From positions 1,080 through 65,079 of the forward strand of contig CAISER010000006.1 in the NCBI GenBank assembly GCA_903884375.1: a stretch of 64,000 nt of DNA, in the 5' to 3' direction. The notes under the pieces were generated by a model, which was not told the DNA's origin, ran no database searches, and saw nothing but the letters and a program-made list of their open reading frames with translations. Below, piece after piece: positions 1 through 64,000 of this stretch. This stretch comes from Candidatus Collierbacteria bacterium. Its GTDB lineage: Bacteria; Patescibacteriota; Microgenomatia; UBA1400; MFAQ01. The translations under genes and the position numbers were made by a program. How positions within the stretch are numbered: the stretch's first letter is position 1; each line of letters begins with the position of its first letter.

Positions 1-206
1 CCCGAGCTTTGATAATGAATCCTAAATTGATTCTGGCTGACGAGCCGACGGGGAATTTGGACACAAAGACCGGTGATGAAATTATGGAACTATTTGGTGA
101 ATTGAATAAAGAAGGAATAACTATTTTAATTGTTACTCACGAACACGATATTGCCGAAAGAGCTAGGAGACAAATCAAGATTAAAGACGGGGAGGTAGTT
201 AAATGA
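1..206 (+). CDS. ABC transporter ATP-binding protein, MacB/LolD-like; C-terminal part only, 5' end lies outside the window
   Basis: Frame continues from the window edge; [12 protein letters not shown] signature/Walker B region and the H-loop (VTHEH); 4-nt overlap with the downstream FtsX permease gene. Confidence 0.8.
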
Positions 207-1417
207 AGTACGTTATTGATTTATTTAAATCAGCCATAACTGACTTTGGGAAAAACAAAGGCAGAACTTTTTTGACATCTCTCGGAATTTTAATTGGGGT
301 CATGTCGGTGGTTTTGTTGATGGCGGCAGGTGCTGGATTAAAACTGTACATTTCGCAACAATTTGAAAGTTTGGGAACAAATTTGTTGTATGTAATGCCT
401 GGAAATATGTTTGGTGAAGGAGGAACCGGAATAAGGGCAGGTGCAGGTGGTTCAATTGCACCAATTTTTGAAGAAAAAGATATCGTTGACTTGAAAAGAA
501 TTAAAGAAGCTGAGTATGTAATCCCTTACTACCAAAAATCGATTAAGGTTTCGTTTGAGGCAATCGCGGAGTATTCCACACTAAATGCAACATCCGAAGA
601 TGTATTCCCTAGTAGGAATTTTGTGGCGGAATATGGAACAGTATTTTCTTCGGCAGATAATTCGGCGAGAAATAAGGTGGCTGTTTTGGGTTCAAAAATT
701 GCTGAAAAATTATTTTCCGATCCAAGTTTGGCATTAAGCAAAAAAATTAGAATTGATGGTCAATCGTTTAGAGTAATCGGAGTATTACAATCCAAAGGTG
801 GTGGTGGTTTTGGAGGGCCGGATTTTGATAACTATATTTATATTCCGTATAAAACTGGATACATATTTAACACCGACAAGAAGTTTATCGAGATTATGGT
901 CAAGGCGAAAACTTCCGAAGCACTTCCACTTCTCAAAGAGGATATTAAAAATGTCTTACTTAAAAGGTTAGAAACCGATGATTTTTCGGTAGTGGAGTCA
1001 ACAGAAATATTAAATACAATTGGTTCAATTTTCAGTATCTTGAATGTGGTATTGGTTGCCATTGCCGCTATTTCCCTAGTTGTTGGAGGAATCGGAATTC
1101 TCAATATCATGTATGTAACTGTAAGTGAACGAATTAAGGAAATTGGAGTACGTCGGGCATTGGGAGCAAGAAGAAACGATATATTATGGCAATTTCTGGC
1201 CGAGGCCGTTGTGCTTTCCGTTTTTGGAGGAGTAATGGGGTTGGGAATTTCAGCTATTGTTGTTTTTTTAATGCAAAGCTTTTTCCCGGCATATATTTCT
1301 ATTTCGTCGATACTTCTGGCTTTAGGAACTTCTTCTTTGATTGGTATTGTATTTGGAGTTTTCCCAGCAAAGAAAGCGGCTGATTTATCCCCTATTGACG
1401 CTATCCGTTACGAATAA
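203..1417 (+). CDS. ABC transporter permease, FtsX/MacB family
   Basis: 404 aa; N-terminal TM helix, large Gly-rich periplasmic domain and C-terminal FtsX-type 3-TM bundle; ATGA overlap with the upstream ATPase. Confidence 0.8.
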
Positions 1418-1419
1418 TC

Positions 1420-2259
1420 TTATTGTTCTGCTAATTTCTTGACCTTGTCAATATTTATTTGATCAGGACCTTCATGTTTTTCTCCGGGAACTTCGAGTAT
1501 TAAAGGTTGGGAATTAAATGAAGAATGGTTGATGAGATTTTTTAAACCATTTAAACCAATTTCTCCTTCTCCAATGTTGGAGTGCATGTCGCGGTGAGAA
1601 TCCAAAACTGTTGCCGAGTCGTTTAAGTGAATACAAACTAATTTATCCAGTAGTCCTAACTTTATCAATTGTTTGGAAAACTCTTCGATAACTGCTGGTT
1701 TTCGAATGTCTACTCCGGATTCAAATAAATGTGCGGAGTCCAGACACATTTTAAGACGATTACTATTAATTGTTTCCATCAAATAACTTAATTCCTCCGG
1801 AGAGCCAATTTTGCCGTTTTGACCGGCATCGTTTTCGAGAATTAAATCGCAATTATTTGTGTTGGATAAAATATTTTTAATGACAGTAATTATCTGCTCT
1901 TTGACCGAATCGAAACCGATACCAAGATGAGATCCAATATGAACTATGACTCCGGCAGATTTGATACTGGCACCATTTTGCATATCGATAATAAGAGAGT
2001 TGATTGATTTTTCAAGAATATCCTTATTGGTTGAGGCAAGGTTAACAAGATAGAGGGCGTGAATAAAAGTTGGAAAAATATTTTGTTTTTCTGTTTCTCT
2101 TAGAAAATCATTTACTTGATCTTCAGGAAAAGGTTTCCGAAACCAAAGTCGGGGCGAACCGGCAAATATCTGCATACAGTTGCCACCAATTTCTTCGGTT
2201 TTTTTTACTGCATTTAGTAAACTACCGGCCATAGAAACATGACCGCCTATTCGCCTCAT
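1420..2259 (-). CDS. nfo: Deoxyribonuclease IV (endonuclease IV, AP endonuclease family 2)
   Basis: 279 aa TIM-barrel; metal-binding motifs HLNDS..DSHRDMH..IGEGEIG typical of Nfo. Confidence 0.8.
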   Translation of the reverse strand: MRRIGGHVSMAGSLLNAVKKTEEIGGNCMQIFAGSPRLWFRKPFPEDQVNDFLRETEKQNIFPTFIHALYLVNLASTNKDILEKSINSLIIDMQNGASIKSAGVIVHIGSHLGIGFDSVKEQIITVIKNILSNTNNCDLILENDAGQNGKIGSPEELSYLMETINSNRLKMCLDSAHLFESGVDIRKPAVIEEFSKQLIKLGLLDKLVCIHLNDSATVLDSHRDMHSNIGEGEIGLNGLKNLINHSSFNSQPLILEVPGEKHEGPDQINIDKVKKLAEQ

Positions 2260-2921
2260 TTTTCTTCGATGGTGATTGATTTAATTACCACTTTCTCAAG
2301 TGGAGCATCAGCACTATTTGTTTCGACTGTAGCGATGGAGTCAAGGACTGCTAGACTGGCTGAGTCCGAAGCATTAATGCGACCAAAGATGGTGTAGTTA
2401 GGTGGAAGAGGATAATCTTTGTGCATGATAAAAAACTGAGAACCGTTGGTGTTTGGGCCGGAATTGGCCATAGCGATCGTTCCCTTTGAATATTCTTCAG
2501 TAACCGACTCGTCGGCAAATTTATATCCCGGACCACCAGTACCGGTACCGTTTGGATCACCACCTTGAATCATGAATCCGGAAATAATACGGTGGAAAGT
2601 TAGACCGTCATAAAATGGTTTCTCGGAAACTAATTTACCTGTAAACGGATTGATTTTTGTACCCTTGGCAAGTTCAACAAAATTTCTTACTGTATTAGGA
2701 GCAATTTTAGGGAACAGCTCAACTTTCATAACACCTTTGTTGGTGGTGATGGTTGCGATAATGTTTTCGGCGAGAGGAGTTTGGCTTGGGGTTTTGATTT
2801 CCATATTGGTTGGAGAGATTTTTATATCTGTTATTTGATAATTGGGAACGGTTGGCGTTTTTTGAAAAGCACAGCCGGATAAGAAAACGGCTGAACATAA
2901 AATAAATAGTATTTTATTCAT
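2256..2921 (-). CDS. Peptidyl-prolyl cis-trans isomerase, cyclophilin type; probable lipoprotein
   Basis: Signal peptide ending LSGC (lipobox); cyclophilin core FHRIISGFMIQGGDP...GTGGPGYKF. Confidence 0.85.
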   Translation of the reverse strand: MNKILFILCSAVFLSGCAFQKTPTVPNYQITDIKISPTNMEIKTPSQTPLAENIIATITTNKGVMKVELFPKIAPNTVRNFVELAKGTKINPFTGKLVSEKPFYDGLTFHRIISGFMIQGGDPNGTGTGGPGYKFADESVTEEYSKGTIAMANSGPNTNGSQFFIMHKDYPLPPNYTIFGRINASDSASLAVLDSIATVETNSADAPLEKVVIKSITIEEK

Positions 2922-2958
2922 CGTTTTATTATATATGGTGTCATGATAACATGGTTGT

Positions 2959-3261
2959 ATGCAGATGCCTGTTGTGGTCGGAATCGTAGTAGCGATTATA
3001 TTTTTAGTTGCTTTTTCGGAATGGTTTTACCATTTGGTGTCAGGATGGGGTGGATATGTGTTGGACGATGTATATTTTCGGTATCGAATCGTGGGGGTTT
3101 CTTTGTTGTCGATAATGGTAATGAGTGGAACTTTTTATAGCATGGCTCTAATAAACGAATGTCCTAATGAAGTTCGTGAAGGATTGTTCGCCAAATTAAA
3201 TTGCGAGGAGTATTCGAAAATTACGGTAGGAGCTGAAAAGTTATTTTTTCCTGGTAAATAA
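2959..3261 (+). CDS. Hypothetical small membrane protein
   Basis: 100-aa ORF with two hydrophobic segments in an otherwise gene-free 320-bp gap; no recognisable family. Confidence 0.25.
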   Translation: MQMPVVVGIVVAIIFLVAFSEWFYHLVSGWGGYVLDDVYFRYRIVGVSLLSIMVMSGTFYSMALINECPNEVREGLFAKLNCEEYSKITVGAEKLFFPGK

Positions 3262-3567
3262 TTTTTCCAGATAGACAACAAATCGGTAGATTATTTTTTC
3301 AAGGAGAGAACGTTTTGATGTGTTTCTAGAATTATTTCCATTTAACGGATTCCACCAGGCAGAAGTAATTATCCAGTCACTTCCTTGTCTTTTTACTGCC
3401 GCGACAATTTTATATCCATTGATGGTCTTGATATATTTTTGTGAGTCGGTAGTGGAACTTTTTTGGATTTTATCGGGGAAACGAACTGCACTATCAACCC
3501 ATGTAGGATTTAGCCCTCTTTGTTTTATTCTTTCGTAGAGATGATTTGTCCAGATTACCCTACCCAT
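3241..3567 (-). CDS. DUF4258-family protein (RelE-fold, toxin-like)
   Basis: 108 aa; N-terminal WTNHLYERIKQRGL followed by a beta-rich YKIVAAVKRQGSDWIITSAWW segment, as in DUF4258 proteins; start overlaps the stop of the upstream SDR gene by 1 nt. Confidence 0.45.
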   Translation of the reverse strand: MGRVIWTNHLYERIKQRGLNPTWVDSAVRFPDKIQKSSTTDSQKYIKTINGYKIVAAVKRQGSDWIITSAWWNPLNGNNSRNTSKRSLLEKIIYRFVVYLEKLFTRKK

Positions 3568-4769
3568 TATTTGATAAGTTTAACCAAGTCCGGATCTTCG
3601 GCTAAAGGACTTGATTGGGTGATTGGTTGTGTTTGGAATTTTAGCGAGTCGTTTGGGTTTCTTGTTTCAGGAACATTGCCGTCGGGTAGAGAGCTTTGGA
3701 AAATGGAAGTGGTTGGAGGAGCCATTGGAGGAACTGGCGACGGAATGTCTTCTATGACAATCGGATTAACAGGGGTTGGGGTAGTTTGATCTGGTGAAAT
3801 TTCCGACAAGTGTGGAAGTGATCCGGGAGCTTCAACAGAAGGAGTAATGTCGACTGATTTTGGTTCAATTGAGGTTGGGTTTAGAGGGCCTGAAGGGGAA
3901 AGCGTCCCTGGAAAAGTGTCCGTAGATCCAGGAGTAATGTCGATTAAACCTGGCGTAGACACTGGTGGTTTTGAAGATGATGCTTGTGGCATTGTTTGGG
4001 GAGTTCCACCATCAGGAGTAATCATATCAGGGTCAATATTAAGATCAATTGCAGGAGTGTTTGTATCGTCCATATTTTTTATTTGATTTAATTTGTTTCT
4101 AATACTTATTTCCGGAAGATGGATATCAGGACTTAAGTTTATAACATATTCCACTAGAGTAGCTACTTCTTTGGGATCTAATGCATCAGAAAGATCTCTT
4201 TCAACTCCGTTTTTTTTGAATAACGCTGTTTTGATTAAGCCCGGATAGATACCTGTAATTTTGATATTATCTTCCTCCAAATCTTCCAATAAGCACTTGG
4301 TAAATCCGGTAATCGCCCATTTGGAAGCGTGATAGACCGAGCGATTTTTCTTAGCACAAAGGCCGTCCTGGGAAATGATATTAATTATTTGACCGGTTTT
4401 TCTGAACCTCATTCCGGGAAGAACAGCTCTAGTTAAAAAAATGGTGCCGGTAGTATTAACGTCAATTATTTCCTTGATTTTACGAGGATCATTGTCCGCC
4501 AAATCACCTTCCATCCAAATACCTGCATTGTTTATCAGCACATCAAGGGCGTGATGTTTTTCGATAATTTGATTAACTGCAGATTGGAGTGATTGATAAT
4601 CGGTGAGCTCACCTTCAACAAAGTCACAGTTTAATTCTCTGGCTACTTCCCGAAGTTTATCGACATTGTGAGAAAGTATAACAACACGATTATCAGGTGC
4701 AAGTTTTTCGGCAATGGCTTTGCCAAGACCATCACTTCCACCAGAAATCAAGATAACCTTTTTGGGCAT
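3567..4769 (-). CDS. Short-chain dehydrogenase/reductase fused to a roughly 170-aa Pro/Ser/Thr-rich low-complexity C-terminal tail
   Basis: N-terminal Rossmann GGSDGLGKAIA, NNAG, catalytic YxxxK (YHASK); C-terminal half built from degenerate DITP/TPxxP repeats. Confidence 0.7.
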   Translation of the reverse strand: MPKKVILISGGSDGLGKAIAEKLAPDNRVVILSHNVDKLREVARELNCDFVEGELTDYQSLQSAVNQIIEKHHALDVLINNAGIWMEGDLADNDPRKIKEIIDVNTTGTIFLTRAVLPGMRFRKTGQIINIISQDGLCAKKNRSVYHASKWAITGFTKCLLEDLEEDNIKITGIYPGLIKTALFKKNGVERDLSDALDPKEVATLVEYVINLSPDIHLPEISIRNKLNQIKNMDDTNTPAIDLNIDPDMITPDGGTPQTMPQASSSKPPVSTPGLIDITPGSTDTFPGTLSPSGPLNPTSIEPKSVDITPSVEAPGSLPHLSEISPDQTTPTPVNPIVIEDIPSPVPPMAPPTTSIFQSSLPDGNVPETRNPNDSLKFQTQPITQSSPLAEDPDLVKLIK

Positions 4770-4778
4770 TAATTCATT

Positions 4779-7412
4779 TTACCCTAGTTTGGGGTAATGA
4801 CAGTTTTTGAATTTTTTTCCACTCCCACACCAGCAAGGATCGTTGCGTCCGATTTTATTTTCTTTTTTACTTTGGGAAATTTGTTTTTCACTGGTTGAAG
4901 ATTTTTCAACTCCCTTAATCGGTTTGGCCATTTCTGTAGGGACTTGAACTTGAACTCTAAATATACGATGCGCCGCCACAGAATCAATTCTTGATAGTAA
5001 ACTTTCGAACATAGAAAACGACTCTTGTTTGTACTCAACCAATGGGTCTTTTTGAGCATATCCTCGAAGTCCAATACCATCTCTTAAATTATCTATAGCA
5101 TCGAGATGATTCATCCATAGCTCATCATAAGATTCAAGGAGAACATATCTTTCGACTTGACCAAGCATTTCTTCGCCCAAACGTTCTTTTTGGGATTTTC
5201 GCGCTTGGGAAATTATTTTGCTTAAAATCTCTTTGACTTCTTCAGCATCTTTGCCAACCAAGCTACTCTCAACAATATCAGCTGAACGAGGATCAAGAGG
5301 AAGAATTAACTGAAACTCTTTTATTATTTGATCGGCTTCAGTTTTGTTGATACCCGAGGCAGCATAAATATTACTAAGATAATCGATTTCTTTTTCTAGA
5401 GCTTGATCTATCTGTTTTTCGGAAACATTTTGGTCTTCGGAGAGAAGATTGTGACGACGTTTGTAAAAAATTTGCCGTTGTTTGTTCATAACATCATCGT
5501 ATTCAACAAGGTGTTTTCTTTGGTCAAAATAAAATGACTCAACTTTTGTTTGGGCTGTCTCTATGGCTCTGGTCACCATACCGGCTTCTAATGGTTGATC
5601 TTCCGGAACTTTAAGAAAGTCCATTAATCGGCTAACTTGTTCGCCACCAAAAATACGCATAATATCATCTTCAAGGGAGATATAGAAGCGACTGGAACCG
5701 GGATCTCCCTGACGACCGGAACGGCCTCTTAATTGATTATCAATACGACGAGATTCGTGCCTTACCGCACCAATGATATGAAGACCGCCGATTTCTTTGA
5801 CCTTTTCTGCTTCTTTTTGCCATTCTTTTTCATTTCGGCCACGGTTATCTCCGCCAAGAACTATATCAACTCCTCGACCGGCAATATTGGTGGCAACTGT
5901 AACCGCACCCAAACGTCCAGCTTCGGAAATTATTTGAGCTTCATTTTCATGATTTTTAGCGTTTAAAACTTGATGGGGAATACGTTTTTTCTTGAGATAT
6001 TGGGTAATAACGTCGTTTTGTTCGATGGATTTTGTGCCAATAAGAATTGGTTGTCCTTTTTCATGAAGTTGCTGAACCTCAGTAACCAAAGCTCCTAGTT
6101 TGGCTCGTTGCGTTTTATAGACTGTATCGGAGTAGTCTTGTCTGACACAAGGTTTGTTGGTAGGAATAATTAAAACGTCAAGGTTATAGATTTTTTTGAA
6201 CTCTTCGGCTTCGGTGGCTGCCGTACCGGTCATACCGGCAAGTTTTTCGTAAAGTCTAAAGTAGTTTTGAAGTGAAATGGTAGCTAAAGTACGACTTTCC
6301 TGCTGAACATTAACTCCCTCTTTGGCTTCAATAGCTTGATGAAGACCATCAGAGTAACGACGACCGTACATGAGACGACCAGTGTGGTCATCAACAATAA
6401 TTATCTCATCATCTTTGATGACATAATCTCGATCGCGGACAAAAAGAGTGTGAGCTTTGAGGGCCTGTTCTAGATGATGAAGACTTTGATAGTCTTGTTG
6501 ATATAAATTTTCAACATTGAGAATTTTTTCGAGTTTTCGTAAACCATGATCGGTAAGATTGGCGGTCCGTTGTTTTTCATCTACCTCATAATCGGTGTCT
6601 CCAGATAGAGTTTTAATTAAACTGGCAAAACGAAAATACTGATCAGTGGCTTCCGAGTCTGGAGCGGAAATAATTAATGGTGTACGAGCTTCATCAATTA
6701 AAATAGAGTCAACTTCATCGACTATGGCAAAATGATGTGGTCTTTGAACAATTTGGTCTTGGGATCTGGCCATATTGTCTCTTAAATAGTCGAAACCAAA
6801 CTCGTTATTGGTGCCATAAGTGACATCGCATTGGTAAGCCTCTCCTCGGGTAATCGGACGAAGATGTTGTAAACGTGTGTCGGCATGAGTACTATCGGAA
6901 AATTCCGGATCATATATGGATGCCGGGAGATCTCCTTGACCGGAATAAATACAACCAACAGATAGTCCTAAAAAATGATAGATTGGCCCCATCCAGCCAG
7001 TGTCACGACGAGCAAGATAATCATTTACAGTAACCAAGTGAGCGCCTTTGCCGGTGAGTGCATTAAGAATCATGGCCGGAACAGCAGAAAGAGTTTTTCC
7101 TTCTCCAGTTTTTTGTTCGGCAATTTTTCCTTGATGAAAGGCTGAGGCCGCCATCAGTTGAACATCGTAAGGACGAAGTCCTAAAGTACGAAGGGCGGCT
7201 TCACGAGTAAGAGCAAATACTTTTGGCAAAACATCATCAAGTGTTTTGTTGTGTTGAAGTTCTTCTTTTATTTGAGCTATTTCTCCAGGGAATTCATCAT
7301 CTTTCATTTTTTTGATATCTGACTCAAGCTGGTTGATTAGCTCAACAATTTTTTTGAGCTTTTCGACTTCAACACGATTTGGATTAAGAATAGGATCTAA
7401 AAATGAGAACAT
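4779..7412 (-). CDS. secA: Preprotein translocase ATPase SecA
   Basis: 877 aa; DEAD-like motor, preprotein cross-linking and wing domains; C-terminal zinc-binding tail CWCGSGKKFKNCH. Confidence 0.95.
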   Translation of the reverse strand: MFSFLDPILNPNRVEVEKLKKIVELINQLESDIKKMKDDEFPGEIAQIKEELQHNKTLDDVLPKVFALTREAALRTLGLRPYDVQLMAASAFHQGKIAEQKTGEGKTLSAVPAMILNALTGKGAHLVTVNDYLARRDTGWMGPIYHFLGLSVGCIYSGQGDLPASIYDPEFSDSTHADTRLQHLRPITRGEAYQCDVTYGTNNEFGFDYLRDNMARSQDQIVQRPHHFAIVDEVDSILIDEARTPLIISAPDSEATDQYFRFASLIKTLSGDTDYEVDEKQRTANLTDHGLRKLEKILNVENLYQQDYQSLHHLEQALKAHTLFVRDRDYVIKDDEIIIVDDHTGRLMYGRRYSDGLHQAIEAKEGVNVQQESRTLATISLQNYFRLYEKLAGMTGTAATEAEEFKKIYNLDVLIIPTNKPCVRQDYSDTVYKTQRAKLGALVTEVQQLHEKGQPILIGTKSIEQNDVITQYLKKKRIPHQVLNAKNHENEAQIISEAGRLGAVTVATNIAGRGVDIVLGGDNRGRNEKEWQKEAEKVKEIGGLHIIGAVRHESRRIDNQLRGRSGRQGDPGSSRFYISLEDDIMRIFGGEQVSRLMDFLKVPEDQPLEAGMVTRAIETAQTKVESFYFDQRKHLVEYDDVMNKQRQIFYKRRHNLLSEDQNVSEKQIDQALEKEIDYLSNIYAASGINKTEADQIIKEFQLILPLDPRSADIVESSLVGKDAEEVKEILSKIISQARKSQKERLGEEMLGQVERYVLLESYDELWMNHLDAIDNLRDGIGLRGYAQKDPLVEYKQESFSMFESLLSRIDSVAAHRIFRVQVQVPTEMAKPIKGVEKSSTSEKQISQSKKENKIGRNDPCWCGSGKKFKNCHYPKLG

Positions 7413-7430
7413 GTCAGCTAATTATACTGG

Positions 7431-8060
7431 TTAGACGAGAGAAATGATGACATTTGAGTAAGTGTTAGCCTTGATAAAAAAGAAATATGGAGATAGGTGA
7501 CGAAATACTTTGGCAGTTTCTTGTTTATTATTTTGCCACCAAAGACGATTAATCAAAACATAACGCGAGTGATTTTTTAATTTTTGAAAAAAATCAACGG
7601 AACTGAGCTTTTGGGGAATTGTTTTGCCTACAAAACAATCGACCATGACGATATCGAATTTATCTTTGATGTTTAGATGGTTGACGTAATTTAAAGCATC
7701 GGCAATGATGATATTTATATTTTTGACTTTTTTTAAACGAAAAAATTTATTAGCCAACTCGACCATAATTGGATCAATCTCGACGGCAGTGATGTGTGCT
7801 TTGGGAAAATATCGATTAATAAGCTGGGCGTTACATCCTCCGGCAAGACCAAGAAGAAGTACCTTTTGGGGGTAAAAATATTTAGGGATAAAAGAATTGA
7901 TTGCTTTTTTCCAAATATGAGTCATGACACTACCAGACTCAACCAAACCATCGACCATCAAGGTTACCGAATTTAAATATTTATAGACAATAATATTCTT
8001 GTTGTATTTTGAATCCGGAAAATGATATTTGTAAGGAAAAAAGAAGTTGAAAATACTCAT
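7431..8060 (-). CDS. Spermidine-synthase-like class I SAM-dependent methyltransferase-fold protein (short form)
   Basis: 209 aa; VLLLGLAGGCNAQL...ITAVEIDPIMVELANKFF matches the aminopropyltransferase/MTase GxGxG and VEID signature; N-terminal oligomerisation domain absent. Confidence 0.5.
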   Translation of the reverse strand: MSIFNFFFPYKYHFPDSKYNKNIIVYKYLNSVTLMVDGLVESGSVMTHIWKKAINSFIPKYFYPQKVLLLGLAGGCNAQLINRYFPKAHITAVEIDPIMVELANKFFRLKKVKNINIIIADALNYVNHLNIKDKFDIVMVDCFVGKTIPQKLSSVDFFQKLKNHSRYVLINRLWWQNNKQETAKVFRHLSPYFFFIKANTYSNVIISLV

Positions 8061-8061
8061 G

Positions 8062-9120
8062 CTAATTTATGTTCTGATTTTCTATTGCCTTGAGTTCAGC
8101 TTGAATTTTTCTGGCTAGGTCTCCCCACTCTTTATAATGAAGATTAAGTTTGTTTTTATTGATTCTTAATGGCGGTAATCCTTCTGCTAAAAAACCGGCA
8201 TCTAGGAGATCGGCAGCAGCTAAATCTCGTTCAAGATAAGAATCGGCACCCGAAACCATGGCGACCATTGAATAGCCATTTCTTTGAGCAACCACTATCG
8301 TTGAGTAACCAGCTTCTTCGGTGTAAGCAATTTTTAAACCTGAAACTCCAGGGTAAACTCCCAATAATCCGTTCCAATTAGGAAGATAGTAGGAACCATG
8401 ATCTTCCGTTTTTTGAATATCTTGATTATCAGACTTTGCGGCTTCAAGAATTTCCGGGTAATTTTTTTGTACATTATTAACCAGCTTTGCCAAGTCTTTT
8501 AAAGTTGAGTACTGGTTTTGATCATCCAGTCCATCAGAGTTTACAAAATGGGAGTTTTTTAAACCAAGCAGAGTCGCTTTGGCATTCATATAATAGATAA
8601 ACTCTGCTTTGCTAATACCAACTGCTTTGGCGGCTCCAACTGAAAGTGTCTCGGCTGCATCGTTGGCACTGGTGGCAATTGCGGCACGAAGTAAGTCGAC
8701 AACAGATAGTTTTTCACCGACTTTAAGACCCAAAACAGTTGGGACTTTATCGACCGATTCTTTGGTGGCTGTAATTAAATATTCTTTGGGAACAAGATCA
8801 AGAGCAATTTGAGCTGAGAGAAGTTTGGTAAATGAGGCGGGAGACAAACGGATATCCGCACCTTTGGCATAATAAACTTTATTTGTTTGACTGTTATAAA
8901 CCAAATAACGGGGAATATTTTCCAAACTGGAAATGGTTTTTGCCTTGCTAATGTCCAAATTAAAAGGTGAAATTATTCTTTGAGAGATTTTTTCTGTTTG
9001 ATCCGGACCTTGGAAAAAAGGAGAGATAAGATTTGAAGGAAAAACTCGAGGCAAAATAAAAAAAAGAACGGCAATAATTATTGCCAATATCAAAAAAATG
9101 AGATGAGATTTTTTAAACAC
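8062..9120 (-). CDS. D-alanyl-D-alanine carboxypeptidase, peptidase S11 (PBP5-like)
   Basis: N-terminal TM anchor; SxxK (SPASFTK) and SxN (SAND) active-site motifs. Confidence 0.8.
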   Translation of the reverse strand: MFKKSHLIFLILAIIIAVLFFILPRVFPSNLISPFFQGPDQTEKISQRIISPFNLDISKAKTISSLENIPRYLVYNSQTNKVYYAKGADIRLSPASFTKLLSAQIALDLVPKEYLITATKESVDKVPTVLGLKVGEKLSVVDLLRAAIATSANDAAETLSVGAAKAVGISKAEFIYYMNAKATLLGLKNSHFVNSDGLDDQNQYSTLKDLAKLVNNVQKNYPEILEAAKSDNQDIQKTEDHGSYYLPNWNGLLGVYPGVSGLKIAYTEEAGYSTIVVAQRNGYSMVAMVSGADSYLERDLAAADLLDAGFLAEGLPPLRINKNKLNLHYKEWGDLARKIQAELKAIENQNIN

Positions 9121-10387
9121 GTCTTATTTCAGCTTTTCCCATAAGAGGCACCAATACATCTGGAATTTTGACTGAACCATCGGCTTGTTGATAGTTTTCT
9201 AAGATAGCAACCAACCAACGAGGAGAGTTGCTGGCAGTGTTGTTTAGCATGTGGACAAATTTAATTTCATTTCCGGCATCTTTATAGCGGATATTGGCTC
9301 TTCGCGATTGGAAGTCGAGCATTATTGAGTCTGAGGCAAGTTCACCATAGTCATTTCTGCCGGGCATCCAAGCCTCGAGATCGTATTTTTTGGCTTGAGG
9401 TTCCCCCATGTCACCAGTACACATCTTTAAGACTCTATAAGGAAGTTTGAGGTCTTGGGCAATTTCTTCGGTGAGAGCCATCATTTCTTCGTGCATTTTT
9501 TTGGACTCCTCAACATCATTTTTGCAAATAACAACTTGTTCGGTTTTAACAAATTCATGGACTCTATAGATACCTTTGGTATCTTTGCCATAGGAACCGG
9601 CTTCTTTTCTGTAGCATGGAGAAAAACCAATCATACGAATGGGAAGATCTTTTTCGTTAAATATTTCGTCTTGGTACATGGAAACTAAAGGTACTTCAGC
9701 TGTTCCTGCAAGGTATGACTCTTCCTCACCTTCTTCAGAAGTAAACCTGTATGTTTCTTTTTCACCCCAGGGAAAATGACCAGTATTTACAAATGCACGT
9801 TTTTTCAAAATAACCGGTGGAGTGACGGGAGTGTAACCTTTGGAAATAAATTTCTGAAGAGTGTACTGCATGAGAGCAAATTGCAGCATAACGGCTTCGT
9901 TTTTTAAATAGTAGCCGCGGAATCCGGCTACTTTTGAACCACGTTCAATGTCAATCAGGTCGAGGGCTTCCCCTAATTCAAGATGGGTTTTGGGAGTAAA
10001 ATCAAATTTTTTTATTTCACTCCAAGTTCTGATGGTGACATTTCCCTCGCTATCTCTCCCAACAGGAACCTCATTAAGAGGAATTCCGGGGACTTGAAGC
10101 ATCAAAGAATAATATTCTTCTTCTACTGAGCGAAGTTGCGGTTCCAAAGTTTGAAGTTTTTCTTTTAATTCTCCGGATTGGGAAATAAGTTCTGGGGTTC
10201 TTTCTGATTTTAATTGCTCGTTTAATATATTTCTTTCTGCCCTAATTGTTTCAATCTTACCAATAAGCTCTCGACGTTTGGTATCGGAAGCTAGAACTAG
10301 GTCGACGATATCGGGATTAATATTTTTATTTTTTATTCCCTGTTTAACTTTCTCAGAGTTTTCGCGAATGTAAGCTATATCAAGCAT
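9113..10387 (-). CDS. serS: Seryl-tRNA synthetase
   Basis: 424 aa; N-terminal coiled-coil arm plus class II core motifs (FRSEEGEE...YR.HEF, GSG..TKG). Confidence 0.95.
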   Translation of the reverse strand: MLDIAYIRENSEKVKQGIKNKNINPDIVDLVLASDTKRRELIGKIETIRAERNILNEQLKSERTPELISQSGELKEKLQTLEPQLRSVEEEYYSLMLQVPGIPLNEVPVGRDSEGNVTIRTWSEIKKFDFTPKTHLELGEALDLIDIERGSKVAGFRGYYLKNEAVMLQFALMQYTLQKFISKGYTPVTPPVILKKRAFVNTGHFPWGEKETYRFTSEEGEEESYLAGTAEVPLVSMYQDEIFNEKDLPIRMIGFSPCYRKEAGSYGKDTKGIYRVHEFVKTEQVVICKNDVEESKKMHEEMMALTEEIAQDLKLPYRVLKMCTGDMGEPQAKKYDLEAWMPGRNDYGELASDSIMLDFQSRRANIRYKDAGNEIKFVHMLNNTASNSPRWLVAILENYQQADGSVKIPDVLVPLMGKAEIRRV

Positions 10388-10403
10388 GATTTGATTATAT
10401 CCT

Positions 10404-10994
10404 TTATTTATATTCCCAAAACTGTTGAGATTTTTGCATTGAGGTGAGACAGATATCTACAAGAATATCAAGCTTTATATTCAAACCGTCTTCTCTTTCA
10501 CAAAGAATCACTTCATCACGGCGAGTACCTGCAGCAAAACGTGGTTCTTTCAAAAATCTTTTTATGATTGACGATTGTTTGACATCAGCCAGTTTGCGAC
10601 TGGGATAAACATAAGCCGTGGCCATGATAAGACCGGTGAGTGAGTCGGCACAAAAAAGAGACCATTGAGCTTTAGAAATTGGTTTGACACCAGTTTTTTC
10701 CGGAGAATGCGCTTTGATGATATCGATTACAGTATCAGAAACTTCCAAATTATATTTAGCCAAAACCTCTCTAGTTTTGTTGGGATGTTCATCCTTCCAA
10801 GGATCTTGATAATCAATATCGTGAATCAATCCGGCCAAGAGCCAGTCTTCTTTTTGGGGTTCATTTTGAGAAAGTAGACGATTTGAGTCAAAATAATCAA
10901 AAAGACCTCCCATACAAGCTTCCAGTGCAAGAGAGTGTAAAAATATTTTTTCTTCTAATTGAATTTTTAGTATGGGAAGAAAGGTGTCATGCAT
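10404..10994 (-). CDS. HD-domain phosphohydrolase
   Basis: 196 aa; H...HD (LIHDIDY) metal-binding motif of the HD superfamily. Confidence 0.6.
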   Translation of the reverse strand: MHDTFLPILKIQLEEKIFLHSLALEACMGGLFDYFDSNRLLSQNEPQKEDWLLAGLIHDIDYQDPWKDEHPNKTREVLAKYNLEVSDTVIDIIKAHSPEKTGVKPISKAQWSLFCADSLTGLIMATAYVYPSRKLADVKQSSIIKRFLKEPRFAAGTRRDEVILCEREDGLNIKLDILVDICLTSMQKSQQFWEYK

Positions 10995-11021
10995 AACGAT
11001 ATTGTATGACGAACTTTCAGA

Positions 11022-11495
11022 TTATTTAACCAATTTGATGGCGTAAGTAATCACACCTGAAGGAGCCTCAACCTCGACAGTTTCTCCGACCTTTTTACCC
11101 ATAAGAGCTTTCCCGAGAGGAGATTCGTGACTAATTTTTTTGGCTGCCGGATCTGCTTCCCATTCTCCAACGATAGTAAATTCGTGTTTTGTGCCATTGA
11201 CTTCGATATGAACAACACTACCTAAACCGACCATTTCTTGCCCGGCTTTCTGAACGTCTACAACTACTACCCTGGCAAGGATATCTTTTAATTCTTCAAT
11301 ACGACCTTCGAGAGCAGAAAGATCATCCTTAGCGGAATGATATTCGGCATTTTCAGATAAATCTCCGTCCTCACGAGCTTTGGCAAGGCGGTCTATAGCC
11401 TCAGGTCGTTTGTTTTTTTCGAGCTGATCGAGTTCATCCACAAGTTGACGATAGCCAAGAGGTGTCATCTGAACTCTTTGATTTTGTTGGTTCAT
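11022..11495 (-). CDS. greA: Transcription elongation factor GreA
   Basis: 157 aa; N-terminal coiled coil carrying the acidic DLSENAEY tip, C-terminal FKBP-like domain. Confidence 0.9.
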   Translation of the reverse strand: MNQQNQRVQMTPLGYRQLVDELDQLEKNKRPEAIDRLAKAREDGDLSENAEYHSAKDDLSALEGRIEELKDILARVVVVDVQKAGQEMVGLGSVVHIEVNGTKHEFTIVGEWEADPAAKKISHESPLGKALMGKKVGETVEVEAPSGVITYAIKLVK

Positions 11496-11712
11496 ATTTT
11501 TTTGTTAAGAACAAAATATATTGTTTATATATTTCAGTTACAAAGTATAAATATAAGGCCTGTTTCCAATATGTCAAGCCAGGAAATATACCCTTGGCCA
11601 CAAAGGTAGGTACTGCGGAAATTATTAATAGGAAATCTGCAGACTAATACTTTCGGTTAACAGGGTGTATTTTACACTTTTGAAGCTGTCAAGTCAAATT
11701 AGGAGCGTAATT

Positions 11713-11721
11713 TGGTACAAT
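11713..11721 (+). promoter_or_regulatory. Extended -10 element TGGTACAAT upstream of tRNA-Glu
   Basis: TGn-TACAAT lies 17 nt upstream of the mature tRNA 5' end; the same TGGTAnAAT box precedes tRNA-Gln and rnpB. Confidence 0.4.
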
Positions 11722-11737
11722 ATACAGGTTCAGACAA

Positions 11738-11811
11738 GGTCCCGTCGTCTAGTGGTCTAGGACATTTGGTTCTCATCCAAAAGATCGCGGGTTCGACTCC
11801 CGCCGGGATCA
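11738..11811 (+). tRNA. tRNA-Glu, anticodon CUC
   Basis: Manual cloverleaf: acceptor GGTCCCG/CGGGATC (one G-U pair), anticodon stem TTTGG/CCAAA, loop TTCTCAT, T-arm GCGGGTTCGACTCCCGC; CCA not encoded. Confidence 0.85.
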
Positions 11812-11820
11812 CAAATGAAA

Positions 11821-11849
11821 GGAGTTGGCTTGTCCAACTCTTTTTATTT
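11821..11849 (+). terminator. Rho-independent terminator after tRNA-Glu
   Basis: Hairpin GGAGTTGG-cttgt-CCAACTC followed by TTTTTATTT. Confidence 0.6.
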
Positions 11850-11941
11850 GTCAAACGCAGGGAGGCGAAAGACGGAGACAAGCTCGTAACGATCTTGTCG
11901 AGCCCGGTTCGAAGAAATTTTCAGCAGAAAATTATCTGAGA

Positions 11942-11959
11942 GACTCCCGCCGGGATCAC
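11942..11959 (+). repeat. 18-bp exact duplicate of the tRNA-Glu 3' end (GACTCCCGCCGGGATCAC), 147 bp downstream of the original
   Basis: Identical 18-mer at 11795-11812 (inside the tRNA) and at 11942-11959; att-site-like scar. Confidence 0.7.
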
Positions 11960-12043
11960 CTTAAAGAAGTTTCGCCCAGATTTCTGGGATATTGGCTTAA
12001 TGTACCCAATTATTAAAATGACCCTCTTTCGAGGGTCAAGAAT

Positions 12044-12235
12044 CTAATTACCGTCGTCGACTTTGCCAGTCCCGTAGCACCAGCCACAAGTTCCTTCTTT
12101 ACCCTTGCCTTTACATCTTGGGCAGGTAATCCAATTGCCAGTATTAATATCCATTACCTGGCCTCGGCCATTACACCATCCGCAGTCGCCATTATGTCCC
12201 GATCCGTTACACTTAGGGCATTCAATAATCGGCAT
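12044..12235 (-). CDS. Stand-alone DnaJ-type zinc-finger (CR-domain) mini-protein
   Basis: 63 aa containing four CxxCxGxG repeats (CPKCNGSG, CGWCNGRG, CPRCKGKG, CGWCYGTG), the pattern of the DnaJ cysteine-rich domain. Confidence 0.6.
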   Translation of the reverse strand: MPIIECPKCNGSGHNGDCGWCNGRGQVMDINTGNWITCPRCKGKGKEGTCGWCYGTGKVDDGN

Positions 12236-12267
12236 CTCAAACCTCCTTAAATTAGAATGGATTGATT

Positions 12268-12915
12268 CTACAACACATTACTCCAATAATCTATTAGAAA
12301 TTCTGTAAAATTGTGCATTTCATCCTGGAACTCTTTCAATTTTGAATTTCTCTCTGAATGGGAAAGAGTTGACTGATAGACTGAACCATGGCTTTGTAGT
12401 CTTAGAGATGCCCCAGAATAGTTAACGTATATTTGGTTTTCGTAAGAAACTGATTGGTTGATACCATAGAATTTTGAGAGAAGAGTTATTATATCTCTGG
12501 CAATATCTAATGTTGGCTTTTGATACTTTACCTCAGCCTCAAGTCTTTTTTGGGATAATTCATCTGTCTTTGAATCATGTGGATCGGATTGCATAAGTTT
12601 ACTGGTCAAGTTTTTTAGGTGTTCTTTAGCTTCCAAATACTTTTCATCTTCTACAGGCTTAATATCTACCCACGGGAAAGAGTTTCCCCACGATTCGTGA
12701 CCTTCGCAAGATTGAGACGTGTTTAACCCTATCAAGTTAAGAATGACAACTGTTTCGAGGATTCCAGTATCTATTGGCTGACCTAAAGTATCAGTACTCT
12801 TTGAAAACTGTTCTCGTGCTTTATCGAATTGATTTTTTTTATCGTTTGACATATCAGGGTATATATTCATTACTTTTGAGTCTAATATAACTTTATCATT
12901 TATCCTGCTCATCAT
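12268..12915 (-). CDS. Hypothetical protein
   Basis: 215-aa ORF, co-directional and closely spaced with the CR mini-protein; no recognisable motifs. Confidence 0.4.
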   Translation of the reverse strand: MMSRINDKVILDSKVMNIYPDMSNDKKNQFDKAREQFSKSTDTLGQPIDTGILETVVILNLIGLNTSQSCEGHESWGNSFPWVDIKPVEDEKYLEAKEHLKNLTSKLMQSDPHDSKTDELSQKRLEAEVKYQKPTLDIARDIITLLSKFYGINQSVSYENQIYVNYSGASLRLQSHGSVYQSTLSHSERNSKLKEFQDEMHNFTEFLIDYWSNVL

Positions 12916-12966
12916 ATCATCATTTTTATAGTAATTGTGCCTGGGTCCGAACTTCGTTATAACACC

Positions 12967-14046
12967 TCACAGAATAATATTACTGATCTTATGTGAAGGG
13001 TTTGATCTGAGCCAATCGAGTGTTTGTTTGATGCAAGAATCAACTTCAAGTGGTTTGTCTTTTTTGGCAAAAGTACCGCCTGATGCCCTATCATGTCCCC
13101 CTCCAATTCCCATTTTTTCCATTAATATCCGAACATTGACACTACCAGGTAACGAACGACAAGAAATATTGACATCACCATTTTGATTTGGAGTAAAAAC
13201 AAAACCCCATGAATAATTTTCGATTTTACGAATATATTGAGCAGAGTAAAGGTAACTTGCTTCAACTATTTCTGATGTCTGTAACTTGTTTGCTTTGATA
13301 AAACTTCTTTTTATATATGAGTACTGGAAATCAGGCCAACCGGGGGTTGAAACATATTCGTTGTTTTTGATGAGTTCTTTGACAGTCTCGAACACCTTTT
13401 TTGAAATTGATTGATATTTGGAAAGAAACCCTTGAATCTCTTCTTGGCTAATATCAATTAGTTTTTTGACGATTAACAAAATATCCGACTGACTTGGTTT
13501 TAGATAAGTGAAATTTCCCGTATCTCCGAGTATCCCTAATAAAAATATATCCGCTAGAGATTTATCTATTAAATAATCGGTAAAAAAACTGCGATAAACA
13601 ATCTCAACACAGGATGAACACTGATGAACCATTAAACTTAGAGAAAAAGTGTCGGATTGTGAGGCGTGGTGATCAATGCAAATTGTCTTTTTAATCTTTC
13701 CTAGGATTTCCGGTTTGTGAGAAAAACGAGAAAATTTATTACCATCAAGCATGATTAATAATTCAGCGTTATCTACGAAATCAGCAATATCCGAAACAAA
13801 CTCAACATGATTAAAATGTTTAAAATCTTTGTATCTTGAATCTGGTTCTCCCGAAAAAAGAATTCGAGTGTTTTTTCCTTGATATTTTTGACTTATTATT
13901 TCATAAACTGAAAGTGCTGAGGCTAATGAATCGTCATCAAAAAATTCATGACCGGTGATAATAATATTTGATGATTTTTCAACAATTTCAAAAAAAACAT
14001 CTGTAAATTTCGGAGAAATATTTTTGAATTCCACAACCAGTATCAT
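12967..14046 (-). CDS. nrnA: DHH-family phosphoesterase, NrnA-like nanoRNase/pAp phosphatase
   Basis: 359 aa; DHH N-motifs (ITGHEFFDDDSLAS, IDHH) and DHHA1 GGGH motif (GIGGGHDRASGG). Confidence 0.7.
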   Translation of the reverse strand: MILVVEFKNISPKFTDVFFEIVEKSSNIIITGHEFFDDDSLASALSVYEIISQKYQGKNTRILFSGEPDSRYKDFKHFNHVEFVSDIADFVDNAELLIMLDGNKFSRFSHKPEILGKIKKTICIDHHASQSDTFSLSLMVHQCSSCVEIVYRSFFTDYLIDKSLADIFLLGILGDTGNFTYLKPSQSDILLIVKKLIDISQEEIQGFLSKYQSISKKVFETVKELIKNNEYVSTPGWPDFQYSYIKRSFIKANKLQTSEIVEASYLYSAQYIRKIENYSWGFVFTPNQNGDVNISCRSLPGSVNVRILMEKMGIGGGHDRASGGTFAKKDKPLEVDSCIKQTLDWLRSNPSHKISNIIL

Positions 14047-14052
14047 AACATT

Positions 14053-14080
14053 AAAAAACCCGCTGAATGGCGGGTTTTTA
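14053..14080. terminator. Bidirectional intrinsic terminator hairpin
   Basis: AAAAACCCGC-tgaatg-GCGGGTTTTTA; A-run and T-run flank a 6-bp GC-rich stem, immediately after the stop of the 14083-14829 gene. Confidence 0.6.
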
Positions 14081-14082
14081 CT

Positions 14083-14829
14083 TTATGGAAGAATTAATAC
14101 TTTTGTTCCTATTGGCGCCCAGTCGTAAAGCCATTTAGCTTCTTCAGTTTTCATATTGATGCAACCATGACTCATGGGTTGGCCGAAATTACTATGCCAG
14201 TAGGTACCATGGAAGCTATATCCTTGATAAAAATACATTGTCCAGGGAACATTTGGTAAATCATAACCTGGACCGATCATGCGAGTTGAATCATATTTTG
14301 TTTGGATAACATAGTTTCCCAGAACAGTTGGCGTATTAGGGAGGCCAGTTGAAACAATAAATTCTTTTTGCAGCAGACCTTCTTCGAAAGCATATGCCGT
14401 TTGCTGTGAAAGAATAACAACGATTTGTTTCCCTTCTTTTATGATTCTGGATGGGGTCTCATTTTCCAGGGGAATTTGTAGATATTGCCCAGGAAAAATC
14501 AGATTGGGATCGTCAAAGAAATTGTTGAGAATGATACTGGCTATCGGAATTTGATATGTGGATGCAATTTTGGATAGAGTATCTCCTTCTTTGACTAGAT
14601 AATCTCTAGGTAGCGGAGTTGGTGTGGGGGTTTTAGTTGGCGTGGAAATAAACGTTGACGTTGGCGGCGGAGATGGGGTGAGAGTTGGTTGGGATGTTTT
14701 TAAATACGCTACCGATGCTGGTGTTATATTTTCTTTTGCGGACAAATTAAAATTAATACCACATGAAGATAAACAAAATATAATTGATACAACACAACTT
14801 ATTAAATGCAATTGTATTTTGTTGAACAA
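14083..14829 (-). CDS. L,D-transpeptidase (YkuD family) with an N-terminal LysM domain
   Basis: Signal peptide, PT-rich linker, LysM (DYLVKEGDTLSKIAS), catalytic SHGCINM motif. Confidence 0.8.
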   Translation of the reverse strand: MFNKIQLHLISCVVSIIFCLSSCGINFNLSAKENITPASVAYLKTSQPTLTPSPPPTSTFISTPTKTPTPTPLPRDYLVKEGDTLSKIASTYQIPIASIILNNFFDDPNLIFPGQYLQIPLENETPSRIIKEGKQIVVILSQQTAYAFEEGLLQKEFIVSTGLPNTPTVLGNYVIQTKYDSTRMIGPGYDLPNVPWTMYFYQGYSFHGTYWHSNFGQPMSHGCINMKTEEAKWLYDWAPIGTKVLILP

Positions 14830-14990
14830 AGTACCTCCTTTTTTAAAGAACTACTTGATTGATTGGCATTCTATCTCAATGTTTCTAAATAAACAACAAA
14901 TTTGCATTAACAATAATAATTAGATATACTGAAATTCCAGGTGAAGAAAAATAATGACCTGGTTTTTAATTTGAGAAATTGTTATAAAGA

Positions 14991-16094
14991 GTGTATTTTG
15001 TCCTTATGAAAGAGGGCATTTTTTTTGGAATAGCAGAAGAGATAGAAAAACAAGATAAAGAAATTTCCATTGAAAGATCTCATATGGGAGTGAGAAATTC
15101 GGAAGTATACCAACCATGGATGGGTGCATGTTCATTGCTTTCGGTAATGGAGGTAAATCTTGAAGGTGAAAACAACAAAAATATATCTGTTATATCGTCT
15201 CCTGAAGCAGAAGCGGTAAGTGGAGCAGGGTGTTTTATTCCAGATTTTAAGGAAAATTCATTGAAGTTTGTGTTACCAAGATTTCATTTGGGAGTACCAG
15301 CGCAGATGGATATGGAAATGGCAGTCTATCAACTTTCACATACAAGAATCATAAGAAACGCCATTAAAGAAGCGGCTGCAAACGATAGCGGAATTGTATA
15401 TTTTGCGCGAGAAGGACATCTAACCCAGATGCAAAAAGCGATTTATTTGACAACAAGGGAAAATTTACCAACCACGATGGTTAGTATTAGCCACAAAGTT
15501 GCAGACAATGTCTATACCAGAGAGGCATTTTTTGCGTCTGAGCCAAATTTAGAAGGCTTCTCTAAAAAATTGCACACACTTTTTTTGTGCGATCCTGTCG
15601 CATCTGGAATGCAACATACGGCAATGATTGAAAAACTTGAAGAAATGGGGAGATTGCCTGAGAAAATCGTTGTCATCGCCCCAATGGCAACAAAATTTGG
15701 TTTACGTGTGATTGAAAAAACATGTAAAGAAAAAGGAGTAGAGTTTGAAGCCGGAGTAGCGGGGGTATTACTGGATACCCAACCGCCACTACGATATTAC
15801 TCACCATATCCCAAAAAAGAAATTCAAGCAGCTGATCCGGAGTTGTTTTCGATTGTCCGAGGGCTTTTTGGAGATAAATTATCACAAGCTTGTATCCGTT
15901 GTAACTGGACAGGAACTTTTTGGGGTGGAGATAATTTCCCAATGGAAGCTTCAAGTGATGAATTAGAAAGTTTAGGGCTTTCTAATGAGGAACTCTTAGA
16001 TATTTGTTCAAACTTAACCGAACAGAAGGCGATTGATATGGGGATGGTGGATAAATTAATACCTTTCTCCACAAAATTGCTTCTAAAGAGATGA
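14991..16094 (+). CDS. Hypothetical protein with a C-terminal uracil-phosphoribosyltransferase-like (type I PRTase) domain
   Basis: 367 aa; LFLCDPVASGMQHTAMIEKL resembles the PRPP-binding loop of UPRTases (LLDPMLATGGS); the first roughly 130 aa are not recognised. Confidence 0.35.
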   Translation: MYFVLMKEGIFFGIAEEIEKQDKEISIERSHMGVRNSEVYQPWMGACSLLSVMEVNLEGENNKNISVISSPEAEAVSGAGCFIPDFKENSLKFVLPRFHLGVPAQMDMEMAVYQLSHTRIIRNAIKEAAANDSGIVYFAREGHLTQMQKAIYLTTRENLPTTMVSISHKVADNVYTREAFFASEPNLEGFSKKLHTLFLCDPVASGMQHTAMIEKLEEMGRLPEKIVVIAPMATKFGLRVIEKTCKEKGVEFEAGVAGVLLDTQPPLRYYSPYPKKEIQAADPELFSIVRGLFGDKLSQACIRCNWTGTFWGGDNFPMEASSDELESLGLSNEELLDICSNLTEQKAIDMGMVDKLIPFSTKLLLKR

Positions 16095-16117
16095 TTTTGA
16101 TAGGTTAAAATAGTGAT

Positions 16118-16864
16118 GTGAATAAAAGTATAAATTTTATTACGCTTGAAGGAAGAAATATGGTGCATGATGCGCTTTTGTCTGAGCAGAAAATTGCTTC
16201 TTTGATTCTTTCGACAGCGACAATTAGCGAACCGAGGATAAGAGAAATAGAAAACTTAGCTAGAAAAAATGGTGTCCCAATCCAAAAGGTTAGCCCTGAT
16301 GAATTGGAAAAGATGTGTGATAGTAGAAACCCTCAAGGAGTGGCAGCACTAATGAACCTCCCCGAAGTACCGACACTGGAGCAATTATTGAAAAATAAAA
16401 GAGATGCATTTTTGTTGTTGGTTAATCATATTGACTATGAGCAAAATTTGGGGGCAATCTTGCGAACTGCTTGGGCTGCGGGGGTGGATGCAGTTGTTGC
16501 ATCTCCAAATGGTGTTTGTGAAATAACGCCAGTGGTCGCTAAGGTATCAATGGGGGGTGCTGCATATGTACCACTTTTAAAAATGAGTATGTTTCAAGCA
16601 GTAAAATTACTTCATGAATATGCTGTTCCTGTGGTAGGTGTGGAAGTGGAAATGGGAAAATCATTTAATAATACAAAACTAACTGGTCCAATTGCATTTG
16701 TAATGGGAGGAGAGTCTGTTGGGTTGTCTGAACCTTTACAAAAAGAGTGTGACTTGTTCGTTAATATTCCTATGAATAAAACGGTGGCATCTTTGAATGT
16801 GAGCGTAGCAACAGCCTTGGTGTTGTTTGAAAAATTACGACAAGAAAACGGAGGTGAAATCTGA
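16118..16864 (+). CDS. TrmH/SpoU-family RNA 2'-O-methyltransferase (RlmB-like)
   Basis: 248 aa; N-terminal L7Ae-like substrate domain plus SPOUT knot motifs (NLGAILRTAWAAGVDAV, VMGGESVGL). Confidence 0.75.
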   Translation: MNKSINFITLEGRNMVHDALLSEQKIASLILSTATISEPRIREIENLARKNGVPIQKVSPDELEKMCDSRNPQGVAALMNLPEVPTLEQLLKNKRDAFLLLVNHIDYEQNLGAILRTAWAAGVDAVVASPNGVCEITPVVAKVSMGGAAYVPLLKMSMFQAVKLLHEYAVPVVGVEVEMGKSFNNTKLTGPIAFVMGGESVGLSEPLQKECDLFVNIPMNKTVASLNVSVATALVLFEKLRQENGGEI

Positions 16865-17166
16865 TGGCGACAAAGTATTTGGAAATTTTTAATGAAATGG
16901 TATCTAAATATGAAAAAGAATTTGATACATTTCAAGAACTACACGATAAATATGAGAAGGAGCCACAAAAATGGCAAGAAGAATTTAATCGTGAAGGAGC
17001 CAAAATAATGGAAATAGTATATGAATATGAAAATAGGCTTTGTGGACATATGGAAAATACCAATAATGCTACCTATTCAGCAAAATTAGCAGAAAAATTT
17101 CGAAATGAGATTAAAAAATATCTTCCTAAGCTAGATATGATTGGAGTAATTATTTGTAAAGGATAA
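16864..17166 (+). CDS. Hypothetical protein
   Basis: 100-aa charged, helical ORF; ATGA overlap with the upstream methyltransferase stop. Confidence 0.35.
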   Translation: MATKYLEIFNEMVSKYEKEFDTFQELHDKYEKEPQKWQEEFNREGAKIMEIVYEYENRLCGHMENTNNATYSAKLAEKFRNEIKKYLPKLDMIGVIICKG

Positions 17167-17168
17167 TC

Positions 17169-17561
17169 TTATTGGATACCACAATCGGATTTTATTTTTT
17201 CAATCAATATTGAACAAAACTGGTCACTGGCAGCTTTTTTGATTTGAATGATTTGATCGTTTGCTAAATCAGCGGCTTTTTTTGTGACTTCGTCGGTTAT
17301 TTGTTTTAGAGGAGAGTCAACCGTGTAATCAGTGTAAGTACCCATTACTTGAGGAGTGGGTAGTTTAATTTTATCCGGGAGAATATTATTGGCTGTTTGT
17401 ACAGCCGGAACGACAACAGAATTTTGAAAGGTTGGATTTTTAATATAATAGTCAACTGGTTTGGATATTTGAGGAAACATTTTATACAAACCAAATAATG
17501 CGAACATAATTAATAGTATTCGAACAAATATATTATTCATATTCTTTACAAATTTTAGCAA
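17169..17561 (-). CDS. Hypothetical membrane-anchored protein
   Basis: 130 aa with an N-terminal TM helix. Confidence 0.35.
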   Translation of the reverse strand: MLKFVKNMNNIFVRILLIMFALFGLYKMFPQISKPVDYYIKNPTFQNSVVVPAVQTANNILPDKIKLPTPQVMGTYTDYTVDSPLKQITDEVTKKAADLANDQIIQIKKAASDQFCSILIEKIKSDCGIQ

Positions 17562-18420
17562 TTGTATTTAATATTAACGATGATTCGTCTCCATTAAGAA
17601 CATCATTTACATCTTGATTTAAAATAGCATTTTTTAGTCTTGAACAGGTGACTATTCCCCTGTTCAAGAGAATACTAATTTTTTCCCTCGAAATGTTTTG
17701 TAATTGTGTGATTGGGTGAAGTTTTGAAGCAACTATTAAATCTTGGAGACCTTGGCCTTCCGGTTCAGTCCAAGTGGTGACTTTGAGATTAACACAGTGG
17801 CAATAAGTAATAACTTCGGAGGTAACTTTGGTGTTGGTAATTAACCATGGAAAATTATTATTATTACCATTTTGTCTCTGGACTGTATCGACATCTAGAA
17901 ATCTAGCATAACTATAAAGAGCAACTTGAATATCTGTTTTATATCCAGGAGTATTGTGATATTTGCATTCGATAAAATATTTATCCGCTCCTTTTTGAGC
18001 GATTACATCAATTTCGTGTGTGACACATTTTCCTTGTGTAATCACGCCAACTTTTGTTTTGAAGTTTCCAGACTTTAGAATGTCGGAAACAAGAATTTCA
18101 AAGGCAAAGCCTGACGGCCCCATATCCATAACCGCTCTCTTTAAACTATAGTTATAATAATTTTCTGCGGGAGCATTTTTTTGAAGATAAGTGGAAACGT
18201 GATCGTAGATTGAGCTGGTAGTCATGCCCGAACGAAGATGACTTTTGAGATAATCGACTGTTTGGGTGGTTATGGCTTTTGACAACCCAGATCCAGCAAG
18301 AGATTTGTTAATTTTTTCTTCACTAAAGGGTTCTTCGATACCCGAAGCTTTGACTATTGCTATGGGGTTTAGATTTTGCATCTCACTTAATAATAGCATT
18401 AGCCATAAATGTTGGTACAA
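17533..18420 (-). CDS. ATP-cone domain fused to an Mrr-like restriction endonuclease fold
   Basis: ATP-cone (IAIVKASGIEEPFSEEKINKSL) followed by PD-(D/E)xK-like motifs (EIDVIAQ...FIECKYH); the true start is probably an internal Met (MQNLNP). Confidence 0.55.
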   Translation of the reverse strand: MYQHLWLMLLLSEMQNLNPIAIVKASGIEEPFSEEKINKSLAGSGLSKAITTQTVDYLKSHLRSGMTTSSIYDHVSTYLQKNAPAENYYNYSLKRAVMDMGPSGFAFEILVSDILKSGNFKTKVGVITQGKCVTHEIDVIAQKGADKYFIECKYHNTPGYKTDIQVALYSYARFLDVDTVQRQNGNNNNFPWLITNTKVTSEVITYCHCVNLKVTTWTEPEGQGLQDLIVASKLHPITQLQNISREKISILLNRGIVTCSRLKNAILNQDVNDVLNGDESSLILNTIAKICKEYE

Positions 18421-18427
18421 TTAGGAT

Positions 18428-19180
18428 GTGGTTACTTTAGTACAAATTGTTTTTTATTGCCTTATCGGTGGGATGGCTTCCTTGGTTGGAGCAGTCTTAA
18501 TAATTAATTTAAAAAATAGAGCAGGAATTCTATCCGACAAACTTACAAGTTTTGCTGCCGGAGTACTGATAACAATTGCTGTTTTAGATTTAATTCCGGA
18601 AGCCTTTAGTTCAATGACAGACTTTAAAATTGGATCTTGGGCGGTACTATTGGGAATATTGCTTGTTTTTTTAATGGAAAAATCAGGTTTGTGGTTTCAT
18701 CATCATGATGGCACACATGGACATAGGCCTCCAATAAGTGGAATTTTTTGGGGTGATGCATTACATAATTTTATCGATGGTTTTGCTATTGGAGGAGCTT
18801 TTCTTCTTAGTAGAGAGGCTGGAATTTTGACTGCTGTGGCTGTTGGATTGCACGAACTACCAAAGGAAATGGCCGATTTTATGATTTATTTACGATCCGG
18901 GTATTCAAACGTAAAAACAATTTTTTTAAATCTTGCTTCAAGTTTGGTAGCTGTTGTAGGAGGTGTTTCTGTTTATCTTAGTAGGGGGTGGATTACAAAT
19001 TATGAAGGCTATTTATTGGCAACGACGGCAGGAATGTTTTTGTTTATCGCATTAGCAGATTTAATTCCGGAAATGCATGAAAGTATGGAGGAAGCAGACA
19101 GAAAAAATAAAATTATTTGGTTGCTGGTGTTCGTGGCTGGTTTGAGCGTGGGGATAGTTAGTAGCATCGGTTTAGGATAA
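18428..19180 (+). CDS. zupT: ZIP-family divalent metal (zinc) transporter
   Basis: 250 aa, multi-TM; His-rich loop HHHDGTHGH and the HELPKEMADF ZIP signature. Confidence 0.75.
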   Translation: MVTLVQIVFYCLIGGMASLVGAVLIINLKNRAGILSDKLTSFAAGVLITIAVLDLIPEAFSSMTDFKIGSWAVLLGILLVFLMEKSGLWFHHHDGTHGHRPPISGIFWGDALHNFIDGFAIGGAFLLSREAGILTAVAVGLHELPKEMADFMIYLRSGYSNVKTIFLNLASSLVAVVGGVSVYLSRGWITNYEGYLLATTAGMFLFIALADLIPEMHESMEEADRKNKIIWLLVFVAGLSVGIVSSIGLG

Positions 19181-19189
19181 AATTGAAAT

Positions 19190-20431
19190 ATGAAAATGAG
19201 CAAAATGGGCGTTCGCCCAGAAAAAACGACTCCTAGAGATGCTGAAGCCATAAACCAAAAATTATTGATTCAAGCAGGGTTTATCCATCAAGAAATGGCT
19301 GGAGTATATACTTTTTTGCCTTTGGGTCTTCGAGTATTAAATAAGATTGAAAATATTGTCAGGAAACATATGGATAAGATTGGATCAGAGTTATTGATGC
19401 CATCGCTTTCTTCAAAAGAAAATTGGAATACTTCGGGAAGATTGAAAACAATAGATGTACTTTTTAAGGCTTGTGCTGCAAATGAAGTGTCTCTCGCTAA
19501 AAGTGATGCCGAGTATGTCTTGTGTCCGACGCACGAAGACGTAGTGACACCCTTAGTACAAGGTTACAACCCAAGCTATAAAGACTTTCCAATATCGGTC
19601 TACCATATTCAAACAAAATTCCGAAACGAACCTAGAGTAAAATCTGGGTTGATGCGTTGCAGAGAGTTTCGAATGAAAGATTTGTATAGCTTTCATACAG
19701 ATGAACTTGATTTAAAACGATATTATGATGAGGTAAAAAAAGTATATCAAGAAATTTTTGAAGAGATTGGAATAGGTAAAGACACAGTAATTGCTCTTGC
19801 GTCCGGAGGGGATTTTACTAAAGATTACTCCCATGAGTTTCAAACCCGATGCGAAAATGGCGAAGATACAATTTATTTGAACAAAACAACAGGAGTCGCA
19901 TATAACAAAGAAGTAAAGCCAGAGGGAGCTGATACAAGTCCTAACTTTGAAGTATTCAATGCTGCCGAAGTGGGAAATATTTTTCCATTGGGGACAAAAT
20001 TTTCAAAAGCGTTTGGTTATGAATACACCGATAAGGATGGTAATAAAAAACCGGTGATTACAGGAAGTTATGGAATTGGAACGAGTAGATTGATGGGTGT
20101 ATTAGTAGAAAAATTTCATGATGATAAAGGAATTGTTTGGCCTAAAAATGTATCGCCGTTTGGGGTTCATTTAATTGATTTACAACAAACAGATGAAGCT
20201 GAAAAAATTTATGAACTACTAACAAAGGAAGGCGTCGATGTTCTTTGGGACGATAGAGAGATGAGCGCCGGAGAAAAATTTGCAGATGCTGATTTAATTG
20301 GATGCCCGATTAGGATTCTGGTTTCTTCCAGAAGTATTCAAAATGGCGGAATAGAGGTAAAACTTAGAAACGAAACAGAAAGTAAGATTATTTCCATCGA
20401 TAGATTGATGGATTTTGTGAAGAATGTTTGA
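19190..20431 (+). CDS. proS: Prolyl-tRNA synthetase, short form without the INS editing domain
   Basis: 413 aa; class II motifs and ProRS-like N-terminus (LLIQAGFIHQEMAGVYTFLPLGLRVLNKIE); C-terminal anticodon-binding domain present; no insertion domain. Confidence 0.85.
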   Translation: MKMSKMGVRPEKTTPRDAEAINQKLLIQAGFIHQEMAGVYTFLPLGLRVLNKIENIVRKHMDKIGSELLMPSLSSKENWNTSGRLKTIDVLFKACAANEVSLAKSDAEYVLCPTHEDVVTPLVQGYNPSYKDFPISVYHIQTKFRNEPRVKSGLMRCREFRMKDLYSFHTDELDLKRYYDEVKKVYQEIFEEIGIGKDTVIALASGGDFTKDYSHEFQTRCENGEDTIYLNKTTGVAYNKEVKPEGADTSPNFEVFNAAEVGNIFPLGTKFSKAFGYEYTDKDGNKKPVITGSYGIGTSRLMGVLVEKFHDDKGIVWPKNVSPFGVHLIDLQQTDEAEKIYELLTKEGVDVLWDDREMSAGEKFADADLIGCPIRILVSSRSIQNGGIEVKLRNETESKIISIDRLMDFVKNV

Positions 20432-21098
20432 AATTTTGGGAATAAATTTTTATTTGTATGGCCTAATTGTTGGGTTGGCTGTTTTGGTGGCAATGGAAAT
20501 TTCTTTGAGGAATCGCGGAAATATGCAACAAATCACAATCGAAAAAGCAGTCTGGTGGACAGTAATTTCTGGGGTTATTGGTGGGAGAATTTACCACGTT
20601 GTTGATTTCTATGGAAGATATTACTCAAATAATTTTTATAAAATATTATATTTTTGGGAAGGGGGATTAGGAATTTGGGGAGCAATTGGAGGAGGATTAT
20701 TAGGACTTTGGATATATTGTTACTTTAATAAACTAAAGTACTGGAAAACTCTGGATATTCTAGTAATCGGTGTTCCTTTGGCACAAATGATTGGAAGATT
20801 GGGCAATTGCATAAACGGAGAATTATTGGGAAAAAATGGTGAACCTCTTTTTGTGTATGAGGGTTTTTTAAATTTAATTTTATTTGGAATTGTTTGGATG
20901 ATAGCCAAAAAAAACGCAGGGCCTGGCATAACATCAGGCGTATATTTAATCGGATATGGAGTAATCCGAATATTATTAGAAAATTTTCGGCCGAAAGAAA
21001 TAATTTGGAAAACTTATGGAGTACCTGTAGCCATTATCTTTGGTTTTTTGGCGATATCGATAGGAACTTATCTTATTTTCCGGAAAAAACAATCTTAA
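20424..21098 (+). CDS. lgt: Prolipoprotein diacylglyceryl transferase
   Basis: 224 aa polytopic; Lgt signature GRLGNCINGELLG. Confidence 0.8.
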   Translation: MFEILGINFYLYGLIVGLAVLVAMEISLRNRGNMQQITIEKAVWWTVISGVIGGRIYHVVDFYGRYYSNNFYKILYFWEGGLGIWGAIGGGLLGLWIYCYFNKLKYWKTLDILVIGVPLAQMIGRLGNCINGELLGKNGEPLFVYEGFLNLILFGIVWMIAKKNAGPGITSGVYLIGYGVIRILLENFRPKEIIWKTYGVPVAIIFGFLAISIGTYLIFRKKQS

Positions 21099-23415
21099 CG
21101 ACGTCATCCATATTTTTTACAAAATGAAATTTTAAGTCCGAACTAACTTTATTAGGAAGATCGACTAGATTTTTTTCATTGTCTTTGGGAAGAATAATGT
21201 GTTTTATTCCGGCACGATGGGCAGCAATAACTTTTTCCCTGACGCCACCAATCTCTAAAGCTCGACCACGAAGAGTTACTTCTCCGGTCATGGCAAGTCC
21301 TTTGGGAACCGATTTACCAGATAGAGCTGAGATAATGGCAGTGGTGATGGCCAAACCGGCACTGGGACCGTCTTTGGGAACAGAACCTTCGGGAACATGA
21401 ATATGAATATCAGATTTGGATATTAGAGTGTCTTTTATACCAAGCTTATTACTATGTGAACGCACATAGGAATAGGCTGCTTTGGCGGACTCTTTCATGA
21501 CATCACCCAACTGACCGGTGAGTGTTATTTTTCCTTGACCTGGCATAATGGCAACTTCAATAAAGAGAATATCACCGCCCACTTTAGTGTAGGCTAGGCC
21601 GGTTACAAGACCAACCTGATCAAGATCTTCTGCGAGAGTATGGCTATAAACAACTGGACCAAGAAATTTGTTTATTTTCTCTTTAGTGATGATAATTGGA
21701 AGTTCTTTTCCGGATGCCTTTGTTTTGGCGATTTTTCTCATGATAGATGCTATTTGTCTTTCTAAATTTCTCACACCTGCTTCACGAGTATAAAAACGCA
21801 CTAAATATTTGAGTAATGTCGGGGAAAGAATAAAATCCTTTGGATCAATAGCGTTAACTTCGGCTTGTTTTTTGATGAGATATTTTTTTGCAATAAAATA
21901 CTTTTCTTCTTCGGTATAACCGGAAAATTCAATTACTTCTAAACGATCTCTTAGCGCTGGAGGGATGGTGTCTAGTACATTGGCGGTGGTTATAAATAGA
22001 ACTTGTGAAAGATCATAAGGAATATCCAAATAATGATCTTGAAAAGCGTAATTTTGTTCTGGATCAAGAGCTTCTAGAAGGGCAGAACTAGGATCACCTC
22101 TGAAATCTGCACCTATTTTATCGATTTCATCCAACATAAATACAGGATTGCTAACACTACTATCTTTGATTGACTGAATTATCCTTCCAGGCATTGCGCC
22201 AACATATGTACGTCTATGTCCGCGAATTTCTGCCTCGTCTTTCAAGCCACCAAGAGACATTTTGACAAATTTTCTGCCGATGGCTTTGGCAATCGAACGA
22301 CCTACCGATGTCTTTCCAACTCCTGGAGGACCTACAAAACAAAGAATGGTGGGTGGATTTACAGCATGATTTTTAGTTTTTTTGACTTGATCATTTTTGA
22401 GTTTTAAAACGGCTATGTACTCAAGAATTCTTTCTTTAACTTTCTCTAATCCATAGTGGTCCTGATCTAAGATTTTTTCGGCTTTGGAAAGAGAGTAGCT
22501 ACTTTTGGTGTACTCTCCCCAGGGAAGCTCTAATACTGTTTCAATCCAGGTTCGAAGATAAGACGTTTCTGGATTGTGTATTGATAGTTTTTTTAGTCTG
22601 TCTAACTCTTTATTGACCTTAGTGAATATTTCTTTGGGAAGATTGGTTTTTTTAAGTTTGGTTTTTAACTCAACAATTTCCTCTTCTTCTCCTCCCTCTC
22701 CAAGCTCTTTTTGAATTGCCCTCATTCTTTCTCGAAGGACAGCTTCTTTCATACTATCATCGAAACGTTTTTGAGTTTTGTTTTCAATTTTCTTTTCTAA
22801 CTCAAGTATTTTTATTTCTTCAGTAAGATGGTCGGTAATAAATGTAAGTCTTTTTTCAAGCGAACTGTTTTCAAGTAACCTTTGTTTTTCATCATTTTTG
22901 ACGTCGAGAATTGAGGATATTTGGAAAGATACCAGTAGAGGATCTGCACTACTGAGAATTTTCGCGAGAACCCCTGGCTCAATATTTGCTTTGCCGAGTT
23001 CGGAAGCTCTTTTGATTAAGGCAATAGCACGATTTGAAAGTGCGGAAATTTCCGAGGTAATAACTGTGTCCTCCGGGTATTCTGAAACAAGTGTCCAGAT
23101 TAAACCATCTTTTTCTTCAATTTTCTCGATCTTTACTCTAAATAAACCTTTAACAATTGCGTGGAGTTCTTCATTGACAGGAAGTGTTTTTTCTATACGG
23201 CATACTGTTCCAATCAGATAGTAATCGTCAAGGCTGGTCGCGGTGGTTTTGGCATCTTTTTGGGACACAAAACAGACTTCCTCATTATTGGTATAAGCAT
23301 TGTTGATACCAGCGATAGAGATTGGTTTCCCAAAGGTTAAAACGGCTTCCGTTTCCGGAAAAATTACTCCTTCTTTTAACCCAATAAAGGGGATTAATTT
23401 TTGATGAATAGGCAT
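21073..23415 (-). CDS. lon: ATP-dependent Lon protease
   Basis: 780 aa; LON N-domain, AAA+ Walker A GPPGVGKTS, protease S16 motif KDGPSAG. Confidence 0.95.
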   Translation of the reverse strand: MPIHQKLIPFIGLKEGVIFPETEAVLTFGKPISIAGINNAYTNNEEVCFVSQKDAKTTATSLDDYYLIGTVCRIEKTLPVNEELHAIVKGLFRVKIEKIEEKDGLIWTLVSEYPEDTVITSEISALSNRAIALIKRASELGKANIEPGVLAKILSSADPLLVSFQISSILDVKNDEKQRLLENSSLEKRLTFITDHLTEEIKILELEKKIENKTQKRFDDSMKEAVLRERMRAIQKELGEGGEEEEIVELKTKLKKTNLPKEIFTKVNKELDRLKKLSIHNPETSYLRTWIETVLELPWGEYTKSSYSLSKAEKILDQDHYGLEKVKERILEYIAVLKLKNDQVKKTKNHAVNPPTILCFVGPPGVGKTSVGRSIAKAIGRKFVKMSLGGLKDEAEIRGHRRTYVGAMPGRIIQSIKDSSVSNPVFMLDEIDKIGADFRGDPSSALLEALDPEQNYAFQDHYLDIPYDLSQVLFITTANVLDTIPPALRDRLEVIEFSGYTEEEKYFIAKKYLIKKQAEVNAIDPKDFILSPTLLKYLVRFYTREAGVRNLERQIASIMRKIAKTKASGKELPIIITKEKINKFLGPVVYSHTLAEDLDQVGLVTGLAYTKVGGDILFIEVAIMPGQGKITLTGQLGDVMKESAKAAYSYVRSHSNKLGIKDTLISKSDIHIHVPEGSVPKDGPSAGLAITTAIISALSGKSVPKGLAMTGEVTLRGRALEIGGVREKVIAAHRAGIKHIILPKDNEKNLVDLPNKVSSDLKFHFVKNMDDVVKIVFSGK

Positions 23416-23427
23416 AGTTTTCAGATT

Positions 23428-23454
23428 TTAGCAGGAAACACAATAAATTGCTAA
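23428..23454. promoter_or_regulatory. CIRCE-like palindrome (TTAGCA-N15-TGCTAA) in the lon leader
   Basis: Outer hexamers and 27-bp overall length match the HrcA operator TTAGCACTC-N9-GAGTGCTAA, but the inner triplets are not conserved; lies 12 to 38 nt upstream of the lon ATG. Confidence 0.3.
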
Positions 23455-23565
23455 TTTTATTGATTGAAAAATCTCAAACCGAGAAGAATGGTGGCAAAAA
23501 TTGCCATAAAAGTAACTAAAAAGAAAAAGGTAAAAGAAAAATTCTTATTGGTGTTAGTGGACATT

Positions 23566-24027
23566 TTAAAGTTTTCGATATATTTTTATACTTTTTTCAT
23601 CTGTCCAAAGATGATTATCCCCTACTTTAGCATAGGCACGAAAATAGACCATCCCTGGTTTGTCAAAATTAATGTTTAGATCAAAAGTGTCGGGAAGTTG
23701 ATATTTACCCTGGGAATAATCATCTTGATGAAACTCATAACCAACTGCTTGAGGTGAATCTTTTTTAGTAAGGGCGCTGGGTGAGGCGTTGTAGCTCCAG
23801 TAAATTGTTGTTTGGGGAGTGGATAAATCAGGAGAACTATCAACGTTCCAAATAAAAGTACCGGTTTGACCAGATACAACTTCTTCAGGATATGATTGTA
23901 AATATATTCCAAGAGGCGCAGGTTTGGTTTCTTTAATTTTTTTCTGAGCAAGAAGATAATTGTAACCAACAAGTAAACAAAATATTATGATTCCTAGAAA
24001 GAGAGAAAAAAATAATTTTTTGTTCAT
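23566..24027 (-). CDS. Hypothetical secreted protein
   Basis: 153 aa with an N-terminal signal/TM segment; no recognisable motifs. Confidence 0.4.
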   Translation of the reverse strand: MNKKLFFSLFLGIIIFCLLVGYNYLLAQKKIKETKPAPLGIYLQSYPEEVVSGQTGTFIWNVDSSPDLSTPQTTIYWSYNASPSALTKKDSPQAVGYEFHQDDYSQGKYQLPDTFDLNINFDKPGMVYFRAYAKVGDNHLWTDEKSIKIYRKL

Positions 24028-24476
24028 ATTTTTTCTGAATCAAGAATAATGGTAATTGGGCCATTTAAATCAACTTGAATTTCCATGTGTTCTCCAAAAA
24101 ATCCTTTGTTGATTTTGATACCAGCTTCAGTTAGTTTATCAGCAAATCGTTCATAGAGTTTGGTAGCCAATTCTTTACCAGCTGCTTGACCAAAATCTGG
24201 ACGATTATTGCCTTTTAAATTTCCCAGGAGAGTGAATTGGGAAATGAGAAGAATTTCTCCTGAAATTGAATGAATATTTAAGTTTATTTTTTCATTTTCG
24301 TCCGGAAATATTCTAAGACTTAAAAGCTTTTTAACCAATTTATCTACCTCTTGTTCTGTATCTTTCTTGGAAATTCCCAGTAAAACAAGCATTCCTTTTT
24401 TTATACCTCTTTGAGACTCAATTTGACCATACTTACTAACGATGGCTCTATCAACAATCTGAGTTACAGCTATCAT
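24024..24476 (-). CDS. dtd: D-aminoacyl-tRNA deacylase
   Basis: 150 aa; SQFTL and GP-containing C-terminal motifs of Dtd. Confidence 0.85.
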   Translation of the reverse strand: MIAVTQIVDRAIVSKYGQIESQRGIKKGMLVLLGISKKDTEQEVDKLVKKLLSLRIFPDENEKINLNIHSISGEILLISQFTLLGNLKGNNRPDFGQAAGKELATKLYERFADKLTEAGIKINKGFFGEHMEIQVDLNGPITIILDSEKI

Positions 24477-24491
24477 AATAATTGATTATAA

Positions 24492-25388
24492 TTGCTTGTG
24501 AGAATAATGCGATGGAGACCTCTATTTTTTTTGGTTTTGGGACTAATTTGCTTGGGTTGTTTTTTTGTATTCAAAGAATACAAAATATTTATCGGAAAGA
24601 AGTTTTCTGCCAAAACACAAATTGTTTCGCCAACAGCGACGGACTCAATAACGCCAACAGCTTCTCCGTCGGCCACACCAACACCAAAACCATTGACGTT
24701 TGCCGAGATGAATAAACTGTATGGACCTTGTGTATCACTTCCAGTATTGATGTATCACCATGTAGAACTGCCGGAAAACGCGGCAACATTTAAGCGAACA
24801 TATTTAAATGTTCCGCCGGAAACTTTTAAAAAACAAATGGAATACTTGAATAGTAAAGGATATTCCAGTGTTACACCTTTTGATTTAGTAAATTATTTTG
24901 ACAATGGGGTAAAACTTCCAAGTAAGCCGGTGATGATTACTTTTGATGATGGTTATGTGGATATTGGTGATTTAGCCTTTCCGATTATGAGAGAGCTAGG
25001 AATCAAGGGAACTGTGTTTATTCCAACTGGCTTAATGGAAAATATTGATTATCTAACTTGGGCAAAGATTGACGATATGAAAGCGTCGGGGTTAATTAAT
25101 TTTGGAAATCATACTTGGTCACACAAAAATGTGGGTGGAACAACTAGTGTGGTGGAAAATGAAATTACTATAGCAGATACTCAACTATCGGATAGAGGAT
25201 TAAATAATCCAAAAATTTTTGCCTATCCTTTTGGATTGGAGACAAAACAAGGAATAATAATTCTTAAAAAAATGGGGTATCAGTTGGCATTTACTACCGT
25301 ATATGGAAGAACTCAGTGTGAGAAAAAAAGATTTGATTTGCCGAGAATAAGAATCGGAAATGCTTCTCTATCCAGTTATGGTTTGTAA
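24492..25388 (+). CDS. Polysaccharide deacetylase (NodB homology domain), membrane-anchored
   Basis: N-terminal TM, PT-rich linker, NodB motifs ITFDDGY and HTWSH. Confidence 0.8.
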   Translation: MLVRIMRWRPLFFLVLGLICLGCFFVFKEYKIFIGKKFSAKTQIVSPTATDSITPTASPSATPTPKPLTFAEMNKLYGPCVSLPVLMYHHVELPENAATFKRTYLNVPPETFKKQMEYLNSKGYSSVTPFDLVNYFDNGVKLPSKPVMITFDDGYVDIGDLAFPIMRELGIKGTVFIPTGLMENIDYLTWAKIDDMKASGLINFGNHTWSHKNVGGTTSVVENEITIADTQLSDRGLNNPKIFAYPFGLETKQGIIILKKMGYQLAFTTVYGRTQCEKKRFDLPRIRIGNASLSSYGL

Positions 25389-26122
25389 TTAAGTTTTTTC
25401 TTGTTGATATATTTTTTGCCTGTTTCTAGTTTTGATTTCACTTCACGGATGGCAATTTTTGGTAGTTGATCAAGATTGTCTTGAAGATAATTAGCAACTG
25501 TTTCTTTGTGAAATTTGATCATGGCACGAAGAACCCACGACACTGCTTTGGTGATAAGGATATCCTTTTCGGATTTAAGCAACTCGAGGTTATGAAGAGC
25601 CACTTTAATTAGACGTGGATCATTTGACTGACGGAAAGATTTGGTAAGCAGCACAAGACTGGCTCTTTTCACTTGGACATTATGATCCTTGGCAAATAGT
25701 TTGAGTGTTTCTTCCCAAATTGACCAAGTATTTAATAAATCATCTGAATCAAAAGCCATCTGACAAAGAACATCACATTCCGCCCAACCATGAGTATTGG
25801 ATATCCAGTAGTGAAGTTTTTGGGGAGCTAGTTTTTGACGAAATTCTTTGACGCGACCAATGATAAAGGCGGCAATAAGCACTTCGTCGTATGTTTTCCC
25901 ATAATATAGATCGTCTAACAGATTGATGTATTCCTCATGAGAAAGAGAGTGAGATTGAACAAAATCTTTGGCGATATCTCGCATGGTTTTGGTATTTAGA
26001 TGATATGAGGGTTTTTGAGTACCTACATATTTCAATCCATAACCTTCAAAGTTTGGTCTATCATTCGTGGAATGATTCTTAATCAATCTTAAGATTTCAG
26101 AGTGATTTTTGTTATTTTTCAT
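25376..26122 (-). CDS. DNA alkylation repair protein, AlkC/AlkD-like HEAT-repeat fold
   Basis: 248-aa all-helical protein; general resemblance to the DNA_alkylation family (W/R-rich helices); weak assignment. Confidence 0.4.
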   Translation of the reverse strand: MKNNKNHSEILRLIKNHSTNDRPNFEGYGLKYVGTQKPSYHLNTKTMRDIAKDFVQSHSLSHEEYINLLDDLYYGKTYDEVLIAAFIIGRVKEFRQKLAPQKLHYWISNTHGWAECDVLCQMAFDSDDLLNTWSIWEETLKLFAKDHNVQVKRASLVLLTKSFRQSNDPRLIKVALHNLELLKSEKDILITKAVSWVLRAMIKFHKETVANYLQDNLDQLPKIAIREVKSKLETGKKYINKKKLNYKP

Positions 26123-26182
26123 AAATTAGACGATATCCGAAGTATTAGAATATATTAGATAATGTTAGAAAATATTGGATTA

Positions 26183-27337
26183 TTATTTAAAGTATTTTTT
26201 ATTTTTTAGTTGGTCGGGTAGTAAACTTTGTTTGGAATACATTTCGTAGTCTTTGCCGTAACCTAGGGATTTCATCAGTTTGGTTGGAGCATTTCTTAAG
26301 TTTAAAGGAATGGGTAAATTACCAAACTGAGCAACGTCTGATTGAGCCGCACGGAGACCGTCGTAGGCTGAACGATTTTTGGAAGCTTTGCAAAGATAAA
26401 CAACACCGTGAGCGAGATTAATGGCACACTCCGGATAACCAATAATCTCACAAGCTCTGAATACATCGTTGGCTACAACTAATGCTGTTGGCTGAGCAAT
26501 ACCAACATCTTCACTGGCAAAAATTACCATACGACGAGCAATAAATAAAGAGTCCTCTCCCGAATCAACCAGACGAGCAAGATAATAAAGAGCTGCATCT
26601 GCGTTACTGGCTCTCATGGACTTGATGAAGGCGGAGATGGTGTTGTAATGCTCTTCACCTTGTTTATCAAATCGCAAAAATCTTGATTGAAGGGCAGTTT
26701 TGAAATTTTCGATGGATAATTTTCCATAAAGAGAAGCTGTTTGCTCTATTAGACCGATGGCTTGACGAGCATCACCGTTGGCAAAAATTCCCAACCATTC
26801 CTTACTTTCCTTATTAATCTTTAATTTGAGAACTTTTACCGCGCGATCAATAATTTTTTCAATTTCCCTAGATGATAGTTCCTTTAAAACGAAAACTCTA
26901 AGGCGGGAAAGAAGGGGAGCAATAATTTCGAAGCTGGGGTTTTCGGTGGTAGCTCCAATAAGAGTTAGTTTTCCTTTTTCCACAAATGGAAGGAGGTAGT
27001 CTTGCTGACCTTTATTGAAACGGTGAATCTCATCAAGGAAAAGAACAACAGGCTTGGTAGTGTTTTCGGTGTTTTTTAATATTGAACGAATGTCATCTTT
27101 TCCGGCGGATACTGCAGAAAGTTCATAAAAATCCGCTTCAATGGCATCAGAATAAATACGGGCAATGGTGGTTTTTCCGGTACCGGGAGGACCCCAGAGT
27201 ACAAAAGAAAAAATGTGTTTGTTTTTTATGGCCTGTCTAATTGGTTTGCCTTCCCCTACTAAATGTTCTTGACCAATAAATTCGGATAACTTTTTTGGGC
27301 GGATTTGAGAGGCTAAGGGCTCGATTAAGTTGGACAT
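26183..27337 (-). CDS. rarA: Replication-associated recombination protein A (AAA+ ATPase, MgsA/RarA)
   Basis: 384 aa; Walker A GPPGTGKTT, Walker B LFLDEIHRF, MgsA C-terminal domains. Confidence 0.85.
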   Translation of the reverse strand: MSNLIEPLASQIRPKKLSEFIGQEHLVGEGKPIRQAIKNKHIFSFVLWGPPGTGKTTIARIYSDAIEADFYELSAVSAGKDDIRSILKNTENTTKPVVLFLDEIHRFNKGQQDYLLPFVEKGKLTLIGATTENPSFEIIAPLLSRLRVFVLKELSSREIEKIIDRAVKVLKLKINKESKEWLGIFANGDARQAIGLIEQTASLYGKLSIENFKTALQSRFLRFDKQGEEHYNTISAFIKSMRASNADAALYYLARLVDSGEDSLFIARRMVIFASEDVGIAQPTALVVANDVFRACEIIGYPECAINLAHGVVYLCKASKNRSAYDGLRAAQSDVAQFGNLPIPLNLRNAPTKLMKSLGYGKDYEMYSKQSLLPDQLKNKKYFK

Positions 27338-27472
27338 ATTCGGTATTTATTTGGGTATACTCTAGTGTAAAAGAGACAAATTTGATTGTCAACAAGAAAT
27401 TTGTGAGCGAACTTTTGATAAAACATAATTCTTCGTTTTATGACTATTTTAGCTTTGAAGAAGAAGCGTGGG

Positions 27473-27481
27473 TGGTAAAAT
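27473..27481 (+). promoter_or_regulatory. Extended -10 element TGGTAAAAT upstream of tRNA-Gln
   Basis: TGn-TAAAAT lies 20 nt upstream of the tRNA 5' end. Confidence 0.35.
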
Positions 27482-27501
27482 ATAGCCTGTACGTTGTTTA
27501 T

Positions 27502-27576
27502 TGCCGGATCGTCTAATGGTAGGACGCCACCCTCTGGAGGTGGTTATTCTAGGTTCGAGTCCTAGTCCGGCAACCA
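27502..27576 (+). tRNA. tRNA-Gln, anticodon CUG, CCA encoded
   Basis: Manual cloverleaf: U1-A72 acceptor TGCCGGA/TCCGGCA, anticodon stem CCACC/GGTGG, loop CTCTGGA, T-arm CTAGGTTCGAGTCCTAG, short variable loop, terminal ACCA. Confidence 0.8.
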
Positions 27577-27689
27577 AGTTGGACGCTATCAGACCGTGAT
27601 GCCTAAAATCGGTTGATGCGTCCCACAAAAGCCCATTTTGTTTTTGGAAGTCTCGGACCGTACGCTCGTTGTCCAGCTATTTCTTTATT
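27568..27689. repeat. 122-bp direct repeat, copy 1; begins in the tRNA-Gln 3' end and abuts the stop of the metallophosphoesterase gene
   Basis: Identical to 34714-34835 over about 58 nt and about 43 nt (1 mismatch), separated by a 21-nt non-identical core (27626-27646). Confidence 0.85.
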
Positions 27690-28725
27690 ATTGAAGTAAA
27701 TATGTATCGGCGATATTTTCTGTGACTTTCCCGAGTACTGTCTTCACAAATTCTACCTTGGCATTATTAGTGGAGACTGTGACTCTCAAATATCCAGAGC
27801 CACCAATTATATTGCCGCTTGTATATCCATATTCACCTTTTGTGTTAACTATATCGCCTGGGTGACTCGGTTGAGGAAGAGTTTGATAAACGACACCATC
27901 TAATTCTTGTTTGGCATAGAAATGATCATGACCTTTGAATACTGCATTTACTTTGTTATCGACTAATAACTGATGGATTGGTTTTGACCAGCCTGATCTG
28001 TTGATTGTAAATCCATAACTACCATCGAGATTATTACCACCCCATTCATATAGTTTGGCAAATTCGACTCCACCTCTACCCTGGCTATCCCCACCAACAA
28101 GTTGATGAATAAATACAAATTTATATTTACTATTACTTTTTTCTAATGTGTTTTTGAGCCAATCATATTGTGTCTTTCCCAGCGTCCATTTCCATCCATA
28201 TGTGCCAGGCTTAGTGGTAGTGAAACTATATGGATCAAGAATGATAAATAAGGCATCGCTTTTGGTAAATGAATAATAATTTTTGTCAAACTGGCTTGGA
28301 AAATACTGGAGGCGTTGGGAGCGATTATTTGTTTCCCAACCGGCCTCGCCATCATGATTGCCACTTGCTAGATACAGGGGAATTGATGAACCCAATAGAT
28401 CGAAATATTTTTTCATTAGTTGATAACGATTAGCAAAGCTTGTACTATTTTTGGCTGGCTGTTTGTCGAGCATAAACGTATCACCAAGATCAATGAGAAA
28501 CGCTGGCTTGTCAGCGACTATGTTTTTCAATGTTTGGGAATAAACTGCCTCACTTGATTGCTCATCCATGTGGGGGTCAGCTTCAATGGCAAAACTAAAA
28601 GATTCTCCAGAACTAGCAGTTCGTAAACTATTGGGTATTTCGATAATATTTTTACTAAATACCCAAAATAATGAAATTCCGAGAATACCAAGAATTATTA
28701 ATAGAATGGTTTTATTTGACTTCAT
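27688..28725 (-). CDS. Secreted metallophosphoesterase (calcineurin-like), paralog B
   Basis: Signal peptide; motifs ADPHMD, GDTF, GNHD, GHDHFY; tandem paralog of the upstream gene. Confidence 0.75.
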   Translation of the reverse strand: MKSNKTILLIILGILGISLFWVFSKNIIEIPNSLRTASSGESFSFAIEADPHMDEQSSEAVYSQTLKNIVADKPAFLIDLGDTFMLDKQPAKNSTSFANRYQLMKKYFDLLGSSIPLYLASGNHDGEAGWETNNRSQRLQYFPSQFDKNYYSFTKSDALFIILDPYSFTTTKPGTYGWKWTLGKTQYDWLKNTLEKSNSKYKFVFIHQLVGGDSQGRGGVEFAKLYEWGGNNLDGSYGFTINRSGWSKPIHQLLVDNKVNAVFKGHDHFYAKQELDGVVYQTLPQPSHPGDIVNTKGEYGYTSGNIIGGSGYLRVTVSTNNAKVEFVKTVLGKVTENIADTYLLQ

Positions 28726-29788
28726 AAGTATAGATTGATTGGCCGTTGTTGTTTTGGCCGGATTTAATATAGTCTACCTTGACCGAGTCAGGGGAAACTG
28801 TCACATCTAAGAACCCGGAGTTTGGAAGAGTATCACCTGCTTTATAGGCATCTTTATTGAATGCGGTGAAAGTATCATCGGCTGGATTGGGAACTTCTTG
28901 ATAGATAACTCCATCGAGTTCTTGCTTTGCAAAAAGATGATCATGACCTTGAAAAAAGATAGTAACGCCGTTTTTGACCATCAATTGATGAATTGGTGTT
29001 CCCCAGCCTGGTCTCATTTTGTCGAATTCATATGTTCCGTTTGGACTATATCCTCCCCACTCGTAAAGCTTAGCCATCTCGACTCCACCACGACCAGTAC
29101 CGAGAACATGGTGAGTAAAAACAAACTTGTATTTTGCTTTGCTTTCTTCCAAGGTTTTTTTGAACCATTGATACTGTGTCTCTCCCAAGGTATTGTTCCA
29201 GAGATTTTGTTGTTTCTTCTCATTTTTTGCTCCAGCGACATTGTCCGCAGCAGTTTCCGTGTGCCAATAGTAATCAATTACGACAAATAAAGCATCTCCG
29301 TGAGTAAATGAATAATAACCGTTTTCTGCGCCAGGGGAGGTGAAGTATTTGGCTCGTGCATTTTGGGCAAGTATGGCCGGATTGGTATTTGTTCCATCGA
29401 GTAAATATTTGGCTTCTTGTTCATGATTGCCATTTACCAGATAAATTGGAATGGTGAGGGCACTTAAATAATTCTTTTGGTTGAGATATACCGAATCAAT
29501 GGCGCTTTGAGTGACATTGTTGCCTTCAATTTCTTTTTCGATGCTAAAGTCATCACCTAGTAGAAAGTAAAAATCGAGATTTGCTTTGTTTACATTTTGG
29601 AGGGTTGTTTTGTAAAGATCAGAATTAAACATTTTCCCAGGTCTTTCCGGGTGTGAATCTCCTTGAACTCCAAAAGAAAAGGTATCTCCGACAAGAAAAA
29701 AACTATTTCGATTTGCAATCCAATAATATGAAACTAAACATACTCCAACTAGTAATAAAAAAATGAGTATTATTGACTTATTTTTCAT
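28712..29788 (-). CDS. Secreted metallophosphoesterase (calcineurin-like), paralog A
   Basis: Signal peptide; motifs GDSHPE, LGDDF, GNHE, GHDHLF; overlaps the downstream paralog by 14 nt. Confidence 0.75.
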   Translation of the reverse strand: MKNKSIILIFLLLVGVCLVSYYWIANRNSFFLVGDTFSFGVQGDSHPERPGKMFNSDLYKTTLQNVNKANLDFYFLLGDDFSIEKEIEGNNVTQSAIDSVYLNQKNYLSALTIPIYLVNGNHEQEAKYLLDGTNTNPAILAQNARAKYFTSPGAENGYYSFTHGDALFVVIDYYWHTETAADNVAGAKNEKKQQNLWNNTLGETQYQWFKKTLEESKAKYKFVFTHHVLGTGRGGVEMAKLYEWGGYSPNGTYEFDKMRPGWGTPIHQLMVKNGVTIFFQGHDHLFAKQELDGVIYQEVPNPADDTFTAFNKDAYKAGDTLPNSGFLDVTVSPDSVKVDYIKSGQNNNGQSIYTYEVK

Positions 29789-30360
29789 TGAGCCAGATTG
29801 TTACAAGCAGTTCGACAATACTGATAGTCTCCACAAGCTAATCCAGTCTCGGCTGACTCGCAACACTGTTTGCAGGTATTTTGATCACCGCTGGCTGTGC
29901 AGGTAGAATAATTTCCATCGCGACCAAGTTTTGAAGAAATTTCAAATGTTTTTATGACTGTATTTTTTGTGTAGTCATAGGTAGCAGCAAAATCTCGACA
30001 GGCCTTGCGGACAGAGTCATCGGCAGCCAAACAATCACAACAATCTTTACTTGATCCTAGATCTTTCGTATTTTCGATACATTGACTATAAGTGGAATAT
30101 GTCACTTGAGTACCTGTTTGGCCGGTTGGTTTTGCTTGACCGTTAGTCTTTGGCTGTGCTGCCTGACTACCACCCTTGCTCTTTCCTTGACTGTTTGTTG
30201 GTGTTACTCCTTGGGTTACATTATTGTTATTCAAAACAGGAGCTGTCGAAGTTTTTTTTGTAAGTAGATTTCTTCCATACAAATCCCATGTTGCGCCTCC
30301 GAGAACAGCAACGAAGATAATACTTAAGATGCCAATAATTATTTTTTCTTTTTTGTTCAT
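29785..30360 (-). CDS. Hypothetical membrane-anchored Cys-rich protein
   Basis: 191 aa; N-terminal TM, polar low-complexity linker, about 14 Cys in the C-terminal 110 aa (CCDC, CKQCC); no family recognised. Confidence 0.45.
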   Translation of the reverse strand: MNKKEKIIIGILSIIFVAVLGGATWDLYGRNLLTKKTSTAPVLNNNNVTQGVTPTNSQGKSKGGSQAAQPKTNGQAKPTGQTGTQVTYSTYSQCIENTKDLGSSKDCCDCLAADDSVRKACRDFAATYDYTKNTVIKTFEISSKLGRDGNYSTCTASGDQNTCKQCCESAETGLACGDYQYCRTACNNLAQ

Positions 30361-30375
30361 TTTATGTATATTTAA

Positions 30376-31962
30376 TTATTGAAAAAGGAAGTCCGTATTG
30401 GCGACTGAAGGCATATTAATTTTTTCTGAGTAGAGGTATGCCGAAGTATCAGGACAAGTATAGCCATCAAGATTCTTAAGTTTTGTGAGAGCATCCTTTT
30501 GAGCTGTAGTTAAAGATTTGCCAACTTGGGCAAAAGCGGTGGCGTAGTAATAGGATATTTCACCATCCAGCTGACCATATTCTCTAGAGAGAGCAATTAC
30601 TTTAGCTTCATCAATTACGCTTGTTGTTAAGATTTTTCGGAGTTCTGTAGAGATGGCTCTTCTTTTCTCGACGATTCCAGTGATTGCGTTTTTTTGAGTA
30701 GCAACAAGGTTAGTAATAATTGGTTTTTGAGTTGCACTTAAGGCACTGATAAAGGCTTGACCTTGATCTCCTGTAATTGATTCATCAATCGTATAGCCGG
30801 CATTGCCTATGGCTGGAGCATCTTTGATATAAAAACCACCAAAGTAATCGGCTTGTCTCTCCGGACAAAAATAAGTATCAGCTTCAACATTGCCGGCGTA
30901 CCAGCCAAACATTTCACTTGCATAAGTCATCATTAAGACAGATTCGTCTCGAGTTAAGTTCACTTTATCTACTTGATCAGGAAGTATCGCCCATGAGGCA
31001 AAACCACCTTTAACCATAGTGTCGAAGTATGTTTTTTGTTGAGTTGTAAATGACTTGATTATTTCTCCAAATAGCTGTGCTCTTTGAAGACTAATCTTGG
31101 CATCTATTTCATATATGTCTGCGGAGTATTGCATAATGGCAGACTTGCTTAAACCGGTTGTTCCTGTTGGAATACTACCCGTAAGCTGGCGTCTAAAAGC
31201 AACCATCAGAGGAAATCTTTTGTAAGCGAATTCATTGACTAAGCTTGTTTGTGATTTGGCAAGTGCAGTCATCTTTGCCTTCTGGGTAGCGTTTAGGGTA
31301 TAAAGCACATTATTAGCCGAGTTGGTTACGAAATCCGTGTCATGACCTTTTCCGTTTGCTGTCAAATCTCTTAAATATTGAAAACCAAAATAATCCGAAA
31401 CCTTGCCTGGAGGTAGGAATGAGTCTGAACAAGTGTTGCCTGTTAAAAATCCAAGGCCATCAAAAGCTAGTGTATTTAGCTGAGCCTGATCGGAGATAGC
31501 TTGATCGATACTATAGCCACTTCCTGCGTTCCCCGTAGGATTCTGACTTTTTACCTGACCACTTCCGGTGGCTTGTGGACCACCATTAGAGTCATTTTTA
31601 CAGGCTAGTACACCAGGTTTGTCGTCACATGTTCCTTTGGCAATAATTTCCCTGTCTGTGAATTCACACGCATCTCCAATTGCCTTACCTGTGCAAGCAA
31701 CTATTGCGGCCTCTGGTGGCATATTGCCGGAATTATTTTCTGATGTAATTTGGTTTTTTCTCGATAGATACCAATAACCTCCTGTAATAATAATTGCCGT
31801 GACTAGTATGCCGGAAATTAAATATATTGGTTTGATGGATATTTTTTTTGCTAGATTGACTGTCTTACTAACAAAGGTTGTTTTTTGAGTATTTTGATCC
31901 TTTGGAATATCCGTATTAACTAATGGTTTATTAGGTTCAACAGGAATTATATTTTCGTTCAT
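30376..31962 (-). CDS. Hypothetical large membrane-anchored extracytoplasmic protein
   Basis: 528 aa; N-terminal TM, Cys-containing region CTGKAIGDACEF...TCDDKPGVLACKND; no family recognised. Confidence 0.45.
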   Translation of the reverse strand: MNENIIPVEPNKPLVNTDIPKDQNTQKTTFVSKTVNLAKKISIKPIYLISGILVTAIIITGGYWYLSRKNQITSENNSGNMPPEAAIVACTGKAIGDACEFTDREIIAKGTCDDKPGVLACKNDSNGGPQATGSGQVKSQNPTGNAGSGYSIDQAISDQAQLNTLAFDGLGFLTGNTCSDSFLPPGKVSDYFGFQYLRDLTANGKGHDTDFVTNSANNVLYTLNATQKAKMTALAKSQTSLVNEFAYKRFPLMVAFRRQLTGSIPTGTTGLSKSAIMQYSADIYEIDAKISLQRAQLFGEIIKSFTTQQKTYFDTMVKGGFASWAILPDQVDKVNLTRDESVLMMTYASEMFGWYAGNVEADTYFCPERQADYFGGFYIKDAPAIGNAGYTIDESITGDQGQAFISALSATQKPIITNLVATQKNAITGIVEKRRAISTELRKILTTSVIDEAKVIALSREYGQLDGEISYYYATAFAQVGKSLTTAQKDALTKLKNLDGYTCPDTSAYLYSEKINMPSVANTDFLFQ

Positions 31963-32006
31963 ATTACTAGATTATCAAATGATAACTTGGAAAATGCTTA
32001 GAATAT

Positions 32007-33092
32007 TTAAGATCTTTTGAGGGGCAAATTGATAACAAAAGTAGTGCCCATATTTATTGTACTTTCAACCAGGATTTGACCATGATGCTGTTTAATTATT
32101 TCATTTACGATTGAAAGACCAAGACCGTAGCCTTTTGTAATTGTCTTTGATCGCGAATTATCAGCGCGATAAAAACGCTCAAATATTTTATTAAAATCGT
32201 TTTTTTCTATTCCGATACCAGTGTCTTTAATGGTAAATGTTAAATGATTATTATTTGACGTTAAGTTTATATATATTTTCCCTTTGTCTTTGTTGTACTT
32301 AATTGAATTTTCAAGTAGATTATCAACCATCTCTCTTAAGGCTTCTTCGTTTCCTACTAATACAACTTGTTCCAGCTGATGTTTAATTGAAATCTTTTTC
32401 TTGTCAGCTTGTTTTGTAAACCGAGATACACTATCTAAAATGATTTTGTCTAACCTTACCTCTTGAAAAGAATTTCTATCGATATCATTACTAAATTTTT
32501 CGACCAGTAACAAACTGTTTGCTAATTTTTCCAATGTGTTCACGTCTTCCAAATTACTTTCAAGAAGATCCTTAATTTTTTTGTAAGGAATTGGACCCAT
32601 CATCAAGGTGACCTCTAAGGCGGTTTTGAGATTGGCGAGAGGAGTACGTAATTCATGAGAAGCACTAGCAACAAAAATTTTCTGGTCTTCTAGCATCTTT
32701 TCAATTGGCTTTAATGTCTTTCCTGCTAGAAGATATGATGCACTCGCCGAAACACCGAGAACAATCAGATTGGCAAGGAAAAGAGATAAAAGCAACTGGT
32801 TTCGGGAGATTATGTAATCTTCTCTAATATTATCGTCCAGTGGTGGATCAACTAGCTCTCTTTGAAGATCTTTCGGGTCCGGTAATGGTTTTGGCAACTC
32901 AATCCTTAGTCTGTCGGCGACTATTTTTTGTTGTTCTCTTCTCGCCCCTCTTAGTAACTCAGAATTTAAAGAAGTATAGACAACAATGCTAAATATGAAA
33001 GCGACAATCATAAGTATCACGAGATACCATGCTGTTAGTTGGACTCTAGCTCTGGTGAAATTATTTTTCATTGTTATCAACTTTATATCCAA
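32007..33092 (-). CDS. Sensor histidine kinase (HisKA/HATPase_c), island copy
   Basis: Two TM helices, H-box SHELRTPL, N/G boxes (DTGIGI, GYGLGLSIV); paralog of the 42241-43254 gene. Confidence 0.85.
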   Translation of the reverse strand: MDIKLITMKNNFTRARVQLTAWYLVILMIVAFIFSIVVYTSLNSELLRGARREQQKIVADRLRIELPKPLPDPKDLQRELVDPPLDDNIREDYIISRNQLLLSLFLANLIVLGVSASASYLLAGKTLKPIEKMLEDQKIFVASASHELRTPLANLKTALEVTLMMGPIPYKKIKDLLESNLEDVNTLEKLANSLLLVEKFSNDIDRNSFQEVRLDKIILDSVSRFTKQADKKKISIKHQLEQVVLVGNEEALREMVDNLLENSIKYNKDKGKIYINLTSNNNHLTFTIKDTGIGIEKNDFNKIFERFYRADNSRSKTITKGYGLGLSIVNEIIKQHHGQILVESTINMGTTFVINLPLKRS

Positions 33093-33747
33093 AACCTCTG
33101 ATCGTTTGTATTATTGATTTTGATTTTGGAAATGGTTTGTCAATTTTTTCTCGAAGATAATTTATGTATACTTCAACAGTGTTTGGGAGAACATCATCTT
33201 CATAGCTCCATACATTTTGTATTATTTCGTCTTTTGATTTCACTTTACCTTTGTGTTTTAATAAAAACTCCAACAACGAATACTCCCTTTTTGAGAGAGT
33301 AATCTTTTTTTTGTTTCTACTTACTTCGTGTCTAATTGTGTCAACAATCAAATTACTTTGTTGAAGCACTCCTTCTGTTTGAGTTAGAGGTCTTCGTGAC
33401 AACGCCCTAATTCTAGCTACTAGCTCAGCAAAAACAAATGGTTTGACAAGATAGTCATCTGCGCCCGCGTTTAAACACTCCACCTTGTCACCTGTTGCAC
33501 CTTTGGCTGTTAGTATCAGAATTGGAGTGTGTATATGTTCTTTATCTCGTAAAATATGAATTATTTCAATTCCTGATAGTTTTGGAAGCATGAGATCTAT
33601 TACCAATACATCGTATTTTTCTGTAGTAGCAAGATCCAAACCAGCTTCCCCATCAAACGCCAAGTCGACAGCCCAAGACTCTATCTCGAGACCTGTTTTG
33701 ATAAACTGGGCAATTTTATGCTCGTCTTCAATGACTAATACCCTCAT
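33061..33747 (-). CDS. OmpR-family response regulator, island copy
   Basis: Receiver domain (DD..D phosphoacceptor, K) plus winged-helix trans_reg_C; highly similar to the 43256-43930 regulator. Confidence 0.9.
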   Translation of the reverse strand: MRVLVIEDEHKIAQFIKTGLEIESWAVDLAFDGEAGLDLATTEKYDVLVIDLMLPKLSGIEIIHILRDKEHIHTPILILTAKGATGDKVECLNAGADDYLVKPFVFAELVARIRALSRRPLTQTEGVLQQSNLIVDTIRHEVSRNKKKITLSKREYSLLEFLLKHKGKVKSKDEIIQNVWSYEDDVLPNTVEVYINYLREKIDKPFPKSKSIIQTIRGFGYKVDNNEK

Positions 33748-33783
33748 TATTGATATTGTATAGCTTCAAAGCTTAAGTATTGC

Positions 33784-34044
33784 TTAAAAAGCAAAATCTT
33801 TCTCTTCAATATTATCTTTACTACCAATATTTATCTCTTGGTCTAACTCCTTCAATTCATTATCTAAGTCGTTGTCTGCATTTGTGACAATACTATTGGT
33901 TTCTTCAGTAGTTTTTTCAGGACTGGATATATCCGATTGAGTTTCCACATTCTTAACTTTTCCTGACTCAATATTTGGTTTGATAAATATATATCCTGAG
34001 ATGAACAACCCTAAAATTATTAAAATAATTAGTATTTTATTCAT
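33784..34044 (-). CDS. Hypothetical small secreted acidic protein
   Basis: 86 aa; signal/TM followed by a D/E/N-rich tail. Confidence 0.35.
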   Translation of the reverse strand: MNKILIILIILGLFISGYIFIKPNIESGKVKNVETQSDISSPEKTTEETNSIVTNADNDLDNELKELDQEINIGSKDNIEEKDFAF

Positions 34045-34051
34045 ATTTTTG

Positions 34052-34576
34052 TTATTTTGTGCTTTTAAATTGGTCTCTTAGACTGGCAATGTCTGGCTTG
34101 ACCGTTGCCTTAACAAAGTTCCAAAAATCAGTATTGGCGCTGTTCAGTACTTCTCTTTGAGCTTTCATTTCAGTCACTGAAGCTTTGTAAGCTCCGTCTG
34201 AGTCTCCACACGCTAGATCTTTAGTAGCAGAAACTTTTGTTTTTAATGATGAGTATGCAGATTGCCATGCGTTCATCTTCTCTGTTAGAGATGTGAGATC
34301 TGCCTTGAGTTTTTCTGAACCGAGACCCTTATCTTCTACTTTGGTGATTATCTCGTTTAAACGGTCAATAACTGATTGGTGTCTTTTTCCAATTGACTCG
34401 TTTGTGGTGAGCTTTGTGTAGAGATCGTTTACTTTTGAGGTAATTCGAGTGCATCGAACCTCCTTCGTTTCGCTATTCACACCTCCTAGATTTTCAGCAA
34501 AGACAGAAGTAGCTGAAAGGTTTAATAGTAACCCGCCTGCGATAACTGCAGAAGTGATAATAGTTTTTTTGTTCAT
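34052..34576 (-). CDS. Hypothetical secreted coiled-coil protein; start placed at the internal Met preceding the signal peptide
   Basis: ORF-track start (34723) would place 49 aa upstream of a clear signal peptide (MNKKTIITSAVIAGGLLL) and inside repeat copy 2; Met-50 at 34576 is favoured. Confidence 0.4.
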   Translation of the reverse strand: MNKKTIITSAVIAGGLLLNLSATSVFAENLGGVNSETKEVRCTRITSKVNDLYTKLTTNESIGKRHQSVIDRLNEIITKVEDKGLGSEKLKADLTSLTEKMNAWQSAYSSLKTKVSATKDLACGDSDGAYKASVTEMKAQREVLNSANTDFWNFVKATVKPDIASLRDQFKSTK

Positions 34577-34713
34577 ATTCTTTCTTTTGATAATTATTAA
34601 CAATATGGTTGATAATAAAGCCTGTTGGCTTAGAAGATGCTTGGAATTTTTCCGACTGTTTTTCGGCTCTGTCGGCTTCTGTAGAAAATGAGGCTGTGGT
34701 GAGAATCCTTGCT

Positions 34714-34835
34714 CGGCAACCAAGTTGGACGCTATCAGACCGTGATGCCTAAAATCGGTTGATGCGTCCCAGAGAAGCTCATTTCGTAATTGGAAGTCTC
34801 GGACCGTACGCTCGTTGTTCAGCTATTTCTTTATT
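34714..34835. repeat. 122-bp direct repeat, copy 2; carries a degenerate tRNA-Gln T-arm remnant at its left end and overlaps the 3' end of the serine recombinase gene
   Basis: See copy 1; the 20 nt upstream (GAATCCTTGCTCGGCAACCA) match the tRNA T-arm/acceptor 16/20. Confidence 0.85.
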
Positions 34836-36136
34836 TTGGAGGAGACAAACTTTCTGTTGTGGAGATAAAGTTGGTAGTTAAAAAGTTGTATTAGTTGACG
34901 TTTTCTCACAGGATCTCCACTCTTGAGTACATGCCTCGCATAATCCCTGACGTCCATTATTTTCTCATCTGGGTCAATGTCTTGTCTTAACAGGACATCA
35001 TCTCTAACCTTTCGGTATTCATCCATTCCTTCGCGGATTTCTTTTGACAAGTTTAAGATTTGTGGGTGGGCTATGTAGGTAAAATTGATATACCTTAATA
35101 GCTCCATCGACAAACCTTCTTCGCTGATGTAATCTTCTCGGCAATCGTAATCTACCTGTCGACTGCAATGATAGTAAATGTGATATTTATCCTCTCGATA
35201 TTTTCTTTTTCTTAACTTGTCTTCCCCAATTACATTCGAGCCACAGTTGGCACATTTGAACAAGCCTTTGAAGATGAACATTTTACTTCCCCATTTTGAT
35301 TTTGCCGGAACTATCAGATGTTTTTGGACAATGTCGAACACTTCTTTGGTTATTAATGGTTGATAGGAACCCTTGTACCAACCACCACTTCCGACAGGAT
35401 ACTCAAATTCCCCATAGTAGAAAGGATTTTTTAACATTAGGTAGACTTGACTAAGGCTAACTGCTGAACCAGATTTATTTGTAAATCCTTTTTCTTCCAA
35501 CCATTTTTTAAGTTTCCGTCCTGAAGTTCCTTCAGTAGCAACCTTTTGAAACGCCTCGGCAACGAGTGGAGCTCTATCAGGATCGATAATAATATCCTTC
35601 GTTCCGTTAAAGGCTCTATTGAAATACCCAAGAGGTGCCATCCCTGGTCGAAATCCCATCTCACATTTTGCTCGAATACCTCTTTTGACGTTTAGCCCTT
35701 TTTGATCGTTTTCCAATTTTGCTTGAGAACAAAGGATCATCAACAGAAACTTCTCGTTCGGATTATTCGAAAACATTTGGGAGAATGTCTTAATTTGAAC
35801 AAGTTTCCCTTGATCCATCAAATCTACTATTATTCCCAAGTCTCCTGCATTACGACTTAATCTGTCTGGAGCCCAAGTCAGTATCCCTGTGAACTTCCCG
35901 GCACCGATATCATCCAGTAGCCCCATGAATACCGGCCTCTTACTTGATATTTTGGCTGAATGGCTTTCTCTGCGAATTTCTTTTACAAATAGTCCCTCTC
36001 TTTTGGCAATCTCACCCATTTCTTTAACCTGAGATTCAATTGACATGGCTTGTCTTTCATCGTCTTCACTCGACTTTCTTGCGTAAAGGCAGTAAACAAT
36101 TTCTTTTTGTGGTTCTATTGCGGTTCTCTGTTCCAT
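34823..36136 (-). CDS. Large serine recombinase (resolvase/invertase catalytic domain plus recombinase and zinc-ribbon domains)
   Basis: N-terminal YARKSSEDDERQAMSIESQ catalytic serine motif; C-terminal Cys cluster (CANCGS...CSRQVDYDC). Confidence 0.8.
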   Translation of the reverse strand: MEQRTAIEPQKEIVYCLYARKSSEDDERQAMSIESQVKEMGEIAKREGLFVKEIRRESHSAKISSKRPVFMGLLDDIGAGKFTGILTWAPDRLSRNAGDLGIIVDLMDQGKLVQIKTFSQMFSNNPNEKFLLMILCSQAKLENDQKGLNVKRGIRAKCEMGFRPGMAPLGYFNRAFNGTKDIIIDPDRAPLVAEAFQKVATEGTSGRKLKKWLEEKGFTNKSGSAVSLSQVYLMLKNPFYYGEFEYPVGSGGWYKGSYQPLITKEVFDIVQKHLIVPAKSKWGSKMFIFKGLFKCANCGSNVIGEDKLRKRKYREDKYHIYYHCSRQVDYDCREDYISEEGLSMELLRYINFTYIAHPQILNLSKEIREGMDEYRKVRDDVLLRQDIDPDEKIMDVRDYARHVLKSGDPVRKRQLIQLFNYQLYLHNRKFVSSKIKK

Positions 36137-36204
36137 CTATTGGTATCCATTAGTATGGTCAAGGATACCGCAAGGTTTGTGTAAGTCTAGTCCAAAGATT
36201 AAAT

Positions 36205-36732
36205 TTAGTTAGTTGGATTTTCTCGCGAATCTTCGGATACACGCTCTATAAACTGCCTTAGTCTCTCTAATTCGGCATCCATCTCTTCGGAATCTTTATT
36301 CTTTTTGTATCTACCGATAGAGTTAATAAGAGTTCCCGCTACGCCAATTGGTATTAAACCCTTAAAAACAAGCAATAAAACCGACGCAATCATGCTTTGT
36401 TTGTTTATTCCTTTAATACTTTGCTCGATTCCCGCCTGTTCGTTTGGTGATAATAATATTCGCCTTTGGGTATAGCTTGAGTGATGATTGTTGAGCCAAT
36501 AATAGATAGAGGTAGGATGCCTATCTTTTATTAAACCTATTAGCTGTGACTCAGCCAAATCATTTATAAAATCGACTCCGTCCTTTAAGGCATTATTAGT
36601 TTTCTCCTTAAAGTCTGCATCATCCTCTCGCCAACGATAGTAGCTGGCACGGCTTATTCCTGCTTTTTGGCATGCCACCTGTACTATTGGAGTGGTCTTT
36701 AATTGTTCAACTATACTATCCCTGTCTTTCAT
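36205..36732 (-). CDS. HTH-domain protein resembling a phage terminase small subunit or transposase-type HTH
   Basis: VACQKAGISRASYYRWREDDADF helix-turn-helix near the N-terminus; C-terminal TM/coiled coil; overlaps the upstream gene by 17 nt. Confidence 0.45.
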   Translation of the reverse strand: MKDRDSIVEQLKTTPIVQVACQKAGISRASYYRWREDDADFKEKTNNALKDGVDFINDLAESQLIGLIKDRHPTSIYYWLNNHHSSYTQRRILLSPNEQAGIEQSIKGINKQSMIASVLLLVFKGLIPIGVAGTLINSIGRYKKNKDSEEMDAELERLRQFIERVSEDSRENPTN

Positions 36733-38065
36733 GGAGTATTCCTTTTAATCCGGTAAGGTTTTCCCAACGTTTTTTGATTACTTCTGCATATATGGGTGAT
36801 TTTTCCATGATGTAGCATCTTCGTTTCATTTTGGTGGCTGCAATTAAGGTTGATCCACTACCTCCAAAGGGTTCGATGATGAGATCACCTCGTTTTGTAA
36901 GGACTTTGATATATGGAATCAATATCTCCGTGGGCTTTGTACCAAATACAACTCCTTGTCCGGAATGTTTCTCATCCGAAGCGTTGAACTCGATGAAATC
37001 TGTAGGTTGGGTTTTCTTACCTTTCTCGTAGCCTTCCCACTGTGGTTTGCCAGAGATGGCGTACAGGGCTGTTTCGTATTCTTGTTGAAGTCCATCTTGT
37101 TCCTCCTCATTGTTGTACTCAATATCAGAATCTTGTGATGCCCCAACCATGGCAATGTCGTGTTTGGAAAAGAATTTGTATTTGGCAGAGAAACCTTGGT
37201 GTCTGTTGGGTAAATGCCAGACGATCATGTTTTTCACCTTCCAATGTTTTTCCATCTCACCCCAGATGGTTCTTAAGTTCTTCCAGTTTTCGTAAACAAT
37301 GATGGAAAAGTGTTCTTTTTGAATCTGTGAGACGTTTTCCATCCATTTTTCCGTGAAGTCGGGCGGAAGACTTTCGGTTTCCAGGTATCTTCTGTCCCTT
37401 TTGGCTCCGAATCCTGTAACTGCTTTTCCGTGCTTGGTTTTTCCATTTAAATAATCCAAAATATATGGCGGATCGGTGAAACACATATCCGCTTTTTCTC
37501 CATCCATCATTTTTTGGATATCCTCAATTGCAGTCGAGTCGCCACACATAAGTCGACTTCCATTAAGCTCGTATATTTCTCCTTTCTTGATATTAATTTC
37601 CGTAATATCTAACTTCTTGAGTTCTTTCTGAAGGTCAAACTGTTCGGGAATGTCCACGACATCAAATATCTGGTCCAGTTCTTCGCTTGAAAATCCAATA
37701 TTGTTTAGGATTGACGGATCATACGTCGCCAACATATCCCAATCCCATTCGCCGATATTTTTATTTAATCGAAGATTTAGCTCTTTCTCAACCTCAAGAT
37801 CGGGAATATTGACATAAACTGCCGGTATAGTTTCGATTCCAAGCTCTTTTGCGATCTCTAGTCGGAAATGCCCGCCAATGACAATGTTTTTCCTTTCCGG
37901 AGCTTCATTGACAATAATGGGATCAACCAGACCAAATTTTGTAATACTTTCTTTAAGCTGGTCTGCCGCGTTTTTATCGTGCTTCCTGGGATTATAAACC
38001 GCAGGGTTTAAATCGCTTACTTTGATATATGTGACGGAAATATCCCGTCGGAGTTGTTTTTGCAT
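36716..38065 (-). CDS. ParB-like nuclease domain fused to an N6/N4 DNA methyltransferase (orphan MTase)
   Basis: N-terminal ParB/Srx motif (IVIGGHFRLEIAKELG); C-terminal MTase with FTDPPY catalytic motif and SAM-binding FGGSGS. Confidence 0.8.
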   Translation of the reverse strand: MQKQLRRDISVTYIKVSDLNPAVYNPRKHDKNAADQLKESITKFGLVDPIIVNEAPERKNIVIGGHFRLEIAKELGIETIPAVYVNIPDLEVEKELNLRLNKNIGEWDWDMLATYDPSILNNIGFSSEELDQIFDVVDIPEQFDLQKELKKLDITEINIKKGEIYELNGSRLMCGDSTAIEDIQKMMDGEKADMCFTDPPYILDYLNGKTKHGKAVTGFGAKRDRRYLETESLPPDFTEKWMENVSQIQKEHFSIIVYENWKNLRTIWGEMEKHWKVKNMIVWHLPNRHQGFSAKYKFFSKHDIAMVGASQDSDIEYNNEEEQDGLQQEYETALYAISGKPQWEGYEKGKKTQPTDFIEFNASDEKHSGQGVVFGTKPTEILIPYIKVLTKRGDLIIEPFGGSGSTLIAATKMKRRCYIMEKSPIYAEVIKKRWENLTGLKGILHERQG

Positions 38066-38432
38066 ATGCTTTACGTGGCTATTGCCACAAAAACTATGTT
38101 AATAATCAACTCCTAGACTGAGATATTTTTCGTCTAGGCCACATAGGTGATGTTTATCACCATTTGCCTTTCGGTAGCTCTTGCGAGCCTACTGTTATGC
38201 TCGGAATTATGTTGACCATACCCTGACACTTCAGTAATTTTCCTATCCCACTACTTTAATTATATAGATTTTTGTTGAATTTTTCTTCCAACCAAAATAG
38301 AACATTATATTCTTCAGTTTATCTGCAATAGTAGACTCGTCACGTTTTCCTGCAATCGTTAATACTTCTTCCTTATCAGATTTTGACAACTGCTTTCTTT
38401 TTTATTCCCAATATTTTATTAACTGACACGGT

Positions 38433-38870
38433 CTACTTAGGTTGGGCGCTTGGGGTGGCCATGAATCTTCCAAGAGAAATCGACTGAGCTGTAATACTAC
38501 CGTTGGTGTTTTGTGTACCAATGGCCATGACATCATCTCCTGTTTTTAAATCGGTGATGGAAGCTTCCTGAGTTTTGTTTATTTTGGTCTGGGCGGAAAT
38601 AATGATTATCTTATTACTTCCATCAGCCGACTGAATGGTAATACTAGTAGCATCTTGACTGATAATTTTGCCCGAAACTGGGGCATTGCCTCTTATAGCA
38701 CCATTTCTTTGACCGACTCCGTTTTGTAGAGTTGTTCCATTCGCCTGTCTATTCACGCCTCGCATAAACTGTGAGGTCGTCTTTGATTTTTGATAGGTAA
38801 GACCCCCGAAGAACCCCAATGCCAGAGTAAGTATGCCGGTGATAACCGAGATTATGATTGTTTTATTCAT
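38433..38870 (-). CDS. Hypothetical secreted protein, co-operonic with the MacB-like transporter
   Basis: 145 aa, signal peptide; shares a QRNGA[IV]RG motif with the periplasmic region of the adjacent permease. Confidence 0.4.
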   Translation of the reverse strand: MNKTIIISVITGILTLALGFFGGLTYQKSKTTSQFMRGVNRQANGTTLQNGVGQRNGAIRGNAPVSGKIISQDATSITIQSADGSNKIIIISAQTKINKTQEASITDLKTGDDVMAIGTQNTNGSITAQSISLGRFMATPSAQPK

Positions 38871-38911
38871 AGTTTTGTTTATAGATTATTAACCTGAATA
38901 TTGGCTGAAGG

Positions 38912-40132
38912 TTATTCGTATCTTAGTGCCTCAATTGGCTGGAGATTTGAAGCACGTCTGGCCGGATACCAACCGAAGACAATACCAATAGCTGCCGAAA
39001 CAAAGAAAGCTAAGGCAATTGATTCAATAGAAATATAGAATGAAGAGGAATTAAATTTTGCGTAGATCAGCGAAGCAAGAATGCCAAAAATTATTCCTAA
39101 TATACCTCCAACAAAAGTAAGAATAACCGATTCGGCAAGAAATTGAGTGATAATAGTCTTTTTCTTGGCACCCAAGGCTTTACGCAATCCAATTTCGCGA
39201 GTTCTTTCGGTAACGGTGACCAGCATGATGTTCATAATGCCGATTCCGCCAACTAACAGAGAAATGGCCGCGATGCCGGTAAGTAGGGAAGTAAAGGTAC
39301 CCGTGACCGCCGAAGCGGTGCTAAGTATGTCTTCTTGGGACATAATAGAAAAATCTGCAAGAGTTGGATCGGTAAGTTTGTGGCGTTCTAATAATAAATA
39401 TCCGACTTCGTTTCTGGCTTGATTCATAACATTAGCATTTATTGCTTCTATTGCTATAGAGGAAAGATTTTTGGCTCCAAAAAGGAGTTTTTGGGCTGTA
39501 GAAAGAGGAACATATATAAGATCGTCTTGGTTCATTCCGGAACCACCCTTCGAAGTTGTTACACCAACAATAGTAAAGTTTTGACTACCAATCCTTAACG
39601 ACTGACCAACGGGATTGGCATTCTCGCCAAACAAATCGGTAACCACGGTTGGTCCCAACACAGCTACTCTGGTAGTCGAAGCGACATCTCTTTCGGTGAT
39701 GAAGGTGCCGCTCGCCATAGTAACACTATGTACCGACAGGTATGCCGGAGTGGCGCCAATTATCGAAGTGTTGGTATTACTTTTTCCGGTAACCACTTGT
39801 GACCTTCCTTGATATTCAGGAGAAACGTTCTTGACGGTCGTTATCGCCGGAGATGTTTTGACAGCCTCGGCATCAGCATTGGTAAGAGTGGTTCCGCCGC
39901 CGGCAGCACCACGAACAGCACCATTTCTTTGACGACTGGGAGATACGGTTAACAAGTTTGATCCAAGGGACTGAATCCTTGACTGAACTGCTTTTTGACT
40001 TGATTGACCTAGGGAGACAAGAGCAATAACGGAGCCAATACCAATAACAATTCCTAGAATTGCAAGGCCTGTACGAAGTTTGTTTAGTCTTAGAGTGCCG
40101 ACACTTTCGATGAGTTGTTCCGTTAATTCCAT
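38912..40132 (-). CDS. ABC transporter permease, FtsX/MacB family (start moved to an internal Met)
   Basis: The ORF-track start overlaps the upstream ATPase by 107 nt; Met-37 (MELTEQ...LRLNKLRTG) sits one nt after the ATPase stop and matches the typical MacB N-terminus. Confidence 0.75.
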   Translation of the reverse strand: MELTEQLIESVGTLRLNKLRTGLAILGIVIGIGSVIALVSLGQSSQKAVQSRIQSLGSNLLTVSPSRQRNGAVRGAAGGGTTLTNADAEAVKTSPAITTVKNVSPEYQGRSQVVTGKSNTNTSIIGATPAYLSVHSVTMASGTFITERDVASTTRVAVLGPTVVTDLFGENANPVGQSLRIGSQNFTIVGVTTSKGGSGMNQDDLIYVPLSTAQKLLFGAKNLSSIAIEAINANVMNQARNEVGYLLLERHKLTDPTLADFSIMSQEDILSTASAVTGTFTSLLTGIAAISLLVGGIGIMNIMLVTVTERTREIGLRKALGAKKKTIITQFLAESVILTFVGGILGIIFGILASLIYAKFNSSSFYISIESIALAFFVSAAIGIVFGWYPARRASNLQPIEALRYE

Positions 40133-40133
40133 A

Positions 40134-40847
40134 TTATTTAATTTTGTGACGACGCTGTGTATGGCTAATTGTGTCGCTAACAATTTTTCCATCGCGGATA
40201 AGGATAATTCTTTTGGCGTGCTCGGCGATATCTGGTTCATGAGTAATCATGACGATAGTATGACCTTTGTCATTTAGATCTTGAAATATATCCATTATTT
40301 CTTCGGCCTGGGCAGAGGCGATATTACCAGTGGGCTCATCGGCAAGAAGGAGGGCGGGATCCATAACTAATGATCTAGCTATGGCTACACGTTGTTGTTG
40401 ACCGCCAGAGATTTGGTTGCTGGTGTGAAACAGACGATCGCCAAGACCAACCATTTCAAGAAGTTGTTTGGCTTTGGCTTCTCTTTTTTCTTTGGGTACT
40501 CCGCCATAAGCCATGGGTAGCATAACGTTTTTTAATGTCGTTGTTCGAGGAAGAAGATTAAATGCTTGAAAAATGAAGCCAATTTTTCGATTTCGAATAT
40601 CTGACAATTGGTCGTCATTTAACTTTTCTACATTTTCACCATCAAGAATATACTCACCTTTTGTGGGCTTATCTAGTGCTCCCAATATATGCATTAAAGT
40701 GGATTTGCCTGATCCTGATGGACCCATGATGGCGACAAACTCTCCTTTATTTATTTTGAATGAAACATTGTCAACGGCTTTTGTCTCGACGATATCTGTC
40801 TTGTAAATCTTGGAAAGGTGTTTCGCCTCAATAATCGTGTTATTCAT
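40134..40847 (-). CDS. ABC transporter ATP-binding protein, MacB/LolD-like
   Basis: Walker A GPSGSGKST, signature LSGGQQQRVAIAR, Walker [11 protein letters not shown]. Confidence 0.9.
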   Translation of the reverse strand: MNNTIIEAKHLSKIYKTDIVETKAVDNVSFKINKGEFVAIMGPSGSGKSTLMHILGALDKPTKGEYILDGENVEKLNDDQLSDIRNRKIGFIFQAFNLLPRTTTLKNVMLPMAYGGVPKEKREAKAKQLLEMVGLGDRLFHTSNQISGGQQQRVAIARSLVMDPALLLADEPTGNIASAQAEEIMDIFQDLNDKGHTIVMITHEPDIAEHAKRIILIRDGKIVSDTISHTQRRHKIK

Positions 40848-40851
40848 ACGT

Positions 40852-42210
40852 TTAGAAACCTTGTCTACCCTGGAATCCCCCTCCTAATCCTCCTGCACCA
40901 CCGAATGGAGAGCTACTTTCAGAGTTCCTGGTGGTAGTGGTATTTGAAGAGGCATTGGAGATGGTTGAGGTAATGACAACATCGCCTTCAGAGAGGCCAG
41001 ATTTTATTTCTGTTTGAGTGTCGTTTGAGTTTCCAATTTCAACAGGCACATCTGATATTTTGCCATCTTTTTGGACTTGAACATAGGAGCCGTTGGTCGA
41101 TGACTGGATTGCACTGGATGGCACCAACAAGACATCTGTTTTTGTTGAAGTAATAATATTGGCACTAACAGCCATATTTGTAAATATGTTTAGAGTAGTT
41201 TTGTCCAGAAGAATAGTGGCAGAGTAAGAAGTAACTCCTTGACTAACACTACCGCTAGTATTTACCGCAAGTACTGTTCCCGTGAGACTGTTATCTGGGA
41301 ATGCATCTAGGGTCAGAGTAACTTTTTGGCTGGAAAGTATAGAGGTAACATCAACTTCCGTGAGAGAAACTGTTGCCTGATATTGACCAAGTGGATTTTT
41401 TATGGCGCCAATTTTTTGGGATGAAACCGAAACTGAGTTGCTGGTGCTGTCTGTTCCCGAACTTACAGTAATTGATGCGGATGCGGCATTGCCAACAGTT
41501 ACTCCGGGAGCAAGGGTAAGATTGTTTAATATTCCTGATGCGGGTGCGATTACTGTGCGACTGACTTGCTGATAGCTTCTGTATGCGGCACTGGCTTTGG
41601 CATTGGCAAGAGCAATGTTGGTATTTGATATCGAGCTATTGGTTATGGCGGCATTATTGGCAGCAATTGCCTCTTCATACTGTTTATCAACAATAAGTAG
41701 TTCATTCTCTGTATAAGGATTTTTTGTGGCCGGATTCCACCCTCCAGAATGGGCATCGCGTTTGGCAGACTCGGCGTTCTTTAAGTCATCTTTTTTTTGT
41801 AACATCGTGATATTGTCGGTTTCTTTTTGTGTCAGCGCATTTTTGACGTTTACAAGAGCTTCTTGATAGTTATTCCAAGCTGTCGTTTGGGTTTCTTGGC
41901 CGACATCGTCAAGCGATAACTCTGCCAATTTTTGACCTTTGACCACCGTGTCGCCATTTTTGACAAAAACTTTATTTACTGTGCCACTAGCACCCGTAGT
42001 GATATATGTGGTGTCTCCTGAAGTGATGGTGCCTGACGCAGAAATGGTGGACATTAGGGTGCCTTTTTCGACTGTGGCTGTTTGATAGGTAACCTTACTC
42101 GATCCGGAAAATATTTTAGTGACTGCAAATAATACCAAACCAAGAACGATACAAGGTATGATGATTTTTGTAACGATAGGTAGTTGGAGATATCTTTGTT
42201 TTAGGTTCAT
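40852..42210 (-). CDS. Efflux periplasmic adaptor (HlyD/MacA membrane-fusion protein family)
   Basis: 452 aa; N-terminal TM, lipoyl/barrel-sandwich and long helical hairpin, Gly-rich C-terminal tail. Confidence 0.7.
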   Translation of the reverse strand: MNLKQRYLQLPIVTKIIIPCIVLGLVLFAVTKIFSGSSKVTYQTATVEKGTLMSTISASGTITSGDTTYITTGASGTVNKVFVKNGDTVVKGQKLAELSLDDVGQETQTTAWNNYQEALVNVKNALTQKETDNITMLQKKDDLKNAESAKRDAHSGGWNPATKNPYTENELLIVDKQYEEAIAANNAAITNSSISNTNIALANAKASAAYRSYQQVSRTVIAPASGILNNLTLAPGVTVGNAASASITVSSGTDSTSNSVSVSSQKIGAIKNPLGQYQATVSLTEVDVTSILSSQKVTLTLDAFPDNSLTGTVLAVNTSGSVSQGVTSYSATILLDKTTLNIFTNMAVSANIITSTKTDVLLVPSSAIQSSTNGSYVQVQKDGKISDVPVEIGNSNDTQTEIKSGLSEGDVVITSTISNASSNTTTTRNSESSSPFGGAGGLGGGFQGRQGF

Positions 42211-42240
42211 TTTTTGTATTTTATGTGGGTAATCTGAATA

Positions 42241-43254
42241 CTAGCTGAAATGTTGGGGTAGAGTAACAGTAAATGTGCTTCCGTGTCCGAAACGACTTTT
42301 TACTTTTATTTCTCCATGGTGCTTCTCAACAATCATCTTAGCTATGGAAAGGCCTAGGCCAAAACCTGATGCTTTTGATTTTGAACGAGAGGGGTCAGCT
42401 CGATAGAAACGATCAAAGATGAAGGGTAGATCTTTTTGTCTGATTCCTTGACCATGATCGGTGACCGAGAAAGATAATGTCTTATTTGTCTTGGCAGTTT
42501 TAATTAATATTGTTTTATTAGACGAGCTGTATTTGATTGCATTCTCGAGAAGAATAGTGATAAGACTTTCAATTTTTTCTTTATCTCCATGAAAATTTAT
42601 ATTTATGAGGTTTTTTTTGATGATTATTTTTTTACTGTTTGCTTGGGGAAGAATCTTTCTGACTGCTGATTCCATAACATTTAATATCGAAATGTTTTCA
42701 ATGATGGAGCTTCCATTTTGTTCTTTGTTTTTAGACAAATTGATTAACGACTCTGATAAATACTGAAGTCGATCAACATCGGCAATGTTATCTTTGATGA
42801 GCTTTTTAGCATCCACAAGAGTAAGTTTTTTGTCCATTAGGGCAACTTCCATGGCAGATTTAAGGGAAGTTATGGGTGTTTTTAGCTCATGCGATGAATC
42901 TGAAATAAAGCGGTCTTGATCTTCTATCATTTCTTTAATTGGGCGAAGTGTTTTTCCGGCAAGAAAATATCCAAAACCACCGGAAAATATTATGATTATG
43001 CTATTTATAATTAATATGTTTGAAAGAAGATGTTTTTGAGTTTCTGCCACGAGATCGGGGTCGGTAAGGAATGATTGCGAAACGAATAAAGTATCTGGGC
43101 GATACTGTCTTTCGAATCTGGTTCTTTGGGCTCTGGCAAATCTTTTAACTTCAATCATTTGAACATTGAATATCACAGCACTGAAGGTGAAACTTATTAA
43201 CATAATGATGAGTAGATACCATACGGTTAGTTTTAGCCGAGCTTTTTCAAACAT
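42241..43254 (-). CDS. Sensor histidine kinase, chromosomal copy
   Basis: Two TM helices, H-box SHELKTPI, HATPase_c G-boxes (DHGQGI, GFGLGLSIA). Confidence 0.85.
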   Translation of the reverse strand: MFEKARLKLTVWYLLIIMLISFTFSAVIFNVQMIEVKRFARAQRTRFERQYRPDTLFVSQSFLTDPDLVAETQKHLLSNILIINSIIIIFSGGFGYFLAGKTLRPIKEMIEDQDRFISDSSHELKTPITSLKSAMEVALMDKKLTLVDAKKLIKDNIADVDRLQYLSESLINLSKNKEQNGSSIIENISILNVMESAVRKILPQANSKKIIIKKNLININFHGDKEKIESLITILLENAIKYSSSNKTILIKTAKTNKTLSFSVTDHGQGIRQKDLPFIFDRFYRADPSRSKSKASGFGLGLSIAKMIVEKHHGEIKVKSRFGHGSTFTVTLPQHFS

Positions 43255-43255
43255 A

Positions 43256-43930
43256 TTAGTTTTCTATTTTGTAGCCGAAACCTCTAATGGTTTTAAGTAG
43301 AAGTTTTTTGTTTTTAAACGGTGTCTCGATTTTTTGTCTAAGTTTTCTGATATAGACTTCTACCGTATTTGGAAGAACATCATCGTCATAGTTCCATACA
43401 TGACTTATGATTTGTTCTTTGGAAATGATTTTTCCAGAATGACGCATAAGATACTCGAGAAGTGAATATTCTTTACCGGAAAGGGAGATTTCTCTACCCC
43501 CCCTTTCAACTAAATAGCTTATTGTATCTAGTTCGAGGTCACCCGTTTTAAGTACTGGGTTTTGACTTCCTGAAGGGCGGCGTATCAGAGCACGGACTCT
43601 AGCCAGTAGTTCCTCAAAAGAAAATGGCTTGGTGAGATAGTCATCGGCTCCTGAATTTAAACCCAGTATTTTATCTTCCGTCTGACTTTTGGCAGTAAGA
43701 ACTAAAATCGGGGTGTGAATACTATCTTGACGAAGTTTTTTACAGATATTAATGCCGTCGATTCCGGGAAGCATAAGATCAAGAATAAGACAATCGTATT
43801 CTTCGGTGGTGGCGAGATCTAAACCGTCACGTCCGTCAAAGGCTAGGTCTACAGCATATTTTTCAAGCTCGAGACCCTTTTTTATAGTTGTGCCTATTCG
43901 ATGTTCGTCTTCAACCACTAATATTCTCAT
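43256..43930 (-). CDS. OmpR-family response regulator, chromosomal copy
   Basis: Receiver plus winged helix; 2-nt gap to the kinase gene. Confidence 0.9.
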   Translation of the reverse strand: MRILVVEDEHRIGTTIKKGLELEKYAVDLAFDGRDGLDLATTEEYDCLILDLMLPGIDGINICKKLRQDSIHTPILVLTAKSQTEDKILGLNSGADDYLTKPFSFEELLARVRALIRRPSGSQNPVLKTGDLELDTISYLVERGGREISLSGKEYSLLEYLMRHSGKIISKEQIISHVWNYDDDVLPNTVEVYIRKLRQKIETPFKNKKLLLKTIRGFGYKIEN

Positions 43931-44114
43931 AAAGCCACATTATACCCCTTACCTGAAATTTTGCTGAATTTTACATCTTACCTTTTTATACTGTCTTATT
44001 TGTCTTATATAGCCTTAAAATGAGACAGTCGTTATAGCGATGTTAAGGTCCGTGACCGTGCCGCTCAACACCCTGAGTGGCAAATTGATCGTCCCCTTAA
44101 ATAGCAATTATTGT

Positions 44115-44645
44115 TTAAAAAATATCTTCCGGTGGTAAAAATTCTTCACCGTTTAATTCTTTTGGCTTGTATTCTGTTTTTAGCCAAAGAATATAATCAC
44201 AACCGGTAGCCTGTTTGGCTTCCCTATCCCAACCAGAAGTCGAACATTTTTTCATTTTCTTTCCGGCGGCGGTGGTGTAAAGAACTAAGAGTTCGCCACA
44301 TTTAGGACATTTTTCGTCGAGCTTTTCCGTTGTACCGTTTATCCACTCGATATAATCACAACCTGTGGCTTTCTTTTCTTCTTTGTCCCAACCTCCGGCG
44401 CTACATTTCTTCATTTTTTTGCCAAAACGGGTAACTTGAAGAACTAATGGTTTGCCGCATTTGGGACATTTTTCATCAAGAGTTTGGGGCTCTATTTCAA
44501 GCCATTTGACATAATCACAACCATCTGTTTTGTGAGTTTCGGTGTTCCAGACACCGGTTGAACAACGTCGAAGTTTTCTTCCGGTAGGAGTTTCATTAAT
44601 ATCTGATAAGGGGGCACCACATTTGGGACATTTTTCTTCTTCCAT
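44115..44645 (-). CDS. Protein composed of three tandem topoisomerase-type C4 zinc-ribbon repeats
   Basis: Three roughly 58-aa repeats: CPKCG-x12/13-KKCS-xGGWD-x8-GCDY; resembles zf-C4_Topoisom modules. Confidence 0.6.
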   Translation of the reverse strand: MEEEKCPKCGAPLSDINETPTGRKLRRCSTGVWNTETHKTDGCDYVKWLEIEPQTLDEKCPKCGKPLVLQVTRFGKKMKKCSAGGWDKEEKKATGCDYIEWINGTTEKLDEKCPKCGELLVLYTTAAGKKMKKCSTSGWDREAKQATGCDYILWLKTEYKPKELNGEEFLPPEDIF

Positions 44646-44713
44646 GGATATTAGGTTAACACATCGAAAGTATAATTAATATAGGAATTATGTGGATTCT
44701 CAACAATGAATAG

Positions 44714-45031
44714 TTAAGAGAGATCTTTGAGAATTTGCTTGACCATTTTATTGGCAGCTACACGAATATCCTCCTCGATATCCGGACCAATGTGTTTTTT
44801 GAGATAAGCGATTAACTCAGGGTCATAAGGTCTTTCATGAACTTGAGATAAAAAAGTGTCATGGTGTTTTTGGTTTAGTTTTTCAAGAATATGATCGATA
44901 ATTCCTTGATATAAAATGTCATCGACCAACTGAAGAGCTTTTCCTTTTTGGTTTTCCTCTTCGGGCTTATTATTGATCAATTCAATGATTTCTGTTTTGA
45001 TTACTAAGTGGTCGAAAAATAATGGTGCCAT
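44714..45031 (-). CDS. Hypothetical protein
   Basis: 105-aa helical ORF; no motifs. Confidence 0.35.
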   Translation of the reverse strand: MAPLFFDHLVIKTEIIELINNKPEEENQKGKALQLVDDILYQGIIDHILEKLNQKHHDTFLSQVHERPYDPELIAYLKKHIGPDIEEDIRVAANKMVKQILKDLS

Positions 45032-45036
45032 ATATT

Positions 45037-45906
45037 TTAATAATTTACCGGGCCAAGAGGAATTTTGTTCTCCGGGTCATCAATAAATAACAATAGAACA
45101 AGACCTTTCCGGGGGCCTTTGTTTAAATCCAAGTATTGCATGGTTTCGGGAGAGCCACCAAATTGTTTACCTGTCCAGTCTGCCGGTCCGGCATCACCAA
45201 CGACACAGACAACTGCCTGACCATTGACCGGATTTATAACAAGCATTTTACGAAATTTGTACCAATCCCAAAGTTGACGATAATCTCTGTTCCAGTTTTC
45301 GAGATACAAAGTTTGAACTACACAATAATATTTTTCTTGAAGATAGATTTTTGTGGAAAAATTTTGCGAGTCTTTTGTAAAATAACCAAAAGCACCAAGT
45401 CCCGGTGCCATACCTGCCTCTTGAATCTCATCGTGTTCCGGTAGAGAGTCTCCCGGATAACGTTTGAGATGTTGCTCAAATCCAATATAACCAACGTGGT
45501 GATTAAGCGATTGACCTTCAAGGACGGCTTTAACCGGAATGTTGGTATTTTCGGAAATAAGGGATTCAATTTTAATGGCTTGATCTTCTGTAAGTTTGGC
45601 TGGTTGGTGTGGAATAATTTCTTGAAGATTTCCCAGAACTTTTTGTTTATTAGATAAAATCGATTTTATCGGTTCGGAAACTTCGGTAGGGATTGAGGCC
45701 ATTGGAGGCATAGGCATCGCCAATAGGCTACCGACAAGACCGGCACCAGCAAGAAGACGACTTGATTTTTGACGAAGTTCAAAAGCCAGTAAAGTCGTTT
45801 TGGTAAAAAATTTCTTTGCTGAAGGGTTTTTGAGTATCTTGTTCCTAAGTTTATTTGATCTCTTCTCAAGTTTGGCAATTGAATTTTGAAGATTGTTTTC
45901 GGGCAT
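45037..45906 (-). CDS. Hypothetical membrane-anchored protein, possibly with an RlpA-like double-psi beta-barrel C-terminus
   Basis: 289 aa; TM near residues 50-65; C-terminal VINPVNGQAVVCVVGDAGPAD weakly resembles the RlpA/DPBB motif. Confidence 0.3.
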   Translation of the reverse strand: MPENNLQNSIAKLEKRSNKLRNKILKNPSAKKFFTKTTLLAFELRQKSSRLLAGAGLVGSLLAMPMPPMASIPTEVSEPIKSILSNKQKVLGNLQEIIPHQPAKLTEDQAIKIESLISENTNIPVKAVLEGQSLNHHVGYIGFEQHLKRYPGDSLPEHDEIQEAGMAPGLGAFGYFTKDSQNFSTKIYLQEKYYCVVQTLYLENWNRDYRQLWDWYKFRKMLVINPVNGQAVVCVVGDAGPADWTGKQFGGSPETMQYLDLNKGPRKGLVLLLFIDDPENKIPLGPVNY

Positions 45907-45909
45907 AAG

Positions 45910-47337
45910 TTATGAAAATATCGAGCTTAACCGTTTGAGAGTTTCTTCTTTTCCAAGAATGACGAAGCAATCAAAAAGGGGTGGGGTAACGGTACGACCG
46001 GAGATGGCAACTCGAAGGGACATAAAAGCTTCTCGTGGTGATAGCCCTGAATCTTTTTGAGCGGTAGCAAATTCTTCATGAAGATTGCACGATGAAAATT
46101 CCTTGGTGTTTTCCAACAAATTAATTGCTTTTTGAAACCACTTATTTGTTTCTTCTTCCGAGCGAGATGATTGTTCAAGAACTAATTTTTTGTCAACAAT
46201 AGGAGTGGAAAAAAAATATTCTGCTCCAGGAACAAAATCTTTTAGAGTAAATAATCTTTCTTTGGCGATATCTATAATACTGATCGTTTTGGCTTTATCT
46301 TTTTGCCAATCTTCGGGAATAAAAGTCTTTAATCTATTAAAGAGATCTTCCGAACTTAGTTTTTTTATCCACTGACTATTAAGATAATTTAATTTTTGAA
46401 TATCAAAAATGGCGTTTTGTCTTTGAATTTTATTTTCGTCAAAAACCTTAACCATTTCTTCCAACGTGAGTAATTCGGAGTTGTCTTTGTAAGAGAACCC
46501 TAAGTAAAAAAGAAAGTTGTTGATGGCTTCAGGTAAGTATCCGTCGGCGGCGTATTCAAGTACTGATTTGGCACCATGACGTTTGGATAGTTTACTTTTA
46601 TCCGGACCAAGAAGAAGCGGAACATGGGCAAGAATGGGTGGCTTGTAACCTAAAGCTTCATAAAGAAAAAGATGAACCGGAGTAGACATCATCCACTCAA
46701 CCCCGCGGATTACGTGGCTGATCTTCATCAAATAATCATCAACAACAACAGCTAGGTGGTAGGTAGGAATACTATTAGTTTTCATCAAAACTTTGTCATC
46801 ACATTCATTGTTTGGAAGACTTAATTTTCCTTGAACTAAATCATGCCAAGTAGAAAAACCAGTTTCAGGGAGCTTGACTCTAATGACAAAGGGAGCACCG
46901 GAGTCTAATTGTGTTTTTACTTCTTCTGGAGTTAAGTGACGACAATGACGATCATATTTAGCAAAAGGATTATTCTTGTGAAGCTCTTCAAGACGTTCTT
47001 CCGAACAAAAACAATAATAAGCAGCTCCAATATTAACTAGTTCTTGTGCATATTTTTGATAAATGGCAAGTCTTTGAGTTTGGATATAAGGACCATAAGA
47101 ACCACCAACAACAGGATCTTCGTCGGGAATCAACCCTAAAAACTGATGAATTTGATATATCTTATCAACGGCACCAGGAACTAAACGTTTTTGGTCGGTG
47201 TCTTCGATACGCAGAATGAACTCTCCACTATATTTTTTGGCGAGTAAATAATCAAAAAGAGCAGTTCTCGTGTTGCCAATATGAGGAATACCTGTTGGTG
47301 AAGGAGCTATTCTGGTTCTTACGTGCGTATCAGACAT
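45910..47337 (-). CDS. gltX: Glutamyl-tRNA synthetase
   Basis: 475 aa; HIGH motif (PSPTGIPHIGN) and KMSKS (KLSKR). Confidence 0.9.
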   Translation of the reverse strand: MSDTHVRTRIAPSPTGIPHIGNTRTALFDYLLAKKYSGEFILRIEDTDQKRLVPGAVDKIYQIHQFLGLIPDEDPVVGGSYGPYIQTQRLAIYQKYAQELVNIGAAYYCFCSEERLEELHKNNPFAKYDRHCRHLTPEEVKTQLDSGAPFVIRVKLPETGFSTWHDLVQGKLSLPNNECDDKVLMKTNSIPTYHLAVVVDDYLMKISHVIRGVEWMMSTPVHLFLYEALGYKPPILAHVPLLLGPDKSKLSKRHGAKSVLEYAADGYLPEAINNFLFYLGFSYKDNSELLTLEEMVKVFDENKIQRQNAIFDIQKLNYLNSQWIKKLSSEDLFNRLKTFIPEDWQKDKAKTISIIDIAKERLFTLKDFVPGAEYFFSTPIVDKKLVLEQSSRSEEETNKWFQKAINLLENTKEFSSCNLHEEFATAQKDSGLSPREAFMSLRVAISGRTVTPPLFDCFVILGKEETLKRLSSIFS

Positions 47338-47362
47338 AGAGATAGTATACTTTATTTAGTAT

Positions 47363-48445
47363 ATGGCGACACTAACAGAGGCATCAATAACAGCAAGAAA
47401 GGTGATTAAATTTGGAGCAATTGGGTTTGTAGGAATTACCATACTTTGGTACTTGGGAGTAGCTGCAGTTAAATATTATCAATTGATGAATCCCCCTGCT
47501 CTACCCGACCCAACTGTTGACTTTGGAAAGTTACCAAAAATAAATTTTCCGGCGAGTGATAATAGGCCAAAGTTGATCCTGGAATTACCGACAGGAGGAA
47601 TTCCCGTGTTTGTCGATAGAATGAGAGTTTATTCCCAACCAATTAACAAAAGTAGTTTCACCGACACCGAAAAAGCTGTTGAAATGGCAGCAGCACTTGG
47701 GTTTTTGTTTAAACCTGATCAAAAGACTGAATCAAACTACGTATGGACAAACCAAGACCAATTGAATTCTAAATTGGATATGAATATTATTAGTGGTCAT
47801 TTTACTCTTTCTAGACAATGGCAAAATAACCCTGCCTTGGCATCAATGGCGAGTTTTAGTTCTGACAAAGCAGTAATCATGGACACCGAAAATTATTTAA
47901 GTAGAGTTGGTTTGTTGAGCTCAGATATTGTTGGTGTTGAAAAATTAACTTATTACAAGGACGATGGTGGAAAATTGGGCAATGCTTTGTCTTTATCTGA
48001 TGCAGATTTTGTCCAAATAGATCTTTTTAGAAAAAATATGGATGAAATTGACCCTGAAAGTAAAACAAAGGAAGTAAAAGCTAGTTATCCTTTTTATAGA
48101 AGCGACCCCAACTTGGGTTTGTTGAGAGTTGTTGTGTCCGGGTCAAAAAATTTAAGTGAAAAGATTATTAATATGCAATATGGATATAACAAGATTGTTT
48201 ATAGCGAAAACGGAACATACCCAATTAAGACCGGGGAGGAGGCTTGGAGGGAACTAGAAGGAGGTAGTGGTTTTGTGTTTTTGGGTGAAGCAATATCTCC
48301 AGAAGTTAAAATTAGAAGAATTTTCTTAGGCTATTTTGATGCCGATTCCAGTACCGGATATGCCATGCCAATTTATATTTTCCTTGGCGACCAAGGGTTC
48401 ACTGCATATGTATCCGCCGTGCAAAATGCATGGATAAAAAACTGA
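47363..48445 (+). CDS. Hypothetical membrane-anchored protein
   Basis: 360 aa; single N-terminal TM helix, large extracytoplasmic domain; no family recognised. Confidence 0.4.
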   Translation: MATLTEASITARKVIKFGAIGFVGITILWYLGVAAVKYYQLMNPPALPDPTVDFGKLPKINFPASDNRPKLILELPTGGIPVFVDRMRVYSQPINKSSFTDTEKAVEMAAALGFLFKPDQKTESNYVWTNQDQLNSKLDMNIISGHFTLSRQWQNNPALASMASFSSDKAVIMDTENYLSRVGLLSSDIVGVEKLTYYKDDGGKLGNALSLSDADFVQIDLFRKNMDEIDPESKTKEVKASYPFYRSDPNLGLLRVVVSGSKNLSEKIINMQYGYNKIVYSENGTYPIKTGEEAWRELEGGSGFVFLGEAISPEVKIRRIFLGYFDADSSTGYAMPIYIFLGDQGFTAYVSAVQNAWIKN

Positions 48446-48447
48446 GG

Positions 48448-49362
48448 TTATTCCCAAGAATAATTGGTATATATCCAATCGAAAATTAATTCTGCTTCTT
48501 TAAAACGATCTTTACTATTTAGGAGAGAAATAATGATTGGATGATTGTCTTTTTCGGCGAGGACAATTAAACACTCTCCCGCTTCCGGAGTCCACCCGGT
48601 TTTCACTCCATAAATTCCTGGTTTACCGAGAAGCAGATTGGTGGTTTCCAATGGGTAGATATTTCCCTTTAAACTTTTGACTGTAATTTTTTGAGTGGAA
48701 ACAATGGAGGAAAATTGAGGTCTTGATAGAGCAGCTTTTGCTAACATGGTGATGTCATAGGGTGTAGTGTAATGATTGGGACTTTCTACCCCTGAAACAT
48801 TAGCGAAATGTGTGTTTTGAAGCCCCATTTCGATACTTTTGGAATTCATTCTGGCAATAAAAGATTGGTAACCTCCCGGGTAATTTTCCGCAAAAGTAAC
48901 TGCGGCATCGTTTCCTGATGGAACAAGTAATCCATAAAGCAAATCCTGTGCATTGAGTTTGTCACCTTTTATTAAATTAATAGTATTACCGTTGGAGTTT
49001 TGACCATTTTTTACTAAGAGAATTGAGTCTTCATCAAAATAATCCATGGCTACTAAGGCAGTCATAATTTTTGTGAGCGATGCGGGTTTCAAACGAGTTT
49101 GTGAATTTTTTTCATAAAGAACAACACCTGTATCAAGATCGATAACAAAAACACCAGTCGCCGAAAGAGTTGGTGAAGAAATATTTTTGGAAACCGGCAT
49201 AGTTGGTTCGCTAACAAAAGCGGCTTTTACAATTGGTTTTTTTGTTGTGGAGGGAGATTTGAAAACTGGGAAAAACATCATGAATAACGAAAGACATGAT
49301 AGCGCAACAATGTTTAAAACAAAGCGGAAACTGATAATATTTAATTCTTTTATTTTTTTCAT
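48448..49362 (-). CDS. D-alanyl-D-alanine carboxypeptidase, peptidase S11 (second copy)
   Basis: SxxK (ASLTK), SxN (SGND) and KTG (VKTG) motifs. Confidence 0.85.
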   Translation of the reverse strand: MKKIKELNIISFRFVLNIVALSCLSLFMMFFPVFKSPSTTKKPIVKAAFVSEPTMPVSKNISSPTLSATGVFVIDLDTGVVLYEKNSQTRLKPASLTKIMTALVAMDYFDEDSILLVKNGQNSNGNTINLIKGDKLNAQDLLYGLLVPSGNDAAVTFAENYPGGYQSFIARMNSKSIEMGLQNTHFANVSGVESPNHYTTPYDITMLAKAALSRPQFSSIVSTQKITVKSLKGNIYPLETTNLLLGKPGIYGVKTGWTPEAGECLIVLAEKDNHPIIISLLNSKDRFKEAELIFDWIYTNYSWE

Positions 49363-49382
49363 TCCAACTCCTTCATTTTATA

Positions 49383-50873
49383 CTAGGAGTCTTGTTCGTG
49401 AACAACTTTTCTGATTTCAATTTTAGCTTTATGCGTTTTAACAAATCTGAGCCAATTTTTATTTGGTTTTTTTATCGTCTTAGATTTTTGGATTTCAATA
49501 ATATCACCACTTTTTAAGTGATAATCAAGAGTAACAATTCGCCCATTGACCTTTGCTGTTTGAATGTAGTGTCCGAGATCTGAATGAACACTAAAAGCAA
49601 AATCTATCGGAGTTGAGTTTTCCGGAAGATCATACACATCTCCATTCGGAGAAAATACGTAAATATGCGACGATAAAGCATCTAATTTATAGTCTTCTAA
49701 ACTGTCTTTCTCATTTCCACTAATTTGATTTTGCCACCCAGCTAGTTGTTTGACCCAAGACATTTTGTCGGTAATTTTGAAGGCTGTGCCTTCCTGTAAT
49801 TTTGTCCCTGAAGCTCCGTGACTTTTAGCGTCTGAATAGGCGAAGTGAGCAGCAGCACCAAACTCCGCGTTTAGATGCATTTCTTCTGAGCGAATTTGAA
49901 TCTCAACAATATTGCCCATATTGTCAAAAATTTTGGTATGAATAGATTGATAGCCGTTTGGTTTTGGTTGGGCAATAAAATCGGAAATTCCAATATTAGG
50001 AACCGGTTTCCAATATTGATGAATAACTCCAAGGGCTGAGTAACAATCGGAGGTGTTCCGGGTAATAACCCTTACCGCCATTAAATCATAAATTTTGGTA
50101 ATATCGCGATTAATCTCAGGCCGTAATAATTTTTTGTATAAACTAAATTTTCTCTTGGGGCGACCTTCTACTTTAGCGTTTAGGTTATGTTTTACCAATT
50201 GTTGACGAAGCTTGTTCATTATTCCTGAAACATTTTTCTCCGAGTACTTAAAGTGAGGTCTGGCAATATTTTGAAGCCAAGTGAATTCATCAGGCAGAAT
50301 ATATGGGAAAGCTAAATCTTCGAGATCTCCTTTTAGTTTACCCATACCAAGTCTTTCAGCCAAAGGTGCATAAACCTCTAAAGTTTCAATGGCGATACGT
50401 TTTTGTTTTGATAGCGGAACCCCTTCAAGTGTTGAGATATTGTGAAGTCTATCGGCTAAACGAATAAGAACAACTCTAATATCTTGAGCCATAGCTACAA
50501 ACATCTTCCGAAGGTTTTCCAAAAATTCATTTTTCTGACTACCTCGTAATTTGACCTTACCAACCCGATTTACCCCTTCAACAAGTTTGCCGACTTCCTT
50601 GCCAAAACGAGCACTTATTTCGTTAATACCGATGTTGGACATGTCCGGCAAATCATGAAGTAAGGCGGATTCTAAACTGGCTTGATCCAATCCCCAACCG
50701 GCAAGAATAGATGCCGTGGCTATTGGATGATTGATATAAGCTTCTCCGGTTTGACGAATTTGACCTTGGTGTTTTTCCTCCGCAAATAGAAAGACTTTTT
50801 TAAGTCTGTTTTCATCAATATCTAATTGACTGTTTTTGGCTTGGATGAGTAAATCTTCAAAGCTTTTCTCCAT
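49383..50873 (-). CDS. rel: Bifunctional (p)ppGpp synthetase/hydrolase, short Rel/SpoT lacking ACT
   Basis: HD hydrolase domain (HPIATASIL...HD), RelA_SpoT synthetase domain, C-terminal TGS domain; 496 aa. Confidence 0.85.
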   Translation of the reverse strand: MEKSFEDLLIQAKNSQLDIDENRLKKVFLFAEEKHQGQIRQTGEAYINHPIATASILAGWGLDQASLESALLHDLPDMSNIGINEISARFGKEVGKLVEGVNRVGKVKLRGSQKNEFLENLRKMFVAMAQDIRVVLIRLADRLHNISTLEGVPLSKQKRIAIETLEVYAPLAERLGMGKLKGDLEDLAFPYILPDEFTWLQNIARPHFKYSEKNVSGIMNKLRQQLVKHNLNAKVEGRPKRKFSLYKKLLRPEINRDITKIYDLMAVRVITRNTSDCYSALGVIHQYWKPVPNIGISDFIAQPKPNGYQSIHTKIFDNMGNIVEIQIRSEEMHLNAEFGAAAHFAYSDAKSHGASGTKLQEGTAFKITDKMSWVKQLAGWQNQISGNEKDSLEDYKLDALSSHIYVFSPNGDVYDLPENSTPIDFAFSVHSDLGHYIQTAKVNGRIVTLDYHLKSGDIIEIQKSKTIKKPNKNWLRFVKTHKAKIEIRKVVHEQDS

Positions 50874-50911
50874 AGCGTATTTTACCTTGTTTGCCGTGAT
50901 AAGATTGGTGC

Positions 50912-52372
50912 GTGTATAGGCGATTTTTATTACCAGATGAGGTGATTTTAATTCCTGATGAATTAAAACAAGTAATTAACGATTATATTTCTAGTGGTTT
51001 TGAGATTTATTTGGTTGGAGGTGGAGTAAGAAATATTTTGATGGGAAAAGTACCGGAAAATTGTGATTTGACGACAAATGCAACACCAGAACAAAGCCTT
51101 GAGGTTTTGGAAAAGCATCAACCCTTTTACAATAATGATTTTGGGACTGTGTCGTACGAGGTGGGAATTGAAGGACACAAAGAACTATATGAAATAACTA
51201 CTTACAGATCAGAAAAAGAATATTCTGATTTTAGAAGACCAGATAATGTAAGCTGGGGAAAAACCTTGGAGGATGATGTGACTCGTAGAGATTTTACGGT
51301 GAATGCTATGGTGATCGGGAAAAAAGAAAATAAATATGAGTTAGTTGATTTGGTCGGCGGTTTGGAGGACTTTGAGAAAGGTATCGTAAAAGCTGTAGGA
51401 GAGCCCGAAAAACGATTTGGGGAAGATGCTTTGCGTATGATGAGGGCGATCCGTTTTGCGGCGCGTTTGGGTTTTTCGATTGAAAAAGAAACTTTAAAAG
51501 CGATCACCATAAAAGCTTCTTTGCTCGACAATATCAGTAGAGAAAGAGTGCGAGACGAACTATTAAAAATTATTAGCTCTAATTATCCGGCTGATGGTAC
51601 CATACTTCTCATTACTACCGGATTAATGGAGCATATTATGCCGGAAATTCTGGAGGCAAGAGGGGTGATGCAGGGCGGACACCACACATTAACAGTGCTT
51701 GATCATATGATTGAATGTCTAAGAAATAGTTCTTCACCCGATCCTTTTGTTCGCTTTGCAACATTAATACACGATATTGGGAAACCAAGAAGCCAAAGAT
51801 TTAAATGTCGAAAATGCGGAAAGATGTTTAGAGATTTGGCTGAAGAAATGACAGCCTGTGCTAACTGCGGTTTTAATCAGCTAACCAGAGGAATGATTAC
51901 CTTTTATGGTCATGAAGTGATCGGGGCAAAAATGGCTAAAGAGATTTGTGAAAGACTGAGATTTACCAACAAACAAACAGAAAAAATCGTTACTCTAGTA
52001 CGAATGCACATGTTTGCTTACCAACCGGAAATGACAGATGCGGCGATACGAAGAATCATAAGAAAAGTAGGCAAAGAAAATATTGCTGACATGATTCTTC
52101 TGAGAATTGCCGATCGAAAAGGAAGTGGTTCAAAAACGACCAGTTGGAGATTCATGGAGCTACAAAAACGAATTGGAGAGCAACTTTTTGAGCCGATGGA
52201 AATAAAGGATATGGTTATTGATGGACGAGATGTTATGGAGGCTCTTAAGGTTAGTCCGGGGCCAATTATAGGAAAAGTGTTGAAGAAATTATTTGATGAG
52301 GTTTTGGAAGATACCAATAAAAATAACAAAGAGTATTTACTTTCGCGGATTAAAGAAATCGGAAACTGCTAA
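50912..52372 (+). CDS. cca: CCA-adding tRNA nucleotidyltransferase with an HD domain carrying a zinc-ribbon insertion
   Basis: Pol-beta NTase head (LVGGGVRNILMGK...DLTT), HD domain HDIGK...YGHEVIGA interrupted by CRKCG-x16-CANCG. Confidence 0.85.
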   Translation: MYRRFLLPDEVILIPDELKQVINDYISSGFEIYLVGGGVRNILMGKVPENCDLTTNATPEQSLEVLEKHQPFYNNDFGTVSYEVGIEGHKELYEITTYRSEKEYSDFRRPDNVSWGKTLEDDVTRRDFTVNAMVIGKKENKYELVDLVGGLEDFEKGIVKAVGEPEKRFGEDALRMMRAIRFAARLGFSIEKETLKAITIKASLLDNISRERVRDELLKIISSNYPADGTILLITTGLMEHIMPEILEARGVMQGGHHTLTVLDHMIECLRNSSSPDPFVRFATLIHDIGKPRSQRFKCRKCGKMFRDLAEEMTACANCGFNQLTRGMITFYGHEVIGAKMAKEICERLRFTNKQTEKIVTLVRMHMFAYQPEMTDAAIRRIIRKVGKENIADMILLRIADRKGSGSKTTSWRFMELQKRIGEQLFEPMEIKDMVIDGRDVMEALKVSPGPIIGKVLKKLFDEVLEDTNKNNKEYLLSRIKEIGNC

Positions 52373-52404
52373 TAGATTCCAGAATATTCAGTAAATTTAT
52401 ATCG

Positions 52405-53259
52405 TTATTTCTTATTGAAAATTTTTTCCCAAACAATCAGAAGAGGAGCGGCAGTAAAGGTGGAAGAATAAGTGCCGGTAATAGTACCAATCAAGAGAGC
52501 CAAGGAAAAGTATTTTGTGGTTTCACCTCCAATAAGGAATAGAGCAATTAACATAAAAATAATAGTTAGAGAGTTATTTAGAGAACGAACCATCGTTTCG
52601 GTTACGGCTTGGTTGACTAAAGTAGTAAAATCAACGTTTTTGTTTTTGTGGGAAAGTTCACGAATACGATCATAAACAACAATAGTGTCATGGGTAGAGA
52701 AAGAAAGGATGGTTAGAACGGCGGTAACAAAAAGTAAATCAATTTCGATACTGTAGAAATGCCCTAGGAGACTAAAACTACCTAGAAGAATTAATGAGTC
52801 GTGTAGCATGGCAATTACTGCACAAACTCCGTATTTGACTTTTTTAAAGGCAGAACTTATATAAAGAAGGAGGACAATGCTGGAGATAGCAAGAGCCCAA
52901 AGAGTTTTATTGATGGTTTCTTTTCCGAGAGCTGCGCCAATAGTTTCGAAACCACCAATTTTGATTTCAGGGTTATCCTTTTTTAGAGTATCAATAGCTT
53001 TTTGGGCAGATTCTTGAGAAATGTTCTTAGTTTTTAAAGTTACTGTTGAAAGTGTTTTGTCTTCAAGAGAAGGAGTGTATTCTTTAAATGATTGAAGAAC
53101 GGAATCTGATGTTGTTTTTATATTCTCTACTGTCAGACGAGTTCCTCCGGTAAATTCGATGGATGGTTTAAATCCAAATTTTATTAAAGAGTAAACTCCC
53201 GGAACAATAAAAATTGCTGAGATCAAAAAGTAGATTACGAGATGTTTCATCCAATTCAT
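52405..53259 (-). CDS. secF: Protein-export membrane protein SecF
   Basis: 284 aa; SecD/SecF 6-TM core; directly downstream of secD. Confidence 0.85.
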   Translation of the reverse strand: MNWMKHLVIYFLISAIFIVPGVYSLIKFGFKPSIEFTGGTRLTVENIKTTSDSVLQSFKEYTPSLEDKTLSTVTLKTKNISQESAQKAIDTLKKDNPEIKIGGFETIGAALGKETINKTLWALAISSIVLLLYISSAFKKVKYGVCAVIAMLHDSLILLGSFSLLGHFYSIEIDLLFVTAVLTILSFSTHDTIVVYDRIRELSHKNKNVDFTTLVNQAVTETMVRSLNNSLTIIFMLIALFLIGGETTKYFSLALLIGTITGTYSSTFTAAPLLIVWEKIFNKK

Positions 53260-53260
53260 A

Positions 53261-54607
53261 TTATTTCAATTTATTTATTTCTAAAGTTTTACCTTTGTAA
53301 AAAAGGCGGAGCAGATTACGAGTGACGACAATGCCAGTAAAGAGCGAGATCAATATTCCAAGAATGAGAGTAAGGGCAAACCCCCTAACAGCACCCGAAG
53401 TGTTTAAAAAACTCCAATCCAAAGGATTAAAAAGAATAAAGCCAGTGATAATGGTAGCCGTATTAGCATCTTTAATACTGTCCCAGGCGCGACCAAAGGC
53501 AAGTTCAAGCGCGACCTGCCATGTACGTCCCGCTCTGATTTCTTCTTTGTAACGCTCAAAAATAAGAATATTGGAATCGACAGCCATACCAACAGAGAGT
53601 AAAAAACCAGCAATCCCCGGCAAACTAAGAACGACTGAAATCATTTTGTAAATCGCGAGAGTATAGAGACCATACAAGATCAAACCAATTGAAGCAATAA
53701 TACCCATCCGGCCATAGTTACCAATCATAAATAAAACAACCATAAAGAGACCAATTGCTCCAGCAATAATACTTTTTTGAATTGAGTCTGCTCCTAAAGT
53801 AGCAGGAATATTTTTCTGACTTAGAATAGAAACCGGAACCGGAAGAGCTCCGGCGTTTAGCTGCACAGCAAGAGCCTTAGCTTCGTCTGTAGTAAAATTC
53901 CCAGTAATTTGAGCATTACCATCAATAATTTCAACCTGAACAGTGGGCATTGTTATTGGGTAACCGTCGAGTAAAATAGCAATTGGTTTGCCAATGTTTT
54001 CCTTGGTGAGTTTGGCAAATTTTGTTTTTCCTGAATCTTTAAAGGTAATGGCAACCGCAGGGCTTCGGTCTTGTGTTTCAAAGGTTACAGAAGCTCTTGA
54101 AAGATCTGCTCCTGACAAATCCGTTGGGGAAAAACCTGAAAGGGTAGCTGAGTCCGTGGCAGTTTTCCCTTGAGAATAAAGAGGAAGGGCAAATTCCATT
54201 TTTGCTGTTTGACCAATAAGATCAAGTGCCTGTTGGGGGTCGGAAACGCCAGGAAGTTCCAGAATAAGTCGATATTCATTGCCGGAAACCGCAGTCTTGA
54301 TACCTGATTCGGAAACTCCAAAAAGGTCGACTCGACGACTAATGACTGTTTTGACTGATTCTAAGGCAGTGGAACGGTCATCTGGTTTTATTTCTTTCAT
54401 ATCGGCCGTGAGAATAACCTGAAGACCTCCTTTGATATCAAGACCTTGTTTTAATTCAATTTCTTTAGCTAAATCTAGATTTCCAATTTTGTATTTAAGA
54501 CGAGGAATTTGAATATTAAATATTTTTGCCGGGAAAACAAGATATAGCGAGATTAGGGTAATTACGCAGATAAAGATAAAAACCTTTTGTGGTTTTGAAA
54601 GAGTCAT
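53261..54607 (-). CDS. secD: Protein-export membrane protein SecD
   Basis: 448 aa; large periplasmic P1 domain plus SecDF TM core. Confidence 0.85.
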   Translation of the reverse strand: MTLSKPQKVFIFICVITLISLYLVFPAKIFNIQIPRLKYKIGNLDLAKEIELKQGLDIKGGLQVILTADMKEIKPDDRSTALESVKTVISRRVDLFGVSESGIKTAVSGNEYRLILELPGVSDPQQALDLIGQTAKMEFALPLYSQGKTATDSATLSGFSPTDLSGADLSRASVTFETQDRSPAVAITFKDSGKTKFAKLTKENIGKPIAILLDGYPITMPTVQVEIIDGNAQITGNFTTDEAKALAVQLNAGALPVPVSILSQKNIPATLGADSIQKSIIAGAIGLFMVVLFMIGNYGRMGIIASIGLILYGLYTLAIYKMISVVLSLPGIAGFLLSVGMAVDSNILIFERYKEEIRAGRTWQVALELAFGRAWDSIKDANTATIITGFILFNPLDWSFLNTSGAVRGFALTLILGILISLFTGIVVTRNLLRLFYKGKTLEINKLK

Positions 54608-54614
54608 TTAAAAA

Positions 54615-54818
54615 TTATATATGTTTTTGATGCCTATTTTTGGGAGAAAGACCAAGACTTAGTTGATGACTATCGATAAAATTTACAGTAAGAGAATTAT
54701 TTAATTCCCTTATTACATCAACCTGATCACCTGGTTTGAGTGAAAGGTCTTTAACAAGATTGGAAGGAAGAGTAATTCCAAGTGAGTTACCGACTTTTAG
54801 AATTTTTTGTGTGGCCAT
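54615..54818 (-). CDS. AbrB/MazE/SpoVT-family DNA-binding protein (antitoxin-like)
   Basis: 67 aa; swapped-hairpin motif KVGNSLGITLPSNLVKDLSLKPGDQV. Confidence 0.6.
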   Translation of the reverse strand: MATQKILKVGNSLGITLPSNLVKDLSLKPGDQVDVIRELNNSLTVNFIDSHQLSLGLSPKNRHQKHI

Positions 54819-55399
54819 TATCCGAGTAGTTGAATTTCGTCCCCTATCAGGGTAATCCGCGGTTGAAGAAGAACTTTAATAATAAAGGGGTCTTGATGGT
54901 TTATGCGATATTTAAATTCGTCTTCGGTCATACAAGAATAGTTAATTTCTGTATCCATTAGCTTTTCGGCTGTTTTTACCAGAATTGATACTTGAGGCAT
55001 GATAATTTTACCGATAATCATTAGATCAACTTCTTCGGTGTCTCTTTTTAATCCTCTAGCTAATTTTTGAGAGATGAAGGCAAATTTTACAAATCCAAGT
55101 TTACTTTTATTTTTAAGTATAAGTTTCCCGAGCCCCGTAGATTTTGATACTAAATTTGAAAGTTCCGGATAAATTGAGAAAGTAGTTTTAACTGAGTAGT
55201 AAAGACGATTGCCTCTTTTTTCGCTTTTTAGGAGTCCGGCTTTCTGAAGATGTTCCAGTTCACGTCTTATGGCATTAATTTCTTCCTTGGTTTTTCTGGT
55301 TAGCTCACGAACATAAAACATGTTTTTTGAGTCCGAAAGAAAAATCTTTAGAAGTTTAACCCTAACTTTAGAAATGATTAAATCTGATAGTTTGGCCAT
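54818..55399 (-). CDS. Winged-helix regulator fused to a degenerate minimal nucleotidyltransferase (MNT-like) domain
   Basis: N-terminal ArsR/MarR-like wHTH (YVRELTRKTKEEINAIRRELEHLQKAGLL); C-terminal FAFISQKLARG...EVDLMIIG resembles the GSxARG...DxD Pol-beta NTase motif with GS replaced by IS. Confidence 0.4.
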   Translation of the reverse strand: MAKLSDLIISKVRVKLLKIFLSDSKNMFYVRELTRKTKEEINAIRRELEHLQKAGLLKSEKRGNRLYYSVKTTFSIYPELSNLVSKSTGLGKLILKNKSKLGFVKFAFISQKLARGLKRDTEEVDLMIIGKIIMPQVSILVKTAEKLMDTEINYSCMTEDEFKYRINHQDPFIIKVLLQPRITLIGDEIQLLG

Positions 55400-55447
55400 A
55401 TATTGTGGCCCACCAAAGGCGGGCGGGCAGGCCTAACTAATAATATC

Positions 55448-56665
55448 CTAATTGTACTCGACTTTGTTGCCAATGGGTAATAATTCTACCCAAATGTTTC
55501 CAGGAACAAACACCATTTCTTTTCCCGCTTTGTCATAAAAGACTGTGCGTTCTAGTTGTTTGGTTTTTTTCCAAGTAACTTCTGTGACAACTCCGTTTTG
55601 AAAAATTAAACCCGTACCGGAACCAATGACGTCATAGTACAAATGCTTACCGTAATCACCTAGCTCGGTTTCTTTGGCAAACTGGACAATGACGTTTGAG
55701 GCAGATAGTTGTTGTTTGGTATCGAAATCTATGTGTGCTACTCCTGCGTTGAAACGAAGATATGTTTTGGAGGCCGGATCGTATTTCCATTCAACAGCAA
55801 AATCAGAATAGTTTTTCCAAAACTCAAATTTAATATTAGTTGCGGGAGTACCGGAGACAACGAGATCTTTGTTTGTTTTCCAAGATTTAAAGCCTGATAA
55901 CCATGTATTGTCGTTTGGCATTTTTGCAGTGTATCCACGTGTCATGGCTTGTTTCCAGGCAGCCGGTAACGAACCGACCATGGTGTGCTCAGTTATATCA
56001 GGAGTTGCATTACCACGGCGATTGGCATCACGGAAAAGTACTGGCATACCAGTATCCCCTGTCGTGTCAAAATCATTACCACCAGGTTTTCTCCAGCCAA
56101 GTTTTGTAAGTTCTTCAATGGCAAAGGCCTTGGGATGGCTAACACATTGGCCAGTCCCTTCGTCTCGACCGCAATTGGCTCCGCCTACATGCATGTAAAT
56201 CGGCGTATTGTATTCTGCGGCTATGTTTACGAAATAAATACGGGCGGAACGAACCGGAGCGACTCTGGCGGTATCGGATTGAGCACCACAATAAAAGACG
56301 CCCATAAAACGGGTGATTCCGCCTTCAGCTACAGCTTCATAGACGATATCGGCTACCGACAGACCAGATTGAGGTCTAACTGTGACATCGTTTTCAATCA
56401 TTGCTAATATTGGTCGGCGTGTTTCCCATAAAGCTTTTTCGGATTTACTATAAAGCTTTCCGTTTATGGGACAGACTTCTGTTTTTGGTTCGTTGACAAA
56501 CTGCCCAAATCCGGTGGATTTGATTGTTTCATCAGAGGCAATATTCGGAGAAATTAATGCACCGCCAGAATCCGGAACGGTAGCATAAGCAATCCCGCCA
56601 AAAACTAAATAAGTAACTATTAAACCAATAATTGTTTTTAGAGAAAATAATTTTGATGAAAACAT
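55448..56665 (-). CDS. DUF3048-family secreted protein (YerB-like)
   Basis: Signal peptide; RPILAMIENDVTVRPQSGLSVADIVYEAVAEGGITRFMGVF matches the DUF3048 N-terminal signature. Confidence 0.6.
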   Translation of the reverse strand: MFSSKLFSLKTIIGLIVTYLVFGGIAYATVPDSGGALISPNIASDETIKSTGFGQFVNEPKTEVCPINGKLYSKSEKALWETRRPILAMIENDVTVRPQSGLSVADIVYEAVAEGGITRFMGVFYCGAQSDTARVAPVRSARIYFVNIAAEYNTPIYMHVGGANCGRDEGTGQCVSHPKAFAIEELTKLGWRKPGGNDFDTTGDTGMPVLFRDANRRGNATPDITEHTMVGSLPAAWKQAMTRGYTAKMPNDNTWLSGFKSWKTNKDLVVSGTPATNIKFEFWKNYSDFAVEWKYDPASKTYLRFNAGVAHIDFDTKQQLSASNVIVQFAKETELGDYGKHLYYDVIGSGTGLIFQNGVVTEVTWKKTKQLERTVFYDKAGKEMVFVPGNIWVELLPIGNKVEYN

Positions 56666-56668
56666 GAA

Positions 56669-57157
56669 TTATTTTAAAGCTTGTTTAATAACTTCTTGCT
56701 CTTCGCTGCTTAGAGTTTGAGTGTTGACTTTACCACCGTCGACTTTTTTGGCGTAGAGACGAGTATTTTCGCGACTATGTAATGAGCTTATCATAATACC
56801 ATCCCCCAAGTCATTAAGAAAAGCCGCGGTAAAACTCTGATCGCCACCCGTATCAGTAAAAGGATTATATCTTTTGAATCCAAGTTTCTGAAGATGCTTT
56901 TTGTTTTCATTGATTTCTTTATTTAATTTGTCACTTTGAATTTCGATATCTTTTGAATTTCTTTCTGAAATAGAAATTAAATGATTTAAAGAAGAAATAA
57001 GATCTTTTTTGGAAATGTTGGCGGTGAGACGAGAATAATGAAGAAGCGTTTTAATCAAAAGAATAGTAATTATTAATAACCACAAGGCAAAACCGCCATA
57101 AAGATAATTTATTGGTATCATAGACATATTAAGTTTACTACACTCAATTATGATCAA
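56669..57157 (-). CDS. DUF4446-family membrane protein
   Basis: N-terminal TM; GFKRYNPFTDTGGDQSF...YAKKVDGG core typical of DUF4446. Confidence 0.55.
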   Translation of the reverse strand: MIIIECSKLNMSMIPINYLYGGFALWLLIITILLIKTLLHYSRLTANISKKDLISSLNHLISISERNSKDIEIQSDKLNKEINENKKHLQKLGFKRYNPFTDTGGDQSFTAAFLNDLGDGIMISSLHSRENTRLYAKKVDGGKVNTQTLSSEEQEVIKQALK

Positions 57158-57392
57158 TCATAGAAAAACAAGGAAACAAAAGATAAGAAGTGAAATGCGT
57201 CAAAAAGAGAACGAAGCATTTCGAGTTAAGGCTGAATGGCTTCAAACAGGCACAAAAAGCAAGAAAGCCATTACTTTATATAATGAACCAGAAAAAAAAT
57301 TTTTGCGATTGGACTTGACAAAGACTTTGTTGCTGTCTATGCTTGTCCTAGCCTTGGAGTTAGCTTTGTGGCAGTATTTATCAAGGCACTAA
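57150..57392 (+). CDS. Hypothetical small protein
   Basis: 80-aa ORF, basic N-terminus, hydrophobic C-terminus; overlaps the start of the divergent DUF4446 gene; weak. Confidence 0.2.
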   Translation: MINHRKTRKQKIRSEMRQKENEAFRVKAEWLQTGTKSKKAITLYNEPEKKFLRLDLTKTLLLSMLVLALELALWQYLSRH

Positions 57393-57419
57393 CAAAAAGA
57401 AAGGGGGTGAACCAAGTAA

Positions 57420-57560
57420 ATGCAAATCTATTGTGTAAAATGTAGAGCCAAAAAAGAGGTTGCCGACTTCGAAAGAGTTACCATGAAAAATGGTAAACCA
57501 GCCGTTAAAGCTGTTTGTCCAACCTGTGGCACAAAAATGTTCAAAATCGGAGCAAAGTAA
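57420..57560 (+). CDS. Small zinc-ribbon protein (46 aa; CxxC...CxxC), not present in the ORF track
   Basis: ATG preceded by an AAGGGGGTG Shine-Dalgarno at -10; MQIYCVKCRAKKEVADFERVTMKNGKPAVKAVCPTCGTKMFKIGAK; followed by an intrinsic terminator. Confidence 0.6.
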   Translation: MQIYCVKCRAKKEVADFERVTMKNGKPAVKAVCPTCGTKMFKIGAK

Positions 57561-57568
57561 CCCGTCTT

Positions 57569-57604
57569 AAAACCCAAGTGAGAGAAATCAATCTTGGGTT
57601 TTTT
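57569..57604. terminator. Bidirectional intrinsic terminator
   Basis: AAAACCCAAG-n14-CTTGGGTTTTTT between convergent genes. Confidence 0.65.
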
Positions 57605-57617
57605 GTGGAAAAATAAA

Positions 57618-58310
57618 TTATTTCTTCTTGATATTCTTATACCAATTATTTAAAAGCGTTTTTACAATATCCTTTGAACCAAGCCCTAGACTTATTCCAA
57701 TACCAATTGAGAGAGCGGCTATAAAACCGGTAAAGGTGGTTTCAATAAAGAAACGAGCAATACCAAGCTGAGAAATAGAAGCAAGGACAAATACTGTCAT
57801 GGTGGCGTAGCTTACAATTTTCCCAACAAGGCGGGAAAGCGCCGGGTCTCCAGATCCAAGTGAGCCTTTGACCATTTTTTCTAAGAAACCGGCAATAAAG
57901 ACACCAACAACTAAAATAATAATGGCCGCAACTAGGGTGGGAATGCCAAGAATTATGGTATTTAAGAAATTACTGACCGAGGTTAACCCAAGAATATTAA
58001 TACTGGCAATGAAGAATAAAATAATGATTAACCAATAAATAATTTCAGCAATAATGATTTCGATTTTTTGGGTGATTTGAGCATTTTTCAAAAATTCCTT
58101 GACGGTAGAGTTTTTGATATGACCACCGAGTTTGGTTAAGTTGATTAATTTAACAGTGAGAGTTTTTAACCAACCGGCAAGAATTAAACCAACCAAAAAT
58201 AAAATAATGGCACCCAATAAACTAGGAATAAAACCGATTACGCCAACCAACATTTGGTTGAATGCATAGGAAAGAGAGTTTTCGAACGAGTAAACGAAAT
58301 TTGTATTCAT
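57618..58310 (-). CDS. Membrane protein with MscS-type conserved-TM-helix repeats
   Basis: 230 aa; four or five TM helices, repeated GxxxG-rich helices resembling the TM_helix repeats of small mechanosensitive channel-related proteins. Confidence 0.45.
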   Translation of the reverse strand: MNTNFVYSFENSLSYAFNQMLVGVIGFIPSLLGAIILFLVGLILAGWLKTLTVKLINLTKLGGHIKNSTVKEFLKNAQITQKIEIIIAEIIYWLIIILFFIASINILGLTSVSNFLNTIILGIPTLVAAIIILVVGVFIAGFLEKMVKGSLGSGDPALSRLVGKIVSYATMTVFVLASISQLGIARFFIETTFTGFIAALSIGIGISLGLGSKDIVKTLLNNWYKNIKKK

Positions 58311-58474
58311 AGAACTATCTTATAGAGAATATTCTATTAAGTCAACATGATGTACCAACAATGTTATGAGAACTTACTCTGTCTCCTTTCAATAACTGCT
58401 GATAGGGAAAAATTACTGTGAGCTCCCTCGTAAGTGCTCCAATAGTTGTTTATGTTATAGGATTGATACGGATT

Positions 58475-58483
58475 TGGTATAAT
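58475..58483 (+). promoter_or_regulatory. Extended -10 element TGGTATAAT of rnpB
   Basis: TGn-TATAAT lies 7 nt upstream of the predicted RNase P RNA 5' end. Confidence 0.45.
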
Positions 58484-58490
58484 ATACGTA

Positions 58491-58811
58491 CTCCCGGGTG
58501 CTAGTGAGGAACGCCCTTTCGTTCTCAAAGACGAAGGGGAGGAAAGTCCGGACAGCTAAAAGATAGGGTGACCGAGGAAACTCGGTTCTTCTCGAGGTGA
58601 CTCGAGAGGCGCGATAGGGCCACAGAGACGAACAAAGGTGAAACGCTCCAACGTTAGTTGGAGATTCTTTCAAAGAAACTTGAAGGAAGTGGTAACCCGC
58701 CCCGCTGCAATCGACGAATTGGGATTAAGGTATCTTTTCCGTCCCAGAAGTCTCGAGCATTAGATAGATGTTCCTCCTTGACAGAATCCGGCTTACAATG
58801 GCCCGGGGGTC
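58491..58811 (+). ncRNA. rnpB: RNase P RNA (bacterial type A-like, compact)
   Basis: P4 strands GAGGAAAGUCCGGAC and ACAGAAUCCGGCUUAC, a P3 hairpin, a GGUGAAA-containing region, UAGAUAGAUG...GACAGAA 3' domain, and P1 pairing CUCCCGGGU/GCCCGGGGG; ends approximate to about 10 nt. Confidence 0.8.
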
Positions 58812-58859
58812 CCGAAAGGGTACCTTATCGTAGGAAAAATTTTCTTCAAGGTGAATAAA

Positions 58860-59855
58860 CTAATTTATTTCCGGTATGTTGGTGGTTTTGTTTAGTTTTA
58901 CGTGTCCTAGAATTACTCTGGCAGACAAGACAACAGGAAGAGAAAGTACGGCAAGTAAAGGTCCTCCAAGTTTCAGACCAATCATGATAGCCAGAAGAGT
59001 AACGATTGGGTTTAGACCGGTAGCTTTTTGCATTATTTTGGGGACAATAAGGTTGTTTTCTAACTGCTGAACAATAATGGCAACAACTAAAGCACCTATT
59101 CCAACACCTGGAGACATAGAAAAACCAACAAGGACGGCGGGAATGGTGGCAATTGTTGGACCTACATTAGGAACTAATTCCAATAGACCGGCGATAACAC
59201 CCAAAGCTATGGCATAGGGAAGTCCAATAATGACATAACCAAGATAGCTCAATACTCCAACGATGATCATTAAAAGAACTTCTCCCCTTATCCAGTGTCC
59301 TATTTCAATCTCAAGTTTTTCCGTTATTTGATAATAACGGCTACCTTTTTCACCCCACCAAAAGGTAAAGTAATCTTTTAACTTATGCATTTCCATAATC
59401 ATGTAATAACTGAGAACAATTGTGGCAAAAACAGTGAGGAAGCCAGAAAAGGTGCCAATGGCAATTTTGAATACTTGATTAGGGACTTGGAACAGCTGGG
59501 TCGAAAAAGAATTAACATCAAATTTGATTGGACTAACCATTTCAACAAGAGCTGGAATTTTTTGAATAAATTGTTCTGTTTGATTAAATAATGGTGCCGC
59601 AACAGAAACAGCCAGTGTAATGATCAAACCAAAAAAAGTAAGAAGAATCACGATGGCGGAAATACCTCTTTTAATTTTATGTTTTTCAAACCAGTCAACA
59701 AGAGGACAGATGGCGAGTGTTATAAGGATAGATGAAAAAACCAAAGCAATAATATCCAGTAACTGAACGATACTAAAGACAACGGCGAGAGAAAATAATA
59801 CCCAGAAAATACTAGCAACGGAAAGGTCAAAAATGATGCGTCTTTTTTTAATCAT
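58860..59855 (-). CDS. AI-2E family transporter (PerM/UPF0118)
   Basis: 331 aa, 7-8 TM helices with the AI-2E topology. Confidence 0.65.
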   Translation of the reverse strand: MIKKRRIIFDLSVASIFWVLFSLAVVFSIVQLLDIIALVFSSILITLAICPLVDWFEKHKIKRGISAIVILLTFFGLIITLAVSVAAPLFNQTEQFIQKIPALVEMVSPIKFDVNSFSTQLFQVPNQVFKIAIGTFSGFLTVFATIVLSYYMIMEMHKLKDYFTFWWGEKGSRYYQITEKLEIEIGHWIRGEVLLMIIVGVLSYLGYVIIGLPYAIALGVIAGLLELVPNVGPTIATIPAVLVGFSMSPGVGIGALVVAIIVQQLENNLIVPKIMQKATGLNPIVTLLAIMIGLKLGGPLLAVLSLPVVLSARVILGHVKLNKTTNIPEIN

Positions 59856-59856
59856 T

Positions 59857-60777
59857 TTATTGATATATTTTTTTTAAATCTGTTACCACCGAATGAGTAT
59901 CAATACTTTTATCATACCAAACAATTCCCGGTTGTTTTTTAAACCAAACAATTTGTCTTCTCGCATAATCAATCTCTGCTTTTGTCCAGTCTTCAATTGT
60001 TTCTTTTTTTGTTTTTTTACCCTCTAATAGAGCAATTATTTGTGGAACACCCAGACTGGTATAAATTGGAAGATTATTGTTTGGAAAATTTATTAATAAT
60101 TGCTTTACCTCATCAATAGAACCTGCAGAAATTCTTTTTGCGACTCGTTGATGAATTTGTTTTTTGATTACGTCTATATCAGGAAGAATCCCAATCCAAT
60201 GGAAAATGGGTAAAGCCTCATTTTTCTTTGTGGAATTAGTGCCGCGATGAGAATATGCAGATATTTCTAAAGCACGAATAAGGCGACGAGGATTCATAAT
60301 ATCCGAATGATTAAGAGAAGAATACTTTTGAGGATTTTCTTTTTGGAGAAGATTTTGAAGTTTTTGTACGGATAGTTTTTCAATCTTTTGGCGAAGTTTT
60401 TGGTTTGGAGGAATAATAATATCGGAAAGGTTCTGAGTAATTGCCTTTAAATATAATCCCGTACCACCGACAATAATTAGAGGGGTGTTTGATTCTCTTG
60501 AGTCATTGATAATTTTTTGGGAGTAACGGACAAAATCGGCCAGATTAGATCTTTCGTCAGATTTAAATATATTGAGTCCAAAAAATTTTATTTTCGGAGA
60601 AAGATCGTCGGGAATATCTTTTCCGGTAATGATACCAAGATCTTGATATGCTTGTCTGGAATCACAAGAGAGAATGTTGGCTTTTGGTAACTCTTTAGCC
60701 AATTGAAGTGCAAAACTTGTTTTGCCTGAGGCGGTTGGTCCACAGATAATAAGAATGTGCTGTTTTCGTTTATTCAT
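59857..60777 (-). CDS. miaA: tRNA dimethylallyltransferase
   Basis: P-loop ICGPTASGKTS and IPT family core. Confidence 0.85.
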   Translation of the reverse strand: MNKRKQHILIICGPTASGKTSFALQLAKELPKANILSCDSRQAYQDLGIITGKDIPDDLSPKIKFFGLNIFKSDERSNLADFVRYSQKIINDSRESNTPLIIVGGTGLYLKAITQNLSDIIIPPNQKLRQKIEKLSVQKLQNLLQKENPQKYSSLNHSDIMNPRRLIRALEISAYSHRGTNSTKKNEALPIFHWIGILPDIDVIKKQIHQRVAKRISAGSIDEVKQLLINFPNNNLPIYTSLGVPQIIALLEGKKTKKETIEDWTKAEIDYARRQIVWFKKQPGIVWYDKSIDTHSVVTDLKKIYQ

Positions 60778-60780
60778 TAT

Positions 60781-61932
60781 TTAAGGAATTAAAGGTCTGT
60801 TTTTTAAATTATCTTTGTTGGTTATTTGATCTAGTATTTCCCAGCGTTGTTTTTTTATTTTGGCTGGAACATCGTCAGGATAAAGTCGTTGAGAGGCAGT
60901 GCCCGGACGTGGAGAGTATCTGGCAACAAAAGCTACTTTAAAATCAACTTGTTTGACTAAGTCCAAGGTATCTTCAAAATCTTTATCTGTCTCTCCCGGA
61001 AACCCGACAATAATATCGGTACCAAAAATGACATCGGGAACTTTGGCTTTGATTCTTTTAACAAGAGATAAATAGGTCTCTCTGGTATAACCACGATTCA
61101 TTAACTTTAAAATACGGTTACTGCCGGACTGAACTGGGAGATGAATAAAACGATCGATTTTAGAGTTTGTGGCGATTTCCTCAATCAACTCGTCCCAAAA
61201 ATCCCATGGGTTGCTAGTAAAAAAAGTAATTTTTTCAATTCCTTGAATTTGACTAATTTTTTGTAGAAGTAAGACAAATGGAGGTATCGATATTGGTTTT
61301 TGATATTGTGATTGGTTTGTAGGAATGGACTTTCCGGAAAAATTATTTTTGTCCATATAAAGTTTCCGAAGATTAATACCGGATTTTTCCAAACCATATG
61401 AATTTACATTTTGCCCTAATAGATTAATATTTTTATAACCATCTTTGACTAGTGAGTTAACTTCTTTAACGATATCTTCCATTGGACGTGATCTTTCACG
61501 ACCTCGAGAAAATGGAACAATACAATAGGTACAAAACGAATTGCAGCCAGTTGAGATTGGAACCCAAGCACTTACCTTGTCTTTTCTTATGGCCTTTTGA
61601 TTAAAACCTACTTCGGCAATTGGAAGAATTTCATCAATGTCGGGAAGAAGTTTCCTAATTTCTATTTCGTTGAAATGAAGCATACAACCCGTGAGAATCA
61701 CCTTGGGCTTGTTTTTTCCATGACATTCGATGAATTTATTTAAATTAACCAGGAAACCTCGAACGCGATCTTCGGCAGATTGTCTGACCGAACAGGTATT
61801 GAGAACTATTTCATCCGCATCTTGCCATTTTTGCGTTTCTTTGTAACCTCTAGCCAGGTAATCACCAAGGATTCTTTCGGAGTCAGATTTATTTGCCTGA
61901 CAACCAAATGTTTTGATGAAAACCGATGGCAT
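60781..61932 (-). CDS. miaB: MiaB-like tRNA methylthiotransferase (UPF0004 plus radical SAM) lacking a C-terminal TRAM domain
   Basis: N-terminal MTTase domain (IKTFGCQANKSDSE), radical SAM CNSFCTYC; protein ends about 25 aa after the radical SAM core. Confidence 0.75.
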   Translation of the reverse strand: MPSVFIKTFGCQANKSDSERILGDYLARGYKETQKWQDADEIVLNTCSVRQSAEDRVRGFLVNLNKFIECHGKNKPKVILTGCMLHFNEIEIRKLLPDIDEILPIAEVGFNQKAIRKDKVSAWVPISTGCNSFCTYCIVPFSRGRERSRPMEDIVKEVNSLVKDGYKNINLLGQNVNSYGLEKSGINLRKLYMDKNNFSGKSIPTNQSQYQKPISIPPFVLLLQKISQIQGIEKITFFTSNPWDFWDELIEEIATNSKIDRFIHLPVQSGSNRILKLMNRGYTRETYLSLVKRIKAKVPDVIFGTDIIVGFPGETDKDFEDTLDLVKQVDFKVAFVARYSPRPGTASQRLYPDDVPAKIKKQRWEILDQITNKDNLKNRPLIP

Positions 61933-62208
61933 TTACCAAACCTTCTTTTTTAATGGTTTGCCTACATGAAAATTGATGACTTTGTGGCCTTTTACCACTT
62001 GTCTTTTTCCTTCATTACCAAAAGGAACGACTTGCTTGTCATCGACTTTTCCAACATAAAAAGTACCGAAGCCGGAAATTACAACTTTTTCTCCTTTGCT
62101 AAGAGCCACAATTGACTCTTCAAAAAAAGTGTCCACCGTTTCTTTTACTGCCTTTTTGGTTAAATGTACCTTTTTGGATACAATCCCGATGAGAGTTTGT
62201 TTGGTCAT
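61933..62208 (-). CDS. hup: HU/IHF-family DNA-binding protein
   Basis: 91 aa; GFGTF beta-arm motif and basic arm RQVVKGHK. Confidence 0.85.
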   Translation of the reverse strand: MTKQTLIGIVSKKVHLTKKAVKETVDTFFEESIVALSKGEKVVISGFGTFYVGKVDDKQVVPFGNEGKRQVVKGHKVINFHVGKPLKKKVW

Positions 62209-62292
62209 ATTTTTTCACCCCCTTAAGGTGATTGGGCAGAAAGTAATAATTAATTTAGCTGATGATACCACCTAAAAGATAATTATTGCAAG

Positions 62293-63849
62293 TTAACTGG
62301 CAATTTCGGCTGCACGTGTTTCACGAATAACATTAACTTTGACTGTCCCAGGAAAAGTCATCGTTGAACGAATTTCATCACGAATGGCTTGAGCAAGAAT
62401 TGATAATTGATCATCACCAGCCTTACCAGGATTAACAATAACGCGGATTTCCCTACCGGCGGAAATAGCATAGGCTTCTTCAACTTCTGGATGTTTTTTG
62501 GCAATTTCTTCAAGTTGCTTAATGCGTTTCCCATATTCTTCAGTATTTTCATGACGTGCGCCAGGACGAGAGCCGGAGATAGCATCAGAGATATAAACAA
62601 GCATAGATTCAACAGAAGAAAACTCTTCATCCTCATGATGTTGAGCAACACAATCGATAACGTTTTGAGGGAGATTATATTTTTTTAGGAAGTTCACGCC
62701 CAGCTCGACATGATTACCTTCACCCTCGATCACCTTGCCGATATCGTGCAGAAGACAACCAAGTCGGATGGTGTCAATATTGGCACCTACTTCGTTTCCG
62801 AGTTTGATACCGATTCTGGTTTCTTCTAAGGTGTGACTTATCATGTTTTGGCCGTAGGAAGTTCGAAATTTAAAACGACCCAAAACAGCAATGACATCAC
62901 GAGGCATATTGTAGACACCAACGGCATGACAAAGTTTTTGACCTTCTTGGAACATTAATTGTTCCACATCACGTCTGGCTCTATCAAAATATTCTTCGAT
63001 ACGAGCAGGGTGGATACGACCGTCTTTGATTAACCGAATTAAAGTAACTCGAGCGATTTCACGTCTTATCGGATCAAAACTTGATAGTTTTACTTCGTCG
63101 GGAGCATCGTCCATGGAGACATCACATCCAGATACTTTTTCAAAGATACGAATATTACGCCCATCTTTACCAATAATACGTCCTTTTGTTTCTTCATCGG
63201 GTATTGGAACTGTAGAGATGGTGTACTCAGCGACATAATCAGTAGCTCCAGCTCTCATGGAATCAACAAGAATTTCTCTAGCGAGATCTTCGGCTTCATT
63301 TTTGGCTTTTTCTTCTGTTTCTTTGATGATTCTAGCGATTTCTTGAGATGAACCTTTTTCTACTTGAGTGAGTAATTCTTTTTTGGCTTGTTCGGTGGTT
63401 AGAGAAGCAATTTTTTCGAGTTTTTTAGCCATAGCAATTTCTTGCTCGACGATTTTGGCTTTCATCTCTTCAGCTTGTTTTTGTTGTGCCTCAAGAGATA
63501 ATTTTTCTTTATTTACTTGATCTTCAAGAGCTTGAAGTCCTTGCTGTTTTTGAACTAAAGCTTTGGCACGAACTTCGATATCTTCCAACTGAATACGGGC
63601 ATCTTTGATTGCCTGATCCTTAAGTTTAAAGGCTTCATCTTTGGCGGCAAGAATTATCTCTCTGGCTTGATTTTGTGCCTGAGCTTGAGCTTGTGCCATA
63701 ATAACGGCAGTGTCAACAGAGGGAGCAACTACCTTTGGTTCTTCTTTTTTGGCAGCTATAGGCTCAGAAGTGGCACTTTTTTTGGCAGACTGAACCTCGG
63801 CAGAGGTTGCTTTGAATAGATTTGTTTTAAATATTGATAGTAAAGACAT
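62293..63849 (-). CDS. rny: Ribonuclease Y
   Basis: 518 aa; coiled coil, KH domain (GRIIGKDGRNIR), HD domain (HDIGK...). Confidence 0.9.
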   Translation of the reverse strand: MSLLSIFKTNLFKATSAEVQSAKKSATSEPIAAKKEEPKVVAPSVDTAVIMAQAQAQAQNQAREIILAAKDEAFKLKDQAIKDARIQLEDIEVRAKALVQKQQGLQALEDQVNKEKLSLEAQQKQAEEMKAKIVEQEIAMAKKLEKIASLTTEQAKKELLTQVEKGSSQEIARIIKETEEKAKNEAEDLAREILVDSMRAGATDYVAEYTISTVPIPDEETKGRIIGKDGRNIRIFEKVSGCDVSMDDAPDEVKLSSFDPIRREIARVTLIRLIKDGRIHPARIEEYFDRARRDVEQLMFQEGQKLCHAVGVYNMPRDVIAVLGRFKFRTSYGQNMISHTLEETRIGIKLGNEVGANIDTIRLGCLLHDIGKVIEGEGNHVELGVNFLKKYNLPQNVIDCVAQHHEDEEFSSVESMLVYISDAISGSRPGARHENTEEYGKRIKQLEEIAKKHPEVEEAYAISAGREIRVIVNPGKAGDDQLSILAQAIRDEIRSTMTFPGTVKVNVIRETRAAEIAS

Positions 63850-64000
63850 TGGTTTAGATGCAAAATATTAAACCTAGTCTAAGAACCTGCCCGGAAATAT
63901 CGCAAAATCAGTCGTAAAATGACTGTGTTGAGTTTATTTTGGTATTGCTTATAGCGAACATTGCGTAATTTAAAGATAGACTTCTTAGATTAGTAACCAT

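Follow-up and report, generated by a model that had tools for sequence, protein, structure and literature searches.

Results

Organization of the locus

The locus lies in a window of 64 kb (the whole 64,000-nt stretch that was analyzed) from the genome of a Patescibacteria (CPR) bacterium. A tRNA-Gln(CTG) gene, identified by ARAGORN and Rfam at nt 27502–27576 of the forward strand, occupies its ancestral host position adjoining MgsA and forms the B side of the left junction; the gene order PDA-MgsA-...-tRNA-Gln is common to the window and the related contig L086. Behind the tRNA come, in order, junction 1, a unit lacking a recombinase gene (E1), junction 2, and a unit bearing a large serine recombinase (LSR) gene (E2). 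The units stand in direct order with homologous junctions between them, as in a tandem or composite array, and the original prediction of two tandem units at the 3′ end of tRNA-Gln, only one of them with an LSR, holds. All substantial ORFs between nt 27688 and 38065 are on the minus strand, as had been described for both segments.

E1, the 7 kb between the two repeat copies, is composed of a six-gene operon (nt 27688–33747, minus strand) and two small genes on the same strand. The operon encodes the metallophosphoesterases MPE1 (nt 27688–28725) and MPE2 (nt 28712–29788), which are duplicates with 39% amino acid identity, followed by unk191 (nt 29785–30360), unk528 (nt 30376–31962), a histidine kinase (HK, nt 32007–33092) and an OmpR-type regulator (RR, nt 33061–33747); Pfam was used for the annotation. 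The operon products, secreted proteins among them, bear N-terminal signal or transmembrane segments. The two-component system had been described as duplicated, but HK and RR are the only such pair within nt 27502–38432, and their paralogue at nt 42241–43930 (60% and 37% amino acid identity) belongs to host DNA outside the locus. At the right end of E1, ORF and gene calls give an 86-aa small membrane or secreted protein (nt 33784–34044) and a small membrane or secreted coiled-coil protein, cc174 (nt 34052–34576). The latter had been listed as a 223-aa ORF but is called as 174 aa in public assemblies. The PHROG matches of both are weak only (2e-4). The six-gene operon is also present in L105 at 54–77% amino acid identity, and in L106/L107 with a more divergent two-component pair (32–43%); the two small genes are missing from these homologues, and neither a tRNA-Gln nor the sequence described below as the trailer is found at these loci. 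The GC content of E1, 0.372, is that of the host, and its tetranucleotide profile deviates more than that of any host window of the same size. No recombinase gene was detected in E1 by Pfam; its genes include nothing mobile and could be resident DNA.

E2, the 3.5 kb after the second repeat copy, begins with an intact LSR gene (nt 34823–36136, minus strand). The 437-aa product has the Pfam domains Resolvase (PF00239, 4.7e-18), Recombinase (PF07508, 3.2e-13) and Zn_ribbon_recom (PF13408, 3.9e-07) and matches a PHROG integrase at 3e-61. Its YARKS(22) motif aligns with YLRRS of SPbeta SprA/YokA (PDB 9dxh), the best solved relative. With a predicted catalytic-serine resolvase domain, a recombinase domain and a zinc ribbon, the protein is by its domains an LSR. 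All 8000 scored candidate homologues have E≤1e-10; the best 120 are 60–80% identical, and those with a named source are labelled as Patescibacteria lineages. The next gene (nt 36205–36732, minus strand) encodes a 175-aa HTH protein resembling a terminase small subunit (TerS), with weak Pfam and PHROG matches; its residues 2–100 are conserved (36–49% amino acid identity) directly after the ParB-methylase in 10 other loci. The last gene of E2 encodes a fusion of ParB-N with an N6_N4 DNA methyltransferase (nt 36716–38065, minus strand; Pfam, and PHROG at 1e-79), 65–73% identical to the first gene of a ParB-MT/TerS/TerL/LSR module in L092–L094, L098, L099 and L102. The association of recombinase, TerS-like protein and ParB-methylase that had been pointed out is a real recurrent mobile module, in which TerL is confirmed by PHROG matches at 2e-83 and 2e-46. 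The window module has no TerL, and judged by these homologies E2 appears to be a reduced, phage-derived form of the module that has lost it.

To the right of the ParB-methylase gene, nt 38066–38309 comprise the noncoding E2 end and its junction with host DNA. This segment shows no similarity to tRNA, to the pseudo-tRNA described below or to the end of L102, and no attR or P arm for E2 was recognized in it; a 9-mer at position 2123 of L102, found in the search for attR, is at chance level. The right end had been placed at nt 38432, too far to the right. Homology to the host DNA of contig L108 begins between nt ~38254 and 38309, which sets the boundary at nt ~38250–38309. L108 is 81% identical in nucleotides over RR2...DUF5666 and continues with a hydrolase gene and a YceG-family gene. 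The right host flank is a 5′ fragment of host mltG/yceG, now a pseudogene (nt 38309–38400, minus strand), of which the window keeps only ...KSDKEEVLTIAGK..DKLKN. The sequence CAACCAA at nt 38289–38295 may be decayed mltG. At its far end E2 stops at a deletion that reaches into mltG, and no terminal junction that would allow excision was found there.

The repeat and the trailer

BLASTN confirms that a 122-nt sequence starting in the 3′ end of tRNA-Gln (nt 27568–27689) recurs at nt 34714–34835 with 94.3% identity; a repeat search of the window extends the match to 143 nt at 90% (nt 27552–27694 and 34698–34840). The copies differ at 9 positions, and their longest exact shared stretch is a block of 57 nt (nt 27569–27625) near the start, which occurs twice in the window versus zero expected in shuffles. 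Copy 1 (forward strand) consists of the last 9 nt of the tRNA, a trailer of about 100 nt (trailer 1, nt 27577–27676) and 13 nt (nt 27677–27689) identical to the last codons and stop codon of the LSR gene. In copy 2 (forward strand) the corresponding trailer 2 (nt 34723–34822) lies between a pseudo-tRNA and the LSR stop codon, within an intergenic gap of 246 nt when the 174-aa gene call of public assemblies is used, and the LSR ORF overlaps the copy by 13 nt, as reported. Accordingly, 113 of the 122 repeated bases belong to the trailer and the last LSR codons; the near-identical repeat holds only 9 nt of tRNA, with a degenerate stretch of 16 nt upstream of it. The LSR-bearing unit E2 has its junction in copy 2. 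Compared with L087, the two copies have a further 13 nt in common, and these are the last LSR codons and stop. From this sequence agreement copy 1 is read as an orphan junction of the LSR family, in which 13 nt would remain from the 3′ end of an LSR gene since lost.

A BLASTN search for other copies had been proposed as a check on dispersal. The window holds two copies, and all three metagenome matches stand directly behind a tRNA-Gln; two copies in 64 kb is not the distribution of a dispersed intergenic repeat of the REP or MITE-like kind.

The trailer is a family-wide feature. Six independent loci were read (the window, L089, L090/91, L092, L101 and L102/103) whose LSRs are 70–80% identical, and in 6/6 loci with an LSR at least 70% identical the LSR stop codon and a convergently oriented tRNA-Gln gene (CTG or TTG), or a pseudo-fragment in its place, are ~95–110 nt apart, so that the recombinase gene adjoins one junction at a conserved target. 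A homologous trailer fills the gap in all six. Neither the tRNA-Gln adjacency nor the trailer is found in L093–L100 (LSR ≤67% identical), and L007 and L040, tRNA-Gln loci that are more distant, also lack a trailer. The window trailer is homologous to those of L086, L087, L089, L090, L092, L101 and L102. L090 and L092 share 88% identity in the trailer, 90% in the LSR and 73% in the tRNA, and their anticodons differ; between the window and L087 the trailer is 90% and the tRNA 84% identical. Five copies with differing tRNAs agree completely over the first 55 nt of the trailer. In these alignments trailer identity follows LSR identity, not tRNA identity. Since the trailer always lies between tRNA-Gln and the LSR and covaries with the latter, the repeat can be understood as the element-borne junction arm of the LSR family. 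At the simple loci the far end carries no long repeat, as LSR chemistry would lead one to expect.

Within the trailer, a hypervariable patch (nt 27626–27647, forward strand) between two invariant blocks of the alignments holds 7 of the 9 differences between the copies. It is probably the U-rich tail after a predicted terminator-like hairpin at nt 27581–27623. Folding gives a stable hairpin in some trailers only. The trailer has no Rfam match even at E≤10, the RNAalifold consensus energy of the trailers is −0.97 kcal/mol with no conserved consensus structure, and by both tests it does not behave as a structured non-coding RNA. Dyad motifs are present at the tRNA/trailer boundary (CCAA-G-TTGG; CAA-GA-TTG in L090). 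Trailers also stand behind tRNA-Gln without any LSR in window copy 1, L086/L088 and L087, with break points at +13, −20 and 0 nt relative to the LSR stop, respectively. These break points cluster at the distal 31-nt block, the most conserved part of the trailer across the family.

The pseudo-tRNA fragment

Directly upstream of trailer 2 lies a pseudo-tRNA-Gln 3′ fragment (nt 34698–34722, forward strand) with only the T-arm and the 3′ strand of the acceptor stem. The 16/20 match to tRNA-Gln noted upstream of copy 2 is correct and, extended to 25 nt, becomes 19/25 with the tRNA-Gln of the window and 21/25 with the tRNA-Gln allele found in contig L087. Upstream of these 25 nt there is no significant similarity to the 5′ two-thirds of the tRNA, Infernal does not call the fragment as a tRNA, and neither the rest of the window nor shuffled sequence contains another fragment of this kind. 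Its acceptor strand differs from that of the host tRNA (CTCGG versus TCCGG) and agrees with a foreign tRNA-Gln allele. Pseudo-tRNA, trailer and LSR follow one another in L089 as well. In the simple loci L090, L092, L101 and L102, no pseudo-tRNA was found in the ~3.8–10 kb read upstream of the LSR; the 25-nt fragment is therefore not a generic P arm, a point against the tandem array proposed below.

Related assemblies had been suggested as a source of empty-site alleles, but the contigs of about eight assemblies carrying the same proteins show the integrated arrangement only, with no empty site, circle junction or tyrosine integrase.

Discussion

A probable tandem array of one recombinase family

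We give somewhat better than even chances to the explanation that the locus holds, in tandem at tRNA-Gln, two elements of one LSR family, both degraded and apparently fixed, rather than an island left by a lost tyrosine integrase. The 122-bp repeat is a pair of homologous element arms, as opposed to a target sequence duplicated by an integrase. The premise of the original prediction that serine recombinases make no long target duplications is sound.

The LSR family would integrate at the very 3′ end of tRNA-Gln, where the crossover presumably takes place. In the element, the LSR gene would occupy one end, and behind it would come an arm of ~100 nt that the element brings with it (P′, the trailer). 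After integration the trailer would lie directly behind the tRNA, where its hairpin and U-rich stretch probably act as a terminator separating the two convergent genes, tRNA and LSR. The E2 junction, copy 2, would have formed on the 25-nt tRNA-Gln 3′ fragment, and copy 1 would be the E1 junction on the functional tRNA-Gln, the LSR of E1 having been deleted to its last 13 nt. A deletion would have taken the far end of E2 together with most of host mltG, and with that end lost the array has no recognizable attR and is probably grounded. E1 could then be removed only by homologous recombination between the copies, which would restore the canonical order of tRNA-Gln, trailer and LSR. As to the order and mechanism of the two insertions, an LSR may have integrated into an attB-like site at the end of E1. 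Canonical LSRs do not recombine attL-type sites, and an LSR-catalyzed insertion of E1 therefore needs an assumption. Alternatively, an E1 circle may have been inserted into the resident junction by RecA recombination, or the arrangement may have arisen through two deletions in a tandem pair.

Alternative explanations

That the 7 kb is instead resident host DNA between two tRNA-Gln genes, each hit independently by an LSR element, the first element having since shrunk to its trailer and the second tRNA having degenerated, is unlikely. E1 does carry ordinary secreted and regulatory genes of CPR type at the GC content of the host, its operon is found in other genomes as apparently chromosomal DNA, and the LSR family uses both tRNA-Gln(CTG) and tRNA-Gln(TTG). 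Nevertheless, uniform decay would not leave the second tRNA recognizable in its last 25 nt only, the tetranucleotide profile is more deviant than that of every host window, and a surplus tRNA-Gln gene would be required in a small genome. Rather improbable, too, is a host-native trailer, that is, a strongly conserved 3′ extension of tRNA-Gln (RNA or terminator) at whose distal end LSR elements and other islands insert, copy 2 being a segmental duplication of the tRNA end. The LSR-less trailers of L086/L088 and L087, the break points at the most conserved block and the stable hairpin would suit it; yet the trailer is better conserved than its tRNA and tracks the LSR across hosts and two isoacceptor genes, it is absent at L007 and L040, it has neither an Rfam family nor a conserved consensus structure, and copy 1 contains LSR codons.

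The original prediction ascribed the 7-kb cargo to a missing tyrosine-type integrase. The repeat would then be a duplicated att core and the LSR module an unrelated neighbor. Islands of that kind classically leave a footprint like the 25-nt tRNA 3′ fragment with which the 7-kb unit ends distally, and E1 has no recombinase of its own. However, both copies are junctions of the serine-recombinase family; the repeat is mostly LSR-family trailer and LSR codons rather than a tRNA segment, the acceptor strand of the displaced fragment is unlike that of the host tRNA, the order of pseudo-tRNA, trailer and LSR is found in L089 as well, and no tyrosine integrase or remnant of one was detected by Pfam among the ORFs called in nt 27688–38065. 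We consider this origin very unlikely. An assembly artefact, with the contig mis-joined at the repeat and the true state being tRNA, trailer and LSR plus a separate 7-kb circle or locus, is scarcely credible. Contigs L083 and L104 of other assemblies do end inside repeat copies, but the two copies share no exact stretch longer than 57 nt and differ at 9 positions, and each copy, together with the flanks that it has in the window, is crossed at 99.96–100% identity by contigs obtained independently from other samples and with other assemblers: L001 spans MgsA, tRNA, trailer 1 and MPE1, and L082 and L084 (k=141) span cc174, pseudo-tRNA, trailer 2 and LSR.

The clustering of break points near the LSR stop is unexpected under random deletions and counts against the tandem array of degraded elements that we favor. 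It would be accounted for if LSR and trailer formed a fixed capture platform at tRNA-Gln, functionally integron-like, in which the LSR gene stays by the tRNA and recombinase-less cargo circles, carrying a site made of a pseudo-tRNA end and trailer, are inserted or exchanged between tRNA and LSR through recombination of two like sites. Such a platform would also account for the orphan trailers followed by cargo in L086 and L087, and for the order of pseudo-tRNA, trailer and LSR in the window and L089. We hold it to be highly improbable all the same.

Comparison with known systems

In the composite SCC of staphylococci, SCCmec and ccr-less pseudo-SCC elements are integrated by the LSRs CcrAB or CcrC at the 3′ end of rlmH. 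The likeness to the present locus lies in an LSR acting at the 3′ end of a conserved housekeeping gene, in tandem units separated by directly repeated junction sequences, in a recombinase-less unit adjoining a recombinase-bearing one, and in cargo operons as payload. Unlike SCC, the target here is a tRNA gene and not rlmH, the junction is ~122 nt of mostly element-borne arm in place of an integration-site sequence of 15–18 bp, a third junction is missing, the unit with the recombinase derives from a phage (ParB-MT/TerS/TerL), and the host is a CPR bacterium. The enterococcal cassette chromosome is similar to composite SCC (PMC6222049). With grounded (defective) prophages (PMC6379469), the locus shares a remnant packaging module with an integrase, the deletion of one att side and fixation in the population; the tandem second unit and the orphan junction set it apart from them.

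Similarly, the position at a tRNA 3′ end, the 3′ tRNA fragment at the distal end of the first unit and the tandem hotspot recall tRNA islands of tyrosine integrases, whereas the present locus lacks a tyrosine integrase and its repeat is made up largely of non-tRNA sequence specific to the LSR family. In the CIME-ICE accretion of Streptococcus thermophilus, cis-mobilizable elements are found with ICESt1/ICESt3. There, as here, a single chromosomal site holds two elements in tandem, one flanked by att-type sites and devoid of an integrase, the other bearing an integrase. A tyrosine integrase and short att cores are used in that system, in contrast to the serine recombinase of our locus, from which, as far as the sequence tells, excision of a unit is probably impossible. 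Phage serine integrases such as SPbeta SprA, A118, phiC31, Bxb1 and TP901-1 typically target protein-coding genes. The temperate phages that carry them resemble the present family in the domain architecture of the integrase, in the integrase gene adjoining the att site, and in simple loci without a long far-end repeat. A mycobacterial serine-integrase prophage is reported to have a common core of 8 bp (PMC9303363). The present LSR family differs from those phage integrases in its location at the 3′ end of tRNA-Gln, where a conserved arm of ~100 nt replaces the sequence downstream of the tRNA.

The direct repeat and its two copies

ARAGORN and Rfam both place a tRNA-Gln(CTG) gene at nt 27502–27576 on the plus strand, and the repeat search finds a single long direct repeat in the window, nt 27552–27694 versus nt 34698–34840 (143 nt, 90%). 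By BLASTN the repeat covers nt 27568–27689 (copy 1, beside the tRNA gene) and nt 34714–34835 (copy 2) with 94.3% identity over 122 nt, and the tRNA-Gln with a 122-bp direct repeat described in the original prediction is thus borne out. The opening 57 nt, which start with the final tRNA bases GGCAACCA, are the same in both copies; the window has this exact block two times, whereas shuffles never contain it. The copies differ at nine positions, seven of them inside one 22-nt patch. The other RNA genes observed are a tRNA-Glu(CTC) at nt 11738–11812 and a bacterial class A RNase P RNA at nt 58494–58810 on the plus strand (113.5 bits, passing the Rfam gathering threshold).

The large serine recombinase (LSR) ORF lies at nt 34823–36136 on the minus strand and overlaps copy 2 by 13 nt, as had been predicted. 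We refer to the stretch of about 100 nt between the tRNA-Gln 3′ end and the LSR stop codon as the trailer. Beyond the extent of the corresponding trailer in contig L087, copies 1 and 2 have a further 13 nt in common, CTATTTCTTTATT, which are the final LSR codons and stop. Because of these codons, copy 1 can be read as an LSR-family junction stripped of its recombinase gene.

The 16/20 match to tRNA-Gln noted upstream of copy 2 is correct, and extends to 19/25 against the tRNA of the window and to 21/25 against the tRNA-Gln allele of L087. No other tRNA-Gln 3′ fragment of this kind is present in the window. The fragment is probably not the remainder of a decayed whole tRNA, since the 50 nt upstream have no significant tRNA likeness, nor a generic P arm of the LSR family, since at four loci (L090, L092, L101 and L102) nothing of the kind is found in the roughly 3.8–10 kb read upstream of the recombinase gene.

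Between them, three contigs (L001, L082 and L084) cross each repeat copy together with the flanks of the window at 99.96–100% identity. An assembly artefact is contradicted by these crossings, and mis-assembly is unlikely. The ends of L083 and L104 inside a copy are due to the 57-nt exact repeat. Look-ups of exact proteins (MgsA, the metallophosphoesterase MPE1, a 174-aa coiled-coil protein, LSR and the DUF5666 protein) retrieve contigs of about eight ENA assemblies, all with the gene order of the window. Relatives of MgsA, LSR and the DUF5666 protein come mostly from MAGs labelled as Patescibacteria lineages (Microgenomates, Levyibacteriota, Woesebacteria, Collierbacteria and Paceibacteria); some MgsA matches are labelled Acidobacteriota or proteobacterial. 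MgsA was tried as an anchor for empty sites and discarded, as the tRNA-Gln synteny is not conserved among the 80 loci and the closest relative is only 77% identical in amino acids.

The trailer follows the recombinase

A 22-mer from the repeat matches three JGI metagenome contigs, each time directly behind a tRNA-Gln(CTG). The 55 nt behind the tRNA are the same in all five copies aligned, despite differing tRNAs, and MgsA of L086 is only 69% identical to that of the window in nucleotides, though the 55-nt block is invariant. At the loci L090/L091, L092, L101 and L102/L103, whose LSRs are 70–80% identical, a tRNA-Gln gene (anticodon CTG or TTG) converges on the LSR gene at a distance of about 95–110 nt from its stop codon, and a homologous trailer fills the gap. 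Contig L089 (JAMDBJ010000004.1) has the order of window copy 2, namely pseudo-tRNA 3′ fragment, trailer and LSR. Neither trailer nor tRNA-Gln accompanies the more distant LSRs of L093–L100 (≤67% identical).

The pairwise identities contradict a trailer native to the host: between L090 and L092 the trailer is 88% and the LSR 90% identical, while the tRNAs, which are different isoacceptors, are 73% identical. By such comparisons the identity of the trailer goes with the LSR and not with the tRNA, and we therefore conclude that the trailer is probably an element-borne arm adjoining the LSR gene (P′). The crossover would lie at or beside the tRNA 3′ end; short dyads are present at the tRNA/trailer boundary, CCAA-G-TTGG in the window and CAA-GA-TTG in L090. 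Each of the 8000 scored LSR candidates reaches E≤1e-10, with 60–80% identity among the best 120, pointing to a large and well-conserved family.

A known RNA was rejected as the identity of the trailer, which has no Rfam match even at E≤10 and for which RNAalifold finds no structure common to both trailer types. The window-type trailers, L089 and L092 have a stable hairpin with a U-rich stretch after it, which is not clear in L101 and L102. The trailer is probably a terminator separating the tRNA gene from the LSR gene that converges on it, and the hypervariable patch would be the loosely constrained tail of this terminator. This patch (nt 27626–27647 and 34772–34793) lies between two invariant trailer blocks and is different in all four window-type trailers, the adjoining 55 nt being 100% identical.

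Trailers without an LSR are found in L086 (nt 7825–7905, minus strand), L087 (nt 478–577, plus strand) and the window (nt 27577–27689). They break at −20, 0 and +13 nt from the LSR stop codon, respectively, and are followed by unrelated cargo, which in L086 comprises rhodanese, methyltransferases, YibE/F and a P-type ATPase. Within L090, a 43-aa fragment of a second LSR (nt 2863–2991, plus strand; zinc-ribbon region, 58% identical) lies 7 kb upstream of the intact one, which suggests that LSR elements have been replaced repeatedly at this tRNA-Gln as well.

Two units in tandem

The unit E1 between the copies (nt 27690–34697) contains a six-gene operon running from an OmpR-type regulator through MPE1. 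No mobility gene is found among the ORFs of E1. The ORF beside copy 2 is called at nt 34052–34576 with 174 aa and not 223 aa. N-terminal signal or membrane segments occur in six E1 proteins: both phosphoesterases, unk191, unk528 and two small proteins. The tetranucleotide distance of E1 to the rest of the window is 0.164 (same-size host windows: null mean 0.113, maximum 0.1639), farther than any same-size host window.

The operon has homologues in L105 (54–77% amino acid identity) and, with a more divergent two-component pair (32–43%), in L106 and L107; neither trailer nor tRNA-Gln is found at these three loci, and the L105 operon terminates opposite tRNA-Asn. The membrane-anchored unk528 (528 aa) is encoded at nt 30376–31962 on the minus strand of the window, nt 10001–11623 of L105 and nt 10001–11503 of L106. 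It has a weak LTXXQ/Spy-like tail and is strikingly conserved (60–77% amino acid identity) across many Patescibacteria lineages, Chloroflexi and one archaeal MAG, always within an RR-HK-unk528-unk191-MPE-MPE operon wherever the context was read. MPE1 and MPE2 (nt 27688–29788, minus strand) are tandem paralogues with 39% amino acid identity and a 14-nt overlap; the pair is kept as a pair in L105–L107, so the duplication is old. Of the two-component system said to be duplicated inside the element, one pair is indeed inside; its paralogue at nt 42241–43930 (60% and 37% amino acid identity) is host DNA outside.

The unit E2 (nt 34823 to about 38250) bears the LSR, which has resolvase, recombinase and zinc-ribbon domains and a YxRxS motif, as befits the LSR family; the closest solved structure is SPbeta SprA. 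Two genes lie upstream of it, one for a 175-aa HTH protein that looks like a terminase small subunit and one for a methylase fusion (ParB-N/N6_N4). At seven other loci, ParB-type methylase(s) and HTH are followed by a protein of about 500 aa and then by LSR, and three further loci (L096, L098 and L102) have other genes between HTH and LSR. PHROG identifies the 500-aa protein as a terminase large subunit (TerL; 2e-83 for L092 and 2e-46 for L102). TerL is missing from the window with no remnant found, and the C-terminus of the 175-aa protein, considered as a fused TerL remnant, has no similarity to it. From the shared order and the missing TerL, E2 is a reduced copy of a phage-derived module. 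Its tetranucleotide profile is not deviant.

Cargo varies among the relatives. L098, an IMG/VR relative, carries an Eco57I/TaqI-type methylase and a PLD-SNF2 helicase between HTH and LSR (nt 2516–8916, minus strand) and no TerL, a segment that looks like a restriction or defence insert. LSR elements of L089 (nt 1–9900), L090 (nt 3000–9900) and L101 (nt 2400–3800) carry metal/redox cargo instead of ParB-methylase and terminase genes: P-type ATPase, ArsR, HMA, YHS, thioredoxin/DsbD, pyridine-nucleotide disulphide oxidoreductase and BlaI/BlaR-like genes.

The right boundary

Contig L108 (Logan SRR30681617_27103) is 81% identical to the window in nucleotides over RR2, HK2, HlyD, ABC, MacB and DUF5666, after which it has a hydrolase gene and then one for YceG/MltG. 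The hydrolase gene is missing from the window, and only the first codons of mltG/yceG (...KSDKEEVLTIAGK..DKLKN) are left at nt 38309–38400 on the minus strand. Homology to L108 stops at nt 38309, or in degenerate form near nt 38254, which moves the right boundary from nt 38432 to about nt 38250–38309. In a search for attR, the gap (nt 38066–38309) has no significant match to tRNA, pseudo-tRNA or the far end of L102. As no attR is recognised and mltG is truncated, E2 is taken to end at a deletion junction, and the array has probably lost its mobility. Three short matches were dismissed as common cores: the L102 9-mer GTTATCCTG falls within the gap where it was predicted, but matches of this kind are expected about twice in 10 kb; the L092 10-mer is inside the module and due to chance; and the L090 9-mer falls inside a gene. 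Three DNA patterns searched in IMG/VR for free phage or attP forms matched only the already known L092 contig.

Discussion

We propose that two elements of a single LSR family stand in tandem at tRNA-Gln, with the direct repeat representing homologous arms of both. Without E1, the state would be the canonical order of tRNA-Gln, trailer and LSR, as in L090, L092, L101 and L102. E1 could have come to lie between the tRNA and E2 if E1 was there first and E2 inserted into an attB-like site (the 25-nt tRNA end with flank) at its distal end. Alternatively, an E1 circle with pseudo-tRNA and trailer may have recombined, by RecA or LSR, with the resident junction, or two deletions may have occurred in a tandem pair. 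All three routes are possible, none is favoured by the data, and under each E1 would be a recombinase-less derivative of the same LSR family. The tandem arrangement leaves unexplained the foreign allele in the acceptor strand of the pseudo-tRNA, the missing pseudo-tRNA upstream of the LSR at simple loci, the clustering of break-points at the LSR stop and the hypervariable patch.

The original prediction of tandem or nested elements at a tRNA hotspot holds in that there are two tandem units, one of them LSR-bearing. Its other part, delivery of the 7-kb unit as an island by a now-missing tyrosine-type integrase, is disfavoured, as the repeat consists of LSR-family sequence and Pfam finds neither a gene nor a remnant of such an integrase among the ORFs called at nt 27688–38065. 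A less likely alternative to the tandem array is that E1 is resident DNA between two tRNA-Gln genes.

The locus in the window is a decayed, apparently fixed example, unremarkable in itself. The integrated mobile elements that Patescibacteria (CPR) carry have been described only poorly. This LSR family has a recognisable compact target, the tRNA-Gln 3′ end, with a conserved element arm. It is also an example of how very small genomes come to hold cargo operons, for instance those for metal or redox resistance (L089, L090 and L101) and the two-component/phosphoesterase operon in the window. If confirmed, the att sites could become a tool for site-specific integration in CPR bacteria, whose genetic manipulation is hard. 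The searchable literature yielded no LSR family of CPR bacteria that is bound to a tRNA 3′ end and has a conserved arm of about 100 nt. The closest analogues include the composite SCC islands, with their serine recombinases, tandem units and ccr-less units, as well as CIME-ICE accretion and grounded prophages.

Follow-up and report, generated by a model that had tools for sequence, protein, structure and literature searches.

A repeat-bounded, tRNA-associated cassette in a Candidatus Collierbacteria genome: a candidate mobile regulon for a cell-surface phosphoesterase complex

We analysed a stretch of 64,000 nucleotides (the window) from contig CAISER010000006.1 of Candidatus Collierbacteria bacterium (assembly GCA_903884375.1). 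It contains a cassette of approximately 7 kb (27693–34713), bounded by two direct repeats of about 125 nt. All of the genes lie on the minus strand, as do the protein domains and promoter elements described below. Read in that direction they encode a 174-aa secreted helical protein (34052–34576), identified from its sequence; an 86-aa anchored protein with an acidic tail (33784–34044); an OmpR/PhoB-family response regulator (RR, 33061–33747); a sensor histidine kinase (HK, 32007–33092); a 528-aa protein (30376–31962); an anchored 191-aa protein (29785–30360); and two membrane-anchored metallophosphoesterases, the A-type MPE_A (358 aa, 28712–29788) and the B-type MPE_B (345 aa, 27688–28725). 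The open reading frames, coordinates, overlaps and gaps listed in the initial annotation were all found as described: the HK and 528-aa genes are separated by 44 nt and the 528-aa and 191-aa genes by 15 nt, while the 191-aa gene overlaps MPE_A by 4 nt and MPE_A overlaps MPE_B by 14 nt. The sequence suggests that the true start of HK is likely to be the ATG at 33071. The reading frame listed for the 174-aa protein (223 aa) begins too early, the signal peptide starting from the ATG at 34576. No homologues of this protein were found in related loci, nor of the 86-aa protein in 85 related loci, and both are therefore lineage-specific. The cassette contains no pst or phoU genes and, according to its reading frames and Pfam matches, no metal-efflux genes. 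There is strong support for all four cargo products (the 528-aa and 191-aa proteins, MPE_A and MPE_B) being membrane-anchored on the outside.

The left repeat (27568–27692) opens with the final 9 nt of a tRNA-Gln(CTG) gene (27502–27576, plus strand; found by both ARAGORN and Rfam), and alignment shows that its far end contains what is left of the 3′ terminus of a serine-recombinase ORF. The right repeat (34714–34838) shares the last 16 nt of this ORF. The pair was located by a repeat search (90% over 143 nt) and by alignment, and two probes of 27–31 nt each match the window exactly twice, against 0 matches expected. Alongside, and outside the repeat-bounded cassette, is a neighbouring mobile element (34823–38065, minus strand), in which Pfam identifies the large serine recombinase (34823–36136), a 175-aa protein and a ParB-N/DNA methylase fusion. 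The direct repeats beside tRNA-Gln and the adjacent recombinase element bear out the earlier proposal that the cargo was acquired horizontally. The arrangement resembles tRNA-associated islands and cis-mobilisable elements, whose repeat-flanked cargo has no integrase of its own: the segment adjoins the tRNA 3′ end at 27576, the repeats include that end, and the recombinase element stands in tandem. Orthologous modules in other genomes likewise adjoin tRNAs, repeats or integrase genes, and orthologous cassettes sit at other tRNAs. It differs from such islands in that so little of the tRNA is repeated, in that the recombinase is of the serine type and lies just outside a segment which itself contains no integrase, and in that there is no contrast in base composition with the flanks (GC 0.34–0.40 inside versus 0.33–0.44 outside).

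The 528-aa protein has an N-terminal membrane anchor (aa 45–69, 31756–31830), seen as a hydrophobic sequence and as an AF2 helix covering the same residues, followed by a 4-Cys β mini-domain (aa 84–123, 31594–31713) identified from alignment and AF2 strands. In Methanofastidiosum the mini-domain is carried by a protein of the 191-aa type, where a single ORF (locus L005) matches both queries. The remainder is a core of 381 residues consisting of two repeats, repeat 1 (aa 148–345, 30928–31521) and repeat 2 (aa 346–528, 30379–30927), each of which starts with a loop (DSFLPPGKVxDYFGFQYLRD and DTYFCPERQxDYFGGFYIKD, respectively) and continues into LTXXQ helical hairpins. The two halves align with each other (hhalign probability 97.5%, E 5e-12), identifying the core as an internal tandem duplication. 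The protein contains 7 Cys, and alignment of the core reveals just one invariant His and no evident metal motif.

The initial annotation treated the 528-aa and 191-aa proteins as uncharacterised. This is correct in the sense that neither matches a curated family above threshold, and neither falls into a well-characterised family with an unrelated role; however, they are not orphans, since they belong to a large family spanning domains of life, and their domains are fused in other lineages. The core family comprises about 1,000 clusters at 50% identity, with no curated annotation, and is present in 494 of 185,579 species genomes, from both Bacteria and Archaea. The sole match of the 528-aa protein to a curated family is to LTXXQ (PF07813), at 17.4 bits against a threshold of 24.3, and Foldseek found no fold match for it in the PDB. 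When the repeat-2 helices are isolated, 13 of 16 members match Pfam LTXXQ at E ≤ 1 (best 1.5e-6); a PDB profile search with the repeat-2 segment gives Spy as a weak match (E 0.3–0.8), and some core segments match Metal_resist. The motifs LNATQK, FTTQQK, LSATQK and LTTAQK, all of LTXXQ type, lie at the starts of AF2 helices. At this level the helical parts of the core seem to bear a weak resemblance to Spy/CpxP (LTXXQ).

Like Spy, CpxP and ZraP, then, the 528-aa protein is extracytoplasmic and all-helical, has LxxTQK-type motifs at its helix starts, and is encoded close to an OmpR-type two-component system (TCS). Spy and CpxP form a homodimeric cradle, which the tandem duplication would mimic as a pseudo-dimer. 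Unlike these small, soluble, periplasmic proteins, the core is a membrane-anchored single chain of two repeats, each with an additional and nearly invariant Asp/aromatic loop; it also lies below the Pfam threshold, lacks a PDB fold match, and is linked to phosphoesterases.

The 191-aa protein has an N-terminal hydrophobic helix (residues 3–28 in AF2) and a Cys-rich helical domain (aa 90–188, 29797–30093) that contains 10 Cys invariant in the alignments, out of 12 in the whole protein. AF2 predicts this domain with a pLDDT of about 90. There are 54 homologues, all unannotated; Foldseek gave no PDB match. Fusions of the Cys-rich domain with the core, on its N- or C-terminal side, occur in at least 8 loci and in 3 further database proteins.

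Both phosphoesterases match Pfam Metallophos (PF00149), with E values of 1.3e-10 for MPE_B and 1.6e-11 for MPE_A; the two scores, 42.4 and 45.4 bits, are well above the cut-off of 21.5. They are 39% identical and, as had been claimed, true paralogues with all the metal motifs (DxH, GD, GNH[DE], H and GHxH) intact, here in the forms GDSHP/ADPHM, LGDD/LGDT, GNHE/GNHD, THH/IHQ and GHDH, which are conserved in 27 homologues. MPE_A has more than 5,700 homologues, and B-type orthologues occur in many phyla at 40–63% identity; the paralogues did not prove to be ubiquitous chromosomal genes in relatives that lack the island. Among solved structures, the MPE profile comes closest to the purple acid phosphatases (E 6e-7) and PhoD, which belong to the same calcineurin-like superfamily, have the same set of motifs and are likewise extracytoplasmic. 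Assignment to PhoD (PF09423) is rejected, as the scores are 25.5 bits for MPE_A and 16.4 for MPE_B against a cut-off of 27 and the N-termini contain no twin-arginine motif, that is, no Tat signal. The MPEs are also not purple acid phosphatases: the anchor leads straight into the catalytic domain with no N-terminal Fn3-like domain, the motifs are DSH/DPH rather than DxG, and GDDFS/GDTFM replaces GDxxY, with its Fe(III)-tyrosinate tyrosine. Orthologues from outside the CPR do carry Pur_ac_phosph_N (PF16656). Invariant family-specific GRGG and YEWGG motifs and an ancient A/B pairing further separate the family from both groups.

The pairing of a small Cys-rich helical domain with MPEs recalls acid sphingomyelinase, where a small disulfide-rich helical domain accompanies an MPE catalytic domain acting on a surface or lumenal substrate. 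One could therefore imagine phosphodiesterases that cut the head groups off phospholipids in neighbouring or host cells, to which the core and the Cys-rich domain present the lipid in the manner of the saposin domain. Lipid synthesis is generally lacking in CPR and DPANN organisms, PEBP (the phosphatidylethanolamine-binding protein family) recurs as a fusion partner or neighbour of the core, and MMPL and GT39 genes stand alongside in Chlorohelix, all of which would suit such lipid harvesting. We nevertheless consider it improbable. Foldseek of the 191-aa model returned neither a saposin nor any other match, the Cys pattern differs from that of saposins, and no similarity to acid sphingomyelinase is detectable in sequence or fold, the components here being separate polypeptides. 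Nothing inside the cassette points to lipids, and the system is also found in free-living Verrucomicrobiota, Bacteroidota and methanogens, which make their own.

The RR contains a receiver domain (Pfam Response_reg, 93.9 bits) and a winged-helix output domain (Trans_reg_C, 88.2 bits). HK has two TM segments separated by an outer loop of about 55 aa; Pfam finds HisKA and HATPase_c in it, and no PAS or HAMP domain. Every NCBIfam equivalog score for the TCS is under its cut-off. PhoBR identity is rejected (PhoB 187.6 bits versus 296.2, PhoR 176 versus 334.2, and no PAS in the kinase). The best NCBIfam match of the RR is to the CopR/CusR-type heavy-metal subfamily, at 216.1 bits and below the cut-off of 279.2; with HK at 150 versus 292.6 and its short outer loop, a CopR/CusR/CzcR heavy-metal TCS is rejected as well. 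To call the TCS a close paralogue of the pair resident at 42241–43930 was an overstatement, as the RRs are 60% and the HKs only 37% identical, compared to 76% and 62% for orthologues in other genomes. The TCS was co-transferred with the cargo and not copied from the resident pair. The regulators that adjoin the core vary by lineage, and include OmpR and LytTR TCSs, ECF sigma factors and ArsR. Together with a TCS that is not PhoBR, this variety agrees better with the sensing of a substrate or a stress than with classical Pi starvation.

The ArsR-type and ECF regulators, the weak Spy, LTXXQ and Metal_resist matches, the LTXXQ motifs, and the leaning of the RR towards CopR/CusR/CzcR raise the question whether the module responds, like Cpx or Zra, to envelope or metal stress. 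In that case the 528-aa protein would be a tethered Spy/CpxP/ZraP-like holdase or metal-binding modulator of the kinase, whose short outer loop makes an accessory sensor plausible (CpxP–CpxA and ZraP–ZraS are established precedents); the Cys-rich protein would bind thiophilic metals, and the MPEs would be auxiliary, for example by setting free phosphate that precipitates metals, or by mending polymers of the envelope. This is unlikely, though a better candidate than lipid harvesting. All such matches fall under curated thresholds, the core offers one invariant His and no obvious metal motif, the cassette is without metal-efflux genes, and identities of 50–77% across phyla are unusual for generic chaperones. 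The tight and ordered linkage to two specific MPE subtypes would also be left unexplained.

A conserved putative RR box, YYAAGC-N5-YYAAG, was found 11 nt ahead of a −10 hexamer. It occurs upstream of the 174-aa gene (P1, CCAAGCATCTTCTAAG, 34629–34644, followed after 11 nt by TATTAT); upstream of the RR gene (P2, TTAAGCAATACTTAAG, 33772–33787, then TACAAT, 7 nt ahead of the ATG), where a Pho-box-like direct repeat had been suspected upstream of 33747; and in the gap between HK and the 528-aa gene (P3, CTAAGCATTTTCCAAG, 31986–32001, then TAATCT, 6 nt ahead of the ATG). The window contains 4 matches against 0.6 expected, three of which are these module promoters. In orthologous modules of three other genomes the box occupies the same two positions, ahead of the RR and core genes; in loci L004/L010, L006 and L014 it lies 23–59 nt upstream of them and accounts for 9 of the 16 matches in 1.07 Mb of loci. 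A TAnnnT hexamer follows exactly 11 nt after the box in all 8 sites. There is thus strong support for the predicted operator standing in for the −35 element at three promoters: that of the RR itself, that of the upstream gene pair and that of the 528-aa gene. The earlier reading of the locus as a single operon has to be given up, because one such promoter sits in the HK–528 gap and a third further upstream. Since the operator is shared by the RR and cargo promoters, the RR probably autoregulates and switches on 528–191–MPE_A–MPE_B. The cargo transcripts are apparently near-leaderless. There are parallels with the PhoB/PhoR regulon in the OmpR-family regulator, the direct-repeat operator of 11-bp period at the −35 position, the secreted phosphatases under control and the probable self-regulation; however, RR and HK fall under the PhoB/PhoR cut-offs, HK lacks PAS, the operator bears no relation to the Pho box of E. 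coli, and pst and phoU are missing from the cassette.

The order core, Cys-rich protein, MPE_A, MPE_B recurs in other CPR genomes, and the module is also present in a Methanofastidiosum archaeon, with the Cys-rich protein upstream of the core. Of 36 well-flanked core loci, 19 have MPEs of this family next to the core, and 8 of these 19 have both A and B types. In the reverse direction, starting from MPE_A homologues on long contigs, all 3 of the loci sampled independently had the core and both MPE types adjacent. Other partners found fused or adjacent to the core are likewise extracytoplasmic: domains handling esters or anions (PEBP, SGL, sulfatase and arylsulfotransferase) and surface-anchoring modules (SLH, PG_binding_1 and a T9SS tail). 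The order of the genes is not due to chance, and there is strong support for the core, the Cys-rich domain and the A/B MPE pair being linked in evolution, as a set found in both Bacteria and Archaea. Both the 528-aa protein and the 191-aa protein look like obligate companions of the MPE pair; about half of the well-flanked core loci lack an MPE within 8 kb, implying a role for the core beyond serving MPEs. These MPE-less loci, the mobility of the cassette and the lineage-specific 86-aa and 174-aa genes might suggest that unrelated genes for secreted proteins are merely hitch-hiking on islands and that their adjacency is meaningless. Such a reading is already disfavoured, and has very little probability in view of the core–Cys domain fusions, the gene order kept across domains of life, the consistent MPE-to-core linkage and the operator boxes common to the RR and cargo promoters.

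We therefore favour, with a probability of about 0.5, the view that the cassette is a regulon complete in itself, which moves horizontally and serves a cell-surface phosphoesterase complex. Its function is most likely that of a substrate- or stress-induced complex hydrolysing phosphoesters at the cell surface, whose biochemistry and substrate we infer as follows. MPE_A and MPE_B, distantly related to purple acid phosphatases and PhoD, would be phosphomono- or diesterases with a dinuclear metal centre that cleave an external phosphoester such as an organic-P polymer, a nucleotide or a phosphodiester. In the 528-aa protein, Spy/CpxP-like units would form a pseudo-dimer within one chain, with two Asp/aromatic loops; together with its Cys-rich partner this protein may form a non-catalytic subunit for substrate capture or presentation, or for enzyme folding or metal loading. 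A further role of the 528-aa protein may be feedback on the kinase, in analogy to CpxP and ZraP. For an organism of reduced metabolism the pay-off could be the scavenging of phosphate or nucleosides, and phosphate or nucleotide scavenging is plausible by analogy.

A more tentative proposal, which we hold at rather less than even odds, is that the core, the Cys-rich domain, MPE_A and MPE_B constitute a previously undescribed multi-subunit ecto-enzyme that has spread horizontally across Bacteria and Archaea, with the Spy/CpxP-like pseudo-dimer as its obligate structural or substrate-presenting subunit and each repeat docking one MPE paralogue. If true, this ecto-enzyme would represent a new protein family, and a new organisation of phosphoester hydrolysis outside the cell in anoxic microbial communities, CPR and DPANN symbionts among them.

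The six genes of the cassette all lie on the minus strand, positioned as the initial annotation had described, with 4-nt and 14-nt overlaps and 15-nt and 44-nt gaps at their junctions. Pfam and NCBIfam bear out the gene types it assigned: an OmpR-type response regulator (RR), a HisKA/HATPase kinase (HK) and two calcineurin-like phosphoesterases (MPE_A and MPE_B). The two-component system (TCS) and the MPEs are ordinary kinds of protein. The 528-aa and 191-aa proteins, as had been noted, match no known family above threshold in these databases, the sole hit being to LTXXQ at 17.4 bits (cut-off 24.3). We regard the cassette as a secreted-phosphatase module under the control of a regulator, and there is a realistic chance that it constitutes a new ecto-enzyme system of several subunits. 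The observations of the initial annotation stand, and its interpretation as a horizontally acquired scavenging or surface-remodelling module is supported in part.

The TCS is not PhoBR, which is ruled out by scores below the curated NCBIfam cut-offs; the equivalog models for PhoB/PhoR, CusR/CusS, RppAB, WalK and others all remained under cut-off. The outer loop of the kinase is only about 55 residues long, and Pfam gave no PAS or HAMP domain match. The TCS had been called a close paralog of the resident chromosomal pair at 42241–43930. The two pairs are indeed paralogous, but only moderately close (60% identity for RR and 37% for HK). The island RR and HK are 76% and 62% identical, respectively, to orthologues in other genomes, and are thus closer to these than to the resident pair, which implies that the regulator travelled with its cargo. 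The resident RR (43256–43930) is the first gene of its own export operon (38433–43930, minus strand), which also contains the resident HK (42241–43254), an HlyD-like adaptor (40852–42210), an ABC ATPase (40134–40847), a MacB/FtsX permease (38912–40240) and a DUF5666 protein (38433–38870).

Alignment of the module promoters with those of two orthologous modules in other genomes, L004 and L006, revealed a conserved direct repeat, YYAAGC-N5-YYAAG, with an 11-bp period, which we call the RR box (putative response-regulator operator). There are four RR boxes in the window against 0.6 expected, three of them at module promoters on the coding (minus) strand: at 34629–34644, at 31986–32001 within the 44-nt gap between HK and the 528-aa gene, and at 33772–33787, upstream of 33747, where a Pho-box-like direct repeat had been proposed as a check. 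In the related loci the box is rare (only 16 copies in 1.07 Mb), and 9 of the 16 lie 23–59 nt upstream of an RR gene or of a gene for the conserved core of the 528-aa protein (in L004/L010, L006, L014 and copies of the window's own contig). The spacing from the box to a TAnnnT hexamer is exactly 11 nt at all eight sites, and the ATG follows the hexamer after 6–9 nt at the RR and core genes of the window (33748–33787 and 31951–32001), L004 (8179–8223 and 9960–10003) and L006 (216–260 and 2003–2030). No Shine-Dalgarno sequence precedes the start codons at these promoters. Because the start codons are so close to the –10 hexamer, the mRNAs are probably leaderless or near-leaderless. The geometry matches that of PhoB/OmpR-type activation, where the operator stands in for the –35 element. 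The conserved box and its fixed –10 spacing imply that the cassette is not the single operon originally suggested, and is instead a small regulon, with a putatively autoregulated TCS and a dedicated promoter inside the 44-nt gap. Upstream of the resident TCS operon there are TAAG repeats that resemble the island RR box and are not identical to it.

The 528-aa protein consists of a membrane anchor (residues 45–69), a four-cysteine β mini-domain, a linker, and an all-helical core of about 381 residues. In the family alignment the core is unusually conserved, with dozens of invariant residues. It is an internal tandem duplication: hhalign aligns residues 148–345 with residues 346–528 over 147 columns (probability 97.5%, E 5e-12). 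Each repeat contains a D[ST][FY][LF]xPxxxxD[YF]FGxxY[LI][RK]D loop, followed by helices starting LxxTQK. Of 16 family members, 13 match Pfam LTXXQ (best E 1.5e-6) and 3 match Metal_resist in the helical part of repeat 2; a profile search of the PDB with this part lists Spy over the full length, with an E value of only 0.3–0.8. The whole protein found no match in sequence and profile searches of the PDB, and its model, compared with the PDB using Foldseek, gave nothing beyond meaningless helical-bundle hits. Speculatively, the core could be a single-chain analogue of the Spy/CpxP dimer, with two repeats in one chain in place of two subunits. A less likely rival reading is that the module serves a Cpx/Zra-like metal or envelope stress response, with which the weak LTXXQ, Spy and Metal_resist matches would agree; it leaves the ordered linkage to two MPE subtypes unexplained.

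The databases contain more than 2,293 relatives of the 528-aa protein at 50–77% identity, and an exhaustive profile search gave 1,036 core clusters at 50% identity. The core is present in 494 of 185,579 species-representative genomes (roughly 0.3%), among them CPR, DPANN, Methanofastidiosum, Methanomicrobiales, Methanolobus, Bathyarchaeota, Verrucomicrobiota, Planctomycetota, Chloroflexota, Acidobacteriota, Desulfobulbaceae, Bacteroidales and one Clostridia isolate. It has no Pfam or NCBIfam model and no solved relative, and the literature searched does not describe the family or the module. Ca. Chlorohelix allophototropha, a phototrophic member of the Chloroflexota that was cultured from a boreal lake, encodes a homologue 75% identical to the window core, a "hypothetical protein" in RefSeq, on its 375-kb plasmid NZ_CP128401.1 (L001/L091); genes for a YbhB/YbcL PEBP, a GT39 glycosyltransferase and an MMPL transporter lie downstream. 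Such identity between phyla suggests that transfer among members of lake communities was recent. This replicon was the sole match among plasmids, and the phage collection gave none. Besides the Ca. Chlorohelix enrichment, culturable carriers of a homologue include Methanolobus sp. ZRKC2 and Wukongibacter baidiensis.

In other loci PEBP (YbhB/YbcL), Lcl_C, SGL β-propellers, arylsulfotransferases and a sulfatase are fused with the core or encoded next to it, and the surface-anchoring domains SLH, PG_binding_1, T9SS tail and Ig-like are fused with it. The adjoining regulators include ECF sigma factors, Ser/Thr kinases and ArsR-type proteins. We infer that the common theme of these partners is extracytoplasmic handling of phosphate or sulfate esters, under an outside sensor that is specific to the lineage.

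The 191-aa protein comprises an anchor, a low-complexity linker and a helical domain of about 100 residues with ten invariant cysteines (KDCCDC...CRD...CKxxC...CGDxxxCRxAC), referred to here as the Cys domain and predicted by AlphaFold2 with a confidence of about 90. Sequence and profile searches of the PDB with this protein, and a Foldseek search of the PDB with its model, gave no neighbor. The Cys domain is inserted between the mini-domain and the core in three database homologues of the 528-aa protein (P0103, P0113 and P0115). It is N-terminal to the core in Methanoregulaceae, Micrarchaeota, Acidobacteria, Desulfocapsa, Desulforhopalus and a deltaproteobacterial MAG, and C-terminal in one Methanomicrobiales MAG. 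In Methanofastidiosum, the four-cysteine mini-domain is carried by the 191-type protein and not by the core protein. Such Rosetta-stone fusions point to a single functional unit made up of the 528-aa and 191-aa proteins.

The two MPEs are paralogues (39% identical) with all metal-binding motifs intact, as first described. Among solved proteins, purple acid phosphatases (E 6e-7) and PhoD (E 5e-4) come closest to them; PDB sequence and profile searches with MPE_A singly gave nothing. Pur_ac_phosph_N is present in the non-CPR orthologues. Identification as purple acid phosphatases or PhoD is ruled out by motifs and thresholds, the defining features of both being missing. The core is followed immediately by orthologues of both subtypes, 40–73% identical to the window MPEs, in CPR genomes, Methanofastidiosum, Verrucomicrobiota, Firestonebacteria and others. 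Among the 36 core loci with at least 4 kb on each side, an MPE of the window's family is present in 19, both subtypes in 8, an OmpR-type TCS in 12 and the Cys domain in 9. In the reverse direction, starting from MPE_A homologues on three long contigs, the core and adjoining A and B MPEs were found in all three, accompanied by a LytS/LytTR system in two and by no adjacent regulator in the third. Taken both ways, this synteny indicates that the A/B duplication is older than the spread of the module, and that the MPE pair is more dependent on the core than the core is on the MPEs. Mere hitch-hiking of genes is an unlikely rival reading: about half of the 36 loci do lack an MPE, but all three contigs sampled in reverse have the core.

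In all four cargo proteins (genes at 27688–28725, 28712–29788, 29785–30360 and 30376–31962) a membrane anchor at the N-terminus leads straight into a [FYT]W-x(2-4)-[SNG][RK]N motif, in the versions FWVFSKN, YWIANRN, TWDLYGRN and YWYLSRKN. The same motif is found in CPR homologues in A1, A3 and A4, and when every ORF of the window was scanned strictly it turned up in module proteins only. It may serve as a shared signal for sorting or assembly, or as a point of contact with the short-loop kinase. To judge from their family, the MPEs would be phosphomono- or diesterases with a dinuclear metal site, acting outside the cell. The core and Cys domain might bind the substrate or mature the enzymes, and might possibly report to the short-loop kinase; both suggestions are speculative. 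As the two core repeats parallel the two MPE subtypes, the analogy suggests one enzyme per repeat. A different analogy, with the saposin and MPE parts of acid sphingomyelinase, gives lipid harvesting as an unlikely rival reading, which would account for a helical Cys-rich domain beside an MPE. The tight association of an unannotated, widely transferred core/Cys-domain family with an ancient pair of surface phosphoesterases, under clean regulatory logic with a ready-made regulator and operator, offers a testable handle on the uptake of phosphorus or other building blocks by ultra-small symbionts and anaerobes. For organisms almost without genetic tools, the module further supplies a compact inducible promoter/regulator pair.

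The proposed horizontal acquisition of the cargo is upheld by direct repeats of about 125 nt that bound the cassette (27568–27692 and 34714–34838; 90% identity over 143 nt in the repeat search), and by the similarly mobile appearance of orthologous modules. The left repeat begins in the last 9 nt of a tRNA-Gln gene. The right repeat and the gene for a large serine recombinase overlap by the final 16 nt of that gene, so that the left copy keeps a remnant of that gene end. The recombinase belongs to a neighboring element (34823–38065, minus strand) that also encodes a 175-aa family-less protein and a ParB-N/N6-N4 DNA methylase fusion; no flanking repeat of its own, and no third repeat copy bounding it, was found in the window. 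This arrangement suggests either insertion of the cassette between the tRNA and an element already present, or a joining of the two in tandem. The base composition of the cassette is no different from that of its flanks. As RNA the repeat is not notably structured (z about –1), except for one 14-bp hairpin in each copy (27581–27622 and 34727–34768; GGACGCUAUCAGACCG...CGGUUGAUGCGUCC), which may act as a recombination site or, between the tRNA and the convergent gene, as a terminator for both directions.

The L006 module has a 76-nt repeat (93% identity) and four copies of a 34-nt element on its flanks, and a fragment of a tyrosine recombinase lies immediately beyond. In L004, 108 nt separate the end of the module from the 3′ end of a tRNA-Asn, beyond which is an rve-type gene; upstream of the module's RR is a degenerate copy of that tRNA half, aligned locally over 35 gapped columns with several mismatches. 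A search for long flanking repeats in L004, L008, L009 and L018 found none. Further CPR modules abut tRNA-Val, tRNA-Ser, tRNA-Gln or tRNA-Asn. L006 is a 7.7-kb contig (CAYWBR010000108.1) labelled uncultured Bacteriovorax sp., whose module is 57–73% identical to CPR versions and shares their RR boxes; mis-binning, or a transfer into the genome of a predator, may explain the label. Two short independent assemblies of the window's locus (L086 and L087) break inside the kinase gene and inside MPE_A, consistent with assembly trouble from paralogous TCS and MPE copies.

Elsewhere in the window, a tRNA-Glu (11738–11812) and a bacterial class A RNase P RNA (58494–58810; 113.5 bits, just over the gathering score of 100) provide housekeeping context. 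A 176-aa protein (44115–44645, minus strand) is built from three zinc-ribbon units and has a match to the topoisomerase-type C4 zinc finger; its gene contains internal direct repeats of about 159 nt (families D3, D4 and D10).

Follow-up and report, generated by a model that had tools for sequence, protein, structure and literature searches.

Three genes of a Candidatus Collierbacteria contig as the probable core of a phage-derived integrative island from a family widespread among CPR bacteria

The locus described here lies in a window of 64,000 nucleotides (the whole stretch of DNA that was analysed) from a Candidatus Collierbacteria bacterium. In line with the original prediction, three co-directional genes are present, all on the minus strand (ORFs 38065..36716, 36732..36205 and 36136..34823), and profile searches together with synteny agree with the functions proposed for them: a ParB-methyltransferase (MTase), a TerS-like HTH protein and a large serine recombinase (LSR). 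The junctions had been described as overlapping, which is correct for the MTase and HTH genes (17 nt overlap) but not for the HTH and LSR genes, which are 68 nt apart. Structural genes, said to be missing, were indeed not found near the locus in the ORF list or by profile searches. TerL, a repressor and a replication gene are all absent from the window copy, and no TerL was found anywhere in the window. The features are as follows:

34577..34822, no strand: region expected to hold the right junction (sister elements are homologous only up to the LSR stop codon or its vicinity)
34823..36136, minus strand: LSR (predicted integrase) gene, 437 aa, with Resolvase, Recombinase and Zn_ribbon_recom domains
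36137..36204, minus strand: HTH/LSR spacer, 68 nt (relatives carry TerL and cargo at the same position)
36205..36732, minus strand: HTH (TerS-family) gene, 175 aa (PHROG, fold match and synteny)
36716..38065, minus strand: ParB_N plus N6/N4 MTase gene, 449 aa (Pfam above cutoff; ORF list)
38063..38098, minus strand: predicted 3' leader helix 6, 13 pairs with CAUA/UAUG pairing, enclosing the MTase start codon
38066..38252, minus strand: predicted structured 5' leader RNA ahead of the MTase and HTH genes, folding into a multi-stem junction with a 3' hairpin (covariance, MFE)
38113..38139, minus strand: inverted repeat IR1, CCTAGAC-n13-GTCTAGG, conserved helix 5 of the predicted leader (present in five of five leaders)
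38147..38162, minus strand: inverted repeat IR2, GGTGAT-n4-ATCACC, a variable, dispensable hairpin of the predicted leader (deleted in L003 and L127)
38259..38284, minus strand: promoter-like segment AAAAATTCAACAAAAATCTATATAAT, with TATAAT at 38264..38259 (nearly invariant in five homologous leaders)
38285..38299, no strand: interval holding the left junction (yceG homology stops at 38300, leader homology starts at ~38284)
38300..38386, minus strand: remnant of host mltG/yceG (~codons 45-73), flank outside the element that marks the left junction (tblastn, blastn)

The MTase gene matches the Pfam families ParB_N (46 bits, cutoff 26.3) and N6_N4_Mtase (74.4 bits, cutoff 26.7) as well as phrog_498 (E=1.3e-79) and the PADLOC models for type II and orphan MTases, and its translation displays DPPY and FGGSGST motifs (FxGxG type). 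Its product is a predicted ParB_N-fused beta-class N6A/N4C DNA methyltransferase. The surrounding DNA encodes the HTH protein, the LSR, a DUF5666 protein and secreted proteins; since no cognate restriction endonuclease occurs among these neighbours, the MTase is an orphan in the window. It is 65-85% identical over most CPR loci, which come from many CPR lineages (the window has the single-MTase form), and a dN of 0.10 with saturated dS shows strong purifying selection.

The LSR scores above the cutoff for all three of its Pfam domains (PF00239, 66.1 bits, cutoff 23.3; PF07508, 50.2 bits; PF13408, 30.8 bits), with the zinc beta-ribbon located C-terminal of the catalytic domain. It matches the integrase family phrog_95 (E=3e-61) and more weakly the DNA-invertase family phrog_125. 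The nearest solved protein is SprA of SPbeta (E=5e-7), in which YLRRS aligns with YARKS of the window protein (YxRxS), and the best NCBIfam match is CcrB (97 bits against a cutoff of 900). The third gene thus encodes a large serine recombinase, predicted to act as an integrase. SprA/SprB of SPbeta, other LSR-integrated prophages and the Ccr recombinases of SCCmec share the same three-domain layout, but the similarity of the window protein to SprA and Ccr is remote.

For the HTH protein all Pfam matches are below threshold (HTH_Tnp_1_2, 19.4 bits, cutoff 27.9; Sf6_terminase, 16.4 bits), and the PHROG families of terminase small subunits are matched with E-values from 1.5e-6 to 9e-3. A homologue carries the NCBI name 'phBC6A51 family HTH', and in a Foldseek search with an AF2 monomer model the best-probability match is the phBC6A51 protein 2ao9 (probability 0.92, E 0.59), which PMC11331095 regards as a small terminase. 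A profile search of the PDB gave no sequence match, 2AO9 included. The structural likeness concerns the N-terminal ~90 residues; the window protein differs from 2AO9 in an extra, clade-specific helical C-terminal extension of ~80 residues. By themselves these profile and fold scores form a weak basis for a TerS assignment. Synteny strongly backs the reading as a divergent small terminase: the homologues sit directly upstream of TerL in 85 of 95 loci, though the window gene itself has no adjacent downstream large terminase. The HTH protein changes far more rapidly than the MTase (L003 and L127 share 45% identity in the former and 90% in the latter).

In the original prediction, the 367 bp upstream of the MTase gene contained two candidate operator sites. 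About 220 nt of it (38066-38284) belong to the element, whereas 38300-38386 represent the host mltG/yceG remnant. Both perfect inverted repeats are present at the positions originally reported, yet by themselves they do not exceed chance: when the region was shuffled 1000 times with dinucleotides preserved, one or more perfect 7-nt repeats arose with P=0.29 and three or more 6-nt repeats with P=0.25. They merit attention only because of comparative evidence. The leader alignment, consisting of only five sequences (the window, L003, L011, L013 and L127) from which the structure itself was derived, contains 44 pairs with all 219 cells paired and compensatory changes in 8 pairs; none of 500 shuffles reaches this level, and slid controls yield 25-44% pairing. 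Covariance model R1 scores 197 bits at the window leader, the MFE is -57 kcal/mol (z=-4.45), and 2 of the 13 pairs of helix 6 show compensatory changes (GU..AC to AC..GU). In L011 and L013 a C-G pair of IR1 has become U-G, which is tolerated in sense-strand RNA only; of the four homologous leaders, L003 and L127 lack IR2, and the other two have a different sequence there. Given that IR2 is variable or absent in relatives and that the IR1 changes fit sense-strand RNA pairing, on present evidence we do not regard the repeats as operators; they are better explained as predicted hairpins of a structured 5' leader RNA of ~190 nt. Overall, the comparisons show a conserved, predicted leader structure ahead of the MTase-HTH operon, the last helix of which would enclose the start codon. 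A scan with Rfam 15 returned nothing better than E=1.6 (17 bits, far below gathering scores), and the leader is a candidate new cis-regulatory RNA. We infer that the segment at 38259..38284 is its promoter; a consensus sigma-70 scan did not call it.

The left flank provides information about the insertion site. The mltG/yceG remnant matches the YceG of L118 (69% over 29 aa with tblastn, 81% over 75 nt with blastn), and the window keeps 29 codons of the gene beside the element. In this relative (L118-L121), which has 88% nucleotide identity to the window over 5.6 kb of flank, an intact 340-aa YceG is encoded directly after the DUF5666 gene (order DUF5666-mltG-tRNA-Glu) and the element is absent. 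Because a close relative lacks the module and has an intact mltG there, and because homologous modules occur in many unrelated contexts, a phage-derived module at a mobility junction is supported. The boundary at ~38284 is defined by the leader homologues of L003, L011, L013 and L127; as it coincides in the sisters with the end of an upstream gene, it may in those elements be a junction of the module rather than the end of the element. At the other side, a right-end block is conserved in six sister elements (L003, L011, L012, L013, L015 and L026; most of those examined) and absent from the whole window. Searches for att sites, terminal repeats, a within-species empty site and an excised circle found none. 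The window copy lies at a synteny break in a rearranged locus, and its context is the same in at least six conspecific assemblies. Being identical in all conspecific contigs, it is probably fixed in the species; the lack of a recognisable right-end block, the synteny break and the shared position in all conspecifics suggest that it is probably no longer mobile. At present it may be mainly a regulated orphan methylase locus.

Relatives place the locus in a broader setting. In a set of 106 non-redundant related loci, drawn from all CPR/Patescibacteria lineages, the ParB-MTase gene lies directly upstream of the TerS-family gene in 90 of 91 loci, and a co-directional LSR gene is found within 10 kb in 46 of 65. 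Together with TerL this gives the architecture [leader]-ParB-MTase-(second MTase)-TerS-TerL-[variable cargo]-LSR. The family TerL qualifies as a true terminase: it matches phrog_38 (E=1e-67), and its Walker A, Walker B and nuclease motifs are at least 90% conserved among 78 proteins. The 128 cargo proteins include repressors, superinfection-exclusion proteins, R-M methylases and helicases, with Thoeris-like, metal-resistance and efflux genes as further cargo; S24 repressor, CBASS cyclase, ThsB, Schlafen and Ltp are seen in cargo or flanks, and relatives often carry S24 or XRE repressors. Portal, capsid and tail families are not among the 25 most frequent in these cargo proteins (88 matched in all), the gene maps of ~105 loci show no recurrent structural family contiguous with the terminase genes, and neither source revealed a recurrent replication gene. 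Several MAGs hold two copies (L030 with L064 and L074 with L086, each from the same isolates; L093 with L111 on one contig), and some loci two tandem TerL paralogues (L105, L113). All 13 TerL-less loci fall inside a single 15-tip clade of the 106-locus tree, to which the window copy belongs; their triads differ in context, have HTH proteins of 41-55% identity and keep all three ORFs intact. The tree thus shows the TerL-less form as one evolving lineage and not as one-off decay. With at least 353 species-representative genomes, the family is very widespread among CPR bacteria and previously undescribed. The original prediction had named two observations that would speak against it, an HTH protein of a conventional transcription-factor family and three conserved core genes; neither holds, as the protein belongs to no such family and the genes are not core.

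The gene order resembles that of temperate siphophages. The sole cultured-phage homologue of the window HTH protein is an ORF of Riemerella phage vB_RanS_PJN03 (35% identity), in the order ParB_N-ParB_N-PAPS reductase-[HTH homologue]-TerL-portal, and Streptococcus phage Javan124 has ParB-MTase-MTase-...-TerS-TerL. Both share with the CPR islands the order ParB_N/ParB-MTase, second modification gene, TerS and TerL, at low identity (~30% for the MTase, at most 26% for TerL). After TerL the phages continue with portal and virion genes, whereas the islands continue with cargo and the LSR.

Phage satellites of the SaPI/PICI and minimalist PICMI types are integrated islands with an integrase, their own small terminase for packaging and anti-phage cargo, and without capsid or tail genes. 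The CPR islands are alike in integrase, TerS, anti-phage cargo and lack of virion genes, and in relatives an S24-type repressor lies beside the module. They differ from PICIs in that the integrase is an LSR, the core consists of ParB-MTase, TerS and their own TerL (classical PICIs carry TerS only), and no replication or primase module is recognised. The cf-PICIs encode both TerS and TerL, as the island family does, plus portal, capsid, protease and head-tail connectors, which do not recur among the 128 cargo proteins. The window copy itself combines an integrase and a candidate packaging-redirection gene with no virion genes; neither a master repressor nor an own replication module is present in the window. 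Without TerL and repressor it measures ~3.5 kb, to our knowledge far smaller than any described satellite, and its dependence on a helper we infer by analogy. According to a 2025 preprint (10.1101/2025.02.15.638363), it is not known if viruses of CPR hosts have satellites. CPR phages with a closely related TerL or TerS are absent from the phage collection, which weighs against a satellite reading.

Taking these observations together, we consider it reasonably probable that the three genes form the core of an integrative island of ~3.5 kb that derives from a phage and represents a minimal, TerL-less form of the CPR-wide family. The LSR would have integrated the element, and the leader RNA may gate the MTase and TerS-like genes at the level of translation, which would be coupled between the two. 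Methylation of element and host DNA by the ParB-MTase would protect against restriction after transfer. The TerS-like protein would recognise element DNA and, having no TerL of its own, would need to rely on a helper phage for large terminase and capsids, similar to SaPI-type satellites. Given that methylase, packaging genes and integrase are kept without virus-particle genes, these elements may be the first CPR phage satellites. More tentatively, and with well under an even chance, the locus would be a reduced member of a first CPR phage-satellite-like family: capsid-less LSR islands with their own TerS, with or without TerL, and a highly conserved ParB-methylase, spreading defence and resistance cargo across the radiation in hijacked CPR-phage capsids, with gating by a new class of structured leader RNA in one sub-clade. 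The initial suggestion of a satellite or a decayed prophage end is therefore supported as far as a mobile, phage-derived and satellite-like nature is concerned, while an actual satellite lifestyle is conjectural.

A decayed prophage end or domesticated remnant appears less likely. Here only the MTase-TerS genes and the integrase of an old prophage would be left over, the orphan methylase would be retained because it serves the host in epigenetic or anti-restriction roles, the HTH protein would now be a regulator or drifting, and the LSR would be idle. It would agree with the loss of TerL, repressor and right-end block, the rearranged position next to a destroyed mltG, fixation in all conspecific contigs, a gene order equal to the start of the packaging module in real phages, and the rapid change of the HTH protein relative to the MTase. 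Nevertheless, in more than 100 related loci portal or capsid genes never follow, which leaves no intact prophage as a starting point for decay; the TerL-less triad is a single diversified lineage that has moved between contexts with intact ORFs; and in the window all three ORFs are full length, with the catalytic Ser, DPPY and SAM-binding motifs retained. The family architecture likewise argues against random decay.

Two further explanations were weighed. In one, the MTase would mark self DNA in a defence or anti-restriction module, with TerS(-TerL) as a DNA-sensing nuclease/translocase or anti-phage decoy and the LSR mobilising the defence island. Islands and flanks are rich in type I, IIG and III R-M, CBASS cyclase, ThsB, Shedu SduA_C and Schlafen, the TerL nuclease motifs are kept with no capsid genes nearby, and the tandem TerL paralogues would also fit. 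This reading is nonetheless improbable: PADLOC gives no significant match for TerL, HTH or LSR, the genes are ordered as in the packaging modules of phages, and a restriction-like system is excluded for the window copy because it lacks any nuclease partner. Even less credible, to the point of being very improbable, is a switch by site-specific inversion or phase variation, with the recombinase flipping a promoter segment that controls the methylase. Serine recombinases can be invertases, as the weaker phrog_125 match recalls, and inverted repeats do lie upstream of the MTase; but the protein is a full-length LSR with recombinase and zinc-ribbon domains instead of a small invertase, no segment is bounded by long inverted repeats, the repeats upstream of the MTase gene are short predicted RNA hairpins conserved with covariation, and all conspecific contigs have one orientation only.

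CPR bacteria make up a large share of bacterial diversity, and very little is known about the phages and mobile elements they carry. The window copy is a modest, probably immobilised example, and its value lies in the family it reveals. The LSRs of this family could be a source of new integrases. Given its presence in so many genomes, the defence and resistance cargo and the high methylase identity across lineages, the family is a candidate for a principal route by which genes move horizontally within the CPR radiation.

The module consists of three co-directional open reading frames (ORFs) on the minus strand, at exactly the coordinates of the original prediction:

38065..36716, minus strand, ParB_N and N6_N4_Mtase fusion (MTase), 449 aa
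36732..36205, minus strand, helix-turn-helix (HTH) protein, 175 aa
36136..34823, minus strand, large serine recombinase (LSR), 437 aa

The junctions had been described as overlapping, which is only half right: there is a 17-nt overlap between the MTase and HTH genes but a 68-nt gap between HTH and LSR. Pfam searches place ParB_N and N6_N4_Mtase in the MTase protein and Resolvase, Recombinase and Zn_ribbon_recom in the LSR protein, all above cutoff. In PHROGs these proteins match phrog_498 (DNA methyltransferase, E=1.3e-79) and phrog_95 (integrase, E=3e-61), respectively. The 175-aa HTH protein yields matches below threshold only, in Pfam to HTH families of the IS-transposase type and in PHROGs to families of the terminase small subunit (TerS; best E=1.5e-6).

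A protein search returned 582 homologues of the HTH protein, one of which bears the NCBI name 'phBC6A51 family helix-turn-helix protein'. Scanning one genome per GTDB species gave 353 HTH-encoding stretches, with named records from Microgenomates, Parcubacteria, Saccharibacteria, Gracilibacteria, Peribacteria, Dojkabacteria and Berkelbacteria; IMG/VR adds 24 further loci, and no homologue was present in the plasmid collection searched. The family is thus large and specific to bacteria of the Candidate Phyla Radiation (CPR), and the complete CPR genomes CP011210, CP011214, OZ246396 and OZ246423 are among the carriers of the island. Gene architecture was counted over 106 non-redundant instances, for the two neighbours of the HTH gene among those loci that extend far enough on the respective side. 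In 90 of 91 loci the HTH gene starts right where a ParB-MTase homologue stops (in some a second methylase follows), an ORF of ~500 aa lies directly 3' of the HTH gene in 85 of 95, and a co-directional LSR is found less than 10 kb downstream in 46 of 65 (distance 73 to 9583 nt, median 2.7 kb). The ~500-aa ORF encodes a large terminase (TerL; phrog_38, E=1.2e-67): conservation of the Walker A and Walker B motifs and of the acidic motifs of the RNase-H-type nuclease reaches at least 90% among 78 full-length members, which have a mean pairwise identity of 45%. Two IMG/VR loci (L105 and L113) have two tandem TerL paralogues of ~520-560 aa each between the methylases and the LSR, which is unusual for a packaging module.

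Among 50,697 phage records, only Riemerella phage vB_RanS_PJN03 has a homologue of the HTH protein, encoded by an unannotated ORF. This ORF immediately precedes and overlaps the annotated gene for the terminase large subunit, which is followed by portal; two ParB_N genes and a PAPS-reductase-family gene are located upstream. ParB-MTase fusions of ~30% identity occur in 182 phage records, and Streptococcus phage Javan124 shows the order ParB-MTase, second MTase and, further on, TerS and TerL. The AlphaFold model of the HTH protein (mean pLDDT 80.7; >90 for roughly residues 11-80) has as its most probable PDB match 2AO9, the phBC6A51 protein (probability 0.92 but E 0.59), which is counted among the small terminases (PMC11331095). 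A profile search of the PDB with the HTH protein gave nothing significant. Mainly because of the synteny with TerL, in the family as well as in the Riemerella phage, we conclude that the suspected TerS-like protein is most probably a divergent TerS, even though the window protein's own scores are weak.

To characterize the cargo, the 128 proteins located between TerS/TerL and the LSR were compared with PHROGs. Recurrent families are XRE-type repressors (17 members), superinfection-exclusion proteins, DNA methylases and helicases; none of the 25 most frequent families is a portal, capsid or tail family. Single cargo genes code for an Ltp lipoprotein (PF07553), R-M systems of type I, IIG and III and metabolic enzymes; a CopA/CsoR copper operon and an RND pump were recognized by eye. 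On the 5' side of the methylase, and often in divergent orientation, we find a Peptidase_S24 repressor (18 loci), a CBASS-type cyclase, a ThsB-like TIR protein and a metallo-beta-lactamase-fold protein, and downstream of the LSR a Schlafen/AlbA_2 protein. Several MAGs contain two copies of the island (the related loci L030 and L064, L074 and L086, L093 and L111). Given the cargo in place of virion genes and these double copies, the family behaves like a mobile genomic island: its methylase-terminase core is conserved and of phage origin, and it encodes a serine integrase.

Two unusual loci were inspected separately. The 9-kb 'cargo' of L047 was ruled out as a set of hidden structural genes, as its genes are metabolic enzymes. 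In L094:1-14426 (IMGVR_UViG_3300020195_001307), a contig labelled viral, a direct repeat recurs perfectly every 9117 bp. Its repeat unit holds an MTase-MTase-TerS module together with a truncated TerL, a PfkB kinase, a ribonucleotide reductase and a NUDIX gene; based on this content a circular episome was rejected, and the repeat would stem from a tandem duplication or from an artefact of assembly.

TerL is absent from 13 loci (the window, L003, L006, L007, L011, L012, L013, L015, L016, L017, L124, L126 and L127). In all of these the LSR is at most 2.7 kb away, and all fall inside one 15-tip clade of a neighbour-joining tree built from the N-terminal domains of 106 HTH proteins. Apart from L007, their HTH proteins carry a helical C-terminal extension of ~40-70 residues, which is missing from the TerL-linked homologues. 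Evolutionary rates of the three genes are very unequal inside the clade: MTases are 83-86% identical to the window protein (dN 0.10, with dS saturated), and identity amounts to about 52% for the LSR and 43-54% for the HTH protein. The genes are under selection. Between L003 and L127 the MTase and LSR are each 90% identical, whereas the TerS-like protein between them is just 45% identical, which suggests that a cassette was exchanged or that the subunit recognizing DNA is under diversifying selection. Judging from the single-clade placement and the gene comparison, TerL was probably lost once or twice, after which the triad would have diversified and relocated with its three ORFs intact; this counts against reading it as a random wreck. 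The sole sign of decay among the TerL-less triads is seen at L124:4678-6017, where a frameshift or a sequencing error divides the ParB-MTase into two ORFs, one for ParB_N (66 aa) and one for the MTase (374 aa).

The insertion site was studied using contigs of a close relative (L118-L121; MacB permease 92% identical, 5.6 kb of flank at 88% nucleotide identity) from which the element is absent. These show the order RR-HK-MacA-MacB-MacB-DUF5666, with an intact 340-aa YceG/MltG directly after it and then tRNA-Glu and greA. The window contains no intact mltG; it keeps about codons 45-73 of mltG/yceG at 38386-38300. As homology to the sister elements L003, L011, L013 and L127 starts at about 38284, the predicted left junction is inside 38285-38299. 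Synteny with L118 is back only at tRNA-Glu (window 11738-11812, from 11812), 26.5 kb from the mltG remnant, so that the element appears to sit at a rearrangement breakpoint where a clean empty site is lacking. The interval is occupied by housekeeping genes, among them Lon, an aminoacyl-tRNA synthetase, Lgt, Dtd, MgsA and SpoU, which rules out one large island in favour of a synteny break. Together with the diverse contexts of the family, the comparison with L118 bears out the mobility signal and excludes the alternative that the three are conserved core genes.

The element is flanked by two paralogous OmpR-type response-regulator/histidine-kinase pairs (window 43930..42241 and 33747..32007), and genes for secreted or efflux proteins follow each of them. 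Synteny with the relative that lacks the element covers the upstream pair together with MacAB and DUF5666, so this pair is host DNA rather than cargo. In the gap beside tRNA-Glu, at about 12040-12235 (minus strand), lies a small CxxC-rich ORF (MPIIECPKCNGSGHNGDCGWCNGRGQ...CPRCKGKGKEGTCGWCYGTGK) resembling DnaJ-type zinc-finger repeats, with a hairpin terminator after it.

On the right side, sister-element homology ends at or near the LSR stop codon. A block of ~125 nt, >90% identical, is located 0.3-1 kb beyond the LSR in a number of relatives and is better conserved than the adjacent LSR gene:

L003:12235-12362, right-end block
L011:12927-13054, right-end block
L013:8684-8811, right-end block
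L012:2718-2845, right-end block
L015:3259-3386, right-end block
L026:13548-13675, right-end block

The block has a sharp outer edge, which in L012 and L015 borders directly on tRNA-Glu. Its features include a GC-rich hairpin closed by a GCAA loop and a T-arm-like GTTCGAGTCCC segment. It gave no Rfam match and no covariation, and could represent either a small RNA or the attR-proximal terminus of the element. The entire window lacks it. The element is found in the same context in at least six conspecific assemblies, and a search for an empty site among conspecific contigs showed all 8-plus to carry it there. Based on this shared context and the absent block, the window copy is probably fixed, and its right end is probably gone. 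Around the module, terminal direct or inverted repeats are limited to short chance-level matches; a candidate attB dyad (TTGGAAG/CTTCCAA, one per side) was dropped, being 7 nt only and without support from any comparison.

Two inverted repeats upstream of the MTase gene, IR1 (38113-38139) and IR2 (38147-38162), are present as reported. In dinucleotide-preserving shuffles of the 367-bp region, chance alone yields repeats of this quality with P ~0.25-0.29, and their proposed role as operator sites does not hold on present evidence: both are hairpins of what appears to be a structured leader RNA. Over the ~220 nt that precede the MTase start codon, identity with L003, L011 and L013 amounts to 75-82% (L127 carries the leader too), as high as for the coding sequence, where synonymous sites are saturated. 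A conserved TATAAT-containing segment is followed by a multi-stem junction and a terminal hairpin. For the 44 proposed pairs, 219 of 219 cells in five leader sequences are standard pairs and 8 pairs changed on both sides, although the structure was derived from those same five sequences. None of 500 column shuffles reached these values, and sliding the 3' partners by 1-3 columns lowers pairing to 25-44% with 0-1 compensatory pairs. Several sense-strand changes are C-G to U-G or G-C to G-U, which are A.C mismatches on the opposite strand or in DNA.

The window leader alone folds at -57 kcal/mol (z = -4.45). IR1 corresponds to helix 5, kept in all five leaders, and IR2 to a variable hairpin absent in L003 and L127; in the last helix CAUA pairs with UAUG, enclosing the MTase start codon. 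No Rfam family matches the leader. Our covariance model (R1), run over about 100 loci, finds it in L003, L011, L013 and L127 only and thus as specific to the sub-clade; a metagenome scan with a leader 20-mer gave one chance match, inside a signal-peptidase-like gene. Protein may also bind the DNA of this region. At L026:8440-8652, in a TerL-bearing element with an MTase 84% identical to that of the window, the promoter-like start and a similar GGCUC-loop-GAGCU hairpin are shared; the remainder differs and is missed by the model. Other sub-clades may have leader variants of their own.

A domesticated or decayed remnant is a plausible description of the window copy, not of the family. That the terminase genes serve in defence seems improbable: the island context would fit, but the HTH, LSR and TerL proteins have no significant PADLOC match and the window is without a nuclease. 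Even harder to credit is a phase-variation switch, given that flanking inverted repeats are absent and all contigs show one orientation. The finding is best read as a phage-derived integrative island of satellite type, with the candidate cis-regulatory RNA as an additional unclassified element. Full-text literature searches turned up no earlier account of such islands from the CPR, and according to a 2025 preprint it is unknown whether viruses of CPR hosts have satellites (10.1101/2025.02.15.638363).

Such an island would be integrated by its LSR, and the leader would gate the translation of MTase and TerS-like protein from their coupled genes. The ParB-MTase would methylate island and host DNA, as presumably do the phage homologues heading packaging modules, and after transfer, methylation would shield the DNA from the R-M systems that are abundant in recipients. 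The TerS-like protein would mark island DNA for packaging, for which full-length relatives would use the island's own TerL. SaPI TerS makes use of the TerL of a helper phage, and by analogy a helper's TerL would serve the TerL-less clade. Capsids would have to come from the helper phage, since the islands encode none. We suggest that the window copy, fixed and without its right end, persists today chiefly as an orphan methylase locus under regulation.
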